This document shows positions 1-56,820 of a stretch of DNA of 56,820 nt, one piece after another. The translations under genes were made by a program, and so were the position numbers. The notes under the pieces are model-generated. The model searched no databases, was not told the origin of the DNA, and saw only the letters and a list, made by a program, of their open reading frames with translations. Numbering within the stretch: the stretch's first letter is position 1; the number at the start of each line of letters is the position of its first letter. Origin of the DNA: an uncultured Gammaproteobacteria bacterium (lineage in GTDB: Bacteria > Patescibacteriota > Patescibacteriia > UBA9934). The stretch lies in the NCBI GenBank assembly GCA_964372415.1, contig CAYJQH010000004.1, positions 27,387 through 84,206 on the forward strand. Reading direction: 5' to 3'.

Positions 1-95
1 CCACCACCTGGTCCGCGACCTCGAGGTCGCCGTTCACGCTGGGCCGGGGCGCCCGCTTTTGTTTCGTTAGCAATGGGTTGTGCTTGTTCAATCAT
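1..95 (-). CDS. rpsE: 30S ribosomal protein S5, N-terminal fragment (runs off window start)
   Basis: ATG at 95 reads MIEQAQPIANETKAGAPAQRERRPRGRGPGG, directly after rplR in spc-operon order. Only the unconserved N-terminal extension is visible, so the call rests on synteny. Confidence 0.7.
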   Translation of the reverse strand, partial: MIEQAQPIANETKAGAPAQRERRPRGRGPGG

Positions 96-98
96 AGG

Positions 99-452
99 TT
101 AAAAAACTAGTCCGCCTTCACGAGCAGCTTCCGCCAAAATTTTGACCTGACCGTGATACAAGTAAGGCCCGCGATCAAAAATCACCTTAGTGATACCTTT
201 TGATTTTGCCTCTTTGGCCAGTCTACCGCCCACCTCCTTGGCGCGTTCCATGGCCTTACCTTTGAGCTCAAAATCATGAGCTGCTACAAGAGTGCGTCCC
301 GCATCGTCATCAATAAGCTGAGCGCTCACATGTTTGAGTGAACGAAAAACCGACAACCGAGGACAATCGGCTGTACCGTGAATCTTGGCGCGCACGCGGC
401 GAGCGCGACGGTCTGCCTGGGCGCGTTTTTGGATGATTGCTTTGCGTTCCAT
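99..452 (-). CDS. rplR: 50S ribosomal protein L18
   Basis: [26 protein letters not shown] motifs; spc order. Confidence 0.97.
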
Positions 453-461
453 ACAATTCGA

Positions 462-1016
462 TTATTCGGTCTTACCGGCTGCCTTACCCACCTTACGGCG
501 AATAACTTCGTCGGTATATTTGAAACCCTTACCTTTATACGGCTCCGGTTTCTTAAGAGCGCGGATTTCGGCTGCCACCTTACCTACGAGTTGCGCATCA
601 GACGAATTCAAAGTCAAAAGATTATTCTCTACCTTGGCGCTAACACCCGCGGGAAGCGCGTAACGCACCTCATGAGAAAAACCGATACTACAAATCAAAG
701 TTGTACCTTGAACCTGCATCCGGAAACCCACGCCGTTCAATTCCAGGGTTTTGGTGTAGCCTTCGGTCACGCCCTTCACCATTTGCGCCAAGAGAGCACG
801 CATAGTTCCCCAAATAGCCCGATCCTCGCTCTCTGGGTCTTGGACCGTAACATTAAGCTGTGCTACTCCCCCGTCGTCAGAACGAGTAACCATAGCATGC
901 GGATGCAAGACGAGTTTAAGCTCACCTTTTGGTCCTTTAACATTTACCGCGCCGTTTATTACTTCGGCACTAACGCCGGCGGGGAGAGTGATTGGTTTCT
1001 TTCCAATACGAGACAT
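462..1016 (-). CDS. rplF: 50S ribosomal protein L6
   Basis: Starts MSRIGKKPI; KPEPYKGKG motif. Confidence 0.98.
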   Translation of the reverse strand: MSRIGKKPITLPAGVSAEVINGAVNVKGPKGELKLVLHPHAMVTRSDDGGVAQLNVTVQDPESEDRAIWGTMRALLAQMVKGVTEGYTKTLELNGVGFRMQVQGTTLICSIGFSHEVRYALPAGVSAKVENNLLTLNSSDAQLVGKVAAEIRALKKPEPYKGKGFKYTDEVIRRKVGKAAGKTE

Positions 1017-1024
1017 ATGAAAGG

Positions 1025-1420
1025 TTAGGCGATTTCGCAAATGACTTCCCCGCCTAAGCGACGCTTGCGAGCTTCGCGATTAGTCATAATGCCATTCGGG
1101 GTCGAAATAATAGACAGTCCGTAACCGGAACGTACTTGTTTTAGTTCATCCGTTTTCTGATAAACCCTAAGGCCCGGCTTACTAACCCGTTTAATATGGC
1201 TAAGGCGCGGCTTGCCTTGAACATCGTATTTAAGGGTGATTCTAAGCATGGGACGGGCACTCTGAGTGAAGGTTTCAACAGCCCCAACAAAGCCCTCATG
1301 TTCAAGAAGCTTAGCCAGTGCAAATTTCATGTTCGACATTGGCAATTCAACAGTCGTCGCATGCGCCATTGTGGCGTTGCGAAGCCGAGTGAGCATGTCG
1401 GAGATTGGATCAGTCATCAT
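1025..1420 (-). CDS. rpsH: 30S ribosomal protein S8
   Basis: MMTDPISDMLTRLRNA; RVSKPGLRVY; IISTPNGIMT. Confidence 0.98.
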   Translation of the reverse strand: MMTDPISDMLTRLRNATMAHATTVELPMSNMKFALAKLLEHEGFVGAVETFTQSARPMLRITLKYDVQGKPRLSHIKRVSKPGLRVYQKTDELKQVRSGYGLSIISTPNGIMTNREARKRRLGGEVICEIA

Positions 1421-1424
1421 ATAA

Positions 1425-1610
1425 TTACCAGCTTGCTTTGCGAATACCAGGGATCTCACCTACGTTGGCGAGCTCGCGGAAACAGATACGGCACAGGCCA
1501 AATGCCCGCATAAAAAACCGTTTGCGCCCACAGCGCCAGCAGCGCAGAACCTTACGGGTCATGAACTTTGGCTTCTTCGCTGACTTAGCTATTTGATTAG
1601 TAGTTGCCAT
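1425..1610 (-). CDS. rpsZ: 30S ribosomal protein S14, zinc-binding type Z
   Basis: 61 aa, CWRC...CRIC zinc motif, PGIRKASW end. Confidence 0.96.
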   Translation of the reverse strand: MATTNQIAKSAKKPKFMTRKVLRCWRCGRKRFFMRAFGLCRICFRELANVGEIPGIRKASW

Positions 1611-1613
1611 AGG

Positions 1614-2159
1614 TTATTTCTGCTTGCCTGCGAAGGGGAAACCAAGACTCTTAAATAGGCTGAGTCCTTCGGCGTGGTTCTTGGCGGTCGTCGTAATAGT
1701 CACTTGCAGACCGTGGAGCGATTCAACTTCGTCTGGACGAATTTCCGGGAAGGCAGTGTGCTCGGTAAAACCAAAGTTGAAATTACCATCTTTGTCGACC
1801 GCTGATTCCGGTATTCCGCGGAAGTCGCGAATACGAGCAAAAGCCACATTCACGAGTTTTTCCAAAAAATTCCACATACGCGCCCCGCGGAGAGTGGCCA
1901 TAACGCCAACCACCTGACCTTCACGGAGCTTAAATCCGGCAACCGATTTTCGAGCCGTAGTTTTAACCGGCGCCTGACCGGTAATACGGCGCAAAGTATC
2001 CACGATGGTATCGGCAAATTTGGCGTCTCGACCCTTACCAACGCCAGCATTAACCGTGACCTTCATGATTTTAGGAAGCTCATGGAGGTTCTCGTAGCCA
2101 CCCTCTTTTTTAAGAGCCGGGATGGCAACAGATTGCATTTTTTCCTTTATACTCATCAT
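1614..2159 (-). CDS. rplE: 50S ribosomal protein L5
   Basis: ITGQAPVKT, FKLREG, RIRDFRGI motifs. Confidence 0.98.
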   Translation of the reverse strand: MMSIKEKMQSVAIPALKKEGGYENLHELPKIMKVTVNAGVGKGRDAKFADTIVDTLRRITGQAPVKTTARKSVAGFKLREGQVVGVMATLRGARMWNFLEKLVNVAFARIRDFRGIPESAVDKDGNFNFGFTEHTAFPEIRPDEVESLHGLQVTITTTAKNHAEGLSLFKSLGFPFAGKQK

Positions 2160-2371
2160 ACTTTGACCACATTTTCTACACGAATCGGCGCTTGATAGGT
2201 AACTTTTTGTCCGGGCTGTTTATTGCTTCGGGCCTTGAGGTGTCGGACAGTATTTCTGACGCCCTCGACAACTATAAGTCCGAGGCGCGGGAATGCTTGC
2301 ACCACCTTACCTTCCTTGCCACGATCCTTGCCAACTGTGACACGGACCTTATCGCCAGCTTTGATTTTCAT
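2156..2371 (-). CDS. rplX: 50S ribosomal protein L24 (short, 71 aa)
   Basis: MKIKAGDKVRVTVGKDRGKEGKV KOW motif; APIRVENV; lies between rplN and rplE. Confidence 0.95.
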   Translation of the reverse strand: MKIKAGDKVRVTVGKDRGKEGKVVQAFPRLGLIVVEGVRNTVRHLKARSNKQPGQKVTYQAPIRVENVVKV

Positions 2372-2375
2372 AGGT

Positions 2376-2747
2376 TTACAAAACTTCAGGCGCCAAAGAA
2401 ATAATCTTAGTAAATCCAAGATTACGAAGTTCGCGAGCCACCGGTCCAAAGATACGCGTGCCTCGTGGCTCCTTGGACTCACGGTTAATGATAACTCCGG
2501 CGTTCTCATCAAAACGGATATAAGAGCCATCCGGTCGACGTGTTTCTTTGCGGGTCCGCACAATCACCGCGTGCACTACATCACTCTTTTTTACGGGGTT
2601 GTGTGGATCAGCCACTTTAACGACGGCGGTCACAATATCGCCAATTCTCGCGTAACGCTTTTTATAGCCACCGTGCACGCGAACAACCTGGAGCTTTTTG
2701 GCCCCGGTGTTATCGGCAACGGCTATCATGGCTCGATGCTGCAACAT
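2376..2747 (-). CDS. rplN: 50S ribosomal protein L14
   Basis: [32 protein letters not shown]. Confidence 0.98.
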
Positions 2748-2750
2748 AGA

Positions 2751-3035
2751 TTATTCCTCTTGTGCCAGAGTGGCAGCTTTCTTAAGAATACTCACTACGC
2801 GCCAGCGTTTGCGGGCTGAGAGCGGGCGAGTTTCCTCAATCACCACCATATCTCCAGCCTTGGCACTGTTATCAGCCGAGTGAGCCAAAAATTTGGTACT
2901 GGCATGATAACGCTTCCCGTATTTGGGATGAACTACCGTACGGTCAACCTTAACCGTAACGGTCTTGTCCATTTTATGGGACACCACCGTGCCGGTCAGA
3001 CGACGACGTTGAGTTTTAGTTTCAGTCTTTTCCAT
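2751..3035 (-). CDS. rpsQ: 30S ribosomal protein S17
   Basis: GTVVSHKMDKT, HPKYGK, ETRPLSARKRW. Confidence 0.97.
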   Translation of the reverse strand: MEKTETKTQRRRLTGTVVSHKMDKTVTVKVDRTVVHPKYGKRYHASTKFLAHSADNSAKAGDMVVIEETRPLSARKRWRVVSILKKAATLAQEE

Positions 3036-3043
3036 ACGTAGTT

Positions 3044-3232
3044 TTAAGCCTTAAGGGCACGGAGTTGAGTGAGGAGCTGAGCGATAGTCTTACGAACTTC
3101 CCGAATCGCACGAACGTCTTTAAGCTGATTAATACTTCGTTCCTGACGCAACCCATGAAGCCTAGTTCTCTCTTCAGACAGCATGTTCTGGAGTTCTTTC
3201 TCGCTTTTGCTAACAAGTTCTTTGTACAACAT
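3044..3232 (-). CDS. rpmC: 50S ribosomal protein L29
   Basis: 62 aa between rplP and rpsQ; IREVRKTIAQLLT. Confidence 0.93.
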   Translation of the reverse strand: MLYKELVSKSEKELQNMLSEERTRLHGLRQERSINQLKDVRAIREVRKTIAQLLTQLRALKA

Positions 3233-3241
3233 AGAAAATTG

Positions 3242-3655
3242 TTAAGCGCGAACGATGATCTTAGTTTTTACCGGTAGTTTATAGGCCGCTAAGCGGAAGG
3301 CTTCGTTAGCGATTTCGGGAGTCACTCCGTCCATTTCAAAGAGGATAGTTCCGGGGCGGATAGGAGTCATGTAGTAGTCAACTCCACCCTTACCCTTACC
3401 CATCGGAGCCTCAGCGCCGTGATTGGTTACCGGATGATCTGGGAAAATACGGATCCACACCTTGCCGCCGCGCTTGATGGCACGGGTCATGGCGCGTCGC
3501 GCTGCTTCAATTTGACGAGCCGTCACCCATGACTCGGTCGTAGCCTTAAGTCCATAAGTACCGAAGGCCAGATCAGTTTTTTGAGTCGCCAAGCGATCAC
3601 CCTGGGTATGGCGCTTGTGCCACTTGCGATACTTCATTTTTTTAGGCATCAACAT
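3242..3655 (-). CDS. rplP: 50S ribosomal protein L16
   Basis: [25 protein letters not shown]. Confidence 0.98.
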
Positions 3656-3665
3656 AGACGTGGAA

Positions 3666-4421
3666 TTACTGAGCTCTGGCTACCGAACGCGGCGCTCTAG
3701 TCTGATTCGAACGGGCACCGCGGTCAGTGTTACGACGTTCCGGGCTGGCCTCAGCCGAAACCTGCTCCGGCTGTTCGTTGCCAAAGATGTCGCCGCGATA
3801 GATCCAAATCTTAATACCAATCACCCCGTACACGGTGCTCGCACGGACCCGAGCAAAATCAATGTCAGCGCGCAGATTATGAAGCGGAATACTGCCCTGA
3901 GCAATGGTTTCGGTACGAGCAATTTCGGCGCCATTTAAACGACCTGAAAGTGTCATTTTTACCCCCTTGGCGCCTGCCTTCATAACTCGCTCAATGCCCA
4001 TTTTCATGGAACGACGGAACGGCATACGCTTCTCAATATCCTGGGCGATCTGCTGACCAACAATTTCGGCAGCCAAAGCTGGGCGTGATAGCTCCTTAAC
4101 ATTAATGTTAAGGGTAACACGTCGGCCACGATAGAAGGTTTTCAAAAGCTTCTTCTTAAGTTCTTCGATTCCAGCCCCGGCTCGACCAATAACCACACCT
4201 GGCTTGGCCACCTGCAGATTTAAGGTGACGTGTTTAGGCGTGCGTTCGATTTCAACTGAATGTAAACCGGCCTCTTTGAGCGCTCGGCGTAAAAAATCAC
4301 GTATCTCAACGTCCTCGCGAAGCGAGCTGACGAAAGTTTTGCCACGGCGACTGAACCACTTGGAATCCCAAGAATAGATGGTCCAGAGGCGGAATACTTT
4401 GGGGTGTACTTTGTGACCCAT
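3666..4421 (-). CDS. rpsC: 30S ribosomal protein S3
   Basis: [34 protein letters not shown]. Confidence 0.98.
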
Positions 4422-4422
4422 A

Positions 4423-4806
4423 TTACTTAGCTAGGATTTTCTTGACCTTCTTAGCAACAACTTTCTTATCACCAACCTTTGGACTCACAGCAACGGTAAT
4501 GTGAGACATGCGATGACGAATGGGCGCTGCTCGACCATGAGCCTTAGGCGTAAACCGTTTAATCTTTGGGCCCTCGTCCACCATAATTTGACTGATGTAC
4601 AAACTATCAGCGTCAAGCTTATGGTTATGAACAGCGTTTGCGACGGCTGAATTAATAGCCTTAAGAACAGGTTTGGCGGCCAATTTATTAGAAAACTGAA
4701 GCTGCGTTCGCGCCTGTGCTACCGTCATACCGCGCACCAAACCAGCCACCAAGCGGGTTTTCCTCGGAGCGATACGAATAAATTTTGCTTTGCAGATCAC
4801 TTCCAT
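4423..4806 (-). CDS. rplV: 50S ribosomal protein L22
   Basis: RIAPRKTRLVA, SAVANAVHN, SHITVAV. Confidence 0.98.
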   Translation of the reverse strand: MEVICKAKFIRIAPRKTRLVAGLVRGMTVAQARTQLQFSNKLAAKPVLKAINSAVANAVHNHKLDADSLYISQIMVDEGPKIKRFTPKAHGRAAPIRHRMSHITVAVSPKVGDKKVVAKKVKKILAK

Positions 4807-4812
4807 ATGAAT

Positions 4813-5151
4813 TTAGCGAGTGAGCTTTTTGGCCGGAGCGGCGGAAGCTGCTCCTGGAGTGGCTGAAGCCGTGGCGCCAGCTGCCGCTTCCAGGGTTTTT
4901 CCTCCATGACGAACAAATTTGCGCGTTGGAGAAAATTCACCCAAACGATGGCCCACCATGTTCTCAACTACCCTGACTTGAATAAAGTCCCTGCCGTTAT
5001 GAACGCCAAAAGTAAAACCAACCATTTCTGGAGTAATCATCGAAGCCCGTGACCAGGTCTTAACCACGGTCTTGTCTCCAGGTCGGAGCTTACCGACCTT
5101 CTTCATGAGATGTGGGGCTACAAAAGGCCCTTTTTTGAGACTTCGTGTCAT
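4813..5151 (-). CDS. rpsS: 30S ribosomal protein S19 with Ala-rich C-terminal tail
   Basis: [24 protein letters not shown]. Confidence 0.98.
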
Positions 5152-5152
5152 A

Positions 5153-5998
5153 TTACTTAGCCAAGATCTTATGCTTACGACTGCGCACAATGAATTTATC
5201 CGATCGACTATTGCGTCGTGTCGGCACACCGTGTGCATGCTTGCCTTGGGGTGTTTTTGCGTACTTAAGACCAATTGAATTACGGCCCTCACCACCTCCG
5301 TGTGGGTGATCAACTGGGTTCATGGCCTTACCACGGACGGTCGGACGAACACTCTTGTGACGCATGCGACCAGCCTTTCCCCAACGCACTAAGTGCCAGT
5401 CAGGATTTGAAACCGTACCAATAGTCGCCATGCAGTTCTTAAGCACTCGACGCATCTCTCCAGACGGCAAACGCAAAGTGGCATACTCCCCTTCAATAGC
5501 AAGGAGCATGGCAGCCGTGCCAGCGCCACGAACCAACTGACCACCGCGACCTGGTTGCAATTCAACGTTATGCACGCTCATACCAACCGGGATCTTATCC
5601 AAGGCGTAACGATTGCCTAAATTTGGTTCACCTTTTTCTTTTGAAGACACGATAGTTGTGCCAACAATCAAACCGTCAGGCGCCAAAATATATCTCTTTT
5701 CACCGTCTTTGTAGTCCAGAAGCGCAATACGAGCGCCGCGATTTGGATCGTATTCAATCGTTGCTACCTTGGCTGGAACCTCAAACTTATCACGCGACCA
5801 GTCAATTAATCGAATGTGGCGCTTAGCTCCACCTCCGCGATGACGAACGGCTATTTTGCCACCTGCTCCACGACCAGCTTGCTCCTTACGCGAAACCACC
5901 AAGGCCTTGTGGGGCGTGGTTGTCGTGACGTCCTTAAACGATTGAACGCTTGAGATGCGACGTCCGTTTGAAGTTGGGCGGTATTGCTTGATTGGCAT
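5153..5998 (-). CDS. rplB: 50S ribosomal protein L2
   Basis: [21 protein letters not shown]. Confidence 0.99.
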
Positions 5999-6027
5999 AT
6001 TGATGTCTCAACTTTTAGGAGAGACCT

Positions 6028-6462
6028 TTACTTTTCGAATACAGAAACTCGAGTACCTTTCGGCACACTCACCAAAGCTTTCTTGCGGTCGGCTTGGCGA
6101 CTATAGGTTTGGCCAAAACGGGTTTCTTTACCGTGGCTCACTACAATATTTACTTTGCTTGGCTGGACTCCATAAATTTCGCGAAAAGCTTGTCTTACAG
6201 CTACGCGATTAGCTGTCATTGGCACCGAAAAAACATAAACTCCTTGATCGGCCAAATGAGCGCTTTTCTCGGTAACTACTGGAGCAAGTATTGTTTTTAC
6301 CGCCAAATCCGAAAGGGTCTTTTTGGTCGTTCCAAGAACAGCTGGAACAGTCAGCTTTTTATCCTTTGCTGGCGCCTCATTTTTTTCAACTGGAAGCTGA
6401 CCAGCGGTGGCCGCGGCTGAGGTACCCTTCTTTTTTCTTACTATGCGATCAAGAAGACTCAT
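6028..6462 (-). CDS. rplW: 50S ribosomal protein L23 with ~50 aa N-terminal extension
   Basis: PVVTEKS, KKALVSV core; first ATG after rplD stop. Confidence 0.93.
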   Translation of the reverse strand: MSLLDRIVRKKKGTSAAATAGQLPVEKNEAPAKDKKLTVPAVLGTTKKTLSDLAVKTILAPVVTEKSAHLADQGVYVFSVPMTANRVAVRQAFREIYGVQPSKVNIVVSHGKETRFGQTYSRQADRKKALVSVPKGTRVSVFEK

Positions 6463-6463
6463 A

Positions 6464-7096
6464 TTAGGAAGCAAAAGTGGTAGTCATCAACTCAATGGCT
6501 GCCTTAGAAGCAATGATGTTCGGAAATTTGACGGCATCACGGACGTTCAAACTGTGAGCGTACATGGATTCCGTCTTGGGCAGATTCTGGATGGCACGCT
6601 TCATGAGCGTATCTTTGGGCATGAGAAGCACCAGGGTTTTTGCGGCTTTACCCGGAAGCTCACGGCGCATAGTAGCAACTAGTTTGGTTTTAGCCTCTGG
6701 AAGATCAAAATTTTCAACCGCCGTAAAAGCACCATTTTTGACTCGATCCGACAACACCATGGCCAAGGCCAAACGCTTTACGCGTTTGTTAATTTTGATT
6801 GCAAAATTACGATTCTTGGTTGGGCCGTGCGCCACACCGCCCCCCACCCAAATGGGTGAACGAATTGAACCGTGCCGGGCACGACCGGTGTGCTTTTGTG
6901 CCCAAGGTTTTTTACCACCACCACGAACATCACCACGATCCTTGGTGTGCGCCAAGGTAGTTCGACTGTTCGCGTCCTGCGCCACCACAACCTCGTGAAT
7001 AACTGACGACTTAACTGGCACAGCAAACAAGGCGTCGCTCAAATCAAGCGTGCCTGCGTTCTTACCCTCCCAGGTATAAAGTTTTACTTGTGCCAT
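6464..7096 (-). CDS. rplD: 50S ribosomal protein L4
   Basis: GGGKKPWAQKHTGRARHGSIRSP motif. Confidence 0.98.
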   Translation of the reverse strand: MAQVKLYTWEGKNAGTLDLSDALFAVPVKSSVIHEVVVAQDANSRTTLAHTKDRGDVRGGGKKPWAQKHTGRARHGSIRSPIWVGGGVAHGPTKNRNFAIKINKRVKRLALAMVLSDRVKNGAFTAVENFDLPEAKTKLVATMRRELPGKAAKTLVLLMPKDTLMKRAIQNLPKTESMYAHSLNVRDAVKFPNIIASKAAIELMTTTFAS

Positions 7097-7707
7097 ACGT
7101 TGCCATCAGAGCTAGTAATAGTGACAAAACTTCCGCGGGCGCCGGGCAGCGCTCCTTTGATGCCAATAATGTTCTTTTCGGAATCAATGGTCATGACCTC
7201 TAAGTGCTTAATGGTCACACGATCCGAGCCCATGCGGCCAGCCATACGAATACCCTTAAAGACTCGTTGAATACCACCGGCACCAATCGAACCTGATTTG
7301 CGAACTTGATCTTTGTGACCGTGAGTAGTGGGATGACCGGCAAAACCATGGCGTTTGACCACACCCTGGAAACCCCGACCTTTGCTAGTACCAACCACAC
7401 TGACCTTGTCCCCTACAGCAAACGTGTTAACCGTAAGTACTTGGCCGGCTTCTACGTTTTCACCTTCAGGTAAGCTGACCTGAGCTAGTTTACGAAATGG
7501 TCCATGACCAGCAAACTCAGACTTCTGTGGCTTTGCGGCCCGAACATTCTTACCCGTGCCAATAATGGCCACTGCGCGACCCTGGGGGTCTTGGCGAACC
7601 GCCGCCACCGTACAGGGTTCAACAGCCACGAGGGTAACCGGAACAACCGAACCGTCAGCTCGGTAGACCTGCGTCATTTCAAGTTTTTTTCCAAGAAGAT
7701 ACTTCAT
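7084..7707 (-). CDS. rplC: 50S ribosomal protein L3
   Basis: Starts MKYLLGKKLEMTQV; SKGRGFQG; MAGRMG. Confidence 0.97.
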   Translation of the reverse strand: MKYLLGKKLEMTQVYRADGSVVPVTLVAVEPCTVAAVRQDPQGRAVAIIGTGKNVRAAKPQKSEFAGHGPFRKLAQVSLPEGENVEAGQVLTVNTFAVGDKVSVVGTSKGRGFQGVVKRHGFAGHPTTHGHKDQVRKSGSIGAGGIQRVFKGIRMAGRMGSDRVTIKHLEVMTIDSEKNIIGIKGALPGARGSFVTITSSDGNVWHK

Positions 7708-8021
7708 AAAATTGCGTTCGTGCACTTTGGCAGAGGAACATCGGGACAAGGAGGAACAAAAAACCAGAAGCTTCGCCTCGCGCAACTGCGCAAGAAAACT
7801 TCCAGCCCAAAGCAAGAACCTAACGGTGACGTGTTTGGGTGGTAATTTTGTTAACTGATCTCCTTTACGGTCTCCGTTGTCGAGCTCAGGAAGGTTTTCC
7901 CCCTTCGCTCCTGTCGGAGCTACGGAGGGATCTTTCTTCCCCGTCGTTAACGAAGTTGTGCAGTACGGAACTGCGAGCTCAGGGTGGTGCTCCACCCTGA
8001 TGTCGCAGTTCCGAACCGATC
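7708..8021. repeat. 314-bp rpsJ-rplC spacer with two long hairpins
   Basis: 7966-8013 CGGAACTGCGA-gc-TCAGGGTGG-tgct-CCACCCTGA-tg-TCGCAGTTCCG; second imperfect hairpin ~7872-7927 (ctccgt/acggag, agctc/gagct, cagga/tcctg). Confidence 0.75.
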
Positions 8022-8360
8022 TTACATTTTAATTTCTACATCGACTCCGGCTGGCAGGTTGAGACTCATGAGAGCATCAATCGTTCGTTCCGTTGGGTTA
8101 ATGATATCTATCACTCGCTTATGAATGCGCATCTCGTATTGATCGCGCGAGGTTTTATCAATAAACGTAGCCCGGTTTACAGTATAACGACGCACTTCGG
8201 TGGGAAGCGGAATCGGTCCAATTACTTGCGCTCCGCTTCGTTCCGTCGTCTTAATGATAGTGACGGTTGCCGAGTCAATAACCTTGTGGTCATAGGCTCG
8301 TATTTTTATACGAATGCGTTGGGCTGGCGCTTCTCCATTTTTCTGCTTAGCGTCGCTCAT
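8022..8360 (-). CDS. rpsJ: 30S ribosomal protein S10
   Basis: [29 protein letters not shown]. Confidence 0.98.
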
Positions 8361-8384
8361 AAAAGGTACAAGTTGAAACGGCAA

Positions 8385-8410
8385 GGAGGAAGAGGGTTAG
8401 CTCTTCCTCC
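8385..8410. other. Perfect 10-bp hairpin between tuf and rpsJ
   Basis: GGAGGAAGAG-ggttag-CTCTTCCTCC; no U-tract, so more likely an mRNA stabilising or processing stem than a terminator. Confidence 0.55.
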
Positions 8411-8418
8411 GTCATTCA

Positions 8419-9612
8419 TTACTCAATAATCTTGACTACAACTCCAGCGCCAACCGTGCGACCACCTTCACGAACAGCGAAGCGCTGCTTCTCTTCAAGA
8501 GCAACCGGCGAGAGAAGCGTCACGATGCAGTTCACGGTGTCACCTGGCATAACCATCTCGGTACCAGCTGGGAGTTCAATTTCACCGGTGACGTCGGTCG
8601 TTCGGATATAGAACTGCGGCTTGTAACCCTTGAAGAACGGCTTATGACGACCACCTTCTTCTTTGGTCAGAGCAAGGATTTCGGCTTCAAACTTGGTGTG
8701 CGGAGTAACGGTGCCTGGCTTAGCCAAAACCTGACCGCGCTCAACATCTTCTTTCTTTACACCGCGAAGAAGAATACCGGCGTTGTCACCAGCCATACCG
8801 GAATCAAGTGACTTGTTGAACATTTCAATACCGGTGACCACTGTCTTTGCGGTGTCACGAAGACCTACAATGGCTACTTCGTCGTTAATTTTCACCTGGC
8901 CACGTTCAATACGACCAGTGACTACAGTACCGCGTCCTTCAATTGAGAAGACGTCCTCAACTGACATGAGGAAAGGCTTATCGATTTCGCGTGTTGGCTC
9001 TGGAATGTAATCGTCCAAAGTTTTAAGGAGATCGACGATCGGTTTAGCAGCTGTGTCGTCAGCCGGGCTAGCCAAAGCAGCCGAAGCGGAACCACGGATG
9101 ACTGGGGTCTTATCTCCCGGGTAACCATACTTGCTGAGCAAATCACGAACCTCTGTCTCGACCAGATCCAAAAGTTCCGGGTCATCAACCAGATCAACTT
9201 TGTTCAAGAAGACAACGATGTACGGAACACCTACCTGACGGGCCAAAAGAATGTGTTCGCGGGTCTGCGGCATGGGGCCGTCAGCAGCCGAAACTACAAG
9301 AATTGCACCGTCCATTTGCGCTGCTCCAGTGATCATGTTCTTCACGTAGTCAGCGTGACCTGGACAGTCGACGTGCGCGTAGTGACGCTTGTCTGAAGAA
9401 TATTCAACGTGCGCCGTCGCAATCGTTACGATTTTCGACGCGTCACGAACCGTACCGCCTTTAGCGATATCGGCGTAAGCCTTTGCCTTACCCATTCCGC
9501 GAGCAGCGGAAACGGCGGTAAGAGCGGCCGTGAGAGTGGTTTTGCCGTGATCGACGTGGCCAATAGTGCCAACGTTCACGTGCGGTTTCTCACGATTAAA
9601 CTGCTCTGCCAT
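8419..9612 (-). CDS. tuf: Elongation factor Tu
   Basis: [43 protein letters not shown]. Confidence 0.99.
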
Positions 9613-9822
9613 ACATGATGAATATGACGCGCTGTTCCATAAAGCCAAGGAACAGTCCGCAAGATAATAAATTTGGTTTCCCAAAGGTGGCAAGAGTGTA
9701 GCAAAACCTTAAAAATCCTGCAAGTCCTGATGCCTTCCGATGCCCACAGAGAAAACAAATGAAAAAATCCAACAAAACTAACAAAAAATCCCGCTCCTGA
9801 GCCAGAGAGCGAGATTTTTTGA

Positions 9823-10233
9823 TCACAGGGGTTCCAGGTAAAACTGTTCTTCTCCACCGGCACTTTCAGTGACCTTGGATACAGGTTCTCGTTTTTGGGT
9901 TACCGGAACAGGCGTGGCTTCTACTTCTGGTTCAAGACTTTTTACCGGAATCATCCGAGGTTCTTCGGTCGTTTCTTCTTCAACAGCCATGAGCGCCTCT
10001 TCCATAATCGAAACATCAGCTTCGTCATCTTGTACCGGAACAGGCTGAGCGACGGCTGGCCGCTCAACCACAGTTTTTGGTCGAGATGTCGTTAGCTGTT
10101 TATCCAACAGCGCTTCATACTCATCAATGCCGAGAATTACCACCGGCTGATTGCCTTCGGCATCCGTAATGACGAGTTTACCCCCCGTACGTTGGGCTAA
10201 ACGGAGAAGTCGCTCTAGCTGGTGCGTTTGCAT
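9823..10233 (-). CDS. Hypothetical protein between fusA and tuf (acidic C-terminus EEQFYLEPL)
   Basis: 136-aa ORF with its own sigma70-like promoter; no family recognised. Confidence 0.75.
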   Translation of the reverse strand: MQTHQLERLLRLAQRTGGKLVITDAEGNQPVVILGIDEYEALLDKQLTTSRPKTVVERPAVAQPVPVQDDEADVSIMEEALMAVEEETTEEPRMIPVKSLEPEVEATPVPVTQKREPVSKVTESAGGEEQFYLEPL

Positions 10234-10242
10234 AGTGATGGC

Positions 10243-10271
10243 ATCTTAGAGCTGGCTTGCTACTACGTCAA
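10243..10271 (-). promoter_or_regulatory. sigma70-type promoter for the orphan-tuf unit
   Basis: TTGACG-17 nt-TAAGAT, 9 nt upstream of ATG 10233. Confidence 0.7.
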
Positions 10272-10282
10272 CGTGGACAGTT

Positions 10283-10318
10283 AAAAAAGTCACGACCCGT
10301 GAAGGCCGTGATTTTTTT
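10283..10318 (-). terminator. Intrinsic terminator after fusA
   Basis: ATCACGGCC-ttcacg-GGTCGTGAC stem followed by a T6 tract on the minus strand. Confidence 0.7.
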
Positions 10319-10324
10319 GTTTGT

Positions 10325-12427
10325 TTACTTTCGAATACTACCGGCACCGGTGCGTTCCTTGATAATCGCTTCCGCGACGTTGCGAGGAACTTCTTGGTAG
10401 TCAGCGAATTCCATGGAGTAGCTGGCCCGACCTTGACTCATGGAGCGTACGTTGGTGGCGTAGCCAAACATTTCAGCGAGCGGCACCACGGCGCGTACGG
10501 TTTTGACCGTTCCGCGGTCGCCCATTTCCTGAATTTGCCCACGCTTGGCGTTCAAGTCACCAACTACTGCACCCATGAATTCTTCTGGAGTGACGACTTC
10601 GACTTTCATCATCGGTTCAAGCAGAATCGGTTTGGCTTTTTTAACTGCTTCCTGGAAAGCGAGTGAGCCAGCCATTTTAAAAGCAGCTTCATTAGAGTCG
10701 ACTTCGTGGTACGAGCCATCAAAGACCGTAACTTTAGTGTTGATGAGCGGGAAACCAGCTAGCACACCCCGTTCCGAAGCTTCCTTGGCGCCCTTTTCAA
10801 CCGGGGTAATGTATTCACGCGGAATCGCGCCGCCTTTGATTTCGTCAAAGAACTGAAAGCCAGGATTTTCGGCGTCCGTATTCGGTTCAACCCTAAGCCA
10901 ACAGTGACCATACTGTCCACGACCACCAGACTGCTTAATGTACCTGCCTTCCCCTTCAGCAGTATCGCGAATAGCCTCTCGATAGCTAACTTGCGGTTTG
11001 CCAACGTTAACCTCGACACTGTACTCACGTTTCATTCGGTCCACCATGATTTCGAGGTGGAGTTCCCCCATACCGGAAATAATCGTCTGTAGGGTGTCGG
11101 TATCGGTCCGAACGTGGAACGTGGGATCCTCTTCCATGAGTTTCTGAAGGGCTACACCCATCTTTTCCTGGTCTGCCTTAGTCTTAGGCTCAATTGCTTG
11201 AGAAATTACAGGTTCCGCAAAGTTGATGGATTCCAACACCACGGGATGCTCAGGATCACACAAAGTGTTACCAGTAATCGTCCCCTTCAAGCCGACCGCA
11301 GCCGCAATTTCACCCGCAAAAACTTGGTCGACTTCTTCACGGGAATTGGCGTGTAAACGTACAATGCGCGAAATGCGTTCTTTCTCACCTGTTGAGGTGT
11401 TCAAAACGTACGTACCTGATTTGAGACTACCCGAATACACACGGAAAAACGCCAACTTGCCCACAAACGGGTCAGCTGCGATCTTAAAGGCAATGGCCGC
11501 AAATGGCGCGTCGTCTTTTGGTTCACAAACAATTTTCTTTTCTGGTTCTTCCGGATCAAAACCCTCAACTGGCGGTCGATCAAGTGGTGAGGGCAGATAT
11601 TCAACAACCGCATCTAGCATGAGCTGTACACCTTTATTCTTCAATGCTGAACCACAAATAATTGGGAAAATCTTCATGGCCACAACACCTTTACGCAAAG
11701 CCTTCTTAAGGTCAGCGACTGATATTTCTTCACCCGAGAGATAACGCTCAGTAAGCGCGTCGTCCATTTCTACGCAAGCCTCAACTAGGCGAGCACGGTA
11801 CTCTTCAGCTTTAGCTTTATGTTCTTCAGGTATTTCAACAACATCAATGTCTTTTCCTAGGTCATCCTTAAAAATGTAAGCCTTACGATCAAAAAGATCG
11901 ATGATACCTACAAAATTAGACTCAGTGCCGATCGGGAGTTGAATGGGATAGGCGTTTTTAGCAAGACGGGCATGAATTGAAGCCACGTCCTTATAAAAAT
12001 CAGCGCCAGTGCGGTCTAGTTTGTTAATAAAACAAACACGGGGCACACGGTACTTGTCGGCCTGGTGCCAAACGGTTTCTGACTGCGGCTCAACGCCAGC
12101 CACACCATCAAAAACGGTGACGCCACCATCAAGTACGCGCAGCGAACGCTCAACCTCAACGGTAAAGTCAACGTGACCAGGGGTATCAATAATATTTATA
12201 CGGTGATCCTTCCAAAAACAGGTGGTCGCGGCAGCAGTAATGGTAATACCTCGTTCACGTTCTTGCTCCATCCAATCCATCGTCGCCTCACCTTCATGGA
12301 CTTCGCCAATCTTATGTTTTTTACCGGTATAAAAGAGCACTCGTTCGGTGGTGGTGGTTTTTCCAGCGTCGATGTGAGCAATGATGCCGATGTTTCGTAC
12401 CCGATCTAGCGGATAATCGCGTTGCAT
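10325..12427 (-). CDS. fusA: Elongation factor G
   Basis: [31 protein letters not shown]-type motif. Confidence 0.99.
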
Positions 12428-12436
12428 ATATATGGC

Positions 12437-12465
12437 GTAGGGACGGGTCGCCGACCCGTCCGTAC
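12437..12465. repeat. REP-like palindrome with GTAG foot in rpsG-fusA spacer
   Basis: GTAGGGACGGGTC-gcc-GACCCGTCCGTAC. Confidence 0.65.
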
Positions 12466-12468
12466 AAA

Positions 12469-12936
12469 TTATCGAGCCAGGTGAGCAAAGGCGCGGTTAG
12501 CATCAGCCATGCGCTGCACATCGGCACGCTTTTTAACGGCCTCGCCTTCGTTTTTAGAAGCTAGCACTATTTCGTCAGCAAGCTTGGTGCTCATCGGTTT
12601 TCCCTTCTTGGAACGTGCGGCAGTCAAAATCCAGCGATAAGCTAAAGCATAACGGCGTTCGCCACGAACCGGCATAGGTACTTGATAGTTGGCGCCACCA
12701 ACGCGTTTGGACTTAACTTCAACGGCCGGGATAACGTTCTTCATAGCCAAATCAAAAACATCGATTGGGCTTTGCTTGGTTTCTTTGCCTATGGCGTCCA
12801 TGGCTTGATAAACGATCTTCTGAGCAATCGACTTTTTACCCGAACGCATGACGTGATTAATGAGTTTCGCAACCAAAACGCTCCCGTACTTGTTGTCAGG
12901 AGCTACCTCTCGCTTGTGGGCCTGTTTGCCGCGCAT
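12469..12936 (-). CDS. rpsG: 30S ribosomal protein S7
   Basis: [20 protein letters not shown]. Confidence 0.98.
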
Positions 12937-12959
12937 AAGATTATATTTTCTTCGGCTTC

Positions 12960-13075
12960 GCTCTTTGGGGCATTTCGTCGTTGCGGGGCCCCGTCTCGAC
13001 CTCACCGTACTTTTCAGTACGCCTCGGTCTCGACTTCCCCGCGCCTAGAACTGCCCTCAAAGATCGAACCCTCGT
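12960..13075. repeat. ~115-bp multi-hairpin element in rpsL-rpsG spacer
   Basis: Outer tctttggggca/tgccctcaaaga, inner gcgggg/ccccgc, apical gtact-tttc-agtac, direct repeat gtctcgac. Confidence 0.65.
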
Positions 13076-13157
13076 TGTTATTATGTTTTAGAGATTTGTA
13101 TTCATTCTCGTAAACTTCCTGCGGCGGACGCAGTACTCGAGAACTCGTACAAGTTAT

Positions 13158-13583
13158 TTACTTCTTCACTTTCGGACGTTTTGCACCGTAGAGCGAGCGA
13201 CCGCGGTTGCGACCTTCAACGCCGGTGGCGTCGTAACGACCACGAACAATATGATAACGGACACCAGGCAAATCTTTTACTCGACCGCCACGAATCATGA
13301 CAATAGAGTGCTCCTGGAGGTTATGACCTTCGCCAGGAATGTAGGCAGTTACTTCAGTACCGTTTGAAAGACGAATACGAGCAATCTTTCGAAGAGCCGA
13401 GTTCGGCTTTTTAGGCGTCATCGTGGTTACCTTAACGCACACACCACGCTTAAAAGGAGCACCGTGTGGCAAAGTAGTAAATTTACGATGCAGGGTGTCC
13501 TGAGTGAATTGCATGGCCGGGGACTTTGATTTGGCCTTTTGGCTAGTCCGACCTTTGCGGATCAATTGGTTGATCGTGGGCAT
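13158..13583 (-). CDS. rpsL: 30S ribosomal protein S12
   Basis: [35 protein letters not shown]. Confidence 0.99.
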
Positions 13584-13598
13584 AAATATAGTGGCAAG

Positions 13599-13627
13599 AT
13601 CCTAACATAGCCAAAAAATACGGTCAA
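13599..13627 (-). promoter_or_regulatory. sigma70-type promoter of the str operon
   Basis: TTGACC-17 nt-TAGGAT upstream of rpsL. Confidence 0.7.
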
Positions 13628-13637
13628 CAACATATCC

Positions 13638-13724
13638 GAGACATGCCCGAGACTCAAGACTCTAGATTCAGGTGACAAATATTACGTCTTTGATGTCTGG
13701 ATACTTGGGTCTAGGGTCTAGAGT
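13638..13724. repeat. Paired inverted heptamer array (NAGACYC)
   Basis: Left gagactc aagactc tagattc; right tract reverse-complemented tagaccc tagaccc. Confidence 0.55.
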
Positions 13725-13730
13725 TTTTAC

Positions 13731-14402
13731 TTACATCCCGGCAAGTATCTGAAGACATTGACCAGCAAGCATCTGTTCGCAGGCAAAAATAGCCGGAGTA
13801 CTAATAAAAAAGAAAATGTTGAGATTGGTGAATAAAGAAATTATGACGAGCGCTAAAAGAATTCTGGGTCCGTATACGGCTAAAAATATTCTAGCCCGAT
13901 CAAGTCTAGCGCTATAAAATACTGCGTCGAGAACTTTAGAGCCATCAAGCGGCGGAATGGGAATTAGGTTAAAAAAGAGCAGGAGGAGATTCACAAAGAC
14001 AAGCAGGGCTAGGAAGGTTGGCAGCAGGCTTTGAAAGTTAATGACCTGAGTAGCTAGAAGCGCCTGAAAAGCTAGTGTGGCAAGAAGAGCCAAAATAAGA
14101 TTAGCTGCCGGACCAGCGAACGCAATACTCATGCCGTCAATAATCGGGTTTTTTAAGTTACGCGGATCAAAAGGCACGGGCTTAGCCCAACCAAAACCCA
14201 CAAAGAGAAGCATGAGAGTGCCAACAGGATCAAGATGAGCCAAAGGATTTAAAGTCAGTCGGCCCATTTGTTCTGCGGTGGTGTCCCCTTTCCAACTACC
14301 AACGAGGGCGTGCGCAAATTCGTGCACGGTTAAAGATAAGAGGATGGCTGCAATCCAGGCAAGCGCCACGAGGGGCGAGGTGGTAAGAAGATTAAGCAGC
14401 AT
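13731..14402 (-). CDS. Site-2 protease family (peptidase M50) membrane protease
   Basis: HEFAH, LNPLAHLD, NLIPIPPLDG motifs. Confidence 0.93.
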   Translation of the reverse strand: MLLNLLTTSPLVALAWIAAILLSLTVHEFAHALVGSWKGDTTAEQMGRLTLNPLAHLDPVGTLMLLFVGFGWAKPVPFDPRNLKNPIIDGMSIAFAGPAANLILALLATLAFQALLATQVINFQSLLPTFLALLVFVNLLLLFFNLIPIPPLDGSKVLDAVFYSARLDRARIFLAVYGPRILLALVIISLFTNLNIFFFISTPAIFACEQMLAGQCLQILAGM

Positions 14403-14440
14403 AGGCTAGAAACCGACCCTGAGAGTCGTCTTTACAGTCA

Positions 14441-15736
14441 TTAGGTGAGCGTAATAAGTGCTCCAACAGCACGCAATTTACCATACAAATTTTCATACCC
14501 TCGTTCCAGGTGTTCGATACCAGTTATAGTGGACTGACCCTGAGCCACCAGGGCAGCGATAACGTAGGCTAAGCCGGCTCGAATATCAGGCACCTCAAGT
14601 GTGGTAGCGCGTAATTGAACCGGTCCTTTAATAACCGCCGAATGTTTATAGTTATGATCCCGAAAACGACAACTTATTTCGCCTAAACAATTGGTAAACA
14701 ACGTAATATCGGCCCCCATGTTTACTAAAGCATCGGCGTAAGCAAAGCGTTCTTGATAAACAGTTTCATGCACCACCGAGGTCCCTTCAGCTTGGGTAAG
14801 CGCCACAACAAACGGCTGCTGCCAATCTGTTCTAAAACCTGGAAAAGTATCAGTCTCAAGTTGTAAACCGCGATAACGAGCACTCCCCCTGAAGAGAATG
14901 CCGTCTTTCTGAACCTCAAAGCTTCCACCCAAGCGACGAACGGCATTCAAGAAAGTTACCAGATCGCGATGCTCCGCACCCTGACAAAAAATTTCGCCGC
15001 GGGTTGCGAGCGCTAAAGAACCCCACGAGGCCACCTCTATGCCGTCAGGTAATATCCGATGAACACAACCACTTAGGCTTTCAACGCCAATGACTTCAAT
15101 GTTTCTACCTGTTCCCATTTCGATAATCGCTCCCATCTTCTGGAGCATCATAATAAGCTCAACAATCTCAGGTTCGATAGCCGCGTTCCGAATAACGGTT
15201 CGTCCTTCGGCCAGCACAGCCGCGAGGAGTGTCGTTTCGGTAGCGCCGACTGAAGGATATGGCAAATCTATGACCGAGCCCTTGAGCTTCCCTTTGATTG
15301 TAGCGCGATATCCATCGTGGTCAGTTTCTATCTTTGCGCCCATTGTTTCCAAGGCGTCAAGGTGAAAATTCACTGGACGCGGGCCAATCTTGTCGCCACC
15401 CAAGGTTGGCACATACGCCTCCCCCGCCCGATGTAATAGCGGAGCGAGCGCGAGAATAGCTAATCGGTTCTTGCGTGACAGTTGCATGGCCGAAGTTGAG
15501 GCAATAGTTGAAGTTTGCAGCCTAAGCGTGTGTTCAACGAGGTCACTTTGTGCCCCGAGCATGGTTACGAGTTCGCGCGCAATGGCGGTTTCTTGCTGTA
15601 ATGGAACATTCTCAAGGACAACTTCCTCAGCTGTTAAGAGCGAAGCGATAATCATTTTAGAAGCTGCATTCTTGGCGCCAGTAATAAGCACTTCTCCCTT
15701 AAGGTGTTGCCCACCTGTAACCAAAAGATTTGGCAT
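14441..15736 (-). CDS. murA: UDP-N-acetylglucosamine 1-carboxyvinyltransferase
   Basis: GAKNA, RPVNFH, SVGAT, FPGFRTD, DIRAG motifs; GGDKIG (Asp at the usual Cys position). Confidence 0.95.
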   Translation of the reverse strand: MPNLLVTGGQHLKGEVLITGAKNAASKMIIASLLTAEEVVLENVPLQQETAIARELVTMLGAQSDLVEHTLRLQTSTIASTSAMQLSRKNRLAILALAPLLHRAGEAYVPTLGGDKIGPRPVNFHLDALETMGAKIETDHDGYRATIKGKLKGSVIDLPYPSVGATETTLLAAVLAEGRTVIRNAAIEPEIVELIMMLQKMGAIIEMGTGRNIEVIGVESLSGCVHRILPDGIEVASWGSLALATRGEIFCQGAEHRDLVTFLNAVRRLGGSFEVQKDGILFRGSARYRGLQLETDTFPGFRTDWQQPFVVALTQAEGTSVVHETVYQERFAYADALVNMGADITLFTNCLGEISCRFRDHNYKHSAVIKGPVQLRATTLEVPDIRAGLAYVIAALVAQGQSTITGIEHLERGYENLYGKLRAVGALITLT

Positions 15737-15750
15737 ATTCCGCTCAGTTA

Positions 15751-15768
15751 TACCGTAAATTTACGGTA
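15751..15768. promoter_or_regulatory. Perfect 18-bp palindrome over the putative murA promoter
   Basis: TACCGTAAA|TTTACGGTA adjoining a TATAAC box on the minus strand. Confidence 0.4.
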
Positions 15769-15779
15769 GAGACAAAACA

Positions 15780-15803
15780 CCCGTCGCTTAGCTAAGCGAC
15801 GGG
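15780..15803. terminator. Perfect 24-bp palindrome at the end of the RelA-like gene
   Basis: CCCGTCGCTTAG|CTAAGCGACGGG immediately after stop at 15804, followed by TGTTTT on the minus strand. Confidence 0.55.
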
Positions 15804-16991
15804 CTACGACTTTTGCATATTACCGTTTTCGGCTTTCCAATCGATTCCGTACCACTCGTAGGCGAACCATCGCTCGAGGATACAATCGCGAATGACGCGA
15901 TGACGGTAACCCTTGTGACCGAGCTCGTCAGTTGCGTGCTCGGCGTTCAGGTGGTCGACGAGGGCCATAATCTGGTGCTCAACTGGTGCCGCCACAATGT
16001 AGGGCCGCCGCTCGTCGTCATGACGCAGATCGTGGACTTCGCCGACGATCTTTTCTACCCGGTAGTCAGGGTGTGACTTGGGATTCGGGGGTCCCGAATC
16101 CGTCCTTTCATGAAGCGGCGGTCGCCACAGACGACGTTTAGCGATGATTACAAAACGTAATACGTCGCTCCAATCTGGCGGACGCAGGATTCCGTTCTCT
16201 TCAACCCCCACAATTACGTGCTTTAGGCCTCGCCTGTCCGTAAGTGATCCACCACGCTCAAGCTTAATGACTCCAGACAATCGATCTTTAGGCCGACTGT
16301 TGGTGTAGATGTAGTACTTGATTGAGCTATCAACGACAGCTCGACACACATATTTGATGACCCTAACCGGCTGATCGAAAGCCGGAATCTCCAGTCTGGC
16401 GTGAGCAACTCTGACTGGAAAGTCGCTGTGGACGCGCGAATGGCGACCCGAGTCGAGCGCAAAATGCACGAAGAGCGCCGCCCCCTGACCGGTCTCAAAC
16501 AGCTCCTTACCTGCCCGGATGTTGATTTGCGTCAGCTGCGCCGTAACGTCCTCGTACGGATCGGCGGCCGCGATACACATTATTTGGGTGGCGATCGTGA
16601 GTTTACGTTCGATCTCAAACTGAGCGAACAAGCTTGCGTCCTCATACATATCCATGAGGTGCCATGGATCATTGCAGGAGCCGATCTCGTCGATGGGTTC
16701 AATCTCCTTCGGGTGACCAGAGTGATCGGCCACCACCCACTCGATGCCAGCCTGAGCGTCTTCGAGGTTACGCATGAAGCGTTCGTAAAAACCAGCTACG
16801 CCAAGTCGAGCAAGACGGTCACCGGCGCCATCGCTTTGCCAATTCTTCCAGGCAATAAATGCCCGATCGCGACGTTCCACATAGCGTTGCTTGCGGAACA
16901 ATTCAAGAAGCTTGGGAATGGTTGGGTAAACCTCGTTGAAGGTTCTGATGTACGGGGGTTTGTGAGTGAAGAAGATGGGGATCTCAGCCAC
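15804..16991 (-). CDS. Divergent RelA/SpoT synthetase-domain (small alarmone synthetase-like) protein with unknown N-terminal domain
   Basis: RPKDRLSGVIK matches RxKxxxSxxxK; TDRRGLK matches DxxGxR; HPDYRV; VEHQIM resembles EIQIRT; GHKGY resembles HxxY. Confidence 0.65.
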   Translation of the reverse strand: MAEIPIFFTHKPPYIRTFNEVYPTIPKLLELFRKQRYVERRDRAFIAWKNWQSDGAGDRLARLGVAGFYERFMRNLEDAQAGIEWVVADHSGHPKEIEPIDEIGSCNDPWHLMDMYEDASLFAQFEIERKLTIATQIMCIAAADPYEDVTAQLTQINIRAGKELFETGQGAALFVHFALDSGRHSRVHSDFPVRVAHARLEIPAFDQPVRVIKYVCRAVVDSSIKYYIYTNSRPKDRLSGVIKLERGGSLTDRRGLKHVIVGVEENGILRPPDWSDVLRFVIIAKRRLWRPPLHERTDSGPPNPKSHPDYRVEKIVGEVHDLRHDDERRPYIVAAPVEHQIMALVDHLNAEHATDELGHKGYRHRVIRDCILERWFAYEWYGIDWKAENGNMQKS

Positions 16992-17049
16992 TGTCCCTCC
17001 CTAAGAAAGAACGCGAGCACAGGCTAACAAAATTTAATAAAAAAACAAT

Positions 17050-17075
17050 CCCCGACGGTGGACGTCGGGGTTTTT
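17050..17075 (-). terminator. Hairpin terminator after ndk
   Basis: CCCCGACG-gtgga-CGTCGGGG flanked by A and T tracts. Confidence 0.7.
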
Positions 17076-17078
17076 AGC

Positions 17079-17684
17079 TTATTCAAGAAACCATTCTGGA
17101 TCGTACTGCACTCGATCGTTGACGTGTTCGTACTTGTACAGCTCATTGTCAGAGAACCAAACTTTAATTTCGTGCTCTGCCTCTTGAGGAGCGCCAGAAG
17201 CGTGAATGAGGTTGCGAAGTGGTCGATTCTGCGCGTTGGCTAAAGCATAGGTATCGAGCGAGAAGTCGCCACGAATCGTGCCCGGAGCTGATGAGGCTGG
17301 TTCGGTGGCACCAACGAGTTTGCGAACGGCACTCACTGCCATCTCGCCTTCGAGTACAAGGGCGATGATAGGGGCTGACTTAAGGAAGGTGACGAGACCG
17401 TTCTTGATCTCAGTGCCGTAGGCAACGTGATCAGGGTACGGAAACGGTTGACCTTCGGCTTCGTACTTGGCTTTAGCTTTGGTAAAAACACCTTTCATCC
17501 ATTCCTCTGTCAGGGCGTAGTGCTTATCGACGTCGTCGGGTGAGGCATGAACCATCTTGATGGCCAAAAGCTTGAGACCGGCTTTTTCAAAACGGGTGAT
17601 AATTTCACCAATAACACCGCGTTGCACGGCATCGGGCTTCAAGAGAACGAGGGTTTTCTGAAGGTTGAGCGCGGCATCTGCCAT
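17079..17684 (-). CDS. ndk: Nucleoside diphosphate kinase (long form with internal insertion)
   Basis: LLKPDAVQRG, GATEP...PGTIRGDF, RNLIHAS catalytic His motif. Confidence 0.95.
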   Translation of the reverse strand: MADAALNLQKTLVLLKPDAVQRGVIGEIITRFEKAGLKLLAIKMVHASPDDVDKHYALTEEWMKGVFTKAKAKYEAEGQPFPYPDHVAYGTEIKNGLVTFLKSAPIIALVLEGEMAVSAVRKLVGATEPASSAPGTIRGDFSLDTYALANAQNRPLRNLIHASGAPQEAEHEIKVWFSDNELYKYEHVNDRVQYDPEWFLE

Positions 17685-17782
17685 ACATCGGGGGTCAATT
17701 TCTTGGCCCAAGAATAGCTGTGTTGACGAAAACCGTCAATTTTGTTAATTATCCATGTCTCGATCTTTCTAATGGAGGCACG

Positions 17783-18607
17783 ATGCGAGTCTTCATCCAT
17801 AGCGCTCTCGTGGCCGGACAAGTTCCGGACGAGAACGACTTCCGAGATGTTCTCGGGTATCTGCGAAGCGAACTGCCGAAAGTCCCGCACCTGCATGGCG
17901 CCGTCATTTTTGGCTCAGCCCTGAGTGGCAAAACCAACCTGACGAGCGACATCGATGTCTTCATCGCCCTCGATGTGCCGCGTGCCTGCTTGCTTACTGG
18001 AGCGATGGATAAACTGAGCGAACTGTCGAACACGGCGCATGATGTTTACGTGCCGGTAAGCTGGGTGCTCCACACCAAAGAGGAGCTCACCTCCGGCCAA
18101 CACACCCTGCGGCACGGTCTCATCGATCATCTGAGGTGGGCCGCCGAAAACGGCGGTGCGGTCAGCCAAAACCCCTGCCCTTTAGTGCTTCATCGCGGTT
18201 CGCGCCAAAAAGAAGCTCGAAACTACGTCATTCATGCACTTGAAAAGGCGCGTCGGGCCAGGCTTACCTGGAACGAGCTCAATGAACAGTCTCGCCACCG
18301 AGCACGAGCCAAGCTGCTCGACAAACCGCTTCATGTGGCCCGCCGGGTGCTCGAACTGCATAATCGTGAGGCCGTGAGCTGGTCAAGAAGGCAGGTCACC
18401 GCAGAACTTGGGCGTCCGACGCTCTCTGAGATCAGCGGCATCAGACACGCCTACGTAAGCGCCGTGCTGCCGGAACAGCTGCGTGAGCCAAACGCTCATA
18501 CCTATCACGATTTTCTAGAGGCTGCCGACAAGGTGCTGTTCCAGATTGTGCCGAAGTTCTACAACGACATGTTGGAAAATGAACTTCTGAACTCTCCCCG
18601 CAACTAA
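17783..18607 (+). CDS. Pol-beta superfamily (minimal) nucleotidyltransferase domain protein with helical C-terminal domain
   Basis: GAVIFGSALSGKTNLTSDIDVFI fits GS-x10-DxD; GGAGG RBS before ATG 17783. Confidence 0.7.
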   Translation: MRVFIHSALVAGQVPDENDFRDVLGYLRSELPKVPHLHGAVIFGSALSGKTNLTSDIDVFIALDVPRACLLTGAMDKLSELSNTAHDVYVPVSWVLHTKEELTSGQHTLRHGLIDHLRWAAENGGAVSQNPCPLVLHRGSRQKEARNYVIHALEKARRARLTWNELNEQSRHRARAKLLDKPLHVARRVLELHNREAVSWSRRQVTAELGRPTLSEISGIRHAYVSAVLPEQLREPNAHTYHDFLEAADKVLFQIVPKFYNDMLENELLNSPRN

Positions 18608-18620
18608 GCGGGGTTTCTTT

Positions 18621-20969
18621 TTAAAAATCTAAAACCTTCACCCTCGGCTCTTCATCGATTATTTTTATTCGTATAGTGCCGTCCAGATCTGTTCTGTAAA
18701 TCTGGACTTTACTCATTTGCAGTCTGTCTATAACAAACGGGTCGGGGTGTCCGTAATTATTGTTTTCACCAACCGAAATAATGGCTATCTTTGGCTTCAC
18801 TGTGTCAAGAAACTCCGGTCCAGTGGAAGTTTCGCTTCCATGATGACCGACTTTGAGCACTCCAACCTCCCCTAGCCCCTCTTTCTGCAAGGAAGGAGCG
18901 TACTTTAATATCGGCTGCTCTTCCTGAACACCAGCATCGCCCATGAGCAACATTTTCCCCTCATTGGCTTCTAGAAGAAAAATCAGCGAGCCGTCGTTTG
19001 GATCTTCAAGCATCGCGCCGTCAAATGACTCCTTGGGCCACAGCGTCGTCAAAGTGACTCCCCCGCCAAGCTCAAGTACTTCCCCAGCTTTGATAACGCG
19101 ACGCTTGGATTCTGCCAGGCGAGAATATTCAGCAAATTCCGATGTGTCGTAGCCCTGATCAGCATCAATAACTTCAGATACCTGATAGCGCTCGAGAAGT
19201 GGCACAAGACCCGCCACATGGTCGGCATGCGGATGGGTATTAACCACAATGTCCACATTTCGATCCCACCACGGAAGAACTGCTGAAAGCTTTTCGAGCA
19301 CCGTAAAATCGGGTCCGCCGTCAATGAGTACATCTTTCTCTGGTCCGTCGATAAAAATGGCGTCGCCCTGACCAACATCGAATACCCAAACTGTAGTTCC
19401 AAGGTTCCCTCCTGTGATCCAGGCATAGCGCATTAAAAGACCAAAGGTCACAGCGGCGAAAAGCGTGGGCACCAACCAGCGTTTAGGAGCTGGCGAAATG
19501 GCCAACCCCCGCCTAGCCACCCTCACATTGTGGACGGGGAACAAGAGCAATATAGAAACGACAATAAGAGCCACACCTGCGACGAGTGTGGGGATATTAC
19601 TGAGCGAACGGATGATTTCGAGGATTGCCGACAAAAAAACCCAGGCTGGAAAGGCCAGCATGGCGCCGAGTCCTTGGTTAAGGGCACCGACGACTGTCGC
19701 TAAAGCTCCAAAGCCCATAGCGTATGGCACAAACGGCAAAACCAGGAGGTTGGCAATCGGGCCTATAGCAGCAAAGCGGCCAAAGTTAAGAAGCACAATC
19801 GGTAACGTCGCAATGGTCGCGGCAAGGGTGGTCGATAAAGCTTCGCGCAGGCCGAAAGCTTGCGGTATCCACCACAATCGTTCGCTCATTGGCCGTGACC
19901 ACCACAAAAGTCCAGCCGTCGAGAGCACCGACAACTGAAAACCGATGTCGTCGCGCAACAATCGAGGCTCAACGAGAAGCATAACAGCCACCGTGGTCAA
20001 CAAAATGTTTCGTGGCGATGTTTTGCGGCCGGTTTGCTTGGCCGTAAGGACAAGCGCCGCCATAATGCCGGCTCGAGTTACCGCTGCTTGAGCCCCAGCT
20101 ATGATGACAAAGGCAATAATGCCTAAAAGTAAAAGTGGAAAAGCCTCTTGGCGTCTAAAACCTAAGTGAAGCGCGAGCACAAAGAGCACACTTACGACAA
20201 TCGCCACGTTGGTCCCTGAAGCAGCGACGATATGCGAGGTTCCGGTTGAAATAAATCTTTCCTGCCATTCGTCGGAAAACGTATTGTCGCCAAGGAGAAG
20301 ACCAACAAGGAGCGTCGCCTGAGGCTCACCAAACGTACGCTCGATCACGGTCACTAGGCTGTTATGAAGATGGGCTAATTTGATTCTAAAACCCGTCGTG
20401 GCATACGGGTCGAGGATTATCGGTGCGTCATAAATTAGACACTGGCTATAAATGTCTTTAAGCGCTAAATATTTATCGTAAGCAAAGCCGTCGAATGGCT
20501 CGGGGGCTTCAAAAGCACAAGTAAGGGCAATGCGAGATCCAACAGGTATCTCAGGATAGCGTGGAACCGTCGCTAAGAGTTGGTCGTCGAAACTTTCGCC
20601 GTTTGCGGTGATCTCGTTTAGCGTGAGCCGTTGTCGATCGTCCAACTCACGTTTAACAACTATGGCCTCAACAGGGTGATGACCGCCGTTTAAAAGAGCG
20701 ATCGATTGCTCGCCCGGACCAACTGCGTTGTAACGAAGGCAACCGAGACCAAGACCGAGGGTCAGAAGCATGACATATACCGCTCGCCTTTCAAGAACCC
20801 CACCCGAGCCCTCTCCTATAGCGCGGAGAGGGAGCTGTTTAAGGAGAAACAGCGCGCAGGCAATAACCACGGTGACGATTGCCCAATGAAATTGCGAGGA
20901 TGCTAAAGCGATACCGGCAATGATGCCGGTCATGGCACTCGCCACGGCAAGTCCAGGAAGAAACCGCAC
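18621..20969 (-). CDS. comEC: ComEC/Rec2 DNA uptake channel with C-terminal metallo-beta-lactamase domain
   Basis: GTSHIVAASGTN, SVLSTAGL, DVGQGDA, THPHADHVAG, LKVGHHGS, YGHP. Confidence 0.95.
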   Translation of the reverse strand: MRFLPGLAVASAMTGIIAGIALASSQFHWAIVTVVIACALFLLKQLPLRAIGEGSGGVLERRAVYVMLLTLGLGLGCLRYNAVGPGEQSIALLNGGHHPVEAIVVKRELDDRQRLTLNEITANGESFDDQLLATVPRYPEIPVGSRIALTCAFEAPEPFDGFAYDKYLALKDIYSQCLIYDAPIILDPYATTGFRIKLAHLHNSLVTVIERTFGEPQATLLVGLLLGDNTFSDEWQERFISTGTSHIVAASGTNVAIVVSVLFVLALHLGFRRQEAFPLLLLGIIAFVIIAGAQAAVTRAGIMAALVLTAKQTGRKTSPRNILLTTVAVMLLVEPRLLRDDIGFQLSVLSTAGLLWWSRPMSERLWWIPQAFGLREALSTTLAATIATLPIVLLNFGRFAAIGPIANLLVLPFVPYAMGFGALATVVGALNQGLGAMLAFPAWVFLSAILEIIRSLSNIPTLVAGVALIVVSILLLFPVHNVRVARRGLAISPAPKRWLVPTLFAAVTFGLLMRYAWITGGNLGTTVWVFDVGQGDAIFIDGPEKDVLIDGGPDFTVLEKLSAVLPWWDRNVDIVVNTHPHADHVAGLVPLLERYQVSEVIDADQGYDTSEFAEYSRLAESKRRVIKAGEVLELGGGVTLTTLWPKESFDGAMLEDPNDGSLIFLLEANEGKMLLMGDAGVQEEQPILKYAPSLQKEGLGEVGVLKVGHHGSETSTGPEFLDTVKPKIAIISVGENNNYGHPDPFVIDRLQMSKVQIYRTDLDGTIRIKIIDEEPRVKVLDF
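18865..18898 (+). repeat. C-tail/hairpin element copy, in-frame in comEC (PSLQKEGLGEV)
   Basis: ACCTCCCCTAGCCCCTCTTT-CTGC-AAGGAAGGAG. Confidence 0.7.
19505..19542 (+). repeat. Degenerate C-tail/hairpin element copy, in-frame in the comEC linker
   Basis: ACCCCCGCCTAGCCACCCTCACATTGTGGACGGGGAAC, 28/38 identical (counted by hand) to the copy at 30214. Confidence 0.55.
20797..20834 (+). repeat. C-tail/hairpin element copy, in-frame in comEC (LPLRAIGEGSGGV)
   Basis: ACCCCACCCGAG-CCCTCTCC-tatagcgc-GGAGAGGG-AG. Confidence 0.7.
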
Positions 20970-20970
20970 A

Positions 20971-23844
20971 TTAAACCACGAAATTTACCAGTTTACCTTT
21001 TACTACAATCTCTTTTTTGGCTGGAGTGGTCAGATATTTTGCTACGTTGGTATCTTTCTTGGCTACTGCGACAAGTTCTGTGTCAGAAATATCGGCCGAA
21101 ACAACCACCTTAGCCCGAACTTTTCCATTCACCTGAATCACTATGGTCTGTTCATTATCAACAAGGAACTTTTTGTCAGCCGTGGGCCAGCTCTGTTCTT
21201 CGAGGAAACCCTCACCACCAAGTTTTTGCCACAGCTCATTACCGATATGTGGCGCAAAGGCGACGAGGACAGCCAAAAACTGTCCGAGGCTCTTCTTGGT
21301 AATGGTCGAGTCGCCAACGGCATTCACAAACTTCATGAGTTCAGACACCGCGGTGTTGAAACGGAAAGCGTCGATGTCTTCCGAAACTTTAGCAATAGTT
21401 TTATGAAGCGCCTTGGTAACCTCATGAGTCTCATTCTTCCCCACTCGCTCAGCCAGGCGGGTGACCTTCTCAAGGAAGCGACGAACACCAATTAGGCCGT
21501 TTGTTGACCACGGCACCGGCTCTTCGAAAGGTCCCATGAATAACAAATAGGTTCGCAAGGCATCGGCCCCGAATTCTTTGACGATATCGTCCGGGTTCAC
21601 TACGTTTCCCTTAGACTTACTCATCTTTGTCCCATCCTCAGCTAAAATTAGGCCGTGACTATGGCGGCGGGCATAGGGTTCGCTCGTTGGCACAAAACCT
21701 TGGTCGAACAAAAATTTGTTCCAGAAACGTGAGTACAAGAGGTGGAGCGTAGTGTGTTCCATGCCGCCGTTGTATAGGTCGACTGGCATCCAGTATTTGA
21801 GTTTCTTTTTGTCGGCGAATGCTTTAGCGTTACTCGAGTCGACGTAACGGAGGAAATACCAGCTTGAACCAGCCCAGTTGGGCATGGTGTCAGTCTCACG
21901 TGTCGCTTGACCATCACACTTAGGACAGGTGGTGTTCACCCACTCCTTAACATTGGCGAGCGGTGATTCACCGGTCTCGGTTGGTTCATACTTTTCGATC
22001 TTAGGAAGCTCAATTGGAAGATCTTTTTCGGGAACAGCAACCCAACCATCTTTAGCACAATGGACGAGCGGTATTGGCTCACCCCAATAACGCTGGCGAG
22101 AAAAAACCCAGTCACGTAGTTTATAGGTGACTTTCTTTTGTCCGATTTTTTTTGTCTCAAGCCAGGCAATAACCTTCTTTTTTGCTTCTGCCGTCGTTAG
22201 TCCGTCGAGGAAATCTGAATTTGTCGCCAAACCCTCACCGCTATAGCACTTCCCTTTCACGAGTTTATCGAACACATATTCGTGCAGTAACTCAATAACT
22301 TTACCGTCCGCATCCTTCTCGCTCAGCCATTCCACGTTAAACTTATTCTTTTCATTCTCTTCAAGTTTTTGATCAACTCGTTCGTCATTTACGAGTTCAA
22401 AGTACAAACCTATAGCATCAATGATCCGAGCCTTGTTCTTGGAGTAGGCAAAGTAATGATGGTGAATGGTTTCTGTTTTAGAAATAAACTTAAGATTGTT
22501 GTATCCCGTTTCTTCGGCAATTTCACGTTTGGCACATTCAATCGGATCTTCCCCTGCTTCAAGCCCGCCGCCCACGAATAAATTTCCACCGAGCTCTTTG
22601 CCCCAGTTAAGAGACAAGAACTTTTTGGTCTTCGGGTTGCGGACAACGGCCACAATGCTCTGACGATGTTCTTCGTTCGGTCGCGGCTCACCGGTGATTG
22701 GTTCGATGACCGTTTTTACCGGCAGATCAAAAGCTTGAGCAAAGGCATAATCGCGCTCGTCATGGGCTGGTACAGCCATGATGGCTCCGGTGCCATAGCC
22801 CGGAAGCACGTAGTCAGCTACCCAAATAGGGATTTCTTCACCGGTCGCTGGATTGATCGCCTTCACACCCTTAAGTTCGACGCCGGTTTTCTGCTTGTCC
22901 TCATTAGTTCGCTCAATATCAGTTTTCTTTTTTACACCGTCAACGTATTTTTTCACCTCTTTCTTATTCTCGAGCACATCGTGGTCCGAGTCGGTCGCCA
23001 ACGTAACCCAAAGATGCTCGGGGGCGAGAACGAGGTAAGTCGCACCAAAAATTGTGTCAGGTCGAGTAGTAAACACGGTCAGTTTTGCCTTCTCACCATT
23101 TGGTCCACGGTTCTTGTTTGCCTCCGGCTTAAAGCTAAAGTTAAGCCCAAAATCAATCTCGGCACCCTCACTCTTGCCAATCCAATCTTCTTGTTGCTTT
23201 TTGATTTTCGGAGGATAATCGACCGTTTTAAGGTCCTCGAGCAAACGATCGGCGTACTTGGTAATAGCAATCATCCATTGCTCTTTTTCTCTTTTTTCGA
23301 TTGGGGTACCGCAGCGCTCGCAGCAACCGCCAACCACCTCTTCGTTGGCGAGTCCCACTTTGTCCTTAGGACACCAGTTAACCATTGCCTTAGCTTTGTA
23401 GGCTAAACCAGCCTTAAAAAACAGAAGAAACATCCATTGCGTCCATTTGTAATATTCAGGATCTGTAGTTGAAAATTCGCGCGACCAATCAAAACTAAAA
23501 CCGAGAGACTTTAACTGTCGGCGGAAAGTGTCGATGTTTTGCTTAGTCGAAACCGAGGGATGGATGCCAGTTTTGATGGCGAAATTCTCGGCGGGTAAAC
23601 CGAAGGCGTCCCAGCCCATCGGGAATAACACGTTCTCACCCTGCATGCGATGCTTGCGAGCAATTACGTCAAGCGCGGTATAACTGCGTGGGTGTCCTAC
23701 ATGAAGACCGGTACCTGACGGGTATGGAAATTCAACGAGCAGGTAGGTTTTCTTTTGCTTGCTATTGTCTTTAGCCGCAAATATCTGGGACGCTTCCCAA
23801 TTGCCTTGCCATTTCTTTTCAAGCGACGCGTGGTCGTAGGACAT
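20971..23844 (-). CDS. leuS: Leucine--tRNA ligase with inserted Nudix domain
   Basis: FPYPSG.GLHVGH (HIGH), MGWDAFGLPAEN, FTTRPDT, KMSKS. Confidence 0.98.
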   Translation of the reverse strand: MSYDHASLEKKWQGNWEASQIFAAKDNSKQKKTYLLVEFPYPSGTGLHVGHPRSYTALDVIARKHRMQGENVLFPMGWDAFGLPAENFAIKTGIHPSVSTKQNIDTFRRQLKSLGFSFDWSREFSTTDPEYYKWTQWMFLLFFKAGLAYKAKAMVNWCPKDKVGLANEEVVGGCCERCGTPIEKREKEQWMIAITKYADRLLEDLKTVDYPPKIKKQQEDWIGKSEGAEIDFGLNFSFKPEANKNRGPNGEKAKLTVFTTRPDTIFGATYLVLAPEHLWVTLATDSDHDVLENKKEVKKYVDGVKKKTDIERTNEDKQKTGVELKGVKAINPATGEEIPIWVADYVLPGYGTGAIMAVPAHDERDYAFAQAFDLPVKTVIEPITGEPRPNEEHRQSIVAVVRNPKTKKFLSLNWGKELGGNLFVGGGLEAGEDPIECAKREIAEETGYNNLKFISKTETIHHHYFAYSKNKARIIDAIGLYFELVNDERVDQKLEENEKNKFNVEWLSEKDADGKVIELLHEYVFDKLVKGKCYSGEGLATNSDFLDGLTTAEAKKKVIAWLETKKIGQKKVTYKLRDWVFSRQRYWGEPIPLVHCAKDGWVAVPEKDLPIELPKIEKYEPTETGESPLANVKEWVNTTCPKCDGQATRETDTMPNWAGSSWYFLRYVDSSNAKAFADKKKLKYWMPVDLYNGGMEHTTLHLLYSRFWNKFLFDQGFVPTSEPYARRHSHGLILAEDGTKMSKSKGNVVNPDDIVKEFGADALRTYLLFMGPFEEPVPWSTNGLIGVRRFLEKVTRLAERVGKNETHEVTKALHKTIAKVSEDIDAFRFNTAVSELMKFVNAVGDSTITKKSLGQFLAVLVAFAPHIGNELWQKLGGEGFLEEQSWPTADKKFLVDNEQTIVIQVNGKVRAKVVVSADISDTELVAVAKKDTNVAKYLTTPAKKEIVVKGKLVNFVV

Positions 23845-23897
23845 ATTGTCCTACAGAGTAAAGAGGAAAAAGGAAAGAGTAAAGACTTTACCCTAGA

Positions 23898-25106
23898 TCA
23901 CCGTTTACTGGCTTCTTCAAGCCGCTCCAGAGCCAAAACAAAAGCAGCCCGTCGAAGGTCGACCTGGTATTTGGTCTTACGCTCCCACACTGCACCCGCA
24001 GCTTTTTCCATGTATTCCTTAAGCCTGGCGTCCACTTTTTCAGCCGACCACTTCTCTCCTCTCATGTTCTGCTCCCATTCAAAGCAACTAACCGTAACGC
24101 CACCCGCGTTAGCGAGAATGTCGGGAATCACCTCGATCTTCTTAGCAAAAAGAACATCATCAGCCTCAACCGTCGTTGGACCGTTAGCGAGCTCGAGAAC
24201 AACCTTTGCCTTAATGTCTTCGGCGTTATCTTTGGTAATTTGATTTTCGAGGGCAGCCGGCACCAAAACATCGCACACCAGCCCCAATAATTCTTCGTTG
24301 GAAATATTTTTCGTCCCCTCAAAATTCCGCACTGAGCCGGTGGCTTTTTTGTGGGCGTGCACTTTGTTAATGTCGAGACCATGTTCGTTAAAAATACCTC
24401 CCGACGAATCAGAAACGGCTATTACCTTGACCCCGTGCTTCAAGCAAATATCGGCAAAGGTGGCTCCTGCATTACCAAAACCCTGTACAACAACGGTCAT
24501 CTTGTTTACGTCGAGGTTCAGATTTTTGGCGAGGTGTAGGAGAACATACCAACCACCCATCGCCGTCGCCGTATCGCGACCAAGACTCCCTCCATGCTCA
24601 ATGCTCTTGCCGGTGACGACCGCCGGGTGACCAAATTCGTCGGCAATGGCGTCCATATCTGATGGTCCGGTATTCACATCAGGCGCCGGCACGTCGATCT
24701 CTGGTCCAATAACATCTCGAAAGGCCCTGGCCCAAGCGCGATCAAGTTGCTCACGTTCTGGGGCTGACAATTTTTTGGAATCAACCGCTATTCCACCTTT
24801 ACCACCACCCATGGGAATGCCGACAACCGCCGTTTTAAAAGTCATGAGCGCAGCCAGCGTTCGGACTTCATCAATGTCTACTTGAGGATGAAAGCGAATG
24901 CCGCCCTTAAATGGACCTCGCCAATTGTTGTGTTGAATACGGTAGGCGTCAAAAACTCGCTTTTCACCTTGGTCACTTGTGATTTCAAGTTTATGCTCAA
25001 TTTGCCGCATCGGTGTTTGCAATTTACCGTAGAGCTCAAGCTCAAAGGGTTTGACTGACATCGCCCGTTCTAGTTGGTGCAAAAAATTCTCGTATGCTTT
25101 TACCAT
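23898..25106 (-). CDS. gdhA: Glu/Leu/Phe/Val dehydrogenase (glutamate dehydrogenase)
   Basis: GPFKGGIRFHP, GGGKGG, DVPAPD, VQGFGNAG, LELANGP, LANAGGV. Confidence 0.93.
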   Translation of the reverse strand: MVKAYENFLHQLERAMSVKPFELELYGKLQTPMRQIEHKLEITSDQGEKRVFDAYRIQHNNWRGPFKGGIRFHPQVDIDEVRTLAALMTFKTAVVGIPMGGGKGGIAVDSKKLSAPEREQLDRAWARAFRDVIGPEIDVPAPDVNTGPSDMDAIADEFGHPAVVTGKSIEHGGSLGRDTATAMGGWYVLLHLAKNLNLDVNKMTVVVQGFGNAGATFADICLKHGVKVIAVSDSSGGIFNEHGLDINKVHAHKKATGSVRNFEGTKNISNEELLGLVCDVLVPAALENQITKDNAEDIKAKVVLELANGPTTVEADDVLFAKKIEVIPDILANAGGVTVSCFEWEQNMRGEKWSAEKVDARLKEYMEKAAGAVWERKTKYQVDLRRAAFVLALERLEEASKR

Positions 25107-25265
25107 ATAGAAATAGGGTAACACCTAAATGACTGCGGGGTACAATTTTATGTGACGAGGCTGCTCATTGACCACTAAATAATTAGACGGGACGAAAGAA
25201 CCCCTCACCCGCACCAAACGGGGGTTCTTTCAGTTTGTTACGTACCGTGTTAGGCTAATCGCCTT

Positions 25266-26291
25266 ATGCGTGGTCAACTGCCGCAAAAACTTGTCGAACG
25301 CCTCACCCAACAGTTTGGTCCAACCACCTTCCGCGAGATAGAACGCGCTTTTTCGGTTCGTCGATTACCAATATTTCGCGTCAATACCCTCAAGGCAACT
25401 GACGAGCAGATCATGGAGCTCATGCGAGAGCAAAATATAGCTTTCGAACGGGTGAAAAACGTGCCCCACGCCTTCAAAGTAAAAAACAAAAGCAACCACG
25501 AGCTCCTCGAGCTCCCAATTACTCAGCAAGGGCTTATCTATCTCCAAGGCATTACTTCGATGCTCCCTCCTCTATTCATCGAACCACAACCTCGCGAGGC
25601 AATTCTCGACCTGTGTGCCGCTCCGGGGAGTAAGACGACACAACTCGCGGCTTTATGTCTAACCTCCCCCTACCCCCTCCTTAACCAAGGAGGTGACGCT
25701 ATGCGACAACGTAGCACAAGGCGTTTCCCCCTTGCCTGCCCTGAGAGAAATCGAAGGGTTGAAGGGGGAGATCAAGAGGGGGTCAGTTCATGTCACATCC
25801 TGGCTGTAGAAGAAAACGCTATTCGATACCAAAAACTCGTAAACAGCCTCGAGACGCAAGGCGCCTCAAATGTCGAAACTCGCCACGGTGACTCAACACA
25901 ACTTCATAAGGAGTTTCCCGAGAGCTTCGACAAAGTCTTAGCCGATGTCCCCTGCTCGGCTGAGGGTCGCATTGACCTCAACGATCCGCGATCGTACAAG
26001 TATTGGTCGGAAAAAAACATCGTGGCCCACGCCAAGCTCCAACGCCGCTTGCTCCGATCGGCCGTAGCTTGTCTCAAACCTGGCGGCACGCTTGTCTACT
26101 CGACCTGCACCCTTGCTCCCGAAGAAAACGAAAAAATGATCGAGTGGCTAGTGGCCGAGTTTCCCCAAATGAAGCCGGTCGAAATCTCTGTTCCCCTCAA
26201 AGGCTCCCGAAAAACTGCATTCAAGACGTTCACCGTCCTCCCAACCGATGAGGCAGAAGGTTTTTTTGTGGCGAAACTTAAAAAAGTTTGA
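25266..26291 (+). CDS. RsmB/NOP2 family RNA m5C methyltransferase with ~40-aa repeat-derived insertion
   Basis: LDLCAAPGSKT, DVPCSAEG, VYSTCT, EENE, EGFFVA. Confidence 0.92.
   Translation: MRGQLPQKLVERLTQQFGPTTFREIERAFSVRRLPIFRVNTLKATDEQIMELMREQNIAFERVKNVPHAFKVKNKSNHELLELPITQQGLIYLQGITSMLPPLFIEPQPREAILDLCAAPGSKTTQLAALCLTSPYPLLNQGGDAMRQRSTRRFPLACPERNRRVEGGDQEGVSSCHILAVEENAIRYQKLVNSLETQGASNVETRHGDSTQLHKEFPESFDKVLADVPCSAEGRIDLNDPRSYKYWSEKNIVAHAKLQRRLLRSAVACLKPGGTLVYSTCTLAPEENEKMIEWLVAEFPQMKPVEISVPLKGSRKTAFKTFTVLPTDEAEGFFVAKLKKV
25662..25783. mobile_element. 122-bp MITE-like composite with two inverted C-tail/hairpin ends, in-frame in the methyltransferase
   Basis: Left ACCTCCCCCTACCCCCTCCTT-aacc-AAGGAGG; right (rc) ACCCCCTCTTGATCTCCCCCTT...AAGGGGG; nested CCCTGAG-N7-GAAGGG core at 25739-25758. 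Confidence 0.6.
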
Positions 26292-26349
26292 CTTTTAAGC
26301 TAAATTCTATTCAAATTGAATAAGGAACGTGCATTAGAACGGGGGGGTC

Positions 26350-26745
26350 ATGGAACTGGCGGAGATTACTCGACTAATTCTGACCACACTTGAGGTCAGA
26401 AAGAGCGTTCTTATCACCTACAAGTGCCAGGATAACAAAGCTGATCTAAAAATCAGCGAAGCTAAGCAGGTCTACTACGGGTTCTTCGAACACGGGACCG
26501 TGTTATTCGAGAGTCGGGCCTTGGAGGTCACAGGTAAAAAAGACTTGGAGTTGCAACGGGCGACACTCATTATCACCCCAGTAGGTGAAGTAAATCTCGA
26601 ACTAAGTGGACGTAAGTGGATCGGCGAACAACGCAAAAGGGTCGAGATCTTCGGAGAAGAAACCGTGGAACACCTTCATAAACGCCTTGGCAAACTAGTC
26701 ACCCTACAAGACATGGCTATTAAGATATTCGACTACGCGAGTTAA
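26350..26745 (+). CDS. Hypothetical protein
   Basis: 131-aa ORF, G-rich RBS-like run before ATG. Confidence 0.7.
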   Translation: MELAEITRLILTTLEVRKSVLITYKCQDNKADLKISEAKQVYYGFFEHGTVLFESRALEVTGKKDLELQRATLIITPVGEVNLELSGRKWIGEQRKRVEIFGEETVEHLHKRLGKLVTLQDMAIKIFDYAS

Positions 26746-26823
26746 CCCCCAATGATCCTTTTCTTCTAAAGAATCTCACGAGGCACGGCGCATCCCTCAG
26801 TTGCGCCGATTTTATTAAAACAA

Positions 26824-27747
26824 TCATTCCTGACTCGCTAACCATCGCTCAGCATCGAGCGCGGCCATGCAACCAGTCCCGGCAGCGGTCACGGCTTGCC
26901 TATAGTAGTGGTCTCCCACATCGCCGGCGGCAAAGACACCCTCAACGTTTGTTTTAGTGGAACGAGGCTCGGTCACGAGGTATCCCTTTTCGTCGAGCGT
27001 GAGTTGACCCTTGAACAAGGCGGTGTTCGGGGCGTGACCGATGGCCACAAAAAAGCCGTCAGTCTTTATTTCGTAAACATGCCCGGTGTCAGTATTTTTT
27101 ACTCGAATACCGGTCACTTTATCGGTACCGTGAACTTCTTCGACAACGACGTTTGTCAAAAATTCTATTTTCGGATTTTTTCTAGCTCGCTCTAACATGA
27201 TTTTTGAAGCGCGGAAAGTCTCGCTGCGATGAATGACAGTCACTTTGGTGGCAAATCGCGTCAGGAACATCGCCTCTTCCATGGCTGAGTCTCCCCCGCC
27301 GACGACGACCACCTCTTTGCCACGGAAAAAGAAACCGTCGCAAGTAGCGCATGCCGAAACACCTTTACCTTGGAACTCTTTTTCGCCGGGAATGCCTAGC
27401 CATTTGGCTGAAGCACCGGTTGCAATGATGATAGTCTTGGCTTCATATGTGACGCCAGCCGAAGTTGTAACCTTAAATGGTCGATTAGAAAAATCGACAT
27501 TAGTGATCATTTCGCTCTTTATCTCAGTACCAAAACGCAAAGCCTGCTTGCGCAGCTTCTCCATGAGGTCTGGCCCGAGCACACCATCAGCTTCACCGGG
27601 CCAGTTTTCAACATCCGACGTTAGCATCAGCTGCCCGCCAGGCTCAAGACCTGCAAACATGAGAGGTGCCATCTGCGCACGTGCAGCATAAATGGCAGCC
27701 GTGTACCCAGCTGGACCGGAGCCAATGATAATAACGTCATTGATCAT
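26824..27747 (-). CDS. trxB: Thioredoxin reductase
   Basis: IIGSGPAGYTAA, CATCDG, GGGDSAMEE, VFAAGDV. Confidence 0.97.
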   Translation of the reverse strand: MINDVIIIGSGPAGYTAAIYAARAQMAPLMFAGLEPGGQLMLTSDVENWPGEADGVLGPDLMEKLRKQALRFGTEIKSEMITNVDFSNRPFKVTTSAGVTYEAKTIIIATGASAKWLGIPGEKEFQGKGVSACATCDGFFFRGKEVVVVGGGDSAMEEAMFLTRFATKVTVIHRSETFRASKIMLERARKNPKIEFLTNVVVEEVHGTDKVTGIRVKNTDTGHVYEIKTDGFFVAIGHAPNTALFKGQLTLDEKGYLVTEPRSTKTNVEGVFAAGDVGDHYYRQAVTAAGTGCMAALDAERWLASQE

Positions 27748-27792
27748 AAACTTTAGTGTCGATCTACCCGACGGTACGTCGGGATCTACTAT

Positions 27793-28104
27793 CTACGAAA
27801 TGAGTGCCTGTAACCTCTCCTTAAGTGACTCCTTGGTCATGGATCCCGAAAATCGACCGACCTCGCTGCCGCCCTTCATTATAATGTAGGTGGGAATAGA
27901 TAGAATGTTAAAACGCATCGTGAGCTCACCGTTTTCGTCAACGTTCACCTTGGCGACCTCAAGATCAGGCATGTCATGGCTAAGCTCGTCGATGATCGGT
28001 CCCATAACTTTGCACGGTCCGCACCATGGCGCCCAAAAATCAATAAATACTGGTTTATTTGACTTAGTAACGAACGCATCGAAAGTTCCTGTGGTTAAAT
28101 CCAT
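27793..28104 (-). CDS. trxA: Thioredoxin
   Basis: DFWAPWCGPCK active site. Confidence 0.96.
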   Translation of the reverse strand: MDLTTGTFDAFVTKSNKPVFIDFWAPWCGPCKVMGPIIDELSHDMPDLEVAKVNVDENGELTMRFNILSIPTYIIMKGGSEVGRFSGSMTKESLKERLQALIS

Positions 28105-28108
28105 AGTC

Positions 28109-30175
28109 TTACACTTTGAGAATACGTGCTTGTTCTTCTTCTTGGTAGGCTTCGAGCGTATCACCAATCTCTACTTTCGTCTTACCTTGGAAGGCAATAC
28201 CGCAATCCTGACCGGCTACCACATCTTTAACCGAGGTTTTGCCCGATTGGAGTGCCTCGATTTTACCTTCACCTACCACTTGGCCACCACGAAAAATACG
28301 TAGCGTAGCTCCGGGAATGAGTTTTCCTTTCTTAACCTTGGCGCCAATAATCACCCCCTTGTCGGTCTTTTTAAATAAGGCCAAAACTTCACCGGAACCA
28401 AGCTCGGTGTACACCTTTTCCGAAGGAATAAGTTTTTTTAGACGCTCGACCACGTTTTCGAATAATTTATAAATTACAGACGAACTTTCAATAATTACAT
28501 TCTTGTCACGCGCCAGCTGTTCGGCGCCGGCTGCCTTAACGTTAAAGGCATAAACAACCGCTTGCGCGCCTTCGGCACGAAGCACGTCTGCATCCGTAAT
28601 ATTACCTAGACCTTTGCCGACTATTTTAACGCCAACATAAGGGTTTTCGACCTTCTCAATCATGCCAATTAAGGCTTCAAGAGAGCCCAGAACATCGGCT
28701 TTAACAACGATATTCAAATACACCTTGCCCTCTTCTTTCTTTTCCTCATCGGTCTTCGGGGCAGCAGTCTTCATGGCAATCTCGCCAACGCCGCCAGCCG
28801 CTCGACCAGCCTGTTCACGAAGTACTTCAAGGCTTGAGACATCTTCTGGGACTTCCAGAATGTCGCCAATCGATGGGGCTGCTTTAAGACCGAGAATTTT
28901 AACTGGGGTCGAAGGCGTTGCTTCTTTTATGTTTGAACCGTCATGCGCTTTCATAGCCCGAACGCGACCATAATTCATGCCACGTACAGCCATGGTGTCC
29001 TGCAGTTTGAGGGTTCCAGTTTGCACAAGAACAGTAGCTACAGGACCGGCACCCTTATCGACGCGAGATTCAATAATCGTTCCAACAGCGCGACGAGTGG
29101 GATCGGCTACGATACTGTCTTTCTCAAGGTCAGCGACGAATAAAAGCACGTCTAATAGACCGTCGATATTCATGTTCTTCTTGGCCGAAATCGGAACACA
29201 GATTGTTTTGCCACCCCAATCCTCAGGCACGAGCCCAAGCTCAGCAAGTTTGCTCTTCACGAGCTCGAGATTGGCGTCTGGTTTATCGATTTTGTTTATG
29301 GCCACGACAAAAGGCAGCTTAGCAGCTTTAATAATGTCGATAGCTTCCCTAGTTTGCGGCTGCACACCGTCATCGGCGGCCACGACGAGAATTGCAATAT
29401 CGGCTACCTTGGCGCCACGTGAACGCATGACCGTAAATGCCTCGTGACCTGGAGTATCGATAAATGTGAGCTTGCGCGAGATCCCTCGATCGCCTTCTAC
29501 TCCTCGGGATTTCGTGGCAGTCTTCGACTGCCACTCAACTTGATAGGCACCGATGTGCTGCGTAATTCCCCCAGCTTCGCCAGCCACTACATTAGCCTTA
29601 CGAATCGCGTCGAGGAGTGATGTCTTACCATGGTCAACGTGACCCATGACCACAATCACCGGGGCCCGCGGCTGAACTTTACCTTCTGCTTTCTCTTCTT
29701 CTTTAGCTTTTGCTAAACGATCTTCGCCACCGGTTGCGCCATCGTCTTTCTTCTCGCTTGCCGGTTCGGCGATAAAACCAAGATCTTCAGCCACGATGCT
29801 TGCTGTTTCAAAATCGATCCGCTCGTTCAAAGAAGCCAAAATGCCGCTCCTCATGAGCTCTTGCATAACCTTAGCAACCGGCAGATTGAGACTATTCGCA
29901 AAGTCACGAACCGTAACGGTTGGTGGAATCTGCACCCGCGGCGCATCACCGGCAAGCACCTGAGCCTTGCGGTCAGCCCGAGCTTTTTGTTCCTCCATTT
30001 TCTTCTGGAGGTACTGGCGCTTCTTGTGCTCCTGCCAAGCGTTCATGATCTTACCCACGTCACGATCGGGAAGCTTGATAGCTTTGTTCCCAATATCAAA
30101 TCCAAGCTCTGGGAGCTTGGCGCGCAATTCTTCGGTCGGTACCCGCAAACGCCGGGCAAGTTCGGAAATATTCAT
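28109..30175 (-). CDS. infB: Translation initiation factor IF-2
   Basis: [36 protein letters not shown]. Confidence 0.98.
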   Translation of the reverse strand: MNISELARRLRVPTEELRAKLPELGFDIGNKAIKLPDRDVGKIMNAWQEHKKRQYLQKKMEEQKARADRKAQVLAGDAPRVQIPPTVTVRDFANSLNLPVAKVMQELMRSGILASLNERIDFETASIVAEDLGFIAEPASEKKDDGATGGEDRLAKAKEEEKAEGKVQPRAPVIVVMGHVDHGKTSLLDAIRKANVVAGEAGGITQHIGAYQVEWQSKTATKSRGVEGDRGISRKLTFIDTPGHEAFTVMRSRGAKVADIAILVVAADDGVQPQTREAIDIIKAAKLPFVVAINKIDKPDANLELVKSKLAELGLVPEDWGGKTICVPISAKKNMNIDGLLDVLLFVADLEKDSIVADPTRRAVGTIIESRVDKGAGPVATVLVQTGTLKLQDTMAVRGMNYGRVRAMKAHDGSNIKEATPSTPVKILGLKAAPSIGDILEVPEDVSSLEVLREQAGRAAGGVGEIAMKTAAPKTDEEKKEEGKVYLNIVVKADVLGSLEALIGMIEKVENPYVGVKIVGKGLGNITDADVLRAEGAQAVVYAFNVKAAGAEQLARDKNVIIESSSVIYKLFENVVERLKKLIPSEKVYTELGSGEVLALFKKTDKGVIIGAKVKKGKLIPGATLRIFRGGQVVGEGKIEALQSGKTSVKDVVAGQDCGIAFQGKTKVEIGDTLEAYQEEEQARILKV
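29477..29533. repeat. In-frame double-hairpin insertion in infB
   Basis: cgagatccc...gggatttcg plus GTGGCAGTC-ttc-GACTGCCAC; encodes WQSKTATKSRGVEGDRGISR. Confidence 0.6.
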
Positions 30176-30213
30176 GCCGAAGAGCGTAGCGCAAAAAGCG
30201 CTCGCCGTAAAGG

Positions 30214-30661
30214 ACCTCCCCCTAACCCCCTCCACTTTGTGTAGGGAGAACTCGAGCGCTCCGCTCGGCTCTCTTCCGACGCAATACGTGTCGAATTTCT
30301 TCAAGCACGCTCTCGAGGCCACCAAGAACGTCACCGTTTGAGAAACGAATTACCTCGATATTCTGATCATTAATATAAGCTGTTCTGTTTGCATCATAAA
30401 TTTTCTTCTCAGGAGTGTAGTGAGGTGGACCATCAACTTCGATAACTAATCGATCCTCAGAACAATAAAAGTCGGCAATAAAAGGACCAATGTTGTGCTG
30501 TCGTCGAAACTTAGCATTTTCAACCTGTCGGTTCCTGAGATAGCGCCAAAGAAGGGCCTCGGCAAACGTTTCTTTCTTGCGCAGTATTTGTCGCCTCCAT
30601 AGATATAACCAGTTAAGCATAAAGCTCTCCCTCCACCAGGTGGAAGGAGTTAGAGGGAGGT
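30214..30661. mobile_element. 448-bp cassette: DUF559 endonuclease gene bounded by inverted C-tail/hairpin repeats
   Basis: Left ACCTCCCCCTAACCCCCTCC-actttgtgt-AGGGAG; right (rc) ACCTCCCTCTAACTCCTTCC-acctggt-GGAGGGAG; no target-site duplication seen. Confidence 0.6.
30222..30620 (-). CDS. DUF559 / Vsr-like endonuclease domain protein
   Basis: T.AE.LLW..LR, KFRRQHNIGPFIADFYC, LVIEVDG..H, D..R, EVIRFSN. Confidence 0.9.
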   Translation of the reverse strand: MLNWLYLWRRQILRKKETFAEALLWRYLRNRQVENAKFRRQHNIGPFIADFYCSEDRLVIEVDGPPHYTPEKKIYDANRTAYINDQNIEVIRFSNGDVLGGLESVLEEIRHVLRRKRAERSARVLPTQSGGG

Positions 30662-31158
30662 CAGTCTAACGCGTGCCGCAGCTGCACCTGCCGCGTGGTG
30701 GCACCACACGACCCAACTTCGAGTTGGTTTTGAAAAACGGCGAGGTAGTACCCCGGAAGGGCTGACGAAAACTGATCGTTTGGATCAACCGGAATAGCCG
30801 GTAGCAACTCTTCGCCTACGTATTCACGAAGATTTAGGCAGGCGTTAGAGGTCACCGGATCAGCGCATTGTTCACCGTGTGCGCCAGCACAATTACCTGA
30901 ACCAATGAGCACCTTGCCGTCCCCCGTACCTTTAAGTTGTTCGACTAGTCCAGCAAACTTTTGTGGATCCTCATTTTCAAGCTGAAGAACAGACGACATG
31001 AGAATCCTTACATGTTCGGCTCGCTCAATATCGCGTTCCTTAGCGATGACCCGCATGGGTCCCAAAATCATGACAATGACAAAACCTACAAAGAGCGCTA
31101 CAGCGAGTGCTGTAAGCACGTCGAGCTTCGTGACACCCATGTACTGACTGTGCGACAT
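30661..31158 (-). CDS. Type IV pilin-like protein (non-canonical N-terminal methylation motif)
   Basis: GVTKLDVL followed by a hydrophobic helix, then KERDIER (like KARDxxR); Cys pairs; IPVDP. Confidence 0.55.
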   Translation of the reverse strand: MSHSQYMGVTKLDVLTALAVALFVGFVIVMILGPMRVIAKERDIERAEHVRILMSSVLQLENEDPQKFAGLVEQLKGTGDGKVLIGSGNCAGAHGEQCADPVTSNACLNLREYVGEELLPAIPVDPNDQFSSALPGYYLAVFQNQLEVGSCGATTRQVQLRHALD

Positions 31159-31203
31159 GACAACATTGTAACAAAAAAACGGCGCTTGCGGCGTCGTCAC
31201 GGA

Positions 31204-31548
31204 TTAGTCGTCATCCCAGCCGTACACTTCTCGTTCGCCAACAGCGATTAGCTTTTCGACCAATTGGGGATTGTCTCTAATCCAGTCGTAGAGATCCTGT
31301 CCATCGGGGAAGCCCTCGAGATAGTCCCTCCTCGACACACGGTTGGCCAAAGGGGCAATGCCTCTCGTTTGACCACGCTTCCAGGCTTCGTAGTCCTCCG
31401 CATCCCAGTTGATTCTGATCGAAGCCATGAAAACAGGCACCCCGACAAGAACACTCTCTTTGAAGTGATCGGTAACGTACTTTTGGAATCCTTCTGGCGT
31501 CTTTGACAAGTCTTCCTTTCTTACAATCAAAATCGATCCACTACCCAT
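31204..31548 (-). CDS. Hypothetical protein
   Basis: 114-aa ORF with AAAGGAGG RBS. Confidence 0.7.
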   Translation of the reverse strand: MGSGSILIVRKEDLSKTPEGFQKYVTDHFKESVLVGVPVFMASIRINWDAEDYEAWKRGQTRGIAPLANRVSRRDYLEGFPDGQDLYDWIRDNPQLVEKLIAVGEREVYGWDDD

Positions 31549-31585
31549 GTACCCTCCTTTGAGGGTTAGAGCCTAATCGAAGAGT

Positions 31586-32431
31586 TTATCTTTGGCAAAT
31601 CGGACAGTAGTGTGTTCCCCGACCACCGAGCACGATTTTCTTAATTGGTGCCTCACACGTCTGACAAAGCTGACCGTCGCGACCGTAGACTTTAAGAAAG
31701 CTTAAGAAACTACCTTTCTCACCATCGGTATCAACATAATCGTTGGCACTTGTCCCTTTTTGGGCGAGTGATTCGGCCAGCACCTTCTTAACCTCGGTGA
31801 CGAGACGCAAGCGATCGTTCGCGGTGAGAGTGCCGAGTCGACGGGTCGGTCGAATACCCGCTCGATGACAAGCTTCGTCGGCGTAGATGTTCCCGACGCC
31901 CGCGATCGCTTCCTGGTCGAGTAGAGCCGCTTTCACTTTTCGCGTTTTCGGCGTTACAAGACAAGCCGCGAGCTCTTCGGCTGAGGTATCAAGGGGTTCG
32001 GGGCCGTAAATTTCCGTAGCCTGACGCAAACCGTCTGCGTCAACGAGGCGCAAGTAGCCAAACATTCGCACGTCAGACCAAACAAGGCGGTCGCCGCTGT
32101 CTAAAACGAATAACATACGGTCGTGCTTGGTAGGAGTGTAGACCCCCTCTGACTCCCCCTTACTTAAGGGTGAGACGCTCGGCAGAAACAAAAACTTACC
32201 AGTCATCTTGAGGTGCCCGAGCATCGCCCGACCGTCGTCGAGATGAAAAATAAGGAGCTTTGCTCGTCGAGCGACTTTAGCAATGCGGCTTCCAGTGACT
32301 GCTTCTGCGAATTTCTGTCCGTGAGGGCGTTCGCGGCCTGACTTGAAAACAGTCACTGTAGAGAGTATCTTGCCACGGAGATGCTTATCTAGTTGCTGAC
32401 GTATTGTTTCAACTTCGGGAAGTTCGGGCAT
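31586..32431 (-). CDS. mutM: Formamidopyrimidine-DNA glycosylase
   Basis: MPELPEVET, RRAKLL, HLKMTG, GVGNIYADE, C-terminal CxxC...CxxC zinc finger. Confidence 0.97.
   Translation of the reverse strand: MPELPEVETIRQQLDKHLRGKILSTVTVFKSGRERPHGQKFAEAVTGSRIAKVARRAKLLIFHLDDGRAMLGHLKMTGKFLFLPSVSPLSKGESEGVYTPTKHDRMLFVLDSGDRLVWSDVRMFGYLRLVDADGLRQATEIYGPEPLDTSAEELAACLVTPKTRKVKAALLDQEAIAGVGNIYADEACHRAGIRPTRRLGTLTANDRLRLVTEVKKVLAESLAQKGTSANDYVDTDGEKGSFLSFLKVYGRDGQLCQTCEAPIKKIVLGGRGTHYCPICQR
32142..32174 (+). repeat. C-tail/hairpin element copy, in-frame in mutM (SPLSKGESEGV)
   Basis: ACCCCCTCTGACTCCCCCTT-actt-AAGGGTGAG. Confidence 0.7.
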
Positions 32432-33139
32432 ATGCCATTTCTGTTAATCGACAAACCCGCCGGCATCACGTCTCACGACGTGGTTGATCGTATTCGTAAG
32501 ATTACCGGACAACGCACGGTTGGTCACGCAGGGACACTTGATCCGTTTGCTACGGGACTTTTGATTGTGGCCGTTGGGCGAGATTCGACGAAAAATTTGG
32601 CCAAATACGTCGGTCTCGACAAAGAGTATGAAGCAAAGATCGTACTTGGCGCAACTACCGATACCCTCGACCCCGAGAGCCCTGTTATAGCCATGGGTTC
32701 TAAAGATGGCCAACCGATCACCCTTTCAAAAAAGCAAATTCTACAAGCAGTGGCTGAACTCACCGGCGATATTGAGCAGATCCCGCCCATGCATTCAGCG
32801 ATCAAAATAAAGGGCAAAAAACTTTACGAACTTGCCCGCCAAGGCAAGGAGATCGAGCGCCAACCCCGACAGGTGAAGGTGAACCTCTTTAAATCACTCG
32901 TCGAACTTAAAGAAACGTACGTGCTCCACGTGCTGATCCCTTTTTGTATTCAATGTTCCTCTGGCACCTATATTCGCGCTCTGGCTCGAGATCTGGGTCA
33001 AAAACTTAACACAGGTGGATATCTTCAGGCCCTCCGCCGGACAAAAATTGGTAACTTTTCGCTTGACCAAGCGAATTCTTTAGAAAAGCTTAATAAAGAT
33101 TCTTGGATTGACCGTTCACAAAACGACATGCTACCGTGA
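32432..33139 (+). CDS. truB: tRNA pseudouridine(55) synthase
   Basis: DKPAGITSHDVV, GHAGTLDPFATG, CSSGTYIRALARDLG. Confidence 0.97.
   Translation: MPFLLIDKPAGITSHDVVDRIRKITGQRTVGHAGTLDPFATGLLIVAVGRDSTKNLAKYVGLDKEYEAKIVLGATTDTLDPESPVIAMGSKDGQPITLSKKQILQAVAELTGDIEQIPPMHSAIKIKGKKLYELARQGKEIERQPRQVKVNLFKSLVELKETYVLHVLIPFCIQCSSGTYIRALARDLGQKLNTGGYLQALRRTKIGNFSLDQANSLEKLNKDSWIDRSQNDMLP
33108..33137 (+). promoter_or_regulatory. Putative promoter at the truB 3' end
   Basis: TTGACC-18 nt-TACCGT with TG extension. Confidence 0.45.
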
Positions 33140-33140
33140 G

Positions 33141-33270
33141 CCCATTAAATCATGATGGTGCGGTTGCGGCTGTTGCTGTTCTCCCTTGTGGTAAATTATC
33201 TCGAAATTTTAGAGAACTCTCGTGGGGCGAGTCAATTGACTCCCCTTTTGCCGTAGCCGTACGTTAAAAA
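33141..33270 (+). ncRNA. Structured RNA candidate upstream of rny (6S-like or rny leader)
   Basis: 17-bp closing stem 33153-33170/33250-33266 with G-U pairs on the + strand, enclosing gttctc/gagaac and gagtcaattgactc hairpins. Confidence 0.45.
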
Positions 33271-33274
33271 CTCT

Positions 33275-34834
33275 ATGGTCACTGCACTCCTGCTCTTAGC
33301 AACGGGTCTCGTTGCGGGCGGAGCTCTGGGTTGGCTCATCCGAGCCTTAATCAGCAAATCGAATGTCGGTTCAGCTGAAGCCCGGGCCGCCAAAATCATG
33401 AGCGATGCCAAAGAACTTGAACAAAAAGCCCGTGAAGAAGCTAAAGTAACTGAACAAAAACTTTTAGTCGAAGCCAAAGAAAAGGTCATCAAGATAGTCG
33501 AGGACGGTCACCGCGATCTGCAAAAGCAAGAGGCTGAACTAAAAACCTCACTGCATCGCTTGCAAGAACGTGAACAAACGTTCGATAAGACTCTTTTAGA
33601 TTTCGAAAACAAAAAAACTAAGCTCGAAGAGATTAAAGAAAAATTAGAAAAAGATCGTGAAGTCGCACAAGGCATGCGCCTTGAGCTCGATAAAAAACTT
33701 GAGCAAGTAGCCGGCATGACAAAAGACCAAGCTCTTGAAACGATCCTCAATCGAGTTGAGGAAGACAACCAGGATGCCCTCATGGGACGAATTCGTAAGC
33801 TCGATCAGATGAGTGAAGAAGAGCTCGAAATCCGTTCACGTAAAATTCTTTCGCTTGTTATTCAGCGCTTTGCCTCGAGCCAGGTGGTTGATGCCACAAT
33901 AACTTACGTCGAAATTCCAAGTGAAGACATGAAGGGCCGGATTATTGGTCGTGAGGGACGTAACATTAAAGCTATCGAGCACCAGACAGGCTGCGAACTC
34001 ATCGTCGATGACACGCCTGGACTTATTACGATTAGCGGCTTTTCCCCGGTTCGTCGCCAGGTCGCCAAACGAGCCCTGGAAATTCTTATCAAGGACGGCC
34101 GTATTCAACCAGCCAAAATTGAAGATGCCGTGAAGGAGTCTAAAAATGATCTAGCCAAAGAGATGAAAAAAGCCGGCGAAGATGCCCTTTACGAACTCGG
34201 CATTCCGGTTTCTTCGATCGACCCCAAATTGGTGTCGATTCTCGGTCGTTTAAAGTACCGCACAAGCTACGGCCAAAACGTTCTTCAACACTCACTCGAA
34301 GTAGCTCGTATCGCTGGCATGATTGGTGAGGAACTTGGACTCGACCCATTCCCACTCAAAAAAGGTGGTCTATTTCACGACATCGGTAAAGCGGTTGATC
34401 ATGACATGCAGGGCGCTCATCCTCAGATTGGCTATAACATCATGAAAAAATTTGGTTTTCCTGAAGAACTCTGCTACCAGTCAATTGCCCACCATGAAGA
34501 TCGTCCACGAACTATCGAAGGAACGATCGTCAAAGCTGCCGATGCTATCTCAGGCGCACGTCCTGGCGCTCGGCGAAACTCAGTTGAGGAATATATTCAG
34601 CGCCTACAAAATCTTGAAGCCGCGGCCGTGAGTTTTCCTGGTGTTGAGAAGGCCTACGCGATTCAAGCGGGTCGTGAGGTCCGAGTATTCGTGGAACCAC
34701 ACGCGGTAAACGATATGCAAGCCTACGAACTAGCCCGTGATGTGGCCAAAAAAATAGAAAGTGAACTTACCTACCCAGGTGAAGTAAAAGTAACCATCAT
34801 TCGCGAAACTCGTGTTATTGAATACGCTCGCTAA
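33275..34834 (+). CDS. rny: Ribonuclease Y
   Basis: N-terminal TM, coiled coil, KH motif KGRIIGREGRNI, HD motif LFHDIGK. Confidence 0.97.
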   Translation: MVTALLLLATGLVAGGALGWLIRALISKSNVGSAEARAAKIMSDAKELEQKAREEAKVTEQKLLVEAKEKVIKIVEDGHRDLQKQEAELKTSLHRLQEREQTFDKTLLDFENKKTKLEEIKEKLEKDREVAQGMRLELDKKLEQVAGMTKDQALETILNRVEEDNQDALMGRIRKLDQMSEEELEIRSRKILSLVIQRFASSQVVDATITYVEIPSEDMKGRIIGREGRNIKAIEHQTGCELIVDDTPGLITISGFSPVRRQVAKRALEILIKDGRIQPAKIEDAVKESKNDLAKEMKKAGEDALYELGIPVSSIDPKLVSILGRLKYRTSYGQNVLQHSLEVARIAGMIGEELGLDPFPLKKGGLFHDIGKAVDHDMQGAHPQIGYNIMKKFGFPEELCYQSIAHHEDRPRTIEGTIVKAADAISGARPGARRNSVEEYIQRLQNLEAAAVSFPGVEKAYAIQAGREVRVFVEPHAVNDMQAYELARDVAKKIESELTYPGEVKVTIIRETRVIEYAR

Positions 34835-34837
34835 GAC

Positions 34838-34866
34838 TTGCTAAAATTTCAAAGTACAGCTACAGT
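34838..34866 (+). promoter_or_regulatory. sigma70-type promoter for HU
   Basis: TTGCTA-17 nt-TACAGT. Confidence 0.55.
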
Positions 34867-34900
34867 CAAGGCATCACCTCAGTCTTCAGTTTTCAACCCT

Positions 34901-35272
34901 ATGAACAAAGCTGAACTCGCGCTCAAACTTGCCGAGCGCCTACAAATTCCCAAAAAACAAGCCGAAGACACAGTAGCTCAGTTTGAGGAAATTATCACTC
35001 AGACCCTCGTTCAAAACGACGAAGTTACCATTGCTGGTTTTGGCACTTTTTCAACTCGTGTTCGCTCAGCCCGGATGGGCGTGAACCCACGTAACCCTTC
35101 AGAACGCATCCAAGTTCCGGAGGTCCGTGTACCGAAATTCAAGGCCGGTAAGGCGCTCAAGGACTCTTTGAAGAAACCACGTGGCGCTACTGCTCCTCAG
35201 CCAGCCGCTGCACTCGCTCCAGTTCCGGCTCCCGTTCAACAGCCACCACAAGCACAACCAAACGTGACGTAA
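34901..35272 (+). CDS. hup: HU family DNA-binding protein with Pro/Ala/Gln-rich tail
   Basis: MNKAEL, IAGFGTF, GVNPRN, PKFKAGKALKD. Confidence 0.95.
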   Translation: MNKAELALKLAERLQIPKKQAEDTVAQFEEIITQTLVQNDEVTIAGFGTFSTRVRSARMGVNPRNPSERIQVPEVRVPKFKAGKALKDSLKKPRGATAPQPAAALAPVPAPVQQPPQAQPNVT

Positions 35273-35274
35273 CT

Positions 35275-35311
35275 AAAAACGCCTTCGACAGTGTCGAGGG
35301 CGTTTTGTTTT
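35275..35311 (+). terminator. Intrinsic terminator after HU
   Basis: AAAACGCCTTCGACA-g-TGTCGAGGGCGTTTT followed by T-rich tail. Confidence 0.75.
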
Positions 35312-35413
35312 AGATGATTTCTTCTACCACCCCGAACAAAGGTGAGGGGTTAGTTTCCACGACAGCTGAACCAACCTAACTCCTCGTATTCACTTGGAGT
35401 GGACGAAAAGTCT

Positions 35414-36664
35414 CTAATTTTTTGAAGCCAGTTCTTCAAACTTAACAAGTTGTACTTCGCTCGAACTTCGCTCCTTGATCTCGACCGATTGGCTAGCCAA
35501 AGTTTTTTCGGACAGTACAAGGCGCGCTGGCAAGCCAAGGAGATCGGCGTCAGCAAACTTGGCACCCGCAGAAGTCTCTCGATCGTCCCAGAGCACCGAC
35601 TTGCCCTGAGCTTCGAGCTCAGTCACCAGTTTTTGAGCGGTGGCGAGGAAACTCACCCGAGTTGCTTCGTCTTTTGGAAGAATTGTTATCAAATGAATGT
35701 CAAAAGGAGCCACCGAGGCGGGCCAAATAATTCCCTTATCGTCATGCGACGCCTCGACAATAGCGCCAACGAGACGCGTGGTGCCAATTCCGTAACAGCC
35801 CATGATCATTGGTTTGCGCTCCCCATTTTCGTCAGTAAACATGAGGCCAAAGGCCTCGGAATAACGAGTACCGATATCAAAAATGTTACCTGCTTCTACG
35901 CCCTTGATTTCCATTAATTCGTCATGACATTCCGGACATTTATCACCAACTTTGAGCCTCGCTACCTCGATATTTTGGGCAAAAGTGCACTTCTGACAAG
36001 CGATTAGCACGTCCTCTCCAGCTGGCGTAATAATTTGGAATTCATGGGAAGGTTTCTTGGAGAAGATGCCACCCGAAGCTTCGGCTACTTTTACGTCCAC
36101 GCCACAACGCTTGTACACATTAAGATACGCTAACTTTACTTTCTCGTAGTATTGATCTAGATCTTCCTGTGTAGCATGGAATGAATACATGTCCTTCATA
36201 CCAAATTCACGGCCACGAAGCACACCGCTTTTGGCTCGTAGCTCGTCACGGAACTTGGTTTGAATTTGGTAGGCGGCAAACGGCAGGTCTTTGTACGAGG
36301 CCACGTAATCTTGAACAAGTGGTGTTATGAGCTCTTCGTGCGAAGCGCCTAATGCGTACTCCTTGTGCGTTTGGCTATCTATCTTGAATAAAATATCAAC
36401 TGTATTCCAGCGTCCAGTTTTGACCCAATTTTCTTTTGGCTGGAGAGCTGACATTAAAATTTCCTGTCCACCGACAGCGTTCATTTCTTCACGAATAACA
36501 TTTTCTACTTTTCTAAGAACTCGAAGTCCAAGCGGCAGCCACGAATACACTCCAGCCATTTCTTGATGAACAAAACCACCCTGAATTAGATACTTAGCGT
36601 TCACCGACTCAGCTTCGGCGGGATAAGTTTTGGAGGTTTTGGCAAAAAGCTTCGAATAGCGCAT
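35414..36664 (-). CDS. proS: Proline--tRNA ligase (short form without editing domain)
   Basis: QIQTKFRDELR, REFGMKDMYSF, MGCYGIG, GAKFADADLLG. Confidence 0.96.
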   Translation of the reverse strand: MRYSKLFAKTSKTYPAEAESVNAKYLIQGGFVHQEMAGVYSWLPLGLRVLRKVENVIREEMNAVGGQEILMSALQPKENWVKTGRWNTVDILFKIDSQTHKEYALGASHEELITPLVQDYVASYKDLPFAAYQIQTKFRDELRAKSGVLRGREFGMKDMYSFHATQEDLDQYYEKVKLAYLNVYKRCGVDVKVAEASGGIFSKKPSHEFQIITPAGEDVLIACQKCTFAQNIEVARLKVGDKCPECHDELMEIKGVEAGNIFDIGTRYSEAFGLMFTDENGERKPMIMGCYGIGTTRLVGAIVEASHDDKGIIWPASVAPFDIHLITILPKDEATRVSFLATAQKLVTELEAQGKSVLWDDRETSAGAKFADADLLGLPARLVLSEKTLASQSVEIKERSSSEVQLVKFEELASKN

Positions 36665-36794
36665 ACGCGCCCTAGCGTAAACCATGAAGGCAAAGAATGC
36701 AAAAAAAAACGTTAAAATTATCTTTAATATTAGACAAATGTGACTAAAAAATTGACACTAAACCATTTTCACGGTACTCCTGAATTGTAGAGTG

Positions 36795-37271
36795 ATGAAG
36801 GGGGATGAACGAATGCTGGTTCCTTACATAACGCCGCTCGAGATCACAGAGTCGCCTGAGTTCTCGCCCTGGCTCGAATTCGAGTGCGAAGTGTTCGCGC
36901 AAGGAGGCCTGGAGGAGGGCGACAAGCGTCGCCAGAGCCGGATGCACAAGATGATTGCGAACTCCATGTTCGCCGGCGTCTCAGACGAAACGACTCTGCT
37001 TGGCTGGGCAATCACCTACGAACTGTGGGTACAGCAACTCGAGCTCGAAGGGCTGACGCAACAGTCCTTCCTCAAGAATCAGATGCGCCAGTACACCGAA
37101 GAGATGCTCATCCGTCATGCCGAGAAGGCTTCGTGGTACGTGCTCTCCCGGAAAACCAACGCCTTCGTCTACTGGGCGTATCGCCTCTGTGCCATCTTCG
37201 GCAAACAAAATCCTCACGTGGAGGCGATCAAAGAGCAAGTGGAGGTCTTCCTGTCCCGCTTCGACGAGTAG
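36795..37271 (+). CDS. Hypothetical protein (GC-rich orphan)
   Basis: ~158-aa ORF followed by a terminator hairpin; start uncertain. Confidence 0.65.
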   Translation: MKGDERMLVPYITPLEITESPEFSPWLEFECEVFAQGGLEEGDKRRQSRMHKMIANSMFAGVSDETTLLGWAITYELWVQQLELEGLTQQSFLKNQMRQYTEEMLIRHAEKASWYVLSRKTNAFVYWAYRLCAIFGKQNPHVEAIKEQVEVFLSRFDE

Positions 37272-37296
37272 GCTCTAAACAGTCATCGTCACTAGT

Positions 37297-37331
37297 CCCG
37301 CTGACAACCTAAGTCAGCGGGCGCATTTTTT
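37297..37331 (+). terminator. Intrinsic terminator
   Basis: CCCGCTGAC-aacctaa-GTCAGCGGG then gcatttttt. Confidence 0.6.
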
Positions 37332-37384
37332 ATCAGACTTACCTTCACTCTCACCCTAATTGCCAATAGCTAATAGCTAGTTAA

Positions 37385-37591
37385 CTAAGGCGTGATCTGA
37401 ATCATCGTGCCCACAATGTGGCCTACAATGAGCAATACTCCAATGCCCATGATAACAAGCCCCACGTTAAGCACCGCTCTTGCATCACTGTCGTCATTAA
37501 CGAAACCCCAAAAAATATAAGCCGCAAATCCTGTCATAAGCAAAAACGGTCCGCCAAAAAGTACGATTCCGACGAGTAAGAGTGGTGACAT
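37385..37591 (-). CDS. Small two-helix membrane protein
   Basis: 68 aa, two hydrophobic segments, TGTTATACT box 9 nt upstream. Confidence 0.65.
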   Translation of the reverse strand: MSPLLLVGIVLFGGPFLLMTGFAAYIFWGFVNDDSDARAVLNVGLVIMGIGVLLIVGHIVGTMIQITP

Positions 37592-37638
37592 ATTGGCTCC
37601 AGTATAACAGAAAACCCCGACCTTGCGTCGGAGTTTTA

Positions 37639-37716
37639 TGGTGCGAGCTGAGGGGCTCGAACCCCCGACCTCCTGGTTCGAAGCCAGGCGCTCTAATCCA
37701 GCTGAGCTAAGCCCGC
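37639..37716 (-). tRNA. tRNA-Arg (anticodon UCG)
   Basis: Cloverleaf: GCGGGCT/AGCTCGC acceptor, CCTGG-CT TCG AA-CCAGG, GGTTCGAG T-loop, encoded CCA. Confidence 0.93.
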
Positions 37717-37728
37717 AAACTGATGTAT

Positions 37729-37772
37729 AGATTAACAAAAAATTTGACTTTCGTCAAAAATTACCGCATAAT
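37729..37772. promoter_or_regulatory. Overlapping divergent tRNA promoters
   Basis: + strand TTGACT-17-CATAAT (37744-37772); - strand TTGACG-17-TAATCT; the two -35 boxes form TTGAC-tttc-GTCAA. Confidence 0.55.
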
Positions 37773-37788
37773 TCTCTTCGATAAACAG

Positions 37789-37948
37789 CGAATTCCTACT
37801 AAGTTTGGTCAGATTCAAGGAGCGAACGAGTAAGGACGGGTCGTACCCCGACGGCCTACGGCGTCGGGGCTCCGACTGAAACGTCGGAGCTGTACGAGTC
37901 CGACGGAGTGAGCGACGACGAAGATGGCTAAACTTGGGTAGGAATTCG
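37789..37948. repeat. 160-bp nested hairpin element in the tRNA-Lys leader
   Basis: Outer cgaattcctac.aagttt / aaactt.ggtaggaattcg; inner tcgtac/gtacga closing two hairpins ccccgacg/cgtcgggg and gctccgac/gtcggagc. Confidence 0.7.
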
Positions 37949-37952
37949 AAAC

Positions 37953-38028
<76 letters not shown>

Positions 38029-38029
38029 A

Positions 38030-38076
38030 AAAATCCCTCTTCCCTTCACATATGCTCAGGGTAGAGGGATTTTTTT
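38030..38076. terminator. Bidirectional terminator between tRNA-Lys and rnc
   Basis: AAAATCCCTCT...AGAGGGATTTT; loop holds a CCCTTC-N7-CTCAGGG repeat core. Confidence 0.7.
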
Positions 38077-38767
38077 ACCAATTTTTTGTCTTAAGACCAT
38101 TTTCAGCTGCCGAAATTTGCGCCTCTTGTTTACTTGATCCCTGGCCTTCGGCTACAAGGTCTTTGCCTAGATAAACACCAATTTTGAAAGTCTTAGCGTG
38201 GTCTGGTCCAGATTCTTCGATAACTTTATAACTGGGCGTCAAACCCAATTTTGATTGGGCTGATTCTTGGAAACGACTCTTAGGATCTATGTACAAACGT
38301 TTTTCAATAATTTCATCGAGCTTTGACACCACGTGTTTCATTATAAAATCCCTGGACTCTTCCCAGCCGAGGTCTAGGTAAACAGCTCCAATGATGGCTT
38401 CCATGGCATTAGCCAAAATGTAATGACGAGCCTTGGAATTGGCATCCTTCTCCTCACCTCTTGAAAGATACAAATAAGGCTCAACGCCAAGACCCTGGGC
38501 AATCTCCGACAAGCTGTCACCATTCACTAAAGCTGAGCGCCAAGTAGTAAGCTCCCCTTCGGGATTTGGGTAGGTGTTATAGAGGTACTCGGTGACGACG
38601 AGCTCAAGCACGGCATCCCCGAGAAACTCCAAACGCTCATTATGCTGTAGCGGAAACTCGGGGTGTTCGTTTAGATATGAGCGGTGGACCACTGCTTGCT
38701 CCAAATGTCCCTCCGGTTTGTACTTAACGCCCAGTTGCTCCGCGAGCGCCTTAATATCTCTTTCCAT
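38075..38767 (-). CDS. rnc: Ribonuclease III
   Basis: NERLEFLGDAVL signature, dsRBD with GPDHAKTF. Confidence 0.98.
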   Translation of the reverse strand: MERDIKALAEQLGVKYKPEGHLEQAVVHRSYLNEHPEFPLQHNERLEFLGDAVLELVVTEYLYNTYPNPEGELTTWRSALVNGDSLSEIAQGLGVEPYLYLSRGEEKDANSKARHYILANAMEAIIGAVYLDLGWEESRDFIMKHVVSKLDEIIEKRLYIDPKSRFQESAQSKLGLTPSYKVIEESGPDHAKTFKIGVYLGKDLVAEGQGSSKQEAQISAAENGLKTKNW

Positions 38768-38780
38768 AATTACTTTACAT

Positions 38781-39335
38781 CTAATCATTTGAGGGACTCG
38801 GTTGTCGTGAGTCGTCGGCTTTTTTTGTTACCTGATTCTTGGGGCTCGCGTCTTGCGTTACGTTAGTTTTTTCCGCCTTTTTCTTTTCCATCTCAAGATC
38901 AATGTTTTTTCGCTCCCCTTTCTCAAGCATGTCTTTGTACACCGCACCTAAAACTCCATTTACAAATTTTCCGGAGGCGTCGCCGCCAAAGGTCTTACCA
39001 AGTTCGATCGCCTCGTTGATGGCGACAACCGAAGGAATACTATCATCGAATTTAAGTTCGTAAATTCCTAAACGCAAGATGTTTCGATCAACGATCGTCA
39101 TGGTTTCCACCGTCCAGTTGGGGGCAAAGGCATTCAACAGTTCATCAAGTTCTTTTTGCTTTTCCACGATAGCCTTTACTTGTTTTTCAACATAACCGCC
39201 GTCATCAAAATCCTTAGAAAATTCCTGTTTAACAAAACCGACAATGTCTTCTACTTGAGATGGGGCTCGTCCGCGGAAATCCCATTCATACAAGCACTGC
39301 ATGGCCATGGTTCTTGCCAAGTGACGGTTCGACAT
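38781..39335 (-). CDS. nusB: Transcription antitermination factor NusB
   Basis: RHLARTMAMQCLY, DRNILRLG, AINEAIELGKTFG, KFVNGVL. Confidence 0.96.
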   Translation of the reverse strand: MSNRHLARTMAMQCLYEWDFRGRAPSQVEDIVGFVKQEFSKDFDDGGYVEKQVKAIVEKQKELDELLNAFAPNWTVETMTIVDRNILRLGIYELKFDDSIPSVVAINEAIELGKTFGGDASGKFVNGVLGAVYKDMLEKGERKNIDLEMEKKKAEKTNVTQDASPKNQVTKKADDSRQPSPSND

Positions 39336-39378
39336 ACATGTACATCGTAACAGGAAATCACGGCAGCTGCAAAAGCAA

Positions 39379-39440
39379 AGCCGGTTAGCCGATTAGCCCG
39401 TTAGGGTTGAGCTACTAATCGACTAACCGGCTAATCGGCT
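39379..39440. repeat. Paired inverted octamer array CCG(G/A)TTAG
   Basis: ccggttag ccgattag cccgttag ... ctaatcga ctaaccgg ctaatcgg. Confidence 0.7.
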
Positions 39441-39447
39441 GTTCCGA

Positions 39448-39699
39448 TTACTTAACTTCTTTTGATGACTCTTCGGTTTTTTTACTTACCGTTTTCTTAT
39501 CCAGAACCTTAGCTACTTCACTCATGCCAGTCTTTTTGATACTGCGTTCGGCGTAGGCACCACAAGCCACACAAGCGCGATGTGGCAAAATAGCCACGCC
39601 ACACTTGGCGCATGCGGCCGTAGCCGTAGCCTTAAGTGCATGATGCGACCGGCGACGACGTACTTTGGACCTTGAATTTCGGAATGCTGGCAATGGCAT
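39448..39699 (-). CDS. rpmF: 50S ribosomal protein L32
   Basis: RRRSHHAL, CAKC...PHRACVACG zinc motif. Confidence 0.93.
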   Translation of the reverse strand: MPLPAFRNSRSKVRRRRSHHALKATATAACAKCGVAILPHRACVACGAYAERSIKKTGMSEVAKVLDKKTVSKKTEESSKEVK

Positions 39700-39775
39700 A
39701 GTATCGGACTTAGCTATTTGGGAATTCCAGAAGTGGAATTAATGTGCCAGAGTTTACGAGAAAGACCTGAAAAGG

Positions 39776-42286
39776 TCAAGCTTTCTGTGGCTGAGCGTCT
39801 CCTCCACCTACCAAAGCCACTGTCGCCACTTTATCGTTGGCATTCTTAAAGCGCATCACGCGGACTCCTTGGGTGGCCCGGCCGAGTTCGGAAATAGAGG
39901 TCACGGATGTTCTAATGACCTGACCAGCTACAGACACGGCCAAAAGATCACGAGGGTCTTTTTTGGATACCATGTGCGCCGCAATGAGCTTGCCGGTCTT
40001 CCCTGTAATCTGGGCTGTCTTAATACCGCTCCCACCTCGCTTCTGGAGACTATATTCTTCAAGATCAGTGCGCTTGCCGTAGCCGTTTTCCATAATGGTA
40101 AGTAGTTGGTTGCCAGCTTTGATGTCGTCTTTAGTCACGACTTCCATACCCACAATCCAATCTTCCCCTTTCATCTTCATGCCCCGCACACCGGCCGCCA
40201 CGCGACCCATGGAGCGTACATCTTTTTCACTAAAATGAACCGACTGGCCATTGGCCGTGACGAGCATAATGTCATCGTTCCCGGTTGAGGTCTTGACCCA
40301 CTCTAAAGCATCTCCGTCATTGAGCTTTATGGCAATAAGACCAGAGCGACGCACGTTCTCAAAGTCTTCAATGGCCGTCTTTTTAATGGTGCCGCGGGTC
40401 GTCACCATGATAATAAACTTAGCTGCCTCTTTTTTGAGATCACCCGAAAGAACAGTCGTTACTTTTTCTCCTGGACCGAGCTCCAGGAAGTTCACTATCG
40501 CTTGTCCTTTAGCGGTACGCGAGGCTTCTGGAATTTCGTAAGCTTTTAGCCTAAACACGCGACCACGACTCGTGAAAAACATCATGTCCTGATGCGTGGT
40601 TGTAGAAAATACCGCCTCAACGGAATCTTCTTCTTTGGTAGTAAGTCCTATGACACCTTTTCCGCCACGGTGTTGCTGGGCAAAGGTATCGGGCGGCAAA
40701 CGCTTAATATAGCCGTCTTTGGTCATAAGGACCACCGCCTGCGCGTCTGGTATTAAATCCTCCATGGAGAACTCTTTAATGCCAGCTTTGATAATCTTGG
40801 TGCGTCGTTCGTCACCGTAATTTTTTATTAACTCCTCGTATTCTTTACGAATAACAGCCAGCATTTTCTTTTGAGACTTAAGGATGCTCTCAAGCTCCTC
40901 CATGATAGCCAGCTTTTCTTTAAACTCTTGCTCGATTTTCATGACCTCAAGATTAGCTAAACTCTGTAGGCGCATCTCAAGAATGGCGACTGCTTGGCGC
41001 TCAGTCATCTTGAATTTTTTCATCAAATTATCGCGAGCCTCGTCGCGATCTTTTGATTTTTTGATGGTCGCAATCACCTCGTCGATCTTCTTTAATGCGA
41101 TACGTAGACCTTCAAGTATATGCAGCCGGTCCTTCACTTTATCTAGGTCGAATTGGGTGCGGCGGCGAACCACCTCACCGCGGTGCTTAATATGCTCCTC
41201 AAGCATTTGCTTAAGGTTCAAAATACGTGGCTGAATGCCATCAACTAGCGCCAGCACGTTATAGTGAAAAGTCGTCTGAAGCGGCGTCATCTGATACAGC
41301 TGATTCAAAACCTTGCGAGGATACGCATCTTTCTTGAGCTCAACTACAATGCGAACACCTTCTTTGTTCGACTCGTCACGCAAGTCGCGGATGCCTTCAA
41401 TTTTCTTTTCACGAACAAGGTCGGCAATCTTCTCAAGAAGCGAAGCCTTATTTACCATGTAAGGAATTTCGGTCACGACAATTTGGCTGCTCTCCTTTTT
41501 TCCTTCAACTATTTCGGCCGCCGCTCGAACATCTACCCCGCCGCGTCCGGTGGCGTAAGCAGTTTTTAAATCTCTGGCGCCATAAATAATGCCGCCAGTT
41601 GGAAAATCAGGGCCCGGAATTATTTCTAGTAATTCGTCGATTGTAGTTTCGGGTTTGTCGACTAAGCGAAGCAAAGCATTCAGAACCTCTTTGACATTGT
41701 GCGGCGGCACGTTGGTCGCCATACCGACGGCAATGCCTAACATGCCGTTCACTAGAAGGTTGGGAAGTTTTGACGGAAGGACAACCGGTTCATCATGCGT
41801 TCCATCGTAATTTTTCCTAAAATTAACCGTGTTCTTTTCTATATCAACAAGCATCTCCTCACAAATCCGCGACAGCTTAGCCTCCGTATAACGCATGGCG
41901 GCCGCCGCGTCGCCGTCCATCGAACCGAAGTTTCCTTGACCATGAACCAAGGGGTATCGGAATGAAAAGTCCTGTGCCATCCGAACCATGGACTCGTAAA
42001 TAGCACTATCACCGTGCGGATGATATTTAGCCATCACTTCACCGACTACATTGGCCGATTTACGAAAACGTGACCCGGCTCTAAGACCGATCGACCACAT
42101 GGCATACAAAATACGGCGATGCACCGGTTTCAAACCATCACGAACATCAGGCAGGGCGCGCGAAACAATCACCGACATGGCGTAATCCAAATACGCCCGA
42201 CGCATTTCTTCTACTAGACTTTGATCTTTTACAAGACCAACCGGCATGAGCTCGGCTGCCATTTGTTCTTTGGGAGGATTCGCCAT
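39776..42286 (-). CDS. gyrA: DNA gyrase subunit A
   Basis: [27 protein letters not shown], GyrA-box-like QHRGGKG. Confidence 0.98.
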
Positions 42287-42289
42287 AAA

Positions 42290-42679
42290 CTATTCTGCCT
42301 GTACTTCTGTAACTGGCTCTTCGGTCACGACCCCAGCCACTTCGCCGGTAACCGTTTCATCCGTCGGTTCAATGTTTATTTCTTCGGTCAATGTCGTGTC
42401 CACGGGCGCCGCCTGTTCTTGAGCCAAGAGAGCGCGGAGTCCAGCCACGAGCTCTGTAAGATCCTCGCTAGATTCAGCGTCTTTTTTTACTTCTTGTATC
42501 TGGTTTGTAACGACCGAAAAATCGTCGCGCTTAGCGGCAAGCTGAGCCTTAGAAAAAGTCATCCAAGCTTGTAGGCCGCCAATCAAAACGACCGACATTA
42601 CTCCCAAACCAACAAACGAAAACATGCGCCAACGATTTTGAGCTTTAGTGTGAGGCAAAAAGAGTCGTTTACCTTGCAT
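42290..42679 (-). CDS. Hypothetical single-TM protein
   Basis: One hydrophobic helix, coiled coil, acidic tail; co-oriented with gyrA. Confidence 0.65.
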   Translation of the reverse strand: MQGKRLFLPHTKAQNRWRMFSFVGLGVMSVVLIGGLQAWMTFSKAQLAAKRDDFSVVTNQIQEVKKDAESSEDLTELVAGLRALLAQEQAAPVDTTLTEEINIEPTDETVTGEVAGVVTEEPVTEVQAE

Positions 42680-42680
42680 A

Positions 42681-43304
42681 TTATTTTTCAAAAATCACTA
42701 TTTTCATATCTTCTTGGGGCAGACCTGAACGAGTGATTTTGAGCTTTTGAGTGCTTTCGCTCTGGGCTCCAATCTCGCGCTTCACCGCCTCTACTCCCGC
42801 TTGTTCAGCGTAAGACACAATGACGATTCTAGGCTCAACCTGAGCAACTACCTCGCCGGCATGAGCCGGAGTCAACATACCCTTCCCGGTTGGCACGATC
42901 AAAATATCAATCGGACCTAATGTTTCTACCTCTTGAGAGGTCAGGGCGCGATCTAAAGCACCTAAAAACCCGATTTTTATCCCCTCGGCATCAAGTCTAA
43001 AAATAGCGTGTGGTGTGCCGTCCTTTTTAGGGGCGTCGATCCCGGTTGCAAACATGCCGTGTACCTCATACTCCCCCGCATGCGACACCACAAACACCTT
43101 TTTGCCTTCTTCTGGGTGTTCTGGCGAAATAGCCGACAAGTTGTCAGTGTCATTGCCCGCATGCGATTGAACAACAATGGAGGCAGCAGTTGATTTCATT
43201 TTACTCTCCCCAAGACTGAAAGGATTTGTTACGAGTGTTACCTCACTAGCTGCCGGTTTAGCGGTAACCGTAAAGCTCCCAAGGCCATTCCAAGAGATCT
43301 GCAT
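42681..43304 (-). CDS. Metallo-beta-lactamase-fold protein with degenerate metal motif
   Basis: MQISWNGLGSF, GEYEVHG, DILIVP, VEPRIVI fit the fold; SHAGNDTD replaces HxHxDH. Confidence 0.7.
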   Translation of the reverse strand: MQISWNGLGSFTVTAKPAASEVTLVTNPFSLGESKMKSTAASIVVQSHAGNDTDNLSAISPEHPEEGKKVFVVSHAGEYEVHGMFATGIDAPKKDGTPHAIFRLDAEGIKIGFLGALDRALTSQEVETLGPIDILIVPTGKGMLTPAHAGEVVAQVEPRIVIVSYAEQAGVEAVKREIGAQSESTQKLKITRSGLPQEDMKIVIFEK

Positions 43305-43341
43305 AATTTGGAATTATGTTAACACAACCCCTGACTTCCGC

Positions 43342-44064
43342 CTAGGTCTGATTGTTGTCTTCTGACTCCTTCAAAACCGTTGTCCAATATTCGATTTCTT
43401 GAGCAATTTCCTCCTCTTTGGGGTCACGTTCCACAATCGACCAACCCTCCTCTAGTTGCTCAGCCTTACCCCGAATTTCGTCAGCATAGGTAGCATCTCG
43501 CTCAGCCAGGTTACGCAGTTTATCAATAAGGCCCTGGAGTCGGTCTTGTTCCTGTTTCCATTTTTGGACCAGGCCCTCGAATGTCTCCCTTCGTTCTTTT
43601 GCCCGTTCGTCACACTGCTTGTGGAGCACATCATGCGCCAAAAGGATCCCCTGCTCCACCTGATAACGCTCGGTCGGCAAAAGATCACGTTCAAACAGCT
43701 TACTGTTTGTGTATTCGATAATATGTACGCCGCTATCGGTAACTTTTTTAATTTTTTCAAGCACCGCGGGTTCAAGACGCGCAAAAACCTCTGTTTGTAG
43801 TCGCTGTTCTTCATCACTCGCGCACAGCTCCATGTACGCTTTCCGGTATGGAAACTCCTTTTTCCCTACGTGAACAAGGGCCTGTATTATTTGTCGCTCA
43901 TTGGCTGCTGGATTTGAGCTAAGTTCGGCGTAAAATTTATTGGCTTCTGCAATAACTTCTGGTGGCGTAAGCGGTACCAAGCGATCGATTGAGATCTTAA
44001 ACTCGTCGAGCAGGTACTTGTGTGGGGTTTTCAAAGTTTTAACTTGCTGATCAGAGAAATTCAT
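43342..44064 (-). CDS. Hypothetical helical protein
   Basis: 240-aa ORF, charged and helical. Confidence 0.8.
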   Translation of the reverse strand: MNFSDQQVKTLKTPHKYLLDEFKISIDRLVPLTPPEVIAEANKFYAELSSNPAANERQIIQALVHVGKKEFPYRKAYMELCASDEEQRLQTEVFARLEPAVLEKIKKVTDSGVHIIEYTNSKLFERDLLPTERYQVEQGILLAHDVLHKQCDERAKERRETFEGLVQKWKQEQDRLQGLIDKLRNLAERDATYADEIRGKAEQLEEGWSIVERDPKEEEIAQEIEYWTTVLKESEDNNQT

Positions 44065-44128
44065 ACTGCAATAAGTCTACAGTATAATCTTCAGCCAATA
44101 AACAAAAGGTCTCAACAACCTTCAATCA

Positions 44129-44157
44129 TTGACGGAATATGGTCCTTCCCGTAAACT
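44129..44157 (+). promoter_or_regulatory. sigma70-type promoter for rpsA-ftsH
   Basis: TTGACG-17 nt-TAAACT. Confidence 0.7.
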
Positions 44158-44232
44158 AACCCCACTCATTTATTCTTAATCCCCGAAAGCCTTTTGGGCC
44201 ATCGCCCAGGACGCGGTCGGGCATTATCGTTT

Positions 44233-45366
44233 ATGGTTACCGAAACACCAGTCAGTGAACTTGCTAAACTTTTGGATAGTGGCAATTACTTAGCCATGCC
44301 TAAGGTTGGTGATTTAGTTAAGGGTAAAGTTCTCTCAACCAAGGGCCGACAAATCAAAATTGATGTTCGTGGTCTCAAAGTCGGTGTAGTGCGTGGTCGT
44401 GAACTCTACGCCGAGTCAGAAATTTACAAAAACTTAAAACCCGGCGCCGAAGTTGAAGCTACGGTGGTTGATTTGGAAAACGAAAACGGCGAAGTGGAAT
44501 TATCGTTCCGTCACGCCGGGCAGAAACGCGCCTGGAAAGATTTGTCAACACTTTCGCAAAGTGGTGAAGCAGTCAGCGTTAAGGTGTTAGATGCCAACAA
44601 GGGTGGCTTAATTGTCCGCGTTGGTCACCTTCAGGGCTTCTTGCCGGTCTCGCAGCTTGCGCCAGAACATTATCCGCGTGTCTCAGGTGGCGACAAACAA
44701 AAAATTCTTGAAAAACTAAAGAGCCTGGTTAATACCGATGTTCGGGTAAAAATTCTGGACGTCCTTGAAGACGACGGCAAGCTTATTGTGTCTGAAAAAG
44801 CCGTTTGGGAAGATGAGCAAAAGAATGTCATTGCCCAGTGCAAAGTTGGCGATATCGTGGCTGGCGACATAAGCGCGGTGGCCGACTTCGGGGTCTTCGT
44901 AAAGTTCTTCCCGACCGGTTCTGAGGTACCGCTTGAGGGTCTTGTTCACATCTCAGAAATTGCCTGGCAACGCATTGATCACCCTAAGGATCTTCTGAAA
45001 GTTGACGATAACGTTCGCGCCGAAATTATCGGCATAGAAGGCAGCAAAATTTTCCTCTCAATGAAGAAACTCACTGCCGACCCTTGGACAGATGTGGCAA
45101 AACGCTACAATATAGGTGAATGGGTTGAAGGCAAAATTGTGAAGACCAACCCGTTCGGCTTCTTTGTAGAACTCGACAAAGATATTCAGGGCTTGGCTCA
45201 TGTTTCGGAACTGTCTGAAACGCCAACTGATGACCCGTCAAAAATAGCCAAAATTGGTGATACTCTAAAATTCCGCATCGTGTCCATTGAACCAAACGAA
45301 CATCGTTTGGGGTTGTCCCTTAAAACTGAGGATAAAAAGTCAGAGCCCGCCTCGCCTAACGCCTAA
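44233..45366 (+). CDS. rpsA: 30S ribosomal protein S1 (four S1 domains)
   Basis: Repeated S1 motifs: GFLPVSQL, FGVFV...GLVHISE, FGFFV...GLAHVSE. Confidence 0.92.
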   Translation: MVTETPVSELAKLLDSGNYLAMPKVGDLVKGKVLSTKGRQIKIDVRGLKVGVVRGRELYAESEIYKNLKPGAEVEATVVDLENENGEVELSFRHAGQKRAWKDLSTLSQSGEAVSVKVLDANKGGLIVRVGHLQGFLPVSQLAPEHYPRVSGGDKQKILEKLKSLVNTDVRVKILDVLEDDGKLIVSEKAVWEDEQKNVIAQCKVGDIVAGDISAVADFGVFVKFFPTGSEVPLEGLVHISEIAWQRIDHPKDLLKVDDNVRAEIIGIEGSKIFLSMKKLTADPWTDVAKRYNIGEWVEGKIVKTNPFGFFVELDKDIQGLAHVSELSETPTDDPSKIAKIGDTLKFRIVSIEPNEHRLGLSLKTEDKKSEPASPNA

Positions 45367-45384
45367 CTTAATTAGGCAGTAATT

Positions 45385-47232
45385 ATGAAACCACTGTCCA
45401 AACACATCATTGTGTTTCTCGTGATGCTGTTTGCCGTCGGTGCCATTTTCTCCGTGACCAATCTCGAGCCAAAAAACATCGAAACCATCGGTGTCACTAC
45501 ACTGGTGGAGAAGATAAAAAACCAAGAAATAATCCGCCTCGAGGTCCAGGAGGACACCATTACGGCATTCACCGCAGATCAGGAATACACCACTAAAAAA
45601 GAATCTGGCGAGTCGCTGTCGGAGCTTCTGGCTAATTACGGCCTGACCCCGGAAGAACTTGCCAGTGTGAACATAGAGGTTAAAGAACCGAGCGCCTCGG
45701 TTACCTTTGTTAGGAGCGTCTTCCCGACTGCCCTCTTTATTTTGGGGCTCTCGGTTGTCTTGTGGTTCTTTATTCGTCAAATGCAGGGCGCTAATACTCG
45801 CGCCTTAACTTTTGGTCAGGCTAATGCTCGAGAATTTAGCGGCAAAAAAAACCGTCTTACCTTTAAGGATGTTGCCGGAAATCCCGAGGCTAAAGAAGAA
45901 TTGGCAGAAATTGTTGAATTCTTGAAAAGCCCCAAAAAATTCTCTGATCTTGGAGCCAAGATTCCCAAGGGAGTACTGCTCATGGGACCTCCGGGAACCG
46001 GTAAAACGCTTATTGCCCGCGCCGTGGCTGGTGAAGCCAACGTGCCGTTCTTTCACATTTCTGGCTCCGAATTTGTGGAGATGTTTGTGGGTGTCGGTGC
46101 CTCACGCGTCAGGGACCTCTTCCAAAAAGCCAAAAAAACCGCTCCTTGCATTGTCTTTATTGACGAAATAGATGCCGTTGGCCGACAGCGTGGGGCTGGC
46201 CTGGGTGGCGGACACGATGAGCGCGAACAAACTTTGAACCAAATCCTAGTTGAGATGGACGGCTTTGACCCCAACATCGGCGTTATTGTTGTCGCCGCCA
46301 CTAACCGCCCGGACGTTTTGGACCCGGCGCTTCTCCGCCCTGGACGTTTTGACCGCCGAGTAGTACTTGATAAACCAGATCTCAAGGCGCGTGAAGAAAT
46401 ACTCCGCATTCACGCCGAAAAAAAACCTCTTGGCAGCGACGTTGACTTGAAACGTATCGCGGAACGCACCGTGGGCCTCGCGGGCGCCGATCTTATGAAT
46501 ATCATGAACGAGGCAGCCATCTTTGCCGCTCGTCGTGATCGTAAAGAAATCATGCAAATCGACATGCTCGACGCCATTGAAAAGGTGCTCCTTGGCCCGG
46601 AACGCAAAAGTCACATCTTAAGCGCCGACGAACGATTACTCACAGCTTATCACGAAGCTGGTCACGCTTTAGTCGGTCACCTTTTGCCTCACTGCGACGA
46701 GGTGCACAAAATCTCTATCATCTCGCGCGGCCGTGCTGCCGGTTACACCATGAGTGTTCCCGAAGAAGATCGCAAGATGCACTCGCGCCAGGAATTCCTT
46801 GATGAGATAGCCATGGCACTCGGCGGTTACGTGGCCGAACGCGAGATCTTTGGCGACCTCACAACCGGCGCCGGCAGCGATCTACAGAAAGCAACCCAAC
46901 TAGCTCGTGAGCTCGTTACCCAATACGGCATGAGCGATACCCTTGGCCCGCGAACCTACGGTGAACGCGAAGAAATGATCTTTTTAGGCAAGCAAATTCA
47001 CGAAAACCGTGACTACTCGGAAAAAATCGCCGAAACCATCGACAACGAAATAAACAATCTTCTGAAACGCGCCCTTGATGTAGCCACTAATCTCATAAAA
47101 ACGAATCGCGAAAAAATGGATAAAGTGGTTAAAGTTCTCTTGGAAAAAGAAACCATCGAAAAAGAAGAATTCGCCACAATTATCGGCCCGGCCAACAAGG
47201 CGCCGAAGTTCGTACCAAAACCCGCGGTCTAA
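45385..47232 (+). CDS. ftsH: ATP-dependent zinc metalloprotease FtsH
   Basis: Two TMs, [25 protein letters not shown]. Confidence 0.98.
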
Positions 47233-47240
47233 AGGCAGCA

Positions 47241-47350
47241 ACTAGCCATTAACCACTAGATACTAGCCAGCCACTAATTAATTAGCTACTAGGAAAACGA
47301 GTACTTTTAGTAGCTAGTCTTTAGTTGCTGGCTAGAGGCTAGTCGCTAGT
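47241..47350. repeat. Paired inverted heptamer array (ACTAGCN)
   Basis: actagcc attaacc actagat actagcc ... / rc actagcg actagcc tctagcc. Confidence 0.7.
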
Positions 47351-47394
47351 TTGTACTTTCTGTATGTTGTATACTAGTCTTCAATTGGAGGACT

Positions 47395-48393
47395 ATGCCC
47401 CGCCACATCCCCGTTTATCGTCCCATCTTGCTTCACGCCTTAAAGACTGCCTGGCACCACCGGGAGCTTTGGCCAATCGCCGCCATTGCTGGCGTTGCTG
47501 GCACAGGCTCCGTGGTTAATGATCTTTTGCGTCAAGCCAAAATCGCCACCACTATTCCGGCCATCATAAATTGGCTCGATGCACAACGAATATATTTACT
47601 TGAAACATACGAACAGCAAATAATTCTCTCAAGCCCCCTCGAGGCAGTTATTGGCACGTTCCTACTTTTTGGCAGCGTGATAGCAATCGCTCTTCTAGTG
47701 GTTGCCTGTCAGCAAATTCTTCTCCGGATAAGCCATCGAGCGGCAACCAAAAAGCGAGCATTCTCCTTTGGTGAACTAAAACGGGAGCTTATTCATCCTA
47801 GAATATTGCGTTTTCTAACACTCGACGTTTTGCTACGGGTAGTGGTTGGCAACATTATGTTGGCCTCAGCCCTTCTAGTGAGCTCACTCAATACGAGTTA
47901 CATTCTTGCCGATGCCATATTTGGCACGCTTTTCTCGGCCTTTGCAATTTCTTTGGCTCTTACAGCAAACGTGGTCGTAATGCTGTCGCTTATAGGCATA
48001 GCGCGGGCCGATGCTACAGTTCCCCAAGCCCTGCGGTACGCCTGGCAAACTTATCGAGCTAGCCCTATGATCTGTCTTGAGATGTCGGCTCTTTTGTTTG
48101 CGGTAAACTTTCTTATTTCTCTCGCCTTTGATGGCTTCATTGTACTTCTCGGAGCCCCAGTTGTTCTGGCTTTCACGGCGGTCCTAAGCGGCGGCTCATT
48201 TACCACCTTTGTTGCTTTAACTACTTTGGTCGTGTTACTCGTATTATTCATCACGATTGCGATTTTTGGTTTTTCTACTACCTTCACCTACGCCGCTTGG
48301 ACAGCGCTTGCCGAATATCTTGCCAAGCGTAAAGTTGAACCCCGTGTCTTGGCGCATAGCCGCCGTCTCATGAGCCACTTGACCCGCGTCTAA
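47395..48393 (+). CDS. Multi-pass membrane protein, function unknown
   Basis: GGAGG RBS; about 6 hydrophobic segments. Confidence 0.8.
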   Translation: MPRHIPVYRPILLHALKTAWHHRELWPIAAIAGVAGTGSVVNDLLRQAKIATTIPAIINWLDAQRIYLLETYEQQIILSSPLEAVIGTFLLFGSVIAIALLVVACQQILLRISHRAATKKRAFSFGELKRELIHPRILRFLTLDVLLRVVVGNIMLASALLVSSLNTSYILADAIFGTLFSAFAISLALTANVVVMLSLIGIARADATVPQALRYAWQTYRASPMICLEMSALLFAVNFLISLAFDGFIVLLGAPVVLAFTAVLSGGSFTTFVALTTLVVLLVLFITIAIFGFSTTFTYAAWTALAEYLAKRKVEPRVLAHSRRLMSHLTRV

Positions 48394-48395
48394 TC

Positions 48396-50189
48396 ATGCC
48401 TTTGCCGTCGGTCAAAGAGGTACTCGCTCGTCGCACTAAGACGCGACTTGTGGTCCCTCCCCCCACACCAACCCCAGCAAGTGCGCTGGGGTCAACTGAG
48501 GCGTCTGTTTCGTCCTCAGCAAAAATTCAATTTTCAACGGAAGCGGCTGAAGAATTTTCAGAAAAAATGACGGCTATCAGCCGTCGCGAAAAAGAGGCCG
48601 AAGCCGGTCGAGAAGCGGCTGTGCTCGGTATCCCTACCATGGCTTTGAAAGGCTTCCCCATTAGCCCTGAAGCTCTAAGCCTTGTCCCTGAGGAACAAGC
48701 CAAAACGCTCAAAGCAGTTTCCTTTCTATTTACCGGACCAGAAATTCGTTTAGGCTCGGTAAACCCTAAAGATTCTAAGGTTGAAGAACTGGCTTTTGAG
48801 CTTGGCGAACGTCACAAGGCACATACTCAAATTTATTTAATCTCAGAAGAGAGCCTAGAACACGCTCTTAAGCTTTACGCTGCCCTGCCACAAATAAAAC
48901 CAATCGTTAAAGGGGTTGAAATAACCGAAGATGAACTTACAAAATTCGCCGGGCAGATGACCGACGTGAACGTGGTGGGAAAACTTTTGAAGAACTCGAA
49001 CATAACTGACATATTAGCTATCGTCATCGCTGCTTCGCTCAAATTTGGTTCATCGGACATCCATATTGAGGCCGAAGAAAAAGGTATCGTTGTCCGTTTT
49101 CGAGTTGATGGCATCCTCCAGGAAGTGGTGGTACTTGAGCGTGAAAAGTGGAAAAAAATCATTAGCCGGATCAAACTCATCGCGAGCCTCAAAATCAATG
49201 TTACTGATCAAGCTCAAGACGGGCGTTTTACCATTTTCCAGCAAAAGAAACAGATCGATGTTCGCATAAGCACTATTCCCACCGCTTACGGTGAATCGGT
49301 GGTTATGCGCTTACTTAATCCGGACACAATTTCCCTTGATTTTGATGCTCTCGGTTTTCGACCAGCGGCGCTCAAAAAAATCACGCGTGAAATCGAGCGA
49401 CCAAACGGCATGATTATTACGACTGGTCCGACCGGTAGCGGTAAAACCACAACTCTCTACGCCATTTTAAAGCGCTTGAATTCGTCGGACGTGAAAATCA
49501 TCACCCTTGAAGATCCGGTTGAGTACAAAGTTAAGGGCCTGAACCAAAGCCAAATCGACTACTCCAAAGACTATACTTTTGCCAAAGGTTTACGTTCCAT
49601 TCTTCGTCAAGATCCGGATATTGTGATGGTAGGTGAAATTCGCGATCTCGAAACCGCCGAAATAGCTATCCAGGCCGCCTTAACCGGACATCTTCTGCTT
49701 TCAACCATCCACACAAACGACGCAGCTGGCGCCATTCCTCGCTTCTTGTCCATGGGTGTAGCCCCTCATCTTTTAGCCCCAGCCATTAACGCCATCATGG
49801 GACAACGTTTGCTGCGCAAACTTTGCGACAACTGCAAACAGGCAGCAGACTTAGATACCGAGACGATGGAACTCGTAAAAAAGCAGCTCGATAGCATTCC
49901 GGAAGTTTCTGGCGAAGCCAAAGTCGATGTCAGTAGTGTTAAATTTTTTAATCCAAAAGGATGCGACAAATGCAATAATTCTGGTTACAAGGGCCGGGTG
50001 GGAGTTTACGAAGTCCTAATCAAAGATCCCACTCTTGAACAAGCCATTTTGAAAGGTAGCGTGTCCGAATACGAAATGCGCGACATTGCAAAAACACAGG
50101 GCATGGTTACCATGGCCCAGGATGGCTTACTCAAGGCCGTCGATGGTCTCACTTCTGTTGAAGAGGTGAAGCGGATAGTCGGCATTTAA
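48396..50189 (+). CDS. GspE/PilB family type IV pilus assembly ATPase
   Basis: SSDIHIE, TGPTGSGKTTTLY, TLEDPVEY, LRQDPD, STIHTND, GYKGRVG. Confidence 0.95.
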   Translation: MPLPSVKEVLARRTKTRLVVPPPTPTPASALGSTEASVSSSAKIQFSTEAAEEFSEKMTAISRREKEAEAGREAAVLGIPTMALKGFPISPEALSLVPEEQAKTLKAVSFLFTGPEIRLGSVNPKDSKVEELAFELGERHKAHTQIYLISEESLEHALKLYAALPQIKPIVKGVEITEDELTKFAGQMTDVNVVGKLLKNSNITDILAIVIAASLKFGSSDIHIEAEEKGIVVRFRVDGILQEVVVLEREKWKKIISRIKLIASLKINVTDQAQDGRFTIFQQKKQIDVRISTIPTAYGESVVMRLLNPDTISLDFDALGFRPAALKKITREIERPNGMIITTGPTGSGKTTTLYAILKRLNSSDVKIITLEDPVEYKVKGLNQSQIDYSKDYTFAKGLRSILRQDPDIVMVGEIRDLETAEIAIQAALTGHLLLSTIHTNDAAGAIPRFLSMGVAPHLLAPAINAIMGQRLLRKLCDNCKQAADLDTETMELVKKQLDSIPEVSGEAKVDVSSVKFFNPKGCDKCNNSGYKGRVGVYEVLIKDPTLEQAILKGSVSEYEMRDIAKTQGMVTMAQDGLLKAVDGLTSVEEVKRIVGI

Positions 50190-50320
50190 CTAAGTTACTA
50201 GGGACTAGCTACTAGCCAGCCACTAGAAACTAGCCTCTAGCCACAAAAAGATGTCGAGCGTAATATTTGGTGAGCTATATTCACCCCTTGTAGTTAGTGG
50301 CTAGTTTCTAGTAGTTAGTG
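50189..50320. repeat. Paired inverted heptamer array (ACTAGNN)
   Basis: actaggg actagct actagcc agcc actagaa actagcc tctagcc ... / rc actaact actagaa actagcc actaact. Confidence 0.7.
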
Positions 50321-50322
50321 AT

Positions 50323-51033
50323 ATGCGTACAGCAAGATTTTTTGTACCAGCCGAATGGGTGGCTAAAAGTGCCGAGGCTTTTTGTATTCCGGTCGGACCC
50401 CTACATAAACAGATTACCCTTGTCTTACGACTCAAGGTTGGCGACCAAATGAGTCTCATGACTAATGATGGCTCAGAGATTGATTGCCGAATTACCCAAA
50501 TGAATCGCACTGCCATCATGGGGCTCATCGCCGGCTCACGTGTACCTGCTCCCCTTACCCCAGAGATTACAGTTTGCGCTGCAATAACCAAGCGCGATAC
50601 CTGCGAGTGGATGCTTCAAAAATGCACAGAGCTCGGAGTAGTCAGATTTTTTCCCCTGCTCACTGACCGAGTGGTCAAGAAACCGAAAGACATCCCCCGC
50701 CGCTGGCATGAAATAGTTAAAGAAGCCGCCGAACAAAGTGGACGCGTTACCCTGCCGACTATTCATGACCCTATAAGTCTTGGTCAGGCGATCGGCAAAA
50801 CCGACAATCATGTACGTCTCTTGTTCCACGAAGCCGGTGGCGAGTCAAAACTGCCGGCCCTGCATAAAACAAGCAAAGTTGCTCTCTTCGTTGGCCCCGA
50901 GGGTGGTTTTACCGAAACCGAACTCGCCATCGCGAGAGACGCCAACGCTCATGTGGTAACCCTTGGCTCACTCGTTTTTAGAGCCGAAACTGCAGCCGTA
51001 GTAGGCACAGCACTTTTGCGTTTTGCAAAATAA
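50323..51033 (+). CDS. rsmE: 16S rRNA m3U1498 methyltransferase
   Basis: QKCTELGV, EAAEQSGR, VGPEGGF, LGSLVFRAETA. Confidence 0.95.
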   Translation: MRTARFFVPAEWVAKSAEAFCIPVGPLHKQITLVLRLKVGDQMSLMTNDGSEIDCRITQMNRTAIMGLIAGSRVPAPLTPEITVCAAITKRDTCEWMLQKCTELGVVRFFPLLTDRVVKKPKDIPRRWHEIVKEAAEQSGRVTLPTIHDPISLGQAIGKTDNHVRLLFHEAGGESKLPALHKTSKVALFVGPEGGFTETELAIARDANAHVVTLGSLVFRAETAAVVGTALLRFAK

Positions 51034-51073
51034 AAGGCCCTCATCTGATTTAACATCAATGAGGGTCTTATTT

Positions 51074-51331
51074 TTAGTACCCGTCAAGCACTTCTTGCGC
51101 AGCAAGGTTCAGCAGAAGTCCGCTAAGGGTCTGATCGTCGAGTTCTCTCACCGAACTCGACAACTTCTCTTCCGCGTGAACGCCTGCCAGAAGCTCGACA
51201 AGTTCCTGGTCGGTTCCAGGAGCCTGACGTTGCCTACGAATTTGGATCCGCGTGAACTCAAAGGCGGCAGCACGGAGAATCTGATACTGCTCTCGCGGCA
51301 AACTACGGGCTTGCTCTAGAGTGATGGTCAT
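51074..51331 (-). CDS. Hypothetical protein
   Basis: 85-aa ORF with AAAGGAG RBS. Confidence 0.6.
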   Translation of the reverse strand: MTITLEQARSLPREQYQILRAAAFEFTRIQIRRQRQAPGTDQELVELLAGVHAEEKLSSSVRELDDQTLSGLLLNLAAQEVLDGY

Positions 51332-51343
51332 AAGTTGCTCCTT

Positions 51344-51841
51344 TCAGGTCATCAGTTGTCCAAGGGTGTTAAACCCGTAGACAAGCGCTAAACGACCAAG
51401 CCACCGACGACGAGTATCGTCATCTGGGGCAACCTTGAAAGATTGAAAACGTTCCGCGCCTTCGACACCAAACTCTTCAGCATTACGTACATAGATACGT
51501 ACCGAATCTACAAAGGCGTTGTGTGCGCTGCGTCGAGCAGCATCTTTTTCGACTCGCACGTCAGTTGGTCGCCCCGGCTCGCAGGCAACAAAGTGTTCGA
51601 TAACAGCCTCCAGGTATCGCATCGCAGCCTGTTCAAGGCCCTCACGGAGCTTCTCTAAAGCAGACAGCTCCCGAGTTTCGAGCTCGGACTCCACTATGAG
51701 GTCATGCATGACGTACAGAAGATCAGCGAGCTCATCACGACCGCCTACCTTTTCAGGGGCCAGCATAAGCTCCTGCCTGGCGTGCGGCGAGGCTTCAAGT
51801 GCGTTGTGAATGGGCATGTATCGTCCTCGTTCAAGAGACAT
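51344..51841 (-). CDS. Hypothetical helical protein
   Basis: 165-aa ORF; contains RRSAHNAF motif. Confidence 0.65.
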   Translation of the reverse strand: MSLERGRYMPIHNALEASPHARQELMLAPEKVGGRDELADLLYVMHDLIVESELETRELSALEKLREGLEQAAMRYLEAVIEHFVACEPGRPTDVRVEKDAARRSAHNAFVDSVRIYVRNAEEFGVEGAERFQSFKVAPDDDTRRRWLGRLALVYGFNTLGQLMT

Positions 51842-51867
51842 ACGAACGGATGAGATTACAATATTTT

Positions 51868-52329
51868 TTAACTTCTGTCAAAGGGTAACATATTCTGCGT
51901 TTCAATGCTCAACGTTCGGTCATCTGGTAGTTTTCCCGAGGAAAATGTAATGACCTTGTTAGCTCTCCAAACTTGTGCCGGAAGCACATTTGGCCATTCA
52001 GCTACCACAACCGTGTCCGCTCGACGCTCATCCTCAAGAGAAAGTGCTTTGATTTCGGAGGGGTTTTTGAAGCGATAAAAATCAAGATGAACCACCCGCT
52101 TGATGGGTCCAAAATCCACCGGGTATTCGTTCATTACCGTAAACGTAGGCGATTTCACCTTAACCTTACCACCCATGGCTTCGACGAGGCCGCGGACAAA
52201 AGTAGTCTTACCAGCTCCAATGTCACCGATGAGCGAAATAACCTCGCCGCCTTTGAGCTCTTGGGCGAAGTCCTTGGCTAGATGCATGGTTTGAGTAACA
52301 GATTTTGTGGTGATTACTTTTTCGACCAT
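51868..52329 (-). CDS. tsaE: tRNA threonylcarbamoyladenosine biosynthesis ATPase TsaE
   Basis: GDIGAGKTTF, KSPTF, HLDFYR, VAEW. Confidence 0.96.
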   Translation of the reverse strand: MVEKVITTKSVTQTMHLAKDFAQELKGGEVISLIGDIGAGKTTFVRGLVEAMGGKVKVKSPTFTVMNEYPVDFGPIKRVVHLDFYRFKNPSEIKALSLEDERRADTVVVAEWPNVLPAQVWRANKVITFSSGKLPDDRTLSIETQNMLPFDRS

Positions 52330-52437
52330 ATATTTTTTAGCGCAAGACGCCACTTAAGAACCGTCCAAGCCAAACTCCGGTGTTATCTTTTCTATCGCAC
52401 GACTAATCTATGAATTTCATGTGCTTGGTGGCGCATA

Positions 52438-53508
52438 TTACACGATATCCAAATTTGGATCAGCAACTAAGTTTAAGGGATTAACTACCGCGCCTTTCTG
52501 CGCTCTAAAATACCCGGCAGCCGCGATCATCGCGGCGTTATCCATGGCAAACTGAAACTCCGGTACGTAAAGCTTTACGTTTGCCTGCGCACAAGCAGCC
52601 GCGAGACGCTCCCGTAACGCCACATTGGCCGCCACGCCTCCGGCCAGGATGACGGAAGCTGGATTATGGACACGAACTGCCTTCATAGTCTTCTGAGTGA
52701 GCACGTCAACTACTGCTTCCTGAAACGAAGCGGCGATATCAGCTTTGAATTGCTCGTCGGCAAGTCTTACTTCGTGCTCGCGAAGCTTGTAAAGAACCGA
52801 TGTTTTTACACCTGCAAAACTGAACTCAAAGTTGTCTTGATCCAGCATAGCCCGAGGAAAATCGAAAGTTTTAGGGTTTCCTTTTTCGGCCAACTGAGCA
52901 ACTTTCGGCCCTCCCGGGTAGCCCAGGTCGAGCATCTTGGCGACCTTGTCGAAAGCCTCGCCAGCTGCGTCATCGAGTGTTTCGCCCAAACGCTCATAAA
53001 CCCCATGGTCGGTCATAAGTACGAGCTCGGTATGGCCGCCTGAGACAATGAGGGCAAGCGCTTGGAAGCTTGGCAATCGTTTGTCGTTTGTCGGGCGTCG
53101 TTTGTCAGGGGCGGACGACGTACGACTTACGACGTACGATTCACGGAGCCACACTGCGTAAATATGCCCCTCAAGGTGACAGACTGGGACAAGAGGTTTC
53201 TGCCACGCCCAAGCTAAGGCCTTGGCAGTCTCTACGCCCACGCGAAGCGCTGGTGCAAGACCAGGTCCGGACGTCACCGCTACCACGTCGATCCCTTCAC
53301 CATTCGGTTTAACGGTTTGGTGGAGCATCGACAAGATGTGCTCCAGATGTTCTCTAGCCGCAACCTCAGGAACTACTCCACCGTAAGCTTGGTGAACGTC
53401 AATCTGCGATCGCACATACGAGGCTTCAAGCCTAAGCCGGTCGCCGTTACCTAAGAGCACGGCCACTGCTGTTTCATCGCAGCTTGTTTCAATTGCTAGA
53501 ACCCGCAT
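52438..53508 (-). CDS. tsaD: tRNA N6-adenosine threonylcarbamoyltransferase TsaD with ~21-aa insertion
   Basis: LAIETSCDETA, GGVVPEVAAREH, HLEGH, VSGGHT, DDAAGEAFDK, DNAAMI. Confidence 0.98.
   Translation of the reverse strand: MRVLAIETSCDETAVAVLLGNGDRLRLEASYVRSQIDVHQAYGGVVPEVAAREHLEHILSMLHQTVKPNGEGIDVVAVTSGPGLAPALRVGVETAKALAWAWQKPLVPVCHLEGHIYAVWLRESYVVSRTSSAPDKRRPTNDKRLPSFQALALIVSGGHTELVLMTDHGVYERLGETLDDAAGEAFDKVAKMLDLGYPGGPKVAQLAEKGNPKTFDFPRAMLDQDNFEFSFAGVKTSVLYKLREHEVRLADEQFKADIAASFQEAVVDVLTQKTMKAVRVHNPASVILAGGVAANVALRERLAAACAQANVKLYVPEFQFAMDNAAMIAAAGYFRAQKGAVVNPLNLVADPNLDIV
53077..53139. repeat. In-frame paired inverted heptamer array (TCGTNNG) in tsaD
   Basis: tcgtttg tcgtttg tcgggcg tcgtttg / cggacga cgtacga cttacga cgtacga. 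Confidence 0.7.
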
Positions 53509-53541
53509 AACGTGGTAGACAATAACTAAACATTTTGTCTT

Positions 53542-54117
53542 ATGCAATACAGCGAACAGTCATTTAATCTTCCTAAAATGGAGGGGCTTTCGGAAAAACA
53601 AATCGATGTCCATCTTAAACTTTACGCCGGTTACGTTAAAAATGTAAACGGTATAATGGCCAAAATCGAAGAATTGAAGTCCGACTCCGAAAAAAACGCG
53701 CTCGCGCTTTCGGAACTCAAGCGGCGCTTTGGTTTTGAGTTCGACGGTATGCGACTTCATGAGCTTTACTTTGAGGCCCTGGGCGGCGACGGAAAAATTT
53801 CCGGCAAACTGGCTGAGGCACTAGCGGTCCAATGGGGTTCGGTTGACGCTTGGCAGGCGGAATTTAAGGCTATGGGATTAATGCGTGGCATAGGTTGGGT
53901 ACTCCTCACCTATGACTCTAAAGGAAAAGCTTTCCACAATGTCTGGGTGAGTGATCACGAGCAAGGTCATCTGGCCAACCTCCCTATTATTTTAGCTATG
54001 GATATGTGGGAGCACGCTTTTATGGTAGATTATGTTCCGGCTCAAAAAAATAATTACATCGAGGCTTTCTTCAAAAATCTGAATTGGTCAGTAGTTGATC
54101 AACGCTTCAGGAATTAG
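53542..54117 (+). CDS. Fe/Mn superoxide dismutase family protein
   Basis: HLKLYAGYV, LHELYF, DMWEHAF motifs. Confidence 0.88.
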   Translation: MQYSEQSFNLPKMEGLSEKQIDVHLKLYAGYVKNVNGIMAKIEELKSDSEKNALALSELKRRFGFEFDGMRLHELYFEALGGDGKISGKLAEALAVQWGSVDAWQAEFKAMGLMRGIGWVLLTYDSKGKAFHNVWVSDHEQGHLANLPIILAMDMWEHAFMVDYVPAQKNNYIEAFFKNLNWSVVDQRFRN

Positions 54118-54124
54118 GAGAATA

Positions 54125-54310
54125 ATGCAACCGCAAACACCTTATAGCTTCGGAAGCTGGGATCTTGTTCGGGCCTTTCCAAACCGGATCCAGCTGCGAC
54201 GCACGGGCAGGAAATTTCTTTTGTTCGTCGCAGTTCTGGGTGTGATCGGCGTAGTTGTCAATACCATTGTGCAGTGGCCGTTCATGTTTCTCGTACTGCA
54301 TTTATGGTAA
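54125..54310 (+). CDS. Small membrane protein
   Basis: AGGAG RBS, 61 aa with C-terminal hydrophobic segment. Confidence 0.5.
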   Translation: MQPQTPYSFGSWDLVRAFPNRIQLRRTGRKFLLFVAVLGVIGVVVNTIVQWPFMFLVLHLW

Positions 54311-54409
54311 GCGTTGTCCTGGGCAGCGTACTAGCCCAGGATTATTTTTTAAAAAAATTCATGGTATCCTTGGTTTGTGCTATTTATTATTTTTTTTTAT
54401 GCAAATTTT

Positions 54410-56158
54410 ATGAGGAGGTTTTTTGCTACACTTTTCTCATTAATTTTTATCGTTTCGGCGGCTCTCAATATTCCTCGTAGCCAGGCCGCTGTATTCAATC
54501 CGCAGGGTCAATGGTCATTAACTGCTCCCGCTACTGCTTTTGCCTTTTCAGTTCAGAATCCAAATAATTCAGTTGGCGGCATGGGTAATATTACGCTCGC
54601 AAATTTTACGGACGCCTTAGTAATTTCTGCAAATCAGGTTATTGAATACCAAAGTAATCCAGCCATTGCCTTTGTTGTTGATGGGAGTCAAATAACTTCA
54701 GTTTTTCTTAATTCCGCACAATCAGGAGAGGCTTGGCTTGATGATCAAAGCGAACCAATATCTGGCTACGATTGTTCACTGCTTAAAAAAACCTCGCTTA
54801 AACTCACCTTTACCGATTCAAACAACGCAACCTTTAAATTTGGCCAACGCTTTGAACTAGTGCCAACAAACGACCCTCTAGGCTGCGAGGAATTCGGTCT
54901 AGATCTTAAACAACAATTGACTTCTGGCACTGCTCCTTCACTTTGGACGGATCTGAACAACGCCGGAATTCTCAATCTTGCGTCCTTGGAAAAGTTGAAA
55001 TACGTAATCGCTTCATACTCTTACTCGGCCGTTAAAACTTCATCGCAAATTCCTCCTACACCGGCCTGCCCACCAAATCAAGCGCCGTTTTTGACAGAGA
55101 CCATAACCGATACCAATCAGTTAAGCGGCATTGTGCCACTTGGCAGTCTAAATCCTCAGAGCGGTCATGTATTTCCCACTGACCATGTGTACTTCACTTT
55201 AAAGACAAACGGACCGATGAACGACCCCAACTCGCCACGAGTGGTTGCCCCGGTAATAGCTCCTGGACAATTTCATATAACGAAAGTGGATCAGACTAGC
55301 TATTACAAAAATGGACTGCTCACAGACACAGACTATTCAATATATTTCCGTCCCTGTTTTGAGGTCAGTGCCTATCTTCATCACGTACGATCGCTTGATC
55401 CTAATTTCTCTTCTCTTGTCGGATCAATAACCGATCAATGCCAAAGTTATACTACCGGAAACACGCAAATTCAACGCTGCAGCAAAAATCTGTACCTACC
55501 TGTAGAAGCCGGAACTGTTCTTGGTAGCGCTGGCGGAGCGCCAACACCAACCGGTTTTGATCTTGGCATGACTGACTCGCGAGTTACCTTAAACTTTATC
55601 AACCCTACCAATCTAGGTGGTATTGTTCATACAGTGTGTCCAATCGATGCCTTTGTTGACCCCGTGCGTCAGTCGCTTGAATCTTTCCTGGGTAGCGGTG
55701 ACGGCCTCTTTAAACGCACCACCCCACCGATTTGTGGTCAAATTGATGTTGACGTAGCTGGAACCGCTCAGGGGCGTTGGCTCAATCCAGGCTCGAATAC
55801 TTTCCCCGAAGATCCTCATCTGGCACTCGCACCGAACAACTTAGATCCAGCAGTTATGGTGTTTTCAGTCGGTAACTCACTTCCCGGCCTAGCCAAGGGC
55901 GCTTATTCATTTTTGCCGGGAGCGCCGGGGTCAACCGTGAACCAAGCATTCAGTTCGATTACTCCTGGAACTCTTTATTGCTTTGAAAACCTGGGAGGCA
56001 ACAAAAACTCAGTCTCTATTCCCGTACTAAATCTTGGAAAGATCATTCTTGTTGAACTTACTGATCCAACACACCTAAATATTGCTGTGGTTACCGGAAA
56101 TAGCTGTTCGGGAGCACCGGCCACCATGCCATTAACGGCAAAAACGTACGTCAGATAA
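54410..56158 (+). CDS. Secreted protein, C-terminal region possibly peptidase M23-like
   Basis: Signal peptide MRRFF...SQAA; HVFPTDH, PVIAPG, YLHH, VEAGTVLG. Confidence 0.8.
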   Translation: MRRFFATLFSLIFIVSAALNIPRSQAAVFNPQGQWSLTAPATAFAFSVQNPNNSVGGMGNITLANFTDALVISANQVIEYQSNPAIAFVVDGSQITSVFLNSAQSGEAWLDDQSEPISGYDCSLLKKTSLKLTFTDSNNATFKFGQRFELVPTNDPLGCEEFGLDLKQQLTSGTAPSLWTDLNNAGILNLASLEKLKYVIASYSYSAVKTSSQIPPTPACPPNQAPFLTETITDTNQLSGIVPLGSLNPQSGHVFPTDHVYFTLKTNGPMNDPNSPRVVAPVIAPGQFHITKVDQTSYYKNGLLTDTDYSIYFRPCFEVSAYLHHVRSLDPNFSSLVGSITDQCQSYTTGNTQIQRCSKNLYLPVEAGTVLGSAGGAPTPTGFDLGMTDSRVTLNFINPTNLGGIVHTVCPIDAFVDPVRQSLESFLGSGDGLFKRTTPPICGQIDVDVAGTAQGRWLNPGSNTFPEDPHLALAPNNLDPAVMVFSVGNSLPGLAKGAYSFLPGAPGSTVNQAFSSITPGTLYCFENLGGNKNSVSIPVLNLGKIILVELTDPTHLNIAVVTGNSCSGAPATMPLTAKTYVR

Positions 56159-56169
56159 GCACCGCCTAT

Positions 56170-56204
56170 AAAAAAATACAGACTCCTCGGAGTCTGTATT
56201 TTTT
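56170..56204. terminator. Bidirectional intrinsic terminator
   Basis: AAAAAATACAGACTC-ctcg-GAGTCTGTATTTTTT between convergent genes. Confidence 0.85.
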
Positions 56205-56290
56205 CGTTTGCGCTTCGTAACGAAACTAATAATTAAAATTTAACAGGCTCGGGGAAGAGCCTGTCAAGATTGACGTGATGTTCAAAACTT

Positions 56291-56737
56291 TCACTTAAGG
56301 GGCGCCGGGTTCGACTTGTCTTTTCCGAGCTCAGGCGACGCCATCTCCAGCATGGCATCATCAGTTGTCGTCACACCATGTTCAAGACGCGACAGAATGA
56401 TATCCGTCGCCTGCGGACCGAGTCGCCTGAGCAGTCTAAGAAGCGGCGCGATGCGTAGATCGATGTCATCGATAATACCTTTCACGCGACGCTCACAGAC
56501 GAAGCCGAAACTCGCCATGCAGAGAACCGGAATCGCCCAGAGCGTAATGAGTACGCCATTCTGTGACAGTGTGCAGATCAAGCTACCAATTAGAAGCCCG
56601 ATGAGTAGGACCAGAGCCACGAGGACCATGGCAATATTGCGGTACGTTTCGAGCTCGTACAGCTGCCAATCACCCCGCCGCACAGCCTCATCAGACGGCC
56701 AGACGTTGGTCCGGAAGAAGGTACGAATTCGTCTCAT
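56291..56737 (-). CDS. Hypothetical membrane protein
   Basis: Two hydrophobic helices; alternative start at 56755. Confidence 0.65.
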   Translation of the reverse strand: MRRIRTFFRTNVWPSDEAVRRGDWQLYELETYRNIAMVLVALVLLIGLLIGSLICTLSQNGVLITLWAIPVLCMASFGFVCERRVKGIIDDIDLRIAPLLRLLRRLGPQATDIILSRLEHGVTTTDDAMLEMASPELGKDKSNPAPLK

Positions 56738-56783
56738 GAACACCCCTAGAACCATAGTATACAAAATCTTGTTTTTTGTTAAC

Positions 56784-56816
56784 AAAAAAGACTTCTCGTA
56801 TTGAGAAGTCTTTTTT
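56784..56816. terminator. Terminator-like hairpin at the window end
   Basis: AAAAAAGACTTCTC-gtatt-GAGAAGTCTTTTTT. Confidence 0.7.
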
Positions 56817-56820
56817 GGTG

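Follow-up and report, generated by a model that had tools for sequence, protein, structure and literature searches.

The 395-aa protein analysed here is predicted to be a divergent, RSH-homologous ATP-dependent pyrophosphokinase with non-canonical acceptor recognition, a reading to which we assign a probability of roughly 0.6. Its gene lies in a window of 56,820 nucleotides, by which we mean the whole stretch of DNA that was analysed. An initial annotation had described the protein as a highly divergent RelA/SpoT-like synthetase with a possibly altered substrate. A C-terminal domain that resembles the RelA/SpoT synthetase, is highly divergent and has a changed acceptor site is supported by a fold search, by an in-register profile–profile alignment and by the conservation of catalytic positions.

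Gene organization

The open reading frame of 395 aa on the minus strand is real. The gene and its local signals are as follows:

15804–16991, minus strand: whole gene for the 395-aa protein, GTG start at 16991, TAG stop at 15806–15804
17021–17029, minus strand: extended -10-like box TGT-TAGCCT upstream of the RSH-like gene, read from the sequence
16995–17001, minus strand: Shine-Dalgarno-like GGGAGGG, read from the sequence, with the GTG start 3 nt downstream
15779–15804, minus strand: terminator-like hairpin overlapping the stop codon, with an 11-bp stem (7 GC pairs) and a T-rich tail
17050–17070, no strand assigned: bidirectional terminator-like hairpin in the interval between ndk and the RSH-like gene

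The RSH-like gene is predicted to have a promoter-like box, a ribosome-binding site and a terminator of its own. The -10-like box agrees with the promoter at the level of a consensus only and is positioned just past the terminator-like hairpin of ndk. In a search for expression evidence, the sequence of the protein was present solely in DNA metagenomes.

Syn-like motifs and their conservation

RSH enzymes are recognized by five Syn motifs, among which the SxH of Syn3 recognizes guanosine (PMC12226406). The five Syn-type motif strings initially reported for the protein are all present and follow one another in the order given, namely RPKDRLSGVIK (aa 233–243), TDRRGLK (aa 251–257), NPKSHPDYRVEK (aa 303–314), VEHQIM (aa 337–342) and GHKGY (aa 358–362). 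Spacing inside the motifs is identical to that in RSH. When the chain R.K...S...K / D..G.[KR] / [YF]...[HK] / E.Q / H..Y[KR] was scored, it occurred in 0/200,000 shuffles of the protein, and the pair of Syn1 and Syn2 alone in 3/200,000. The five-motif chain was absent from all other open frames of at least 100 aa (121 such frames in the window).

Conservation was determined among 52 divergent members taken from the approximately 60 clusters of the wide family. The Syn-like motif residues coincide with the conserved columns of the family, and the only invariant columns are K235, D252 and E338. K235 is the lysine of RxK, D252 the predicted Mg-binding Asp and E338 the Glu of ExQ. The motifs map as follows:

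16263–16295, minus strand: Syn1-like RPKDRLSGVIK (R233-x-K235-x3-S239-x3-K243), predicted ATP phosphate-binding motif (conservation, hhalign)
16221–16238, minus strand: Syn2-like DRRGLK (D252-x2-G255-x-K257) with the predicted Mg2+-coordinating Asp (conservation, hhalign)
16041–16064, minus strand: Syn3-like YRVEKIVG (Y310-x3-K314-x2-G317) (conservation, hhalign)
15966–15980, minus strand: Syn4-like EHQIM (E338-x-Q340) (conservation)
15903–15917, minus strand: Syn5-like HKGYR (H359-x2-Y362-[RK]) (conservation)

In Syn1, K235 is found in 52/52 members, R233 in 47/52, S239 in 32/52 and K243 in 48/52, the other 4 carrying Arg; hhalign aligned this motif to GRVKPVASILEK of RelQ with identical spacing. 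Syn2, which was placed on D-I-A-G-L-R of RelQ, has D252 in all 52 members, G255 in 45/52 and an extra Arg, R254, in 50/52, and its +5 position (257) is basic in only 36/52. Position 310 of Syn3 is aromatic throughout (52/52; Y 41, F 10, H 1) and G317 occurs in 48/52. At position 312 (+2), 38/52 members have Asp and the narrow clade has Ala, while position 314 (+4) is Lys in 44/52 and never His. The family carries [D/A]xK instead of the SxH of Syn3. Replacement of the YxxxH His by Lys had been described initially, and K314 was aligned onto the His by hhalign. Syn4 has E338 in 52/52 members and a Gln at +1 or +2 in 44/52. Its position 342 (+4) is T, M or L and never R, so that the Arg of ExQxRT is lost. 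The change of QxR to QxM holds for the 395-aa protein itself but does not extend beyond it, since 12/13 close relatives have Thr. Syn5 shows H359 in 50/52, Y362 in 38/52 and R/K363 in 42/52.

Predicted fold of the catalytic domain

The region concerned is

15861–16298, minus strand: RSH SYNTH-like catalytic core, aa 232–377 (Foldseek, BFVD, hhalign)

An AlphaFold (AF2) model of the 395-aa protein reached a pLDDT of 86.7 and a pTM of 0.86, with the elements of the core in the order beta-alpha(Syn1)-beta(Syn2)-alpha-beta-loop(Syn3)-beta-beta(Syn4)-alpha-alpha(Syn5). Using Foldseek against the PDB, 14 of the best 16 matches were small alarmone synthetases (SAS) with probabilities of 0.66–0.97, representing four different proteins (RelP, YwaC, RelQ and 2BE3). 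The matches to RelP and RelQ are modest (~180 columns, E 0.03–0.3, TM 0.35–0.43, rmsd >11 Å); palm domains of Pol beta and TdT rank below the SAS. In the viral library BFVD, the sole match with a probability >0.5 was a RelA/SpoT phage protein (0.51; 21% identity and an rmsd of 5.8 Å over 125 columns).

Additionally, the C-terminal profile of the family was compared by hhalign, unsupervised, with a profile of 13 RSH sequences. The alignment was collinear with RSH at P 0.0025–0.004, yet had a probability <10%. It placed R233/K235/S239/K243, D252/G255, Y310/K314 and E338/Q340 on the Syn1–4 residues of RelQ, with Y310 on the Tyr of GY. A comparison with a 2-sequence RelA/SpoT profile gave nothing useful.

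Sequence searches showed how far the family has diverged. Pfam and NCBIfam scans of the 395-aa protein at E<=10 returned no match, PF04607 included, and a Pfam scan of the 52 wide-family members returned neither PF04607 RelA_SpoT at E<=1 nor any other informative family. A home-made RSH HMM run with filters off gave <=6 bits for the family. In the PDB, neither the single sequence nor any of three family profiles retrieved an RSH, and all matches were chance ones to low-complexity or hairpin regions. The C-terminal profile, used to look for relatives of SAS size, found nothing at E<=0.1 among 5.8 billion proteins, a search whose sensitivity was limited by a word pre-filter. None of these searches showed statistically significant similarity to RSH.

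N-terminal domain and linker

Upstream of the catalytic core, the following regions were distinguished:

16488–16991, minus strand: all-helical N-terminal domain, aa 1–168 (secondary structure of the model)
16299–16487, minus strand: beta-rich linker, aa 169–231, with C216-R217 and the strand entering Syn1 (secondary structure of the model)
16665–16691, minus strand: DEIGSCNDP motif, aa 101–109 (conservation in the narrow clade)

The initial annotation had described this part as one unknown domain of ~230 aa. An N-terminal domain is indeed present, but it is all-helical and only 168 aa long, and the remainder is a beta-rich linker of ~60 aa leading into the first catalytic strand. Strands of the linker are modelled at 171–179, 194–196, 209–221 and 224–231, and C216 (49/52) and R217 (48/52) are conserved. 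Within the narrow clade of 13 members, D101–C106 and D108 of the DEIGSCNDP motif are invariant, and N107 and P109 are conserved to at least 90%. In the wide family, conservation of this motif is left only at D108 (31/52) and P109 (44/52); the latter belongs, with D/E126, R129 and D144, to the conserved positions of the N-terminal domain.

Folded separately, the domain reached a pLDDT of 73.8, and in the full model it is confidently packed on the catalytic domain. Foldseek against the PDB matched it to generic helical bundles only (E>2), with no likeness to HD hydrolases, and a profile search for other architectures found one fragment and nothing else. The N-terminal domain is lineage-specific and without a detectable fold relative.

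Family and genomic neighbourhood

The designation of the protein as an orphan is contradicted by 13 full-length homologs with 36–49% identity and by a wide family of ~60 representative clusters at 50% identity. This family is restricted to a subset of Patescibacteria (CPR). One member with a fused GATase was considered as a functional hint and discarded: it is a single protein on a 1.3-kb contig and probably chimeric.

The RSH-like gene lies between ndk and murA and has a terminator-like hairpin at either end. Its adjacency to ndk, pointed out initially, is real and conserved across related loci as part of a block with the order ndk-X-murA-M50-rpsL-rpsG-fusA, X being the RSH-like gene. The block was found in 6 further contigs and is kept down to 26–32% identity. 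The RSH-like protein has a higher rate of evolution than the neighbouring murA, M50, rpsL and rpsG (37–49% vs 66–91% identity), and ndk and comEC of the same block evolve as fast as it does. An RSH HMM run on the window and on seven related loci, which are a small part of each genome, detected no canonical RSH.

Proposed activity and alternative explanations

RSH chemistry is established for RelQ, RelP and FaRel2 and served as the reference for a proposed mechanism. The protein would be a two-domain enzyme whose C-terminal domain (~aa 210–377) is homologous to the RelA/SpoT SYNTH domain but has diverged from it very far. If it follows RSH chemistry, ATP would be held by the basic Syn1 residues R233, K235 and K243, and Mg2+ by D252 and E338, with the acceptor base stacked on Y310. 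The 3'-OH of the acceptor would then attack the beta-phosphate of ATP, resulting in pyrophosphate transfer and release of AMP. FaRel2 requires both its Mg-binding Asp and its stacking Tyr (doi 10.1101/2021.04.30.441581). The helical N-terminal domain might act as a regulatory or substrate-selecting module. The locus itself appears to be chromosomal and vertically inherited, with its own transcription signals and no toxin-antitoxin module.

Because the SxH of Syn3 and the Arg of Syn4 are replaced, the acceptor probably has another mode of binding and may be something other than GDP or GTP. Our leading guess is an adenine nucleotide or another nucleotide bearing a 3'-OH. A more far-reaching version holds that the protein is a CPR-specific alarmone synthetase with a product other than (p)ppGpp or a different 3'-OH acceptor, that a novel helical sensor domain controls it, and that lineages without canonical RelA/SpoT homologs rely on it as their main or sole enzyme of stringent-type signalling; we consider this version doubtful.

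Alternatively, the protein could be the housekeeping (p)ppGpp synthetase of the lineage, in other words a small alarmone synthetase whose acceptor is still GDP/GTP and whose regulator is the N-terminal domain. This is compatible with the retention of the stacking aromatic and of every donor-side residue, with a structural match that is better for RelP/RelQ than for toxSAS structures such as 7ZTB, and with the conserved housekeeping context adjoining ndk and the str operon. We nevertheless regard it as unlikely in view of the change of the guanosine-recognizing Syn3 SxH (PMC12226406) to [D/A]xK and the loss of the Syn4 Arg. The specificity of Apk2 was not converted by swaps of Syn motifs (PMC12226406), and motifs alone are therefore poor predictors of the acceptor in either direction.

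The resemblance to RSH might also be superficial, the protein being another nucleotidyltransferase of the Pol-beta superfamily that transfers NMP, or a protein that binds nucleotides but does not carry out RSH chemistry. The palm domains of Pol beta and TdT come next after SAS in the fold search, TM-scores stay <0.5 and an HMM-level link to RSH is missing. On the other hand, all other nucleotidyltransferases rank below SAS structures in Foldseek, and the RxKxxxSxxxK helix motif with its exact spacing is an RSH feature. The classical hG[GS]-x9-13-DxD signature is missing: a single D252 is followed by R253-R254, and a G-G-S at 247–249 stands just 2 residues ahead of D252 and is unconserved in the wide family. 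Furthermore, the Pfam scan of the protein gave no match to PF01909 or PF18765, and the invariance of K235, D252 and E338 argues for catalysis. Taken together, such a resemblance by form only seems highly unlikely.

A toxSAS-like enzyme had been offered initially as an alternative. A growth-arresting toxin of this type, for instance a tRNA 3'-CCA pyrophosphokinase with the N-terminal domain as a fused cis antitoxin or sensor (CapRel-type) in phage defence, would fit an RSH-like core that shares its polypeptide with an additional domain of unknown function, a basic C-terminal half (pI 8.8) and the fast evolution relative to murA, M50, rpsL and rpsG, but it is very improbable given that the bicistronic or overlapping partner gene that is the toxSAS hallmark (PMC7229694) is lacking, four divergent members had no PADLOC or PHROG match, mobile-element neighbours were not seen, the housekeeping synteny is unchanged down to 26% identity, and ndk and comEC evolve equally fast.

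Should the predicted pyrophosphokinase prove active, alarmone-type pyrophosphokinases would extend beyond the sequence space known so far. HMM-based cataloguing of RSH enzymes has given 30 SAS subfamilies (PMC7229694), and the present family is missed by these HMMs as well as by Pfam, NCBIfam, PADLOC and PHROGs. An active enzyme would also offer a testable handle on growth-rate and stress signalling in the ultra-small, host-dependent Patescibacteria, whose regulation is barely known. Preserved donor-side residues combined with a remodelled acceptor site would make the family a natural experiment on acceptor specificity in the SYNTH fold, a question to which motif swapping has so far given no answer (PMC12226406).

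Comparison with known RSH systems

The best structural matches of the protein are RelQ and RelP (SAS1/SAS2; PDB 5DEC/5DED, 6EWZ/6EX0, 6FGJ/6FGK, 2BE3). It shares with them the order of secondary-structure elements and, in register, the RxKxxxSxxxK of Syn1, the Asp-x2-Gly of Syn2, the Syn3 aromatic, the Glu/Gln of Syn4 and the HxxY[KR] of Syn5, as well as a chromosomal location outside toxin-antitoxin operons. It differs from them in lacking HMM similarity, in the altered Syn3 and the lost Syn4 Arg, in a shorter loop between Syn1 and Syn2, and in the added 168-aa helical domain and beta-rich linker.

SYNTH domains that act on tRNA 3'-CCA or on adenine nucleotides are found in toxSAS (FaRel2, PhRel2, CapRel) and in (p)ppApp synthetases (Tas1, Apk2), where altered Syn2–4 signatures accompany the altered acceptor (PMC12226406; doi 10.1101/2021.04.30.441581). 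The 395-aa protein has kept the equivalents of the Asp and the stacking Tyr of these enzymes, but unlike it they are detectable as members of the RSH family. Their genes either accompany a gene for an antitoxin or immunity protein or encode them as domains of polymorphic toxins (PMC7229694, PMC12226406), whereas the RSH-like gene shows neither arrangement and lies in a conserved housekeeping block. In Syn3, Apk2 has GxN where this family has [D/A]xK.

Compared with long RSH (Rel, RelA, SpoT), whose Rel NTD structures were absent among the best 50 structural matches, the protein has an N-terminal domain in which neither Pfam nor the fold search found any similarity to HD hydrolases, and it has no C-terminal domains of the TGS/ACT type, ending ~20 residues past the catalytic core. 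What it has in common with these enzymes is a helical N-terminal domain located directly before a SYNTH-like domain.

Five synthetase motifs in the X protein

X, a divergent RelA/SpoT-like protein of 395 aa, had been described in the initial annotation as carrying five RSH-like strings in order. All five were found in that order, at the following positions:

15804–16991, minus strand: ORF of X, GTG start, 395 aa
aa 233–243 of X: Syn1 string RPKDRLSGVIK
aa 251–257 of X: Syn2 string TDRRGLK
aa 303–314 of X: Syn3 string NPKSHPDYRVEK
aa 337–342 of X: Syn4 string VEHQIM
aa 358–362 of X: Syn5 string GHKGY

The ordered chain was searched as a regular expression with loose spacers (R.K...S...K, D..G.[KR], [YF]...[HK], E.Q, H..Y[KR]). 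It matched in 0/200,000 shuffles of X and in no other open frame of at least 100 aa in the window; Syn1 and Syn2 without the other motifs matched in 3/200,000 shuffles. Thus, the motif chain in X is not due to chance.

Profile databases did not place the protein. Neither Pfam nor NCBIfam matched X at E ≤ 10, and none of the 52 divergent members of the X family matched RelA_SpoT (Pfam). PDB sequence searches with the single X protein and with three family profiles found no RSH, and a transitive profile search scaled to proteins as long as a SAS (small alarmone synthetase) gave no match. With all filters off, an RSH HMM built for this analysis gave the X family at most 6 bits, the small local matches lying mostly over the Syn1–Syn2 stretch. 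Because HMM membership and two motif sub-features failed, X is not filed as a RelA_SpoT member.

Conservation of the motifs

Conservation was scored in the 52 family members, which are 17–47% identical to X. Only K235, D252 and E338 are invariant columns.

Conservation of Syn positions among 52 X-family members
Syn1: R233, 47/52; S239, 32/52; K243, 48/52 (+4 R)
Syn2: R254, 50/52; G255, 45/52; basic at 257, 36/52
Syn3: aromatic at 310, 52/52; D312, 38/52; K314, 44/52; G317, 48/52
Syn4: Gln at 339 or 340, 44/52
Syn5: H359, 50/52; Y362, 38/52; R/K363, 42/52

In the SYNTH domain, the five Syn motifs coordinate Mg2+, ATP and GTP/GDP; guanosine is recognised by the SxH of Syn3, which reads GxN in synthetases of (p)ppApp (PMC12226406). 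In FaRel2, both the Mg-binding Asp (D90) and the acceptor-stacking Tyr (Y128) are essential and strongly conserved (doi 10.1101/2021.04.30.441581). Read against these published roles, the counts indicate that the X family retains the stacking aromatic and the residues predicted to bind the donor and the metal. It has [D/A]xK in place of the guanosine-recognising Ser/His of Syn3 and lacks the Syn4 Arg.

Family size and distribution

A word-indexed search returned 13 full-length homologs (390–408 aa, 36–49% identity), none annotated and with 'Patescibacteria group bacterium' as the sole named source. An exhaustive phmmer search of 1.84 billion cluster representatives gave 60 relatives at E ≤ 1e-3 (41 at E ≤ 1e-10), mostly 380–470 aa long, so X is not the orphan it was first taken for. 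Named members are Patescibacteria (CPR), Candidatus Uhrbacteria or 'bacterium', and among about 185,000 species-representative genomes only 3 have a close copy. This makes the family rare and, by the names available, confined to CPR bacteria. X sequence was seen in DNA metagenomes only (at least four samples, three studies).

Two of the X-bearing records, the MAGs L029 (CAZXUX010000006.1) and L030 (CAYSXU010000005.1), are titled 'uncultured Gammaproteobacteria'. Since MurA of L029 is 80% identical to that of the window and lies at the same position beside X, this label is probably wrong.

Genomic context

Contigs with X proteins of 47%, 43%, 37%, 32% and 26% identity share the gene order comEC–ndk–X–murA–M50 peptidase–rpsL–rpsG–fusA, which bears out the initially noted position of X beside ndk. 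A Uhrbacteria member is located elsewhere, among hypothetical genes. X diverges at about the rate of ndk and comEC, far above murA, M50, S7 and S12.

Identity between relatives
X, 37–49%; NDK, 37–42%; ComEC, 42–57%
M50, 66–75%; MurA, 74–85%; S7, 74–76%; S12, 89–91%

Signals around X are:

15779–15804: GC-rich terminator-like hairpin at the X stop, overlapping the TAG stop codon
17021–17029: extended -10-like box TGT-TAGCCT, upstream of X
17050–17070: GC-rich hairpin after ndk, terminator-like on both strands
3 nt 5′ of the GTG start: Shine-Dalgarno GGGAGGG

With hairpins on both sides, its own -10-like box and a Shine-Dalgarno sequence, X looks monocistronic.

A conserved bicistronic operon is the hallmark of toxSAS, the toxin-type synthetases (PMC7229694). 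No small partner gene was seen beside X in the window, and defence and phage models did not match four divergent family members, which argues against a toxSAS-type module. Of the initial proposal, the toxSAS-like part is thus disfavoured, also by the housekeeping block; the Syn3 and Syn4 changes point to an altered acceptor site. Neither a canonical RSH nor an alarmone hydrolase turned up in the window and the seven related loci scanned; annotated genes for (p)ppGpp synthesis are reported from some CPR (Saccharibacteria; PMC6031116).

Several neighbours vary. The window NDK (17079–17711, minus strand) has 210 aa versus 155–170 aa in relatives, with its Pfam match in two separate stretches, and is 37–42% identical to relatives whose MurA is 74–85% identical; this is either unusually fast divergence or an insertion. 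Between ndk and comEC, a 295-aa ORF (17720–18607, plus strand) has weak Pol-beta/MntA-like nucleotidyltransferase matches (Pfam PF18765 7e-5, PF01909 2e-4; NCBIfam MntA 2e-4, below cutoff; PADLOC PDC-S09/PDC-M05A about 1e-3 to 1e-4). This slot is empty in the relative L001; in L004 it contains an unannotated gene of 272 aa, and in two JGI contigs one for an FG-GAP protein of 900–970 aa. ComEC is a single gene in the window (18621–20969, minus strand, 782 aa) and L004 (742 aa), and is split in L001 (3172–5386) and the two JGI contigs into Competence (about 420–460 aa) and metallo-beta-lactamase (about 276–287 aa) parts. Leucyl-tRNA synthetase (leuS region of the window, 20971–23844) carries a NUDIX domain in the two JGI contigs (958 and 981 aa) and lacks it in L001 (789 aa); breakdown of pyrophosphorylated nucleotides would in principle be within reach of a Nudix enzyme. 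Protein P0048, on a 1.3-kb contig (L032, 29–1120), joins the RSH-like C-terminal half directly to about 105 aa from the N-terminus of a GlmS-type class-II glutamine amidotransferase (MCGIAGI..., truncated), a lone case that may be a chimeric assembly.

Predicted structure and relation to known synthetases

The AlphaFold2 model of X, from a 13-sequence alignment, was confident (pLDDT 86.7, pTM 0.86), and this high pTM suggests that both domains would form one unit. Residues 1–168 are all-helical and 169–231 beta-rich (C216 kept in 49/52, R217 in 48/52). In the 13 close homologs, D101–C106 and D108 of the string DEIGSCNDP are invariant and N107 and P109 at least 90% conserved; across the 52 members only P109 (44/52), D108 (31/52), D/E126 (47/52), R129 (42/52) and D144 (48/52) are kept N-terminally. 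Modelled alone, the N-terminal domain reached moderate confidence (pLDDT 73.8); a fold search gave generic helical bundles only (E > 2) and no HD hydrolase, and a profile search found it in no other architecture. It may act in regulation or form part of the acceptor site.

Foldseek, proposed as a check in the initial annotation, returned SAS as 14 of the top 16 PDB matches (probability 0.66–0.97, about 180 columns). They represent four different proteins, S. aureus RelP, B. subtilis YwaC and RelQ, and S. pneumoniae 2BE3, and their scores are modest (E 0.03–0.3, TM 0.35–0.43). Pol beta and TdT palms ranked after them. In a viral library, the sole match with probability above 0.5 was to a protein labelled 'RelA/SpoT' from a phage, at 21% identity and an rmsd of 5.8 Å over 125 columns.

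Without being given motif information, hhalign aligned the family's C-terminal profile collinearly but weakly (P 0.0025–0.004, probability <10%) with an RSH profile of E. coli RelA and SpoT, eight viral-contig RSH domains and three SAS sequences from PDB alignments. In this weak alignment, R233, K235, S239 and K243 fall on R-x-K-x3-S-x3-K of RelQ, D252 and G255 on D-x2-G, and E338 and Q340 on ExQ; in GYxSxH, the Tyr is matched by Y310 and the His by K314.

The top SAS matches, the collinear alignment and the invariant, predicted catalytic columns support the reading of the C-terminal domain as a highly divergent RelA/SpoT-like synthetase domain; we put the probability that it is a genuine, extremely divergent RSH SYNTH-type domain at about 0.8. 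Somewhat less firmly, we propose that X works as an ATP-dependent pyrophosphokinase, recognises its acceptor in a non-canonical way and has a housekeeping rather than a toxin role. The family should interest RSH and CPR specialists. The predicted core of X runs strand, Syn1 helix, Syn2 strand, helix, strand, Syn3 loop, strand, Syn4 strand and two Syn5 helices, the same order of elements as in the SAS core.

Follow-up and report, generated by a model that had tools for sequence, protein, structure and literature searches.

The window, the whole stretch of 56.8 kb analysed here, belongs to the genome of an ultra-small bacterium of Candidatus Uhrbacteria (CPR) and contains seven confirmed copies of a short repeat, each of 35-60 bases and all of one common architecture. 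Three protein-coding genes host such copies: comEC (18621-20969, minus strand; PF03772, PF00753), a gene for an RsmB/F-like rRNA m5C methyltransferase (25266-26291, plus strand; PF01189) and mutM/fpg (31586-32431, minus strand; PF01149, PF06831, PF06827). Between a pilin-like gene and the infB promoter, two further copies enclose a DUF559 gene in a cassette of 448 bp (30214-30661; element, gene, inverted element). Thus the repeat is present as solo elements (c1, c3, c8), as an inverted doublet (c4 and c5) and as the ends of the DUF559 cassette (c6, c7). Five of the seven copies (c1, c3, c4, c5, c8) are situated within open reading frames and are read through, and all host genes are still intact. 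A preliminary description had listed eight copies of one element, six of them in intact reading frames; seven and five, respectively, stood up to structural scans, while the candidate c2 at 19505 was lost from both counts.

The unit consists of a C-rich tail, a spacer of 2-5 nt and a hairpin of C-arm, loop and G-arm, in which the C-arm is the mirror image of the tail. Because of this mirroring, the blocks could stack on the G-rich strand as G.G-C, A.A-T and T.A-T triads. Judged from sequence, the defining feature is the combination of tail, spacer, mirror-symmetric C-arm and G-arm rather than a plain palindrome. The earlier designation as a palindromic element of ~35-40 bp was rejected as description in favour of the three-block mirror layout. 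On the C strand the spacers, of 3-5 nt in all seven copies, read TAA (c6, c7), TAG (c1), TAC (c4), TGA (c5, c8) and GAG (c3). Hairpin loops comprise 4-7 nt in six copies and 28 nt in c5. The DNA-fold z-scores of the hairpins by themselves were weak, ranging from -0.15 to -3.4.

The copies were located with explicit structural scanners written in Python; aligned with MAFFT, the copies matched too roughly for a covariance model. A degenerate pattern, ACCYCCNCYTARCCCCCTC, with at most 3 mismatches allowed, matched the window five times against 0.23 expected, and none of 100 shuffles reached five matches. The published rule for triplex motifs demands three blocks with stems of 6-15 nt, at most one mismatch and loops of 1-6 nt (PMC4666352). 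A strict three-block rule modelled on this ITxF rule, in which the hairpin loop was allowed a wider range of 3-10 nt, yielded c3, c4, c7 and c8 and no others in the window, compared to a mean of 0.3 matches in 20 Markov simulations; by the strict parse the loop of c7 has 7 nt, above the published limit. A relaxed rule, permitting up to 3 mismatches in total, gave 14 matches against 4.0 expected, so about four false matches per window have to be anticipated; it included c1, c5 and c6 in addition to the four strict matches, and its spans are used as copy coordinates. The seven copies are confined to 13.3 of the 56.8 kb (P ~0.0009 for seven random sites). A generic repeat search of the window did not recover the family, the copies being too short and gapped, and an Rfam search with the window elements and 13 DUF559 loci matched no family.

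In comEC, the degenerate copy c1 (18862-18900, plus strand; relaxed scan) is translated from its G-rich strand as APSLQKEGLGEV. The region is six to eight codons longer than in ComEC orthologues, with ambiguous boundaries because the LGEV part aligns with LGD-I of the host protein. The copy c3 (20797-20832, plus strand) in the N-terminal region is a strict match with an 8-bp stem, has the sequence ACCCCACCC-GAG-CCCTCTCCT-ATAGCG-CGGAGAGGG and is translated as LPLRAIGEGSGGV; insertion is only plausible, since the four additional codons fall in a region that is unalignable with the orthologues. The claimed copy c2 (19505-19541, plus strand) failed the strict and the relaxed rule, is read in another frame and coincides with no indel relative to ComEC orthologues. 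It was rejected as a family member and is treated as a chance resemblance. Of three proposed insertions in comEC, sequence comparison thus leaves one that is probable and one that is ambiguous.

The gene of the RsmB/F-like methyltransferase carries an in-frame inverted doublet of 123 bp (25662-25784), which adds 41 amino acids. The left half, c4 (25661-25695, plus strand; strict match), reads AACCTCCCC-CTAC-CCCCTCCTT-AACC-AAGGAGGTG and is translated from the C-rich strand; its frame stays open because the spacer TAC replaces the TAA of c6 and c7. The right half, c5 (25724-25784, minus strand; relaxed scan), is inverted relative to c4, has the sequence GACCCCCTCT-TGA-TCTCCCCCTT-(28-nt loop)-AAGGGGGAAA and has tail and arm in common with c8. 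The 41-residue segment corresponds exactly to the doublet, is missing from the 72 % identical orthologues of two relatives (L080, L081) and is positioned in the loop that leads from SAM motif I to the following strand. In mutM, the strict match c8 (32141-32174, plus strand), with the sequence GACCCCCTC-TGA-CTCCCCCTT-ACTT-AAGGGTGAG, is translated from the G-rich strand as SPLSKGESEGV. Net, eleven amino acids are gained that are missing from orthologues of 65-72 % identity, and the insert lies in a coil between two strands in the predicted structure (pLDDT 65-70). For both proteins, the presence/absence borders against the orthologues coincide with the element boundaries. Triplex-type inserts of independent origin are present in other CPR mutM genes: that of L087 occupies the same loop, that of L086 a second one. 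No target-site duplication was visible at the RsmB/F, MutM and cassette junctions. The elements were therefore not assigned to the MITEs, although the doublet and the cassette ends are inverted.

By these comparisons, at least three in-gene copies add surface-loop peptides to their host proteins. The expectations of the preliminary description on added peptides and on their placement in loops were borne out for MutM and RsmB/F, and motif-free orthologues with the same peptide segments were not seen for either protein. The relatedness of the encoded peptides (..G-E/G-G-V) was also confirmed, and is explained by four copies being read from the G strand in the same tail-end frame, which closes with G-V codons.

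The cassette is bordered on the left by c6 (30214-30248, plus strand; relaxed scan), which has a perfect tail/arm mirror (CCTCCCCC TAA CCCCCTCC) and a decayed G-arm, and on the right by c7 (30627-30661, minus strand; strict match). Both are mutually inverted, with 18 of the 21 outer nucleotides identical. The stop codon of DUF559, TAG, falls within c6, c7 overlaps with that of the pilin-like gene upstream (TGA), and the G-arm of c7 places GGAG 6 nt 5' of the DUF559 ATG. The bracketed gene (30222-30620, minus strand) is intact and codes for 132 amino acids, as a nuclease gene of the DUF559 family, in agreement with the initial reading: PF04480, a family with a Vsr-like PD-(D/E)xK fold, was matched with an E value of 2.1e-30 (positions 8-108 of a profile of 109), and the best PDB match was 3HRL (E 2.6e-18). 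In an alignment of 22 DUF559 proteins, including that of the window, D50, E61, D63, H67 and D76 were invariant. The papers surveyed on DUF559 report neither a nuclease activity nor a cut site or target duplication. The window has no other DUF559 gene, and the seven copies lie within ~12 kb of this one. Given the divergence of the copies and the decay of several (c1, c6), any spread has to be old.

The repeats fit a published class, the BoxC/PIT/intrastrand triplex motif (TM, TMECO), described from E. coli and over 260 further genomes (Holder et al. 2015, PMC4666352, with earlier BoxC/PIT papers by Bergler, Bachellier and Hoyne/Maher cited therein), which the preliminary description had not recognized; they are hence not a new kind of repeat. 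Both have blocks following the triad rule, are rich in G and C, measure ~35 nt and have as second loop TAA, which is TTA on the G strand, or a CGG-type sequence; the window copies agree with the composition of class II (G strand) and class III (C strand), in which this loop is of the TTA or CCG type. Both also occur as singles or inverted pairs and are tied to local sequence variability. In contrast to the E. coli elements, which were reported to be always intergenic and without an associated mobility gene, the window copies are in the majority intragenic and translated, and the other two enclose a nuclease gene; they are also more degenerate, one having the long loop. The survey of 2015 stated explicitly that no mobility gene was found near the repeats (PMC4666352). 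The assignment to this class together with an origin of the in-gene copies by insertion is held with high confidence. As far as we found, the class is known, but its in-gene lifestyle and a link to a nuclease are not in print; a literature search on in-frame palindromic repeat insertions in Patescibacteria gave nothing relevant among the top papers listed, none of which mentions Patescibacteria.

Other systems share single traits with the locus. REP/REPIN-RAYT (PMC3116915, PMC3733652) likewise comprises a short folded repeat in dispersed singlets and inverted doublets and a single-copy enzyme gene framed by inverted repeats, with solo repeats far outnumbering enzyme genes. The enzyme of the window is, however, a Vsr-like PD-(D/E)xK protein (PF04480), whereas RAYT is an HUH/Y1 transposase of the IS200/IS605-like type; the tail is mirror-symmetric instead of carrying the GTAG/CGTC tag, and REPs are extragenic, whereas the window elements also reside in frame within genes. 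Membership in the REP family was rejected, the framed enzyme being DUF559 and not an HUH/Y1 transposase. Rickettsia palindromic elements (RPEs) have a size of roughly 100-150 bp. Like in-frame MITEs, e.g., of Coxiella, they are selfish palindromes in the frames of housekeeping genes, with the inserts kept as extra surface peptides (PMC10969869, PMC1779305, PMC5896051). The analogy to RPEs drawn earlier holds for this in-frame lifestyle but not for architecture, size and phylum: RPEs are restricted to Rickettsia, unrelated in sequence and without a candidate enzyme, whereas the window units of ~35 nt (123 nt for the doublet) are of a type found across phyla and associated with DUF559, so that membership was rejected. 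Finally, I-Bth0305I, a proven Vsr-like homing endonuclease (PMC3424549, PMC2677866), represents the superfamily clade of DUF559, the EDxHD nucleases (PMC3424549), and together with the 'fractured gene' case (PMC2677866) provides a precedent for a selfish, DNA-targeting role. Such enzymes reside in group I introns or lie between the halves of split inteins, whereas the DUF559 gene of the window stands free between repeats; neither an Rfam intron match nor an intein domain was found at this gene, and residence of the homing type was rejected.

The neighborhood of DUF559 genes was inspected in 79 loci from many phyla, which were obtained with a six-sequence alignment as query. An element was present within 300 nt of the DUF559 gene in 63 of the 79 loci, and on both sides in 45. 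Of 224 elements at these loci, 145 were within 200 nt of the DUF559 gene match, a zone amounting to 7.4 % of the sequence; with the three-block rule, 172 of 232 elements were within 300 nt (~13 % of the sequence), a positional enrichment of ~6-fold. Perfect agreement between a tail and its own arm under the triad rule was found in 58 % of the 224 elements, compared to 12 % with swapped tails and 12.5 % in direct order. Spacers at these loci are TAA, TAG, CAG or CGG. At two-sided loci the flanking elements were inverted in 29 of 45 cases (P 0.036), thus their orientation is not fixed. At locus L001, the DUF559 gene is read through in frame. In E. coli, a TMECO copy adjoins ycjD, a DUF559 gene, in the same layout with a TAA spacer, and is nearly identical to the DUF559-flanking elements of other phyla. 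When the motif was taken as the starting point, DUF559 lay within 300 nt of only 3 of the 88 exact copies of the window variant on metagenome contigs. The surveyed papers that mention DUF559 describe no flanking repeats; the one related report is an enrichment of DUF559 proteins among predicted inversion targets, with an odds ratio of 14.3 (PMC9881135). The link between DUF559 and the repeat across phyla is thus supported as an association only, and DUF559 may be the missing enzyme partner of the repeat.

Comparison with related genomes completes the picture. Along ~34 kb of syntenic DNA, the closest relative carries neither DUF559 nor any of the seven elements. In the syntenic relatives L080-L083, DUF559 is absent from the pilin-infB site, where the spacer measures 131-171 nt. 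On a related CPR contig, L086, a stretch of 20 kb contains 5 good elements and is free of DUF559; one element directly follows the pilin-like gene and thus matches c7 in site and orientation. In assembled contigs of three metagenome runs, the region was unchanged at the elements and no empty-site variant appeared. These contigs also included one joint of position 25783 to 30430, with a side of 21 nt, which is too weak to interpret.

We regard as probable, though far from certain, that the window repeats make up one family, with solo, doublet and cassette forms, which is associated with a Vsr-like nuclease and resembles REP/RAYT, and, as part of the same explanation, that the similarity of the insert peptides reflects the DNA and not a selected function. 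The repeats are taken as the local version of BoxC/PIT/TM, each unit having a pyrimidine tail, a short spacer and a hairpin in which the C-arm is the mirror image of the tail. Solo and doublet units have inserted into protein-coding genes, where survival is expected only for copies in permissive loops and stop-free frames, and the survivors are translated as extra loop peptides. The DUF559 nuclease might recognize the folded element and nick at or near it, and repair or replication might then copy the element, preferentially nearby; this would be a repeat-plus-enzyme partnership like REP/REPIN-RAYT with an unrelated nuclease fold. That DUF559 acts on the repeat is a step we consider rather doubtful. 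Still more tentative is the full proposal that DUF559 is the long-missing BoxC/PIT partner, recognizing the folded three-block element, seeding new copies with a preference for the ~10 kb around its own gene and colonising the gene-dense coding DNA of CPR genomes, the coding sequence being accessible because elements are stop-free in some frames.

The dependence may also be reversed: a host process, such as slippage of replication at the folded structure, gene conversion or recombination, would spread and maintain the repeats, and DUF559 would home as a passenger into or next to pre-existing repeats, so that the solo copies were not moved by the nuclease. The large excess of solo copies over cassettes, with the low number of motif copies near DUF559, the element of L086 at the site and in the orientation of c7 without the gene, the varying orientation of flanking elements and the existence of a homing endonuclease among Vsr-like nucleases (I-Bth0305I; PMC3424549, PMC2677866) agree with it. 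Left unexplained are the clustering of copies within ~12 kb of the only DUF559 gene of the window and the joint absence of gene and elements in the closest relative; moreover, cassettes across phyla are usually two-sided, as if the ends belonged to the unit. We consider this reversed order rather unlikely. Sequences useful to the host, such as terminators, hairpins at ribosome binding sites or replication pause sites, with the in-gene copies as selected loop peptides, would account for the position of c7 directly 3' of a stop codon with its GGAG ahead of the DUF559 start, for the element at the same gene end in L086 and for the intactness of all host genes. The peptides are missing from close orthologues, however, lie in loops predicted with low confidence and occur in unrelated proteins and in differing orientation (c4 versus c5), and E. 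coli triplex elements showed no promoter or terminator activity in published tests (PMC4666352), which renders host use improbable. A chance resemblance of C-rich stretches in a genome of 50 % GC describes c2 well, and the weak hairpins and the false matches of the relaxed scan point in the same direction. For the other seven of the eight claimed copies it was rejected as extremely improbable: the pattern and the strict rule both matched far above expectation, which excludes a motif frequency equal to chance, the copies are clustered, and presence or absence in orthologues changes exactly at the element boundaries.

Repeats of the BoxC/triplex-motif type were first described in the 1990s and occur in hundreds of genomes, with no known function, origin or enzyme. 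Their pairing across phyla with one small nuclease family supplies a concrete hypothesis, testable in E. coli K-12 with ycjD and TMECO. The window shows that they occur outside intergenic DNA as well: in this gene-dense CPR genome they are translated in genes for DNA repair, rRNA modification and DNA uptake. As in-gene, translated repeats they make proteins vary in length and give rise to spurious 'lineage-specific inserts' in alignments. Low-complexity peptides rich in proline and glycine in bacterial proteins, such as PLSKGESEGV, LTPNPSPxGEG and RRGLGGG, become readable as footprints of the element. If DUF559 were indeed the partner, this would be a second, independent symbiosis of repeat and enzyme alongside REP/RAYT, and a steady supply of loop insertions in essential proteins.

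Seven of the eight sites that the preliminary description had counted as copies of one element (c1 to c8) share a common layout. On the C-rich strand they read as RACC and a C-rich tail, a spacer of 2-5 nt and then a hairpin, in which a loop separates the C-rich arm from the G-rich arm that pairs with it. The spacer is TAA in c6 and c7, TAG in c1, TAC in c4, TGA in c5 and c8, and GAG in c3. The remaining site, c2 (19505), failed all structural tests, lies in another reading frame and does not differ in length from the orthologues; it was rejected as a member of the family. Taken alone, the hairpins are modest (z-scores of -0.15 to -3.4, DNA fold). The informative feature is the tail, which mirrors the C-arm, e.g., CCTCCCCC-TAA-CCCCCTCC in c6. 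The same grammar of mirror plus hairpin was described by Holder et al. 2015 (PMC4666352) for the intrastrand triplex motifs, earlier called BoxC and PIT elements. These motifs are present in more than 260 genomes; on the G strand their blocks form G.G-C, A.A-T and T.A-T triads, and in vitro the E. coli consensus folds into a triplex (PMC4666352). By its sequence, the element is a repeat of the triplex-motif class; no Rfam family matches it.

When up to 3 mismatches were allowed, a degenerate pattern yielded 5 matches versus 0.23 expected, and at least 5 were obtained in none of 100 shuffles. A strict three-block scanner combined a Watson-Crick hairpin with a tail obeying C-with-C and T-with-T/A; its stems followed the published ITxF finder (at least 6 nt, one mismatch from 7 nt), while the loop was widened to 3-10 nt from the published 1-6. 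In the whole 56.8-kb window it returned exactly four sites (c3, c4, c7 and c8) against a simulation mean of 0.3. The frequency thus exceeds the chance level that the preliminary description had considered, and chance is a weak explanation of the repeats. The relaxed three-block scan gave 14 matches versus 4.0 expected, among them c1, c3, c4, c5, c6, c7 and c8. The seven copies are clustered locally within 18862-32174 (P ~0.0009 for seven random sites in such a span).

The host genes of the intragenic copies were assigned by Pfam, as was IF-2: ComEC (18621-20969, minus strand), an RsmB/F-like methyltransferase (25266-26291, plus strand) and MutM/Fpg (31586-32431, minus strand). Compared by sequence, the segments in MutM and RsmB/F are insertions relative to the orthologues. 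MutM has 281 aa in the window versus 269-273 aa in its nearest homologues (65-72 % identical), and the c8 site reads FLP-SVSPLSKGESEGV-YTPTKHD versus FVPK-DYK-SNKHD; at the codon level, 2 codons of the homologues are replaced by 13. In RsmB/F, 47 codons correspond to six (ADNQAK) in two orthologues with 72 % identity, and the extra 41 codons (123 nt, ACC TCC ... GGG GTC) coincide exactly with c4 plus the inverted c5. Both inserts lie in loops, as the preliminary description had anticipated. In the AlphaFold model of the window's MutM (mean pLDDT 87.4) the insert is a coil flanked by strands 78-83 and 104-110, with a local drop of pLDDT to 65-70. PDB alignments place the RsmB/F insert between SAM motif I and the following strand (residues 131-178 of the query, 140-148 of the 1ixk chain). 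For ComEC the claim of three inserts held in part: c1 adds 6-8 codons relative to the orthologues, its boundaries being uncertain because the LGEV end aligns with the host LGD-I; c3 adds 4 codons within an unalignable stretch; c2 adds none. The proposed relatedness of the encoded peptides applies to c1, c3, c5 and c8, which share ..G-(E/G)-G-V peptides because at their tail ends the G-rich strand is translated in one common frame, with codons closing in G-V. In c4 the C-rich strand is the one translated; with TAC instead of the TAA of c6 and c7, it has no stop. E. coli triplex motifs are described as 'always located intergenically' (PMC4666352).

The RsmB/F doublet (25661-25784) joins two sub-types, c4 with the tail ACCTCCCC and c5 with the tail GACCCCCTC, the latter common to c8. 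[quoted passage not shown] As a separate observation, the leucyl-tRNA synthetase (20971-23844, minus strand) contains a NUDIX hydrolase domain (PF00293, aa 393-512) right behind the editing domain, as does the 968-aa orthologue of the closest relative.

As previously proposed, c6 and c7 bracket a DUF559 gene (30222-30620, minus strand), which encodes a protein of 132 aa (PF04480, E 2.1e-30) matched by PDB 3HRL (E 2.6e-18). It retains D50, E61, D63, H67 and D76, all the invariant residues of an alignment of 22 proteins that includes the window's own. The enclosing copies are inverted, with 18/21 outer nucleotides identical. The TAG stop of the DUF559 gene lies in c6; at the other end, c7 and the TGA stop of the upstream pilin-like gene overlap. 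The G-arm of c7 provides GGAG 6 nt ahead of the DUF559 ATG (30627-30640), so folding of the element could mask the ribosome-binding site. The outer edge of c6 is bordered by a CTTTAC...GCTA(A/C)GCT stretch before infB that is conserved in relatives.

The cassette with its inverted ends is absent from relatives. Four syntenic loci keep the gene order mutM, pilin-like gene, infB, trx, trxB, and none of the four has a DUF559 gene at the pilin-infB position, where the spacer measures 131-171 nt. A tblastn search of the window and the related loci found DUF559 in the window only. About 34 kb of syntenic DNA of the closest relative (L080/L082 and L210) contained none of the seven elements and no DUF559 gene, with one weak 7-nt element match at chance level. 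The pilin-infB spacer of this relative (L080 2850-2955) holds a 26-nt inverted repeat (about 22/26 positions matching) whose ends are roughly 62 nt apart, one of which, GACCTCTCCTTAAC, resembles the c7 tail; it may be an element remnant or an unrelated terminator. In the assembled contigs of three runs the region was identical, without empty-site alleles. In run X1, position 25783 (the outer end of c5) is connected on one contig with position 30430, which lies within the DUF559 gene; the shorter side measures 21 nt, too little to separate a real rearrangement from the sequence of another organism.

Independent inserts also occur in the MutM orthologues from other CPR bacteria. One (L087) has a C6-type triplex element at the loop that holds the window's copy, but in opposite orientation, another (L086) a canonical element, CCCCCTCCTTTCAAAGGAGGGGG-CCA-GGGGGAGG, in a second loop. 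In a third (L088, 10001-10867) the in-frame insert, located in the second variable loop, derives from a different palindrome of heptamer repeats (CGTCGCA x3 ... GCGGGAC x3); different kinds of hairpin repeat have therefore colonised MutM. Five good elements were present in 20 kb of L086, one directly 3' of the stop of a pilin-like gene, in the place and orientation of c7; this stretch has no DUF559 gene. The same pilin-infB gap that holds the DUF559 cassette in the window is occupied there (13373-14762) by a reverse transcriptase (RVT_1) and a bAvd-like gene, likely a diversity-generating retroelement.

Across phyla, DUF559 genes show a strong positional association with the elements. A DUF559 peptide pattern run against 185,579 species genomes gave 436 confirmed stretches, and the best 79 loci were analysed (Bacteroidota, Cyanobacteria, Chloroflexota, Pseudomonadota, Planctomycetota, Nitrospirota and others). 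A symmetry-blind detector (C/T arm, loop, G arm, C-rich 14-nt tail; mirror not required) found 224 elements in 425 kb of DUF559 loci, 145 of them no farther than 200 nt from the DUF559 match, a zone of 7.4 % of the sequence. Among these best 79 loci, 63 had an element within 300 nt and 45 on both sides; under the three-block rule, 172/232 elements were within 300 nt of the gene. The mirror of tail and arm was first spotted by eye and later tested formally for covariation. Tails and arms vary together (CCTCACCCC with CCCCTCTCC, CCTCATCCC with CCCTTCTCC, CCTCCTCC with CCTCCTCC), and all triads were satisfied with the own arm in 58 % of the elements versus 12 % for swapped tails or direct order. 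In a Bacteroidales locus (L001, 1330-3753) the ORF of an 807-aa type III-like DNA methyltransferase reads straight across a DUF559 cassette and also traverses two solo triplex-type elements, LTPGPSPNGEGSEV and PLSIWRGAGGEV. In E. coli K-12, the DUF559 gene ycjD adjoins fabI, and a canonical element, CCCCTCACCC TAA CCCTCTCCCC AGA GGGGCGAGGG, follows about 170 nt past the ycjD stop.

The reverse test, starting from the motif, tempers this association. The window's variant GACCTCCCYCTAACYCCYTCC was matched exactly 88 times in metagenome contigs, and in only 3 of these cases did DUF559 lie within 300 nt (1.2 % of the sequence is that close); solo copies therefore dominate, as they do for REP and RAYT. 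Twenty-one of 64 evaluable matches lay in frames that stayed open for 50 codons or more both before and after the element, so a sizeable minority of the copies is intragenic. The main rival explanation, that the repeats spread by other means and DUF559 genes home into pre-existing copies, is in our view rather unlikely but close in probability to the reading offered below; a function for the host is a weak explanation. No paper linking DUF559 with triplex-motif repeats was found in the literature search, the nearest item being that predicted inversion targets are enriched in DUF559 proteins (odds ratio 14.3, PMC9881135). We tentatively suggest, as a possible reading, that DUF559 would recognise and nick the folded element and thereby spread its copies.

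Follow-up and report, generated by a model that had tools for sequence, protein, structure and literature searches.

The window analysed here, a 56.8-kb stretch of DNA from an ultra-small bacterium of the Patescibacteria, contains at positions 25266 to 26291 on the plus strand a gene for an m5C RNA methyltransferase of the RsmB/F family, an assignment based on Pfam matches, homologs, an AlphaFold (AF2) model and motif residues. Pfam gave a match to PF01189 (1.6e-40) that was split in two stretches, together with PF22458 and PF17125, and the closest homologs were RsmB/NOP family proteins from Patescibacteria/Uhrbacteria. The model (pLDDT 85) matched the folds of YebU/RsmF, Trm4 and NSUN in the PDB with E-values of 1e-22 to 1e-25. 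The protein has the Rossmann fold, motif I (AAPGSKT), motif IV (DxPCS, with the catalytic Cys) and the TC Cys of motif VI that are expected of the RsmB/RsmF (NOL1/NOP2/Sun) enzymes, and all of the invariant motif columns are kept (C117–T124, D227–C230 and T280–C281). It is 341 aa long, compared with ~300 in its orthologs.

An in-frame insert of 129 nt, or 43 codons (LTSPYPLLNQGGDAMRQRSTRRFPLACPERNRRVEGGDQEGVS), is found at 25659–25787 on the plus strand, between helix alphaA and strand beta2. Its boundaries were determined by codon alignment with three orthologs in which the site is empty (L083, L002 and L003), the closest of which (L083/P0002, 75% identity) gave 25659–25787 as the extra DNA of the window. 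Measured between the end of motif I and the acidic residue in strand beta2, the segment was 58 residues long in the window and exactly 17 in 67 of the 70 fetched loci, which come from many phyla; a loop of standard length was also present in 97 of the best 120 homologs. An earlier note on this DNA had described a long insert beside the SAM-binding motif of an RNA m5C methyltransferase, and the ortholog alignment shows this to be real; the 47 residues versus 6–7 given there are the same fact counted from QLAAL. Close relatives without the repeats were checked for an equally long loop, and theirs is short. The note had also reported the absence of a stop codon and of a target-site duplication. 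The rsmF frame is indeed open across the insert, with stop codons in all five other frames, and no target-site duplication was seen in the alignment to the empty-site orthologs. An ATGTC repeat at both borders was considered as a target duplication and rejected, as it consists of two native Cys codons that are also present in P0002.

The insert is made up of two inverted units, each a pyrimidine tail followed by a hairpin, with the tails outward, the facing arrangement that had been noticed before. The left unit (25660–25699, plus strand, alpha subfamily, read on the C-rich strand) consists of a tail or box1, CCTCCCCC (25663–25670), a TA turn, an arm or box2, CCCCCTCC (25673–25680), which is the exact mirror of box1, a loop, TTAACCAA (25681–25688), and a partly decayed purine arm, GGAGGTGA (25689–25696), all on the plus strand. 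Direct reading of the sequence gives a Shine–Dalgarno-like AAGGAGGTGA followed by an in-frame ATG (25701) at 25687–25703 on the plus strand, and the RNA fold places a central spacer hairpin, GCTATG-CGACAA-CGTAGC, at 25698–25715 on the same strand. The right unit (25726–25783, minus strand, beta subfamily, inverted) has a C-arm, TCCCCCTT (25726–25733), a 28-nt loop, a G-arm, AAGGGGGAG (25762–25770), the turn ATCAA and a G-tail, GAGGGGGT (25776–25783). Nested in its loop is the second core reported earlier, CCCTGAG-N7-GAAGGG (25739–25758, plus strand), of which one further exact copy was found at 38042–38061 on the minus strand, in the loop of a hairpin after tRNA-Lys. Arm pairing is partly decayed in both units (6/8 in the left, 6/7 in the right), and they may be old relics that are no longer active elements.

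In the AlphaFold model residues 140–170 have pLDDT values below 50 and are flanked by a helix (123–132) and a strand (177–182), so the insert is predicted to be a disordered loop excursion that leaves the catalytic motifs intact. From the Rossmann topology, the alphaA–beta2 loop should lie on the side of the fold that points away from where SAM and RNA bind. The insert peptide is basic and Arg-rich, with 7 Arg in 43 residues. The insert is carried by Logan contigs of three runs from two studies, two of which span its full length with 0 differences, and this rules out an assembly artefact; no rsmF allele with an empty site was found among the Logan contigs. A search for RNA runs containing this DNA found none. 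A ribozyme or intron was also considered, but an Rfam scan of 25550–25900 gave only chance miRNA-like matches (E > 0.6). Since the rsmF frame is open, we infer that the insert is retained in the protein and translated as part of the methyltransferase.

Eight units are present in the window: two in rsmF and, no further than 13 kb away, two around a DUF559 gene, three in comEC and one in mutM. The DUF559 cassette (30213–30664, minus strand) lies between a pilin-like gene and infB, and contains an ORF (30222–30620, PF04480) for a Vsr-like PD-(D/E)xK nuclease. Its ends are inverted alpha units (30213–30250 and 30626–30664) that are 87% identical to each other. The mutM gene (31586–32431, minus strand) contains a beta unit in frame at 32141–32176 on the plus strand, which adds 9–11 residues (SPLSKGESEGV) when the protein is aligned to PDB 1L1T and to the MutM proteins of two relatives (L168 and L170). 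The three units in comEC (18621–20969, minus strand) are more degenerate and lie at 18864–18898, 19504–19542 and 20796–20835 on the plus strand. Six independent unit sites lie no more than 13.3 kb from the cassette (P ~0.004), and the genic units, here and in relatives, are all open in the frame of their host. An nhmmer profile of the tail and arm returned only the eight known copies in the window. Applied to 1.27 Mb of fetched loci it gave nothing significant, only L006 and L005 at E = 2.6–6.5, because the motif is too short for a database of that size.

The left rsmF unit is 83% identical to the 3′ unit of the DUF559 cassette (30213–30233) over the aligned tail and arm, and an 18-nt tail motif occurs again at 30215, against an expectation of 0.04 matches. 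The right unit shares 83% identity with the units in mutM (32141) and in rsmF of L006; copies of 25726–25766 that are 86–94% identical occur on other metagenome contigs, one copy having a C-tail as well as a G-tail. The 5′ unit of the cassette has a purine arm and then an ATG before DUF559, the same layout as in the left rsmF unit. This shared layout is a weak hint of cassette ancestry, with a probability of ~8% of arising by chance by our own estimate.

It had been proposed that the insert was a MITE-like, non-autonomous derivative of the DUF559 cassette. Membership of the same repeat family as the cassette ends holds good, but descent from this particular cassette is not supported: the ends of the cassette are alpha/alpha and the insert combines an alpha with an inverted beta unit. 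The outer ends of the insert are inverted C/G boxes, of which the left is 83% identical to the cassette end and the right, which belongs to the other subfamily, only 54–58%. A deletion derivative of the neighbouring cassette found no support when the 30-nt spacer was aligned to the subterminal DNA of the cassette, the similarity being not significant (p = 0.06–0.08), and the term MITE does not apply in the strict sense, as there is neither a target-site duplication nor a transposase. One MITE is no likelier than two separate insertions because other genomes hold single units in the same loop, and two insertions in succession (an alpha unit followed by an inverted beta unit, or the other way round) are more likely than one deletion derivative of the neighbouring cassette. 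The insert as a non-autonomous partner of the DUF559 cassette is plausible but unproven, and mobilisation of the units by DUF559 is something we can only infer.

In three syntenic relatives (L168, L169 and L170) the DUF559 cassette is absent from the same intergenic site, and these loci have no DUF559, no insert in rsmF or mutM and 0 units in 48.6 kb. By this comparison the cassette itself is an insertion. The loop is short in close and in syntenic relatives, and the rsmF insert is likewise a recent, lineage-specific gain. Inserts in the alphaA–beta2 loop were found in 16 of the best 120 orthologs. Several of these are units of the same kind, and single alpha or beta units fill the loop in other genomes. 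On the tree 13 changes are needed to account for the loop inserts, at least 8 of which well-supported branches make unavoidable, and the inserts are diverse in sequence, length, subfamily and orientation. Units with the common consensus CCTCCCCTAGCCCCTCC-loop-GGAGGGG were found in L001, L005 and L006, none of which has a DUF559 gene within the 10–13 kb fetched, and RarA of L005 contains an inverted in-frame doublet of units. L086 and L087 are nearly identical, and here the insertion has taken the place of flanking codons, with no target duplication. Some lineages have kept their inserts through speciation (L084/L085 and the P0078/P0080/P0105 clade); between L084 and L085 two compensatory pairs keep the hairpin inside the coding region, and the peptide is not conserved.

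The symmetry of the units was tested against that of intrastrand-triplex motifs, which have three arms of 7–9 nt, a pyrimidine arm in Watson–Crick relation to a purine arm and a third arm that mirrors one of these and so allows Hoogsteen or reverse-Hoogsteen triplets. Box1 and box2 mirror each other at 8/8 positions in the left rsmF unit and at 7/7 in the right (in a 7-nt register), and in L001, L005a, L006 and the window unit 30661rc all three arm relations hold at 7/7 to 8/8. Most units have the turn TAA or TAG (TTA or CTA on the G strand). The rsmF pair departs from this, with a TA turn on the left and TGAT on the right; of their first loops, the left one measures 8 nt and the right one, where a hairpin is nested, 28 nt. 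In E. coli the corresponding TMECO motifs have a first loop of 3–6 nt and a second of 3 nt, TTA or CCG (PMC4666352). The published TMECO consensus, CCCTCNCCC-N3-6-GGGNGAGGG-N3-GGGNGAGGG, has no match in the window, and matches were found only in E. coli (L171) and in one metagenomic locus (L117). Judged by sequence symmetry, the window units belong to one structural class with TMECO, also called PIT elements or BoxC, but form a sequence family of their own; TMECO were described by Holder et al. (2015, NAR, PMC4666352, citing earlier Maher-lab work). Triplex formation by TMECO has been demonstrated in vitro by CD and NMR; there is no transposase or integrase near its sites, and the motif is linked to local genome instability (PMC4666352). 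The window units share with TMECO the order of pyrimidine arm, loop, purine arm, turn and mirrored second purine arm. The loop of 3–8 nt and the 3-nt turn, TTA on the G strand as in type A, are shared only in part, given the 28-nt loop of the right rsmF unit and the TA and TGAT turns of the rsmF pair. The units resemble TMECO in being GC-rich, ~35–40 nt long, multi-copy, patchy between close relatives and set in locally variable DNA. TMECO, however, was reported to be always intergenic in E. coli and to have no linked mobility gene (PMC4666352), whereas the window units are found inside ORFs, as an inverted doublet, in Patescibacteria and at the ends of a DUF559 cassette. The arms are also of different sequence (CCTCCCCC in the window, CCCTCNCCC in TMECO), and decay has partly affected both rsmF units.

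Palindromic repeats that lie in frame within genes have been described before, as RPEs and intragenic REPs, and the insert has the features of these: a multi-copy family, a conserved host gene, a frame that is kept and relatives that lack the insert. Like the RPEs of Ogata et al. (2000; reviewed in PMC10969869), the units are short palindromic selfish repeats that lie in frame in housekeeping genes of a small genome, are probably translated here as RPEs are, occupy structurally tolerant positions and have no known transposase. RPEs are AT-richer, single palindromes of ~100–150 bp with a conserved peptide (PMC10969869), whereas the window insert is a composite of two subfamilies with ~38-nt units, triplex-type symmetry and a candidate partner gene in DUF559. 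REPs and inverted REP dimers also occur inside genes, often those for replication or repair, where they encode 20–30 or more residues, and related species can carry different REPs at nearly the same position in a given gene (Di Nocera et al. 2013, PMC3733652). The REPtron is a presumed mobilising gene flanked by inverted REPs, the inverted dimer being the likely mobile unit (PMC3733652). Intragenic inverted dimers, recurrent inserts at the same site and a candidate gene between inverted repeats are all seen here as well. REPs differ in having a GTAG or CGTC tag, which the window units lack, and a Y1 (HUH) transposase, RAYT; in the window cassette the corresponding gene encodes a PD-(D/E)xK Vsr-like nuclease, for which no chemistry of transposition is known. 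As a small, patchy, self-contained nuclease gene inserted at a conserved locus, the cassette also recalls homing endonucleases, and its protein shares the Vsr-like fold with the EDxHD homing endonucleases such as I-Bth0305I. Homing endonucleases are housed in introns or inteins and spread by copying into a single cognate empty allele, and we know of none that scatters dozens of short end repeats lacking the nuclease over unrelated sites.

The association of DUF559 with GC hairpins is general. In 63 metagenomic DUF559 loci, gathered with an alignment of 8 sequences, the density of GC hairpins was 4.08/kb in the flanks of the gene, compared with 0.30/kb elsewhere and 0.65/kb in other non-ORF DNA, an enrichment of 6–14 times. 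In 36 of 51 loci the sequences on either side of the gene form inverted repeats of each other. The DUF559 gene of the metagenomic locus L117 has an exact TMECO match on each side, the two inverted relative to one another; in E. coli a TMECO lies 168 nt downstream of ycjD; and 10 of 29 DUF559 homologs end in PxPxP...GEG tails. No paper connecting DUF559 with mobile repeats was found in a literature search.

As the same type of repeat caps the nearby DUF559 gene, the insert has the look of selfish DNA that a floppy surface loop tolerates, and it is probably a selfish repeat translated together with the methyltransferase. Two short GC-rich repeats of pyrimidine tail, turn and hairpin, members of a lineage-specific family, lie inverted in the codons of the alphaA–beta2 loop, and selection would keep only in-frame copies in tolerant loops. 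We suggest tentatively that the units may be free end-modules of DUF559 cassettes that spread with the help of the nuclease, by analogy with the relation of REP/REPIN to RAYT; such DUF559-aided chemistry would leave no target-site duplication and could replace a few flanking codons. A broader idea, which we regard as somewhat doubtful, is that bacterial triplex repeats (TMECO/PIT/BoxC and the 'PSP...GEG' hairpins found from cyanobacteria to Patescibacteria) are non-autonomous end-modules of a very widespread mobile cassette with the DUF559 nuclease as its only protein. The partnership would then resemble that of REPIN and RAYT with a different enzyme and with the three-arm DNA structure as the recognised end, and the cassette would survive in gene-dense genomes by in-frame insertion into permissive loops. 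If true, this would account for the origin of TMECO and for the genome instability around it.

To our knowledge no activity, cut site, transposition intermediate or transposase activity is known for DUF559, which has only the fold of a nuclease, and for this reason the nuclease could be a passenger landing in or beside the repeats. The triplex units would then spread or arise independently, by replication slippage, template switching or recombination at non-B DNA, and DUF559 would be preferentially inserted, or retained, in or next to them. The lack of a transposase or integrase near TMECO sites and the local genome instability there (Holder et al. 2015, PMC4666352) fit such an origin, as do the units of L001, L005 and L006 without DUF559 nearby and the codon replacement in L086 versus L087, which is more like repair or recombination than transposition. 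However, CCTCCCCTAGCCCCTCC is conserved across genomes whose rsmF genes are only 55–66% identical, a conservation that points to a protein recognising it; the syntenic comparison shows a joint gain of cassette and units; and the flanks of DUF559 are usually matched inverted copies, which therefore look like the defined end of an element and not a random landing. We consider a passenger nuclease unlikely.

It is improbable that the extended loop has been put to use, the Arg-rich insert being kept as an extra arm contacting RNA or the ribosome and its recurrence reflecting selection. Extension at the same position in 16 of the best 120 orthologs, the persistence of some inserts through speciation and the basic character of the peptide would be expected in that case, but the near-invariant 17 residues across phyla would not. 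The inserts also vary in sequence, length, subfamily and orientation, the one in the window is predicted to be disordered in a loop that should face away from the substrate site, and in L084/L085 it is the hairpin and not the peptide that compensatory changes have kept. Removal of the insert before or after translation, in the manner of an intron or intein, to give a functional enzyme with a normal loop is very improbable. The insert is highly structured as RNA (−55.8 kcal/mol, z = −3.4), and Patescibacteria have introns in their rRNA genes, but there is no Rfam match and no intein or intron signature. A length divisible by three with only the host frame open is expected of translated DNA and needless in spliced DNA, and every genic unit in the window and its relatives is likewise open in the host frame.

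Translated selfish repeats of this kind would extend to the Candidate Phyla Radiation a phenomenon documented mainly in Rickettsia and some REP-rich proteobacteria; there is almost no intergenic space in the Candidate Phyla Radiation, so protein loops are the landing ground. The analysis places the repeats in a published, functionally unexplained class of intrastrand-triplex motifs and ties that class statistically to the DUF559 nuclease family, including in E. coli K-12 (ycjD and TMECO), so that the origin of the motif and the instability of the surrounding DNA can now be tested directly in a laboratory strain. For RsmB/F-type methyltransferases the repeatedly targeted alphaA–beta2 loop is a naturally validated permissive site. 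In annotation, such inserts account for odd Pro-/Gly-rich loops and 'PSP..GEG' tails among many predicted proteins, and Pfam domain calls can be broken by them. A survey of predicted inversion targets found DUF559 to be 14-fold enriched among them (PMC9881135); this fits flanking inverted repeats, and the DUF559 cassette may be an invertible switch.

The host gene, rsmF (25266-26291, + strand), encodes an RsmB/F (NOL1/NOP2/Sun) m5C RNA methyltransferase of 341 residues, which matches Pfam PF01189 in two separate stretches (1.6e-40) and also has an N-terminal ferredoxin-like domain. Its closest homologs are Patescibacteria/Uhrbacteria proteins of ~300 residues, and alignments with 26 and 120 homologs showed ~41 additional residues between QLAAL and ILAVE. 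This stretch had been called overlong in an earlier note on this DNA, and so it proved: the segment that starts after motif I (AAPGSKT) and runs to the acidic residue closing strand beta2 has 58 residues in the window and exactly 17 in 67 of the 70 loci fetched, which come from Patescibacteria, Clostridia, Omnitrophota, Planctomycetes and one archaeon. When rsmF was aligned by codons with its closest ortholog lacking the insert (locus L083, protein P0002, 75% identity), the check proposed in the note, the boundaries of an in-frame insert of 129 nt, or 43 codons, were fixed at 25659-25787 (+). The rsmF frame is the only one open across the insert, in agreement with the note's reading of no stop codon. 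Relatives lacking the repeats, L083 and L168, have short loops, not the equally long ones that would count against an insertion. The insert was present in Logan contigs from three runs in two studies, two of them covering its full length with no differences, and no empty-site rsmF contig was found among the Logan contigs of those runs. The contigs of the three runs rule out an assembly artefact as its origin.

An AlphaFold2 model of the rsmF product has a confident core (mean pLDDT 85, pTM 0.84) whose fold matches the YebU/RsmF, Trm4, Nop2 and NSUN structures. Residues 140-170 follow alphaA, the helix next after motif I (123-132), and precede beta2 (strand 177-182); they are modelled with pLDDT below 50 and without secondary structure. 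Every invariant residue is retained, including the cysteines of motifs IV and VI. The insert had been placed beside the SAM-binding motif; this is true of the sequence but probably not of the folded structure, as Rossmann topology indicates that the alphaA-to-beta2 connection probably faces away from cofactor and substrate.

The insert is made up of two inverted units, each a tail plus a hairpin, that face each other with both tails outward, as first described. The left unit (25663-25696, +) consists of CCTCCCCC (25663-25670), TA, CCCCCTCC (25673-25680), TTAACCAA and GGAGGTGA (25689-25696). The inverted right unit (25726-25783, -) consists of TCCCCCTT (25726-25733), a 28-nt loop, AAGGGGGAG (25762-25770), ATCAA and GAGGGGGT (25776-25783). 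The second core reported within the right hairpin, CCCTGAG-N7-GAAGGG, does lie in its loop (25739-25758). Copies of 25726-25766, 86-94% identical, were found in unrelated flanks on other contigs of one sequencing run (X2), so the long-loop hairpin form is a repeat in its own right; one of these copies bears a C-tail and a G-tail. In the RNA fold of the insert a C5/G5 stem encloses three hairpins (-55.8 kcal/mol, z = -3.4), and an Rfam scan of the insert region found no family. One other exact copy of the nested core occurs in the window (38042-38061), in the loop of a terminator-like hairpin (38028-38075) directly after tRNA-Lys. The outer stem there is a C-box/G-box, and the core could form CCCU/AGGG pairing closed by tandem G-A pairs.

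Eight units were identified in the window, all within 18.8-32.2 kb: three in comEC, two in rsmF, two flanking a DUF559 gene and one in mutM, where the unit accounts for 9-11 added residues compared with solved MutM structures and relatives. The hairpin detector accepts only stems with 6 exact base pairs, so that degenerate units escape it. The three units in comEC (-), at 18864-18898, 19504-19542 and 20796-20835, are degenerate and in frame, with the peptides SLQKEGLGEVGV, VHNVRVARRGLA and RAIGEGSGGV. Two subfamilies can be distinguished, alpha (25662, 30214 and 30661rc; 70-87% identity) and beta (25783rc, 32142 and the rsmF unit of locus L006; 83% identity). In every intact unit the 5' pyrimidine box mirrors the pyrimidine arm of the hairpin, so that in parallel reading its C and T correspond to G and A of the purine arm. 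All three arm relations are 7/7 to 8/8 in L001, L005a, L006 and window unit 30661rc, and a single T/A shifts position jointly in all three arms between alpha and beta. Both rsmF units of the window are partly decayed (6/8 and 6/7).

This three-arm design, known here from sequence symmetry, is that of TMECO (also PIT/BoxC), a G/C-rich intrastrand-triplex motif described by Holder et al. 2015 with the consensus CCCTCNCCC-N3-6-GGGNGAGGG-N3-GGGNGAGGG and usually TTA as second loop (PMC4666352). The arm sequences of the window family differ, however, and none of the window units matched the TMECO consensus. By its symmetry, the window family is a distinct sequence family within that structural class.

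The rsmF loop has been hit repeatedly. Loop inserts of 3-41 residues occur in 16 of the 120 best homologs, many translating to a Pro-rich then Gly-rich peptide typical of C-box/G-box hairpins. On a tree from a quick search with the loop columns left out, the trait requires 13 changes, at least 8 of these being forced by well-supported branches. The loop holds a single alpha unit in L001, oriented as the window's left unit, a beta unit in L006, opposite in orientation to the window's right unit, and related longer hairpins in L084, L085 and L086. The near-identical pair L086 (insert) and L087 (empty) reveals a gain of 30 nt that replaced a few of the codons next to it; no target duplication was seen. 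In the two Uhrbacteria L084 (9659-9690) and L085 (10432-10462) a 14-bp hairpin has been preserved by compensation at two base pairs, one G-C turned into A-U and one U-A into C-G, whereas the peptide is different. Because this loop is essentially the sole internal indel site of the family in both alignments, the hot spot can be understood as a selection filter on frequent insertions; alternatively, it may come from a target preference at the loop. Beyond rsmF, units of the form CCTCCCCTAGCCCCTCC-loop-GGAGGGG lie in genes and spacers of L001, L003, L005, L006, L010 and L084. In L005, another Patescibacterium, an in-frame inverted alpha-type doublet of ~90 nt with tails outward (7525-7625) adds ~21 residues to the RarA/MgsA AAA ATPase linker relative to PDB 3PVS.

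The DUF559 gene of the window (PF04480; 30222-30620, -) has intact catalytic D/E/H columns and lies in a cassette (30213-30664, -) with an alpha unit at each end, the two being inverted and sharing 87% identity. The purine arm of the 5' unit is Shine-Dalgarno-like and directly precedes the DUF559 ATG. The cassette is inserted between infB and a pilin-like gene; a promoter-like TTTAC box just downstream of it is kept in relatives. Three syntenic relatives (L168, L169 and L170), with IF-2 83-85% identical to that of the window, share the order TruB, MutM, pilin-like gene, IF-2, Trx, TrxB, followed by rsmF in L168, where the fetched DNA extends that far. The cassette site, 450 nt in the window, is 54-131 nt in these relatives; all three have a short MutM and L168 a short RsmF, and no units were found in their 48.6 kb. 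It follows that the cassette and the units were gained recently and together. In the 56.8-kb window, six independent unit sites fall inside 13.3 kb of the cassette (P ~0.004).

The association extends beyond this genome. Among 63 distinct metagenomic DUF559 loci, C-arm hairpins number 4.08 per kb in the flanks (260 nt), compared with 0.30 elsewhere and 0.65 in the remaining non-ORF DNA of these loci, and the flanks are inverted-repeat related beyond every shuffle in 36 of 51 loci. Near-perfect terminal repeats of 50-120 nt were seen in L100, L104, L135, L156 and L166, and the end hairpin of L100 and L104, CCCCTCC-TTGGMTAA-GGAGGGG, is almost that of L005 and the window units. In L117 the DUF559 gene (match 197-499) stands between inverted exact TMECO matches at 56-88 (+) and 638-670 (-). 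In E. coli K-12 (NC_000913.3, fetched as L171) a canonical TMECO (L171 7206-7240) lies 168 nt downstream of ycjD, a DUF559 gene, for which we estimate a chance of ~0.003 from the 23 TMECOs reported in the genome. The region downstream of ycjD (1351040-1351406) also contains a duplicated stretch of ~45 nt from the 3' end of the ycjD coding sequence and then a GGGTTAGGGG remnant, resembling what remains of a second cassette end. PxPxP...GEG tails end 10 of 29 DUF559 homologs from several phyla. Some homologs carry source names such as leucyl-tRNA synthetase, methionine synthase or DNA methyltransferase, which fits cassettes embedded in those host genes. A survey of predicted inversion targets found DUF559 14-fold enriched (PMC9881135), in keeping with flanking inverted repeats. 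No description of DUF559 as part of a mobile element was found in the literature searched. That DUF559 moves the units is a tentative proposal, somewhat less probable than not; the gene may instead simply land in them.

The sequence comparisons give good support to a reading of the insert as a selfish palindromic repeat of the triplex-motif class, presumably translated within a permissive loop that tolerates it. The earlier note had taken it for a non-autonomous derivative of the DUF559 cassette. The family relationship and the arrangement are indeed shared, but direct descent is disfavoured: the insert is an alpha/beta heterodimer and the cassette alpha/alpha, the insert spacer has no significant homology to the cassette, and the same loop elsewhere holds single units. 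For these reasons two successive insertions are at least as likely as one MITE, a term that in its strict sense calls for a target duplication and a transposase, neither of which was seen for this insert. A weak hint of cassette ancestry is an in-frame ATG (25701) four bases past the purine arm of the left unit, resembling the 5' end of the cassette.

In-frame palindromic repeats are already known: the RPEs (Ogata 2000, via PMC10969869), and REPs, single or as dimers, inside genes; the latter are often repair genes, and related species sometimes share the site (PMC3733652). Triplex-motif repeats have been described as well (PMC4666352). As far as searched, what is new is this structural class within coding sequence, its presence in Patescibacteria with one loop repeatedly hit, and the numerical association with DUF559 cassettes, with ycjD as an example in E. 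coli.

Two further elements were seen in other genes. A C-arm/G-arm/TTA/G-tail unit lies in the CysS gene of the Uhrbacterium L084 (16939-16964). In infB (-), 29444-29548 encodes a 16-residue insert in the IF-2 G domain (QSKTATKSRGVEGDRGIS), between the G2 and G3 regions, that is present in L168 and absent from L170; its DNA forms two hairpins, one with a perfect 9-bp GTGGCAGTC/GACTGCCAC stem, and it resembles a palindromic in-frame insert of greater age and from a different family.

Follow-up and report, generated by a model that had tools for sequence, protein, structure and literature searches.

A DUF559 nuclease gene between inverted hairpin units: a recurrent module across phyla and its possible partnership with a repeat family

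A gene of the DUF559 family, enclosed by two inverted copies of a short hairpin unit, recurs together with these arms as a discrete module across phyla and in unrelated contexts, and its DUF559 domain is kept by purifying selection. The copy studied here lies in a 56,820-nt stretch of DNA from an uncultured gammaproteobacterium, the whole of which we refer to as the window. Units and doublets that carry no gene outnumber the gene-bearing cassette and are tolerated in frame inside proteins. Our tentative reading, held with clear reservations, is that we are dealing with one free-standing copy of a repeat-nuclease module that is widespread and so far undescribed, and in which DUF559 might be the partner enzyme of its own units. 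The features that an earlier description made from the sequence alone (the sequence-only reading) had reported at this locus are all present in the sequence, and its observation is confirmed. It had missed two things: the three-block BoxC/PIT/TMECO build of the window unit, and the presence of the whole cassette in frame in host genes elsewhere.

The arms of the cassette (Table 1) form a 40-nt inverted repeat that is 83% complementary, with a spacing of 370 nt, and in each arm a C-rich tail (GACCTCCCYCTAACY) leads into a pyrimidine/purine hairpin. When the two arms are compared, their outer 20 nt match at 17 positions, the very count given before. The earlier account of the ends is also correct, as the TAG stop of the DUF559 gene (30222-30224) is located inside the CCCCCTAACC tail of the left arm, and the right arm reaches as far as the second nucleotide of the TGA stop of the upstream ORF. 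The label "pilin-like" that had been attached to this upstream gene is without Pfam support. The infB start is 37 nt outside the left arm, and the ORFs flanking the cassette are thioredoxin-like, infB, mutM and truB. A GGAGG, located 9 nt before the DUF559 ATG, is supplied by the purine arm of the right arm. The GC3 of the DUF559 gene (0.40) is mildly lower than that of its neighbours (0.48-0.57) without making the gene an outlier. When a degenerate 23-nt arm pattern was searched with up to 3 mismatches, the two arms were the only matches in 56.8 kb, and shuffled sequences gave an expectation of 0.

Table 1. Features of the DUF559 cassette and gene-less units in the window (positions counted from its first nucleotide)
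Feature	Position	Strand	Remarks
Whole cassette, arm - DUF559 gene - arm, 450 bp	30213..30662	(-)	Between infB start (30175) and stop of the upstream 179-aa ORF (30661-30663)
Left arm	30213..30252	(+)	C-rich tail GACCTCCCCCTAACC plus imperfect hairpin CCCTCCAC-TTT-GTGTAGGG; holds the DUF559 TAG stop; nhmmer E=1e-9
DUF559 ORF, 132 aa, Vsr-like PD-(D/E)XK fold	30222..30620	(-)	Own ATG and TAG
Right arm, inverted copy	30623..30662	(-)	Tail GACCTCCCTCTAACT plus hairpin CCTTCCACC-T-GGTGGAGGG, minus-strand reading; nhmmer E=6e-11
Gene-less inverted doublet, tails outward as around DUF559, nested hairpin (fold z=-2.8)	25661..25783	(+)	In frame in RsmB/NSUN-type m5C methyltransferase
Solo unit, peptide SPLSKGESEGV, in frame in mutM/fpg	32134..32186	(+)	nhmmer E=7e-10
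Weaker unit in comEC, minus-strand peptide SLQKEGLGEV	18865..18900	(+)	nhmmer E=0.04
Weak degenerate unit in comEC	19502..19542	(+)	nhmmer E=0.13
Very weak candidate unit in comEC, hairpin CCCTCTCC...GGAGAGGG	20796..20838	(+)	nhmmer E=4, statistically unsupported

No transposase or integrase family was matched among the neighbouring ORFs scanned against Pfam, and the outer flanks, GTAAAG on the left and AGTCTA on the right, share no target duplication; both absences had been stated in the sequence-only reading. Of the features of an insertion sequence or MITE, the locus shows the inverted ends, with neither a transposase family match nor a duplication in the outer flanks, and we do not assign it to these classes. 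Nor can the arms be taken for intrinsic terminators or promoters: the terminator-like matches lie elsewhere, none of them coinciding with an arm, and the search returned no sigma-70-like site. When the hairpins of the two arms are folded as single strands, their stability does not exceed that of shuffles (z about -0.3). A metagenome scan with IF-2 retrieved as nearest infB relatives only sequences that are 42-53% identical and have a different gene order, with DUF559, the upstream gene and mutM all absent near infB. These relatives do not bear on whether an empty site exists, and the data contain none for this locus. Contigs of three public runs containing the stretch are all identical to the window and include no variant skipping the cassette, although contigs drop rare variants.

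That the bracketed gene belongs to DUF559, as had been proposed, is borne out by a match to Pfam DUF559 (PF04480) with E=2.1e-30 and 105 bits (cut-off 20.6), covering nearly the full profile (positions 8-108 of 109). The protein also matches the structural-genomics entry PDB 3HRL ("endonuclease-like protein") with E=2.6e-18 and is 42% identical to E. coli YcjD (b1289) over 104 residues; PDB 3R3P was not retrieved by a sequence search with it. The residues D50, E61-x-D63-G-x-x-H67 and D76 do not vary in two alignments, one of 20 and one of 8 homologues, both of which include the window protein; R92, also invariant among the homologues, is present in it as well. The closest relative of the gene in databases is only about 55% identical. 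A Vsr-like fold implies a nicking repair enzyme (PMC3424549), and in the literature no biochemical activity, cut site or DNA target was found for any DUF559 member.

The bracket recurs around other DUF559 genes. We sampled 80 loci that encode relatives of the window protein (40-56% identity), the genomes belonging to at least 10 phyla; they represent a DUF559 subclade retrieved by the peptide pattern [GK][PQ]F[IV]AD[FL]YC, and 73 of them had enough flank. Inverted arms were called at an inverted-flank alignment score of at least 35, with shifted intervals in the same loci serving as controls. By this measure, inverted arms are present at 52 of the 73 loci (71%, a figure limited to this one-pattern subclade) versus 1 of 377 control intervals (Mann-Whitney p=1e-32), so that the motif, first noticed at a single gene, does mark the flanks of most homologues in this sample. 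In the window, the real gene scores 45 versus a maximum of 36 in 139 control intervals. The units flanking the fetched loci have the same build, with a CCCTCTCC-type hairpin and a GGGGTGAGGG-type tail. Many of these loci carry a full doublet on each side, in the order [C-tail-hairpin][hairpin-G-tail]-gene-[C-tail-hairpin][hairpin-G-tail]; other loci retain the inner units only or the outer units only, and the window retains the outer. Arms without the gene were found elsewhere in 18 of the 52 loci at about one per 9 kb, versus one per 220 bp at the gene, which is roughly a 40-fold difference.

These counts bear directly on whether two independent copies of a dispersed hairpin repeat simply came to rest at both ends of an unrelated small gene, which we consider extremely unlikely. 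Such an accident would be helped by the density of units in the window, about one per 7-14 kb. However, the probability of two inverted units falling within about 40 bp of both ends of a 400-bp gene is of the order of 1e-4, none of the 139 window control intervals reaches the observed score, and the contrast between homologue loci and control intervals leads us to reject chance juxtaposition.

The window also contains members of the repeat family without a gene. An nhmmer profile built from four unit copies found four strong members (the two arms, 25655-25706 and the mutM unit) and two weak ones, both in comEC. The tally in 57 kb is thus at least four strong and two to three weak units versus one DUF559 gene. 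The mutM unit amounts to 11 extra residues, seen as an alignment gap versus the MutM structure 1L1T, and the doublet in the methyltransferase, with a stem of the type CCTCCTT..AAGGAGG at 25661, amounts to about 40 extra residues versus 1IXK. The inserts in mutM, the methyltransferase and comEC therefore uphold the claim that the family yields short in-frame inserts. From a unit on its own, through a doublet lacking the gene, to a doublet that encloses it, the window offers a compact natural series.

Pairwise DNA comparison of the fetched loci showed that similarity is often confined to 420-520 bp, from arm to arm, in unrelated surroundings. Two loci in one Bacteroidota MAG (L009 and L021) are 98% identical over 516 bp, and module-only similarity was also seen in the pairs L029/L040 and L050/L055 and in seven Competibacteraceae-type loci. 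Among such module-only pairs, two copies in Vasconcelosia are 89% and two in a Myxococcota MAG 82% identical. In other sets of loci, the cassette occupies one syntenic place with flanks 67-91% identical; therefore, it can also stay put for long periods.

Whole cassettes are also found inside genes. In 10 of the 80 loci, 150 codons or more can be read without a stop on each side of the DUF559 domain, and in 13 more this is so on one side. Among the in-frame hosts at these loci are MmeI-like enzymes, a Type ISP enzyme (its C-terminal domain split by the insert), N6/N4 DNA methylases and MurD, in which about 190 residues lie between positions aligning to about 233 and 273 of solved MurD structures. 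The in-frame cassette in MurD was seen in Acetobacteraceae loci. Counting the long proteins described below, domains of MurD, Type ISP, UvrC, HsdS and an aminoacyl-tRNA synthetase (aaRS) are split by in-frame cassettes. Two MmeI-like genes that are mutually 30% identical carry cassettes that are 73% identical, located at different positions; one of these genes also has gene-less doublets (peptide SPSPLAPLPVGEG..LPSPQGRRVGDEG), and the other has none there. For the in-frame copies, Pfam gives host domains and DUF559 only, with no Hint or intein domain. For the DUF559 domain, 16 of 17 pairs, in-frame copies included, gave dN/dS values of 0.02-0.23, the remaining pair being synonymously saturated.

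The family as a whole is large. When 1.84 billion representatives were searched and related clusters were counted at 50% identity, the number was 22,184 with a threshold of E<=1e-3 and 9,857 with one of E<=1e-10. The best 150 of the 22,184 matches include 31 proteins at least 350 aa long. Restriction-modification components make up 17 of the 20 long DUF559-carrying proteins scanned, namely seven HsdS, HsdM, six methylases (five N6/N4, one Eco57I-type), two MmeI-like enzymes and one Type ISP enzyme; outside this group stand UvrC, an EPSP-synthase/Nudix protein and a class I aminoacyl-tRNA synthetase. The family is mostly chromosomal, with 2 of 50,697 phage records and 40 of 72,556 plasmid records, the plasmids being mostly non-mobilisable.

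In a quick maximum-likelihood tree of 81 DUF559 domains, host phylum needs 16 changes versus 51 under the null; therefore, descent has been largely within phyla. For unit type, 7 changes are required, versus 17 under the null. The clade with the window protein (SH-aLRT 90) spans Pseudomonadota, Bacteroidota, Ignavibacteriota and Armatimonadota. Units of the CCCTCCTT/AAGGAGGG type occur at 11 loci, 10 of which fall in this clade, and the same stem type is found among the window's own copies (at 25661); Bacteroidota whose units are of the CCTCTCC type fall elsewhere in the tree. This shows that gene and units have been transferred together or have co-evolved, with either of them as the possible driver.

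Units of this build have a counterpart in E. coli. The TMECO "intrastrand triplex motifs", with the consensus CCCTCNCCC-N3-6-GGGNGAGGG-N3-GGGNGAGGG (Holder et al. 2015, NAR 43:10126, PMC4666352), had earlier been named BoxC and PIT elements (PMC4666352; Hoyne & Maher 2000 and 2002 as cited there). E. coli K-12 has 23 copies, 5 of them as inverted doublets; cyanobacteria, Neisseria and others also contain triplex motifs in abundance. The motifs go together with local rearrangement, form stable triplexes and block DNA polymerase in vitro, and are explicitly reported to have no associated mobility gene (PMC4666352). Like these motifs, the units studied here are about 35 nt long, run in the order of pyrimidine arm, loop, purine arm, 2-4-nt linker and G-rich third block, and occur as dispersed solo copies and inverted doublets. 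The three-block order is present in the four strong and the weak window units, with TTA, TA, TCA or CTA as linkers. Units at the fetched DUF559 loci include near-canonical forms (CCCTCTCC..GGAGAGGG..GGGGTGAGGG), several of them close to the E. coli consensus, which has 0 matches in the window. The window units differ in having other stems (CTCCCTCCACC, CCTCCTT), and in that the E. coli motif is reported to be always intergenic whereas they lie in frame in genes and bracket a nuclease gene. Symmetry of the third block gave 47 of 68 mirror matches versus 44 of 68 direct ones, a test that the G-rich composition weakens. With no consensus match and so slight a mirror excess, we call the window units BoxC/TM-like variants, in which triplex formation is putative.

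In E. coli K-12, ycjD was the only DUF559 gene checked. TMECO copy no. 9 (1,351,204-1,351,239) lies 168 bp downstream of this gene (1,351,407-1,351,760), and between this full unit and a degenerate one sits a partial duplicate of the ycjD 3' end. YcjD and 3HRL belong to the same family as the window protein, and the ycjD stop codon is also in a unit, namely in the loop of the degenerate one. However, ycjD has units downstream only and none upstream, whereas the window gene is bracketed on both sides. PMC4666352 does not mention ycjD, DUF559 or an endonuclease, and we found no paper in the literature searched that links DUF559 or ycjD to BoxC/triplex repeats. DUF559 proteins are listed, in a table entry without comment, as enriched (odds ratio 14) among predicted inversion targets (Milman et al. 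2023, PMC9881135), and inverted flanks would give exactly that.

Variation among 5,426 E. coli genomes was of the replacement type. No clean BoxC insertion allele was found between tauD and hemB, where in three alleles the whole intergenic stretch is replaced and no unit-sized insertion with a duplication is among the differences. At its own locus, ycjD is absent in about 2,050 of the 5,426 genomes; the place is taken either by ycjD and its unit or by the eef operon, a polymorphism of the segment-replacement kind. Among the matches listed, all of the genomes that lack ycjD keep a match at the locus, and some match TMECO-type stretches elsewhere.

Comparison with REP/RAYT, to which the sequence-only reading had likened the locus, holds for the layout. 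In both systems, a mostly chromosomal nuclease-type gene is flanked by inverted short hairpin repeats, a flanking that is found here as well, the repeat is far commoner elsewhere, as singlets and inverted doublets, and the gene is under purifying selection with largely vertical descent. However, RAYTs are HUH/Y1 enzymes (IS200/IS605-type), whereas DUF559 is Vsr-like PD-(D/E)XK and without sequence relation to them; REPs are extragenic, whereas DUF559 units and whole cassettes occur in frame in proteins; and several copies of the DUF559 cassette occur, in different contexts, an unusual feature by RAYT standards. As Pfam finds DUF559 only, and no HUH/Y1 transposase, the locus is no member of the REP/REPIN-RAYT class despite its layout.

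The Vsr-like "EDxHD" homing endonucleases (I-Bth0305I, PDB 3R3P) provide another parallel, as their small Vsr-fold nuclease genes also lie inside genes, essential ones included, without destroying them, and homing genes, like the cassettes in the MmeI-like genes, place the same element at different sites in homologous hosts. In contrast to homing endonuclease genes, there is no intron or intein (Hint) around the DUF559 domain, the intein side being judged by Pfam, so the domain would stay in the host protein; the cassette ends in structured inverted repeats, which homing genes lack, and the window copy is free-standing and intergenic. With this free-standing copy here and no Hint/intein Pfam match elsewhere, we do not class the element as a homing gene in an intron or intein. 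Rickettsia palindromic elements (RPE), which are in-frame MITE-like repeats, show that in-frame palindromic repeats can be tolerated as extra loops (PMC10969869), as is seen here in MutM, the m5C methyltransferase and ComEC. They differ in having no associated protein gene, whereas the repeat studied here is recurrently accompanied by a gene for a nuclease.

If DUF559 is the partner of its own units, it would be a structure- or sequence-specific nicking enzyme recognising them either as folded DNA (hairpin/triplex) or as duplex. A nick or break at a unit would then be repaired by recombination or template switching from another copy, and such repair copying would spread units, doublets and, when both arms are used, the DUF559 gene itself to new places. 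The solo unit in mutM, the doublet in the rsmB-like gene and the gene-bearing doublet at this locus would be products of one system, for which the cassette gene may be the genome's source of enzyme. Such a system would be laid out like REP/REPIN-RAYT and would spread like a homing element, with an unrelated enzyme and no target duplication. The frequent bracketing, the module-only similarity, the in-frame cassettes, the low dN/dS and the enrichment of arms at the gene are consistent with this notion, and so is the fact that unit type follows DUF559 clade across phyla. The position of TMECO no. 9 beside ycjD, in a repeat family for which no mobility gene is otherwise reported (PMC4666352), and the enrichment of DUF559 at inversion targets (PMC9881135) point the same way. 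On the other hand, DUF559 proteins have no known biochemical activity, cut site or DNA target, target duplication at the locus and clean insertion alleles in E. coli are both missing, the arm hairpins at the locus fold no better than shuffles, the window units have nearly as many direct as mirror matches in the third block, and the contigs of the three runs hold no cassette-less variant. Most copies that share a genome are old (82-89% identical) and a single pair reaches 98%, the gene has no near relative, and a protein tree that largely tracks host phyla fits slow, mostly vertical descent; the 71% figure, moreover, is limited to a one-pattern subclade. The idea of a minimal nuclease-plus-hairpin selfish system, put forward in the sequence-only reading, therefore stands in part: a recurrent discrete module and gene-less in-frame units are there, and "autonomous" goes beyond them, as any part of DUF559 in moving or making the repeats is putative.

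Gene-less units far outnumber the gene, in the window, at the fetched loci and in E. coli (23 units to one gene), which means that the gene may instead ride on them. The units might spread without DUF559, by slippage, by template switching at folded DNA, by host recombination or through a trans-acting enzyme, with DUF559 as trapped cargo that is kept for some other role such as Vsr-like mismatch or damage repair or a link to restriction-modification. We consider this rather unlikely, though it deserves to be taken seriously. The missing target duplication and the replacement-type E. coli alleles fit recombination better than cut-and-paste transposition, and they fit a riding gene equally well; purifying selection is equally expected for useful cargo, and the predominance of restriction-modification proteins among the long DUF559 carriers (17 of 20) hints at a function tied to DNA methylation. 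What such a scenario leaves unexplained is why one small protein family should be the recurrent cargo, at 52 of 73 loci from at least 10 phyla, and why unit type tracks the nuclease clade across phyla. A cargo role is also hard to picture for DUF559 domains that persist, without start or stop, in MurD, UvrC and aaRS genes.

It is also conceivable, but improbable, that DUF559 neither makes nor moves the repeats and is a structure-specific nuclease of benefit to the host, resolving repeat hairpins or triplexes, for example at stalled forks, the gene staying beside the repeats because of joint transfer and selection. The nicking repair activity implied by the fold, the stable and polymerase-blocking triplexes of TM units in vitro, the strong purifying selection on the domain and a distribution that is mostly chromosomal, rare in phages and plasmids and follows host phyla would all suit such an enzyme. 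However, it would account neither for the exact bracketing of the gene by inverted units nor for in-frame cassettes in unrelated hosts and module-sized similarity between unrelated loci, and many E. coli genomes do without ycjD at its locus, with matches listed that keep the locus and some that include TMECO-type stretches elsewhere. Slightly more improbable still is that the cassette here is an old, immobile insertion with decaying arms and a gene that has been domesticated or is being lost. Arms only 83% alike that fold weakly, the absence of a close gene relative in databases (best about 55%), the three runs without a variant and a GC3 only mildly under that of the neighbours are in line with this. 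Yet the ORF is intact and full length versus the Pfam profile, has all of the family-invariant residues and is preceded by its GGAGG; moreover, age concerns this copy and does not compete with a statement on the nature of the system.

The reading of DUF559 as partner enzyme may be carried one step further, to a proposition that we regard as doubtful at present: that DUF559 proteins are the cognate enzymes of BoxC/PIT/TM repeats throughout Bacteria, a second and independent repeat-nuclease partnership beside REP/RAYT, whose cassettes might also live unspliced and in frame, above all in restriction-modification genes. BoxC/PIT/TM repeats have been known since the 1990s from hundreds of genomes, with local instability and with no origin, partner protein or function found (PMC4666352), and for DUF559, a very large family, a structure has been solved and no function assigned. 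If the two belong together, E. coli K-12, which has ycjD and 23 BoxC copies, would allow a direct test of both puzzles. A nuclease gene would then have colonised essential genes without splicing machinery, adding a third mode of existence to the two, in introns and in inteins, that nuclease genes have, and the in-frame cassettes would be informative about the way in which proteins acquire new domains and loops and about the diversification of restriction-modification genes.

In the window, putative expression signals accompany the DUF559 gene with its two inverted arms. A small perfect hairpin stands ahead of infB; next to it in the direction of infB comes TACGCT, located 6 nt ahead of the ATG. 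The hairpin may serve as a terminator-like stop for DUF559, and TACGCT may be a -10-like box belonging to infB itself; with such a putative terminator and box in place, the cassette need not drive infB. On the other side, GGAGG in the right unit's purine arm lies 9 nt 5' of the DUF559 ATG. If the window genes are mostly devoid of Shine-Dalgarno sequences, the cassette may owe a ribosome-binding site of its own to this unit.

The gene upstream of the cassette had been called pilin-like in the sequence-only reading. The gene has no match in Pfam, and its N-terminus (GVTKLDVLTALAVALFVG) resembles a type IV pilin signal just loosely. Within infB, the DNA of an in-frame stretch of IF-2 (the TATKSRGVEGDRGISRK region) folds into adjacent hairpins, and a fuzzy match to the outer 20 nt of the arm, with 5 mismatches, falls there. 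The stretch is a candidate decayed unit of the arm repeat family.

Features and their locations
Feature	Location	Remark
ycjD locus (L088)	E. coli K-12 NC_000913.3, 1,351,040-1,351,830	alternation concerns L088 and L089
Region with the repeated 3' end of ycjD	L088, 11250-11440, minus strand	
Small perfect hairpin, AGCGC-AAAAA-GCGCT	window 30190-30204	between left arm and infB start (region 30187-30212)
Right unit, region with GGAGG	window 30621-30640	
Upstream gene	window 30661-31200	
IF-2 in-frame stretch	window 29477-29533	
Fuzzy match to arm	window 29478	

In E. coli, the interval from fabI to sapF is occupied either by a 658-bp segment that includes ycjD, a DUF559 gene, and TMECO (BoxC/PIT repeat) no. 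9, or by the eefRABCD operon of 7.9 kb; the ycjD form is present in 3,375 of 5,426 genomes. Among the matches listed, near-identical matches to the query elsewhere averaged about 4.4 places in ycjD+ genomes versus about 2.0 in ycjD- genomes; both phylogroup and the use of a K-12 query confound this comparison. [quoted passage not shown] It is located between the degenerate unit bearing the stop codon and the complete TMECO unit, an arrangement that would suit either the insertion of a second unit or a slipped repair.

The E. coli tauD-hemB spacer exists as three alleles of 769, 836 and 887 bp (L090, L092, L093 and L094). The short allele has a plain terminator hairpin in place of the BoxC-bearing stretch, and the long one carries an extra 51-bp piece starting with a duplicate of GGACGGTC.CCTCG. 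What separates the alleles is a replacement, not an insertion of unit size.

Two near-identical cassettes in one Bacteroidota MAG (L009 and L021) have flanking units in direct rather than inverted orientation (GACCCCTATCCCCGGCC.. on either side). Both contigs terminate at or close to the cassette, which is the usual outcome when assembly runs into a repeat.

Some representative proteins (P0056, of 377 aa, P0057, P0060, P0064 and P0058) contain two or three DUF559 stretches each, so that a single reading frame runs through cassettes in tandem or repeated form.

In-frame DUF559 cassettes are overwhelmingly found in restriction-modification genes. Such genes were the hosts in 17 of the 20 long representative proteins scanned (at least 350 aa, from the best 150 matches; P0058-P0183), including seven HsdS, HsdM, N6/N4 and Eco57I-type methylases, MmeI-like and Type ISP proteins, and they accounted for 7/9 long open reading frames with DUF559 in the fetched loci (L001, L004, L010, L018, L067, L070 and L072). 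Candidate readings of this bias are tolerance of the host genes, a target preference, or a functional tie to DNA methylation.
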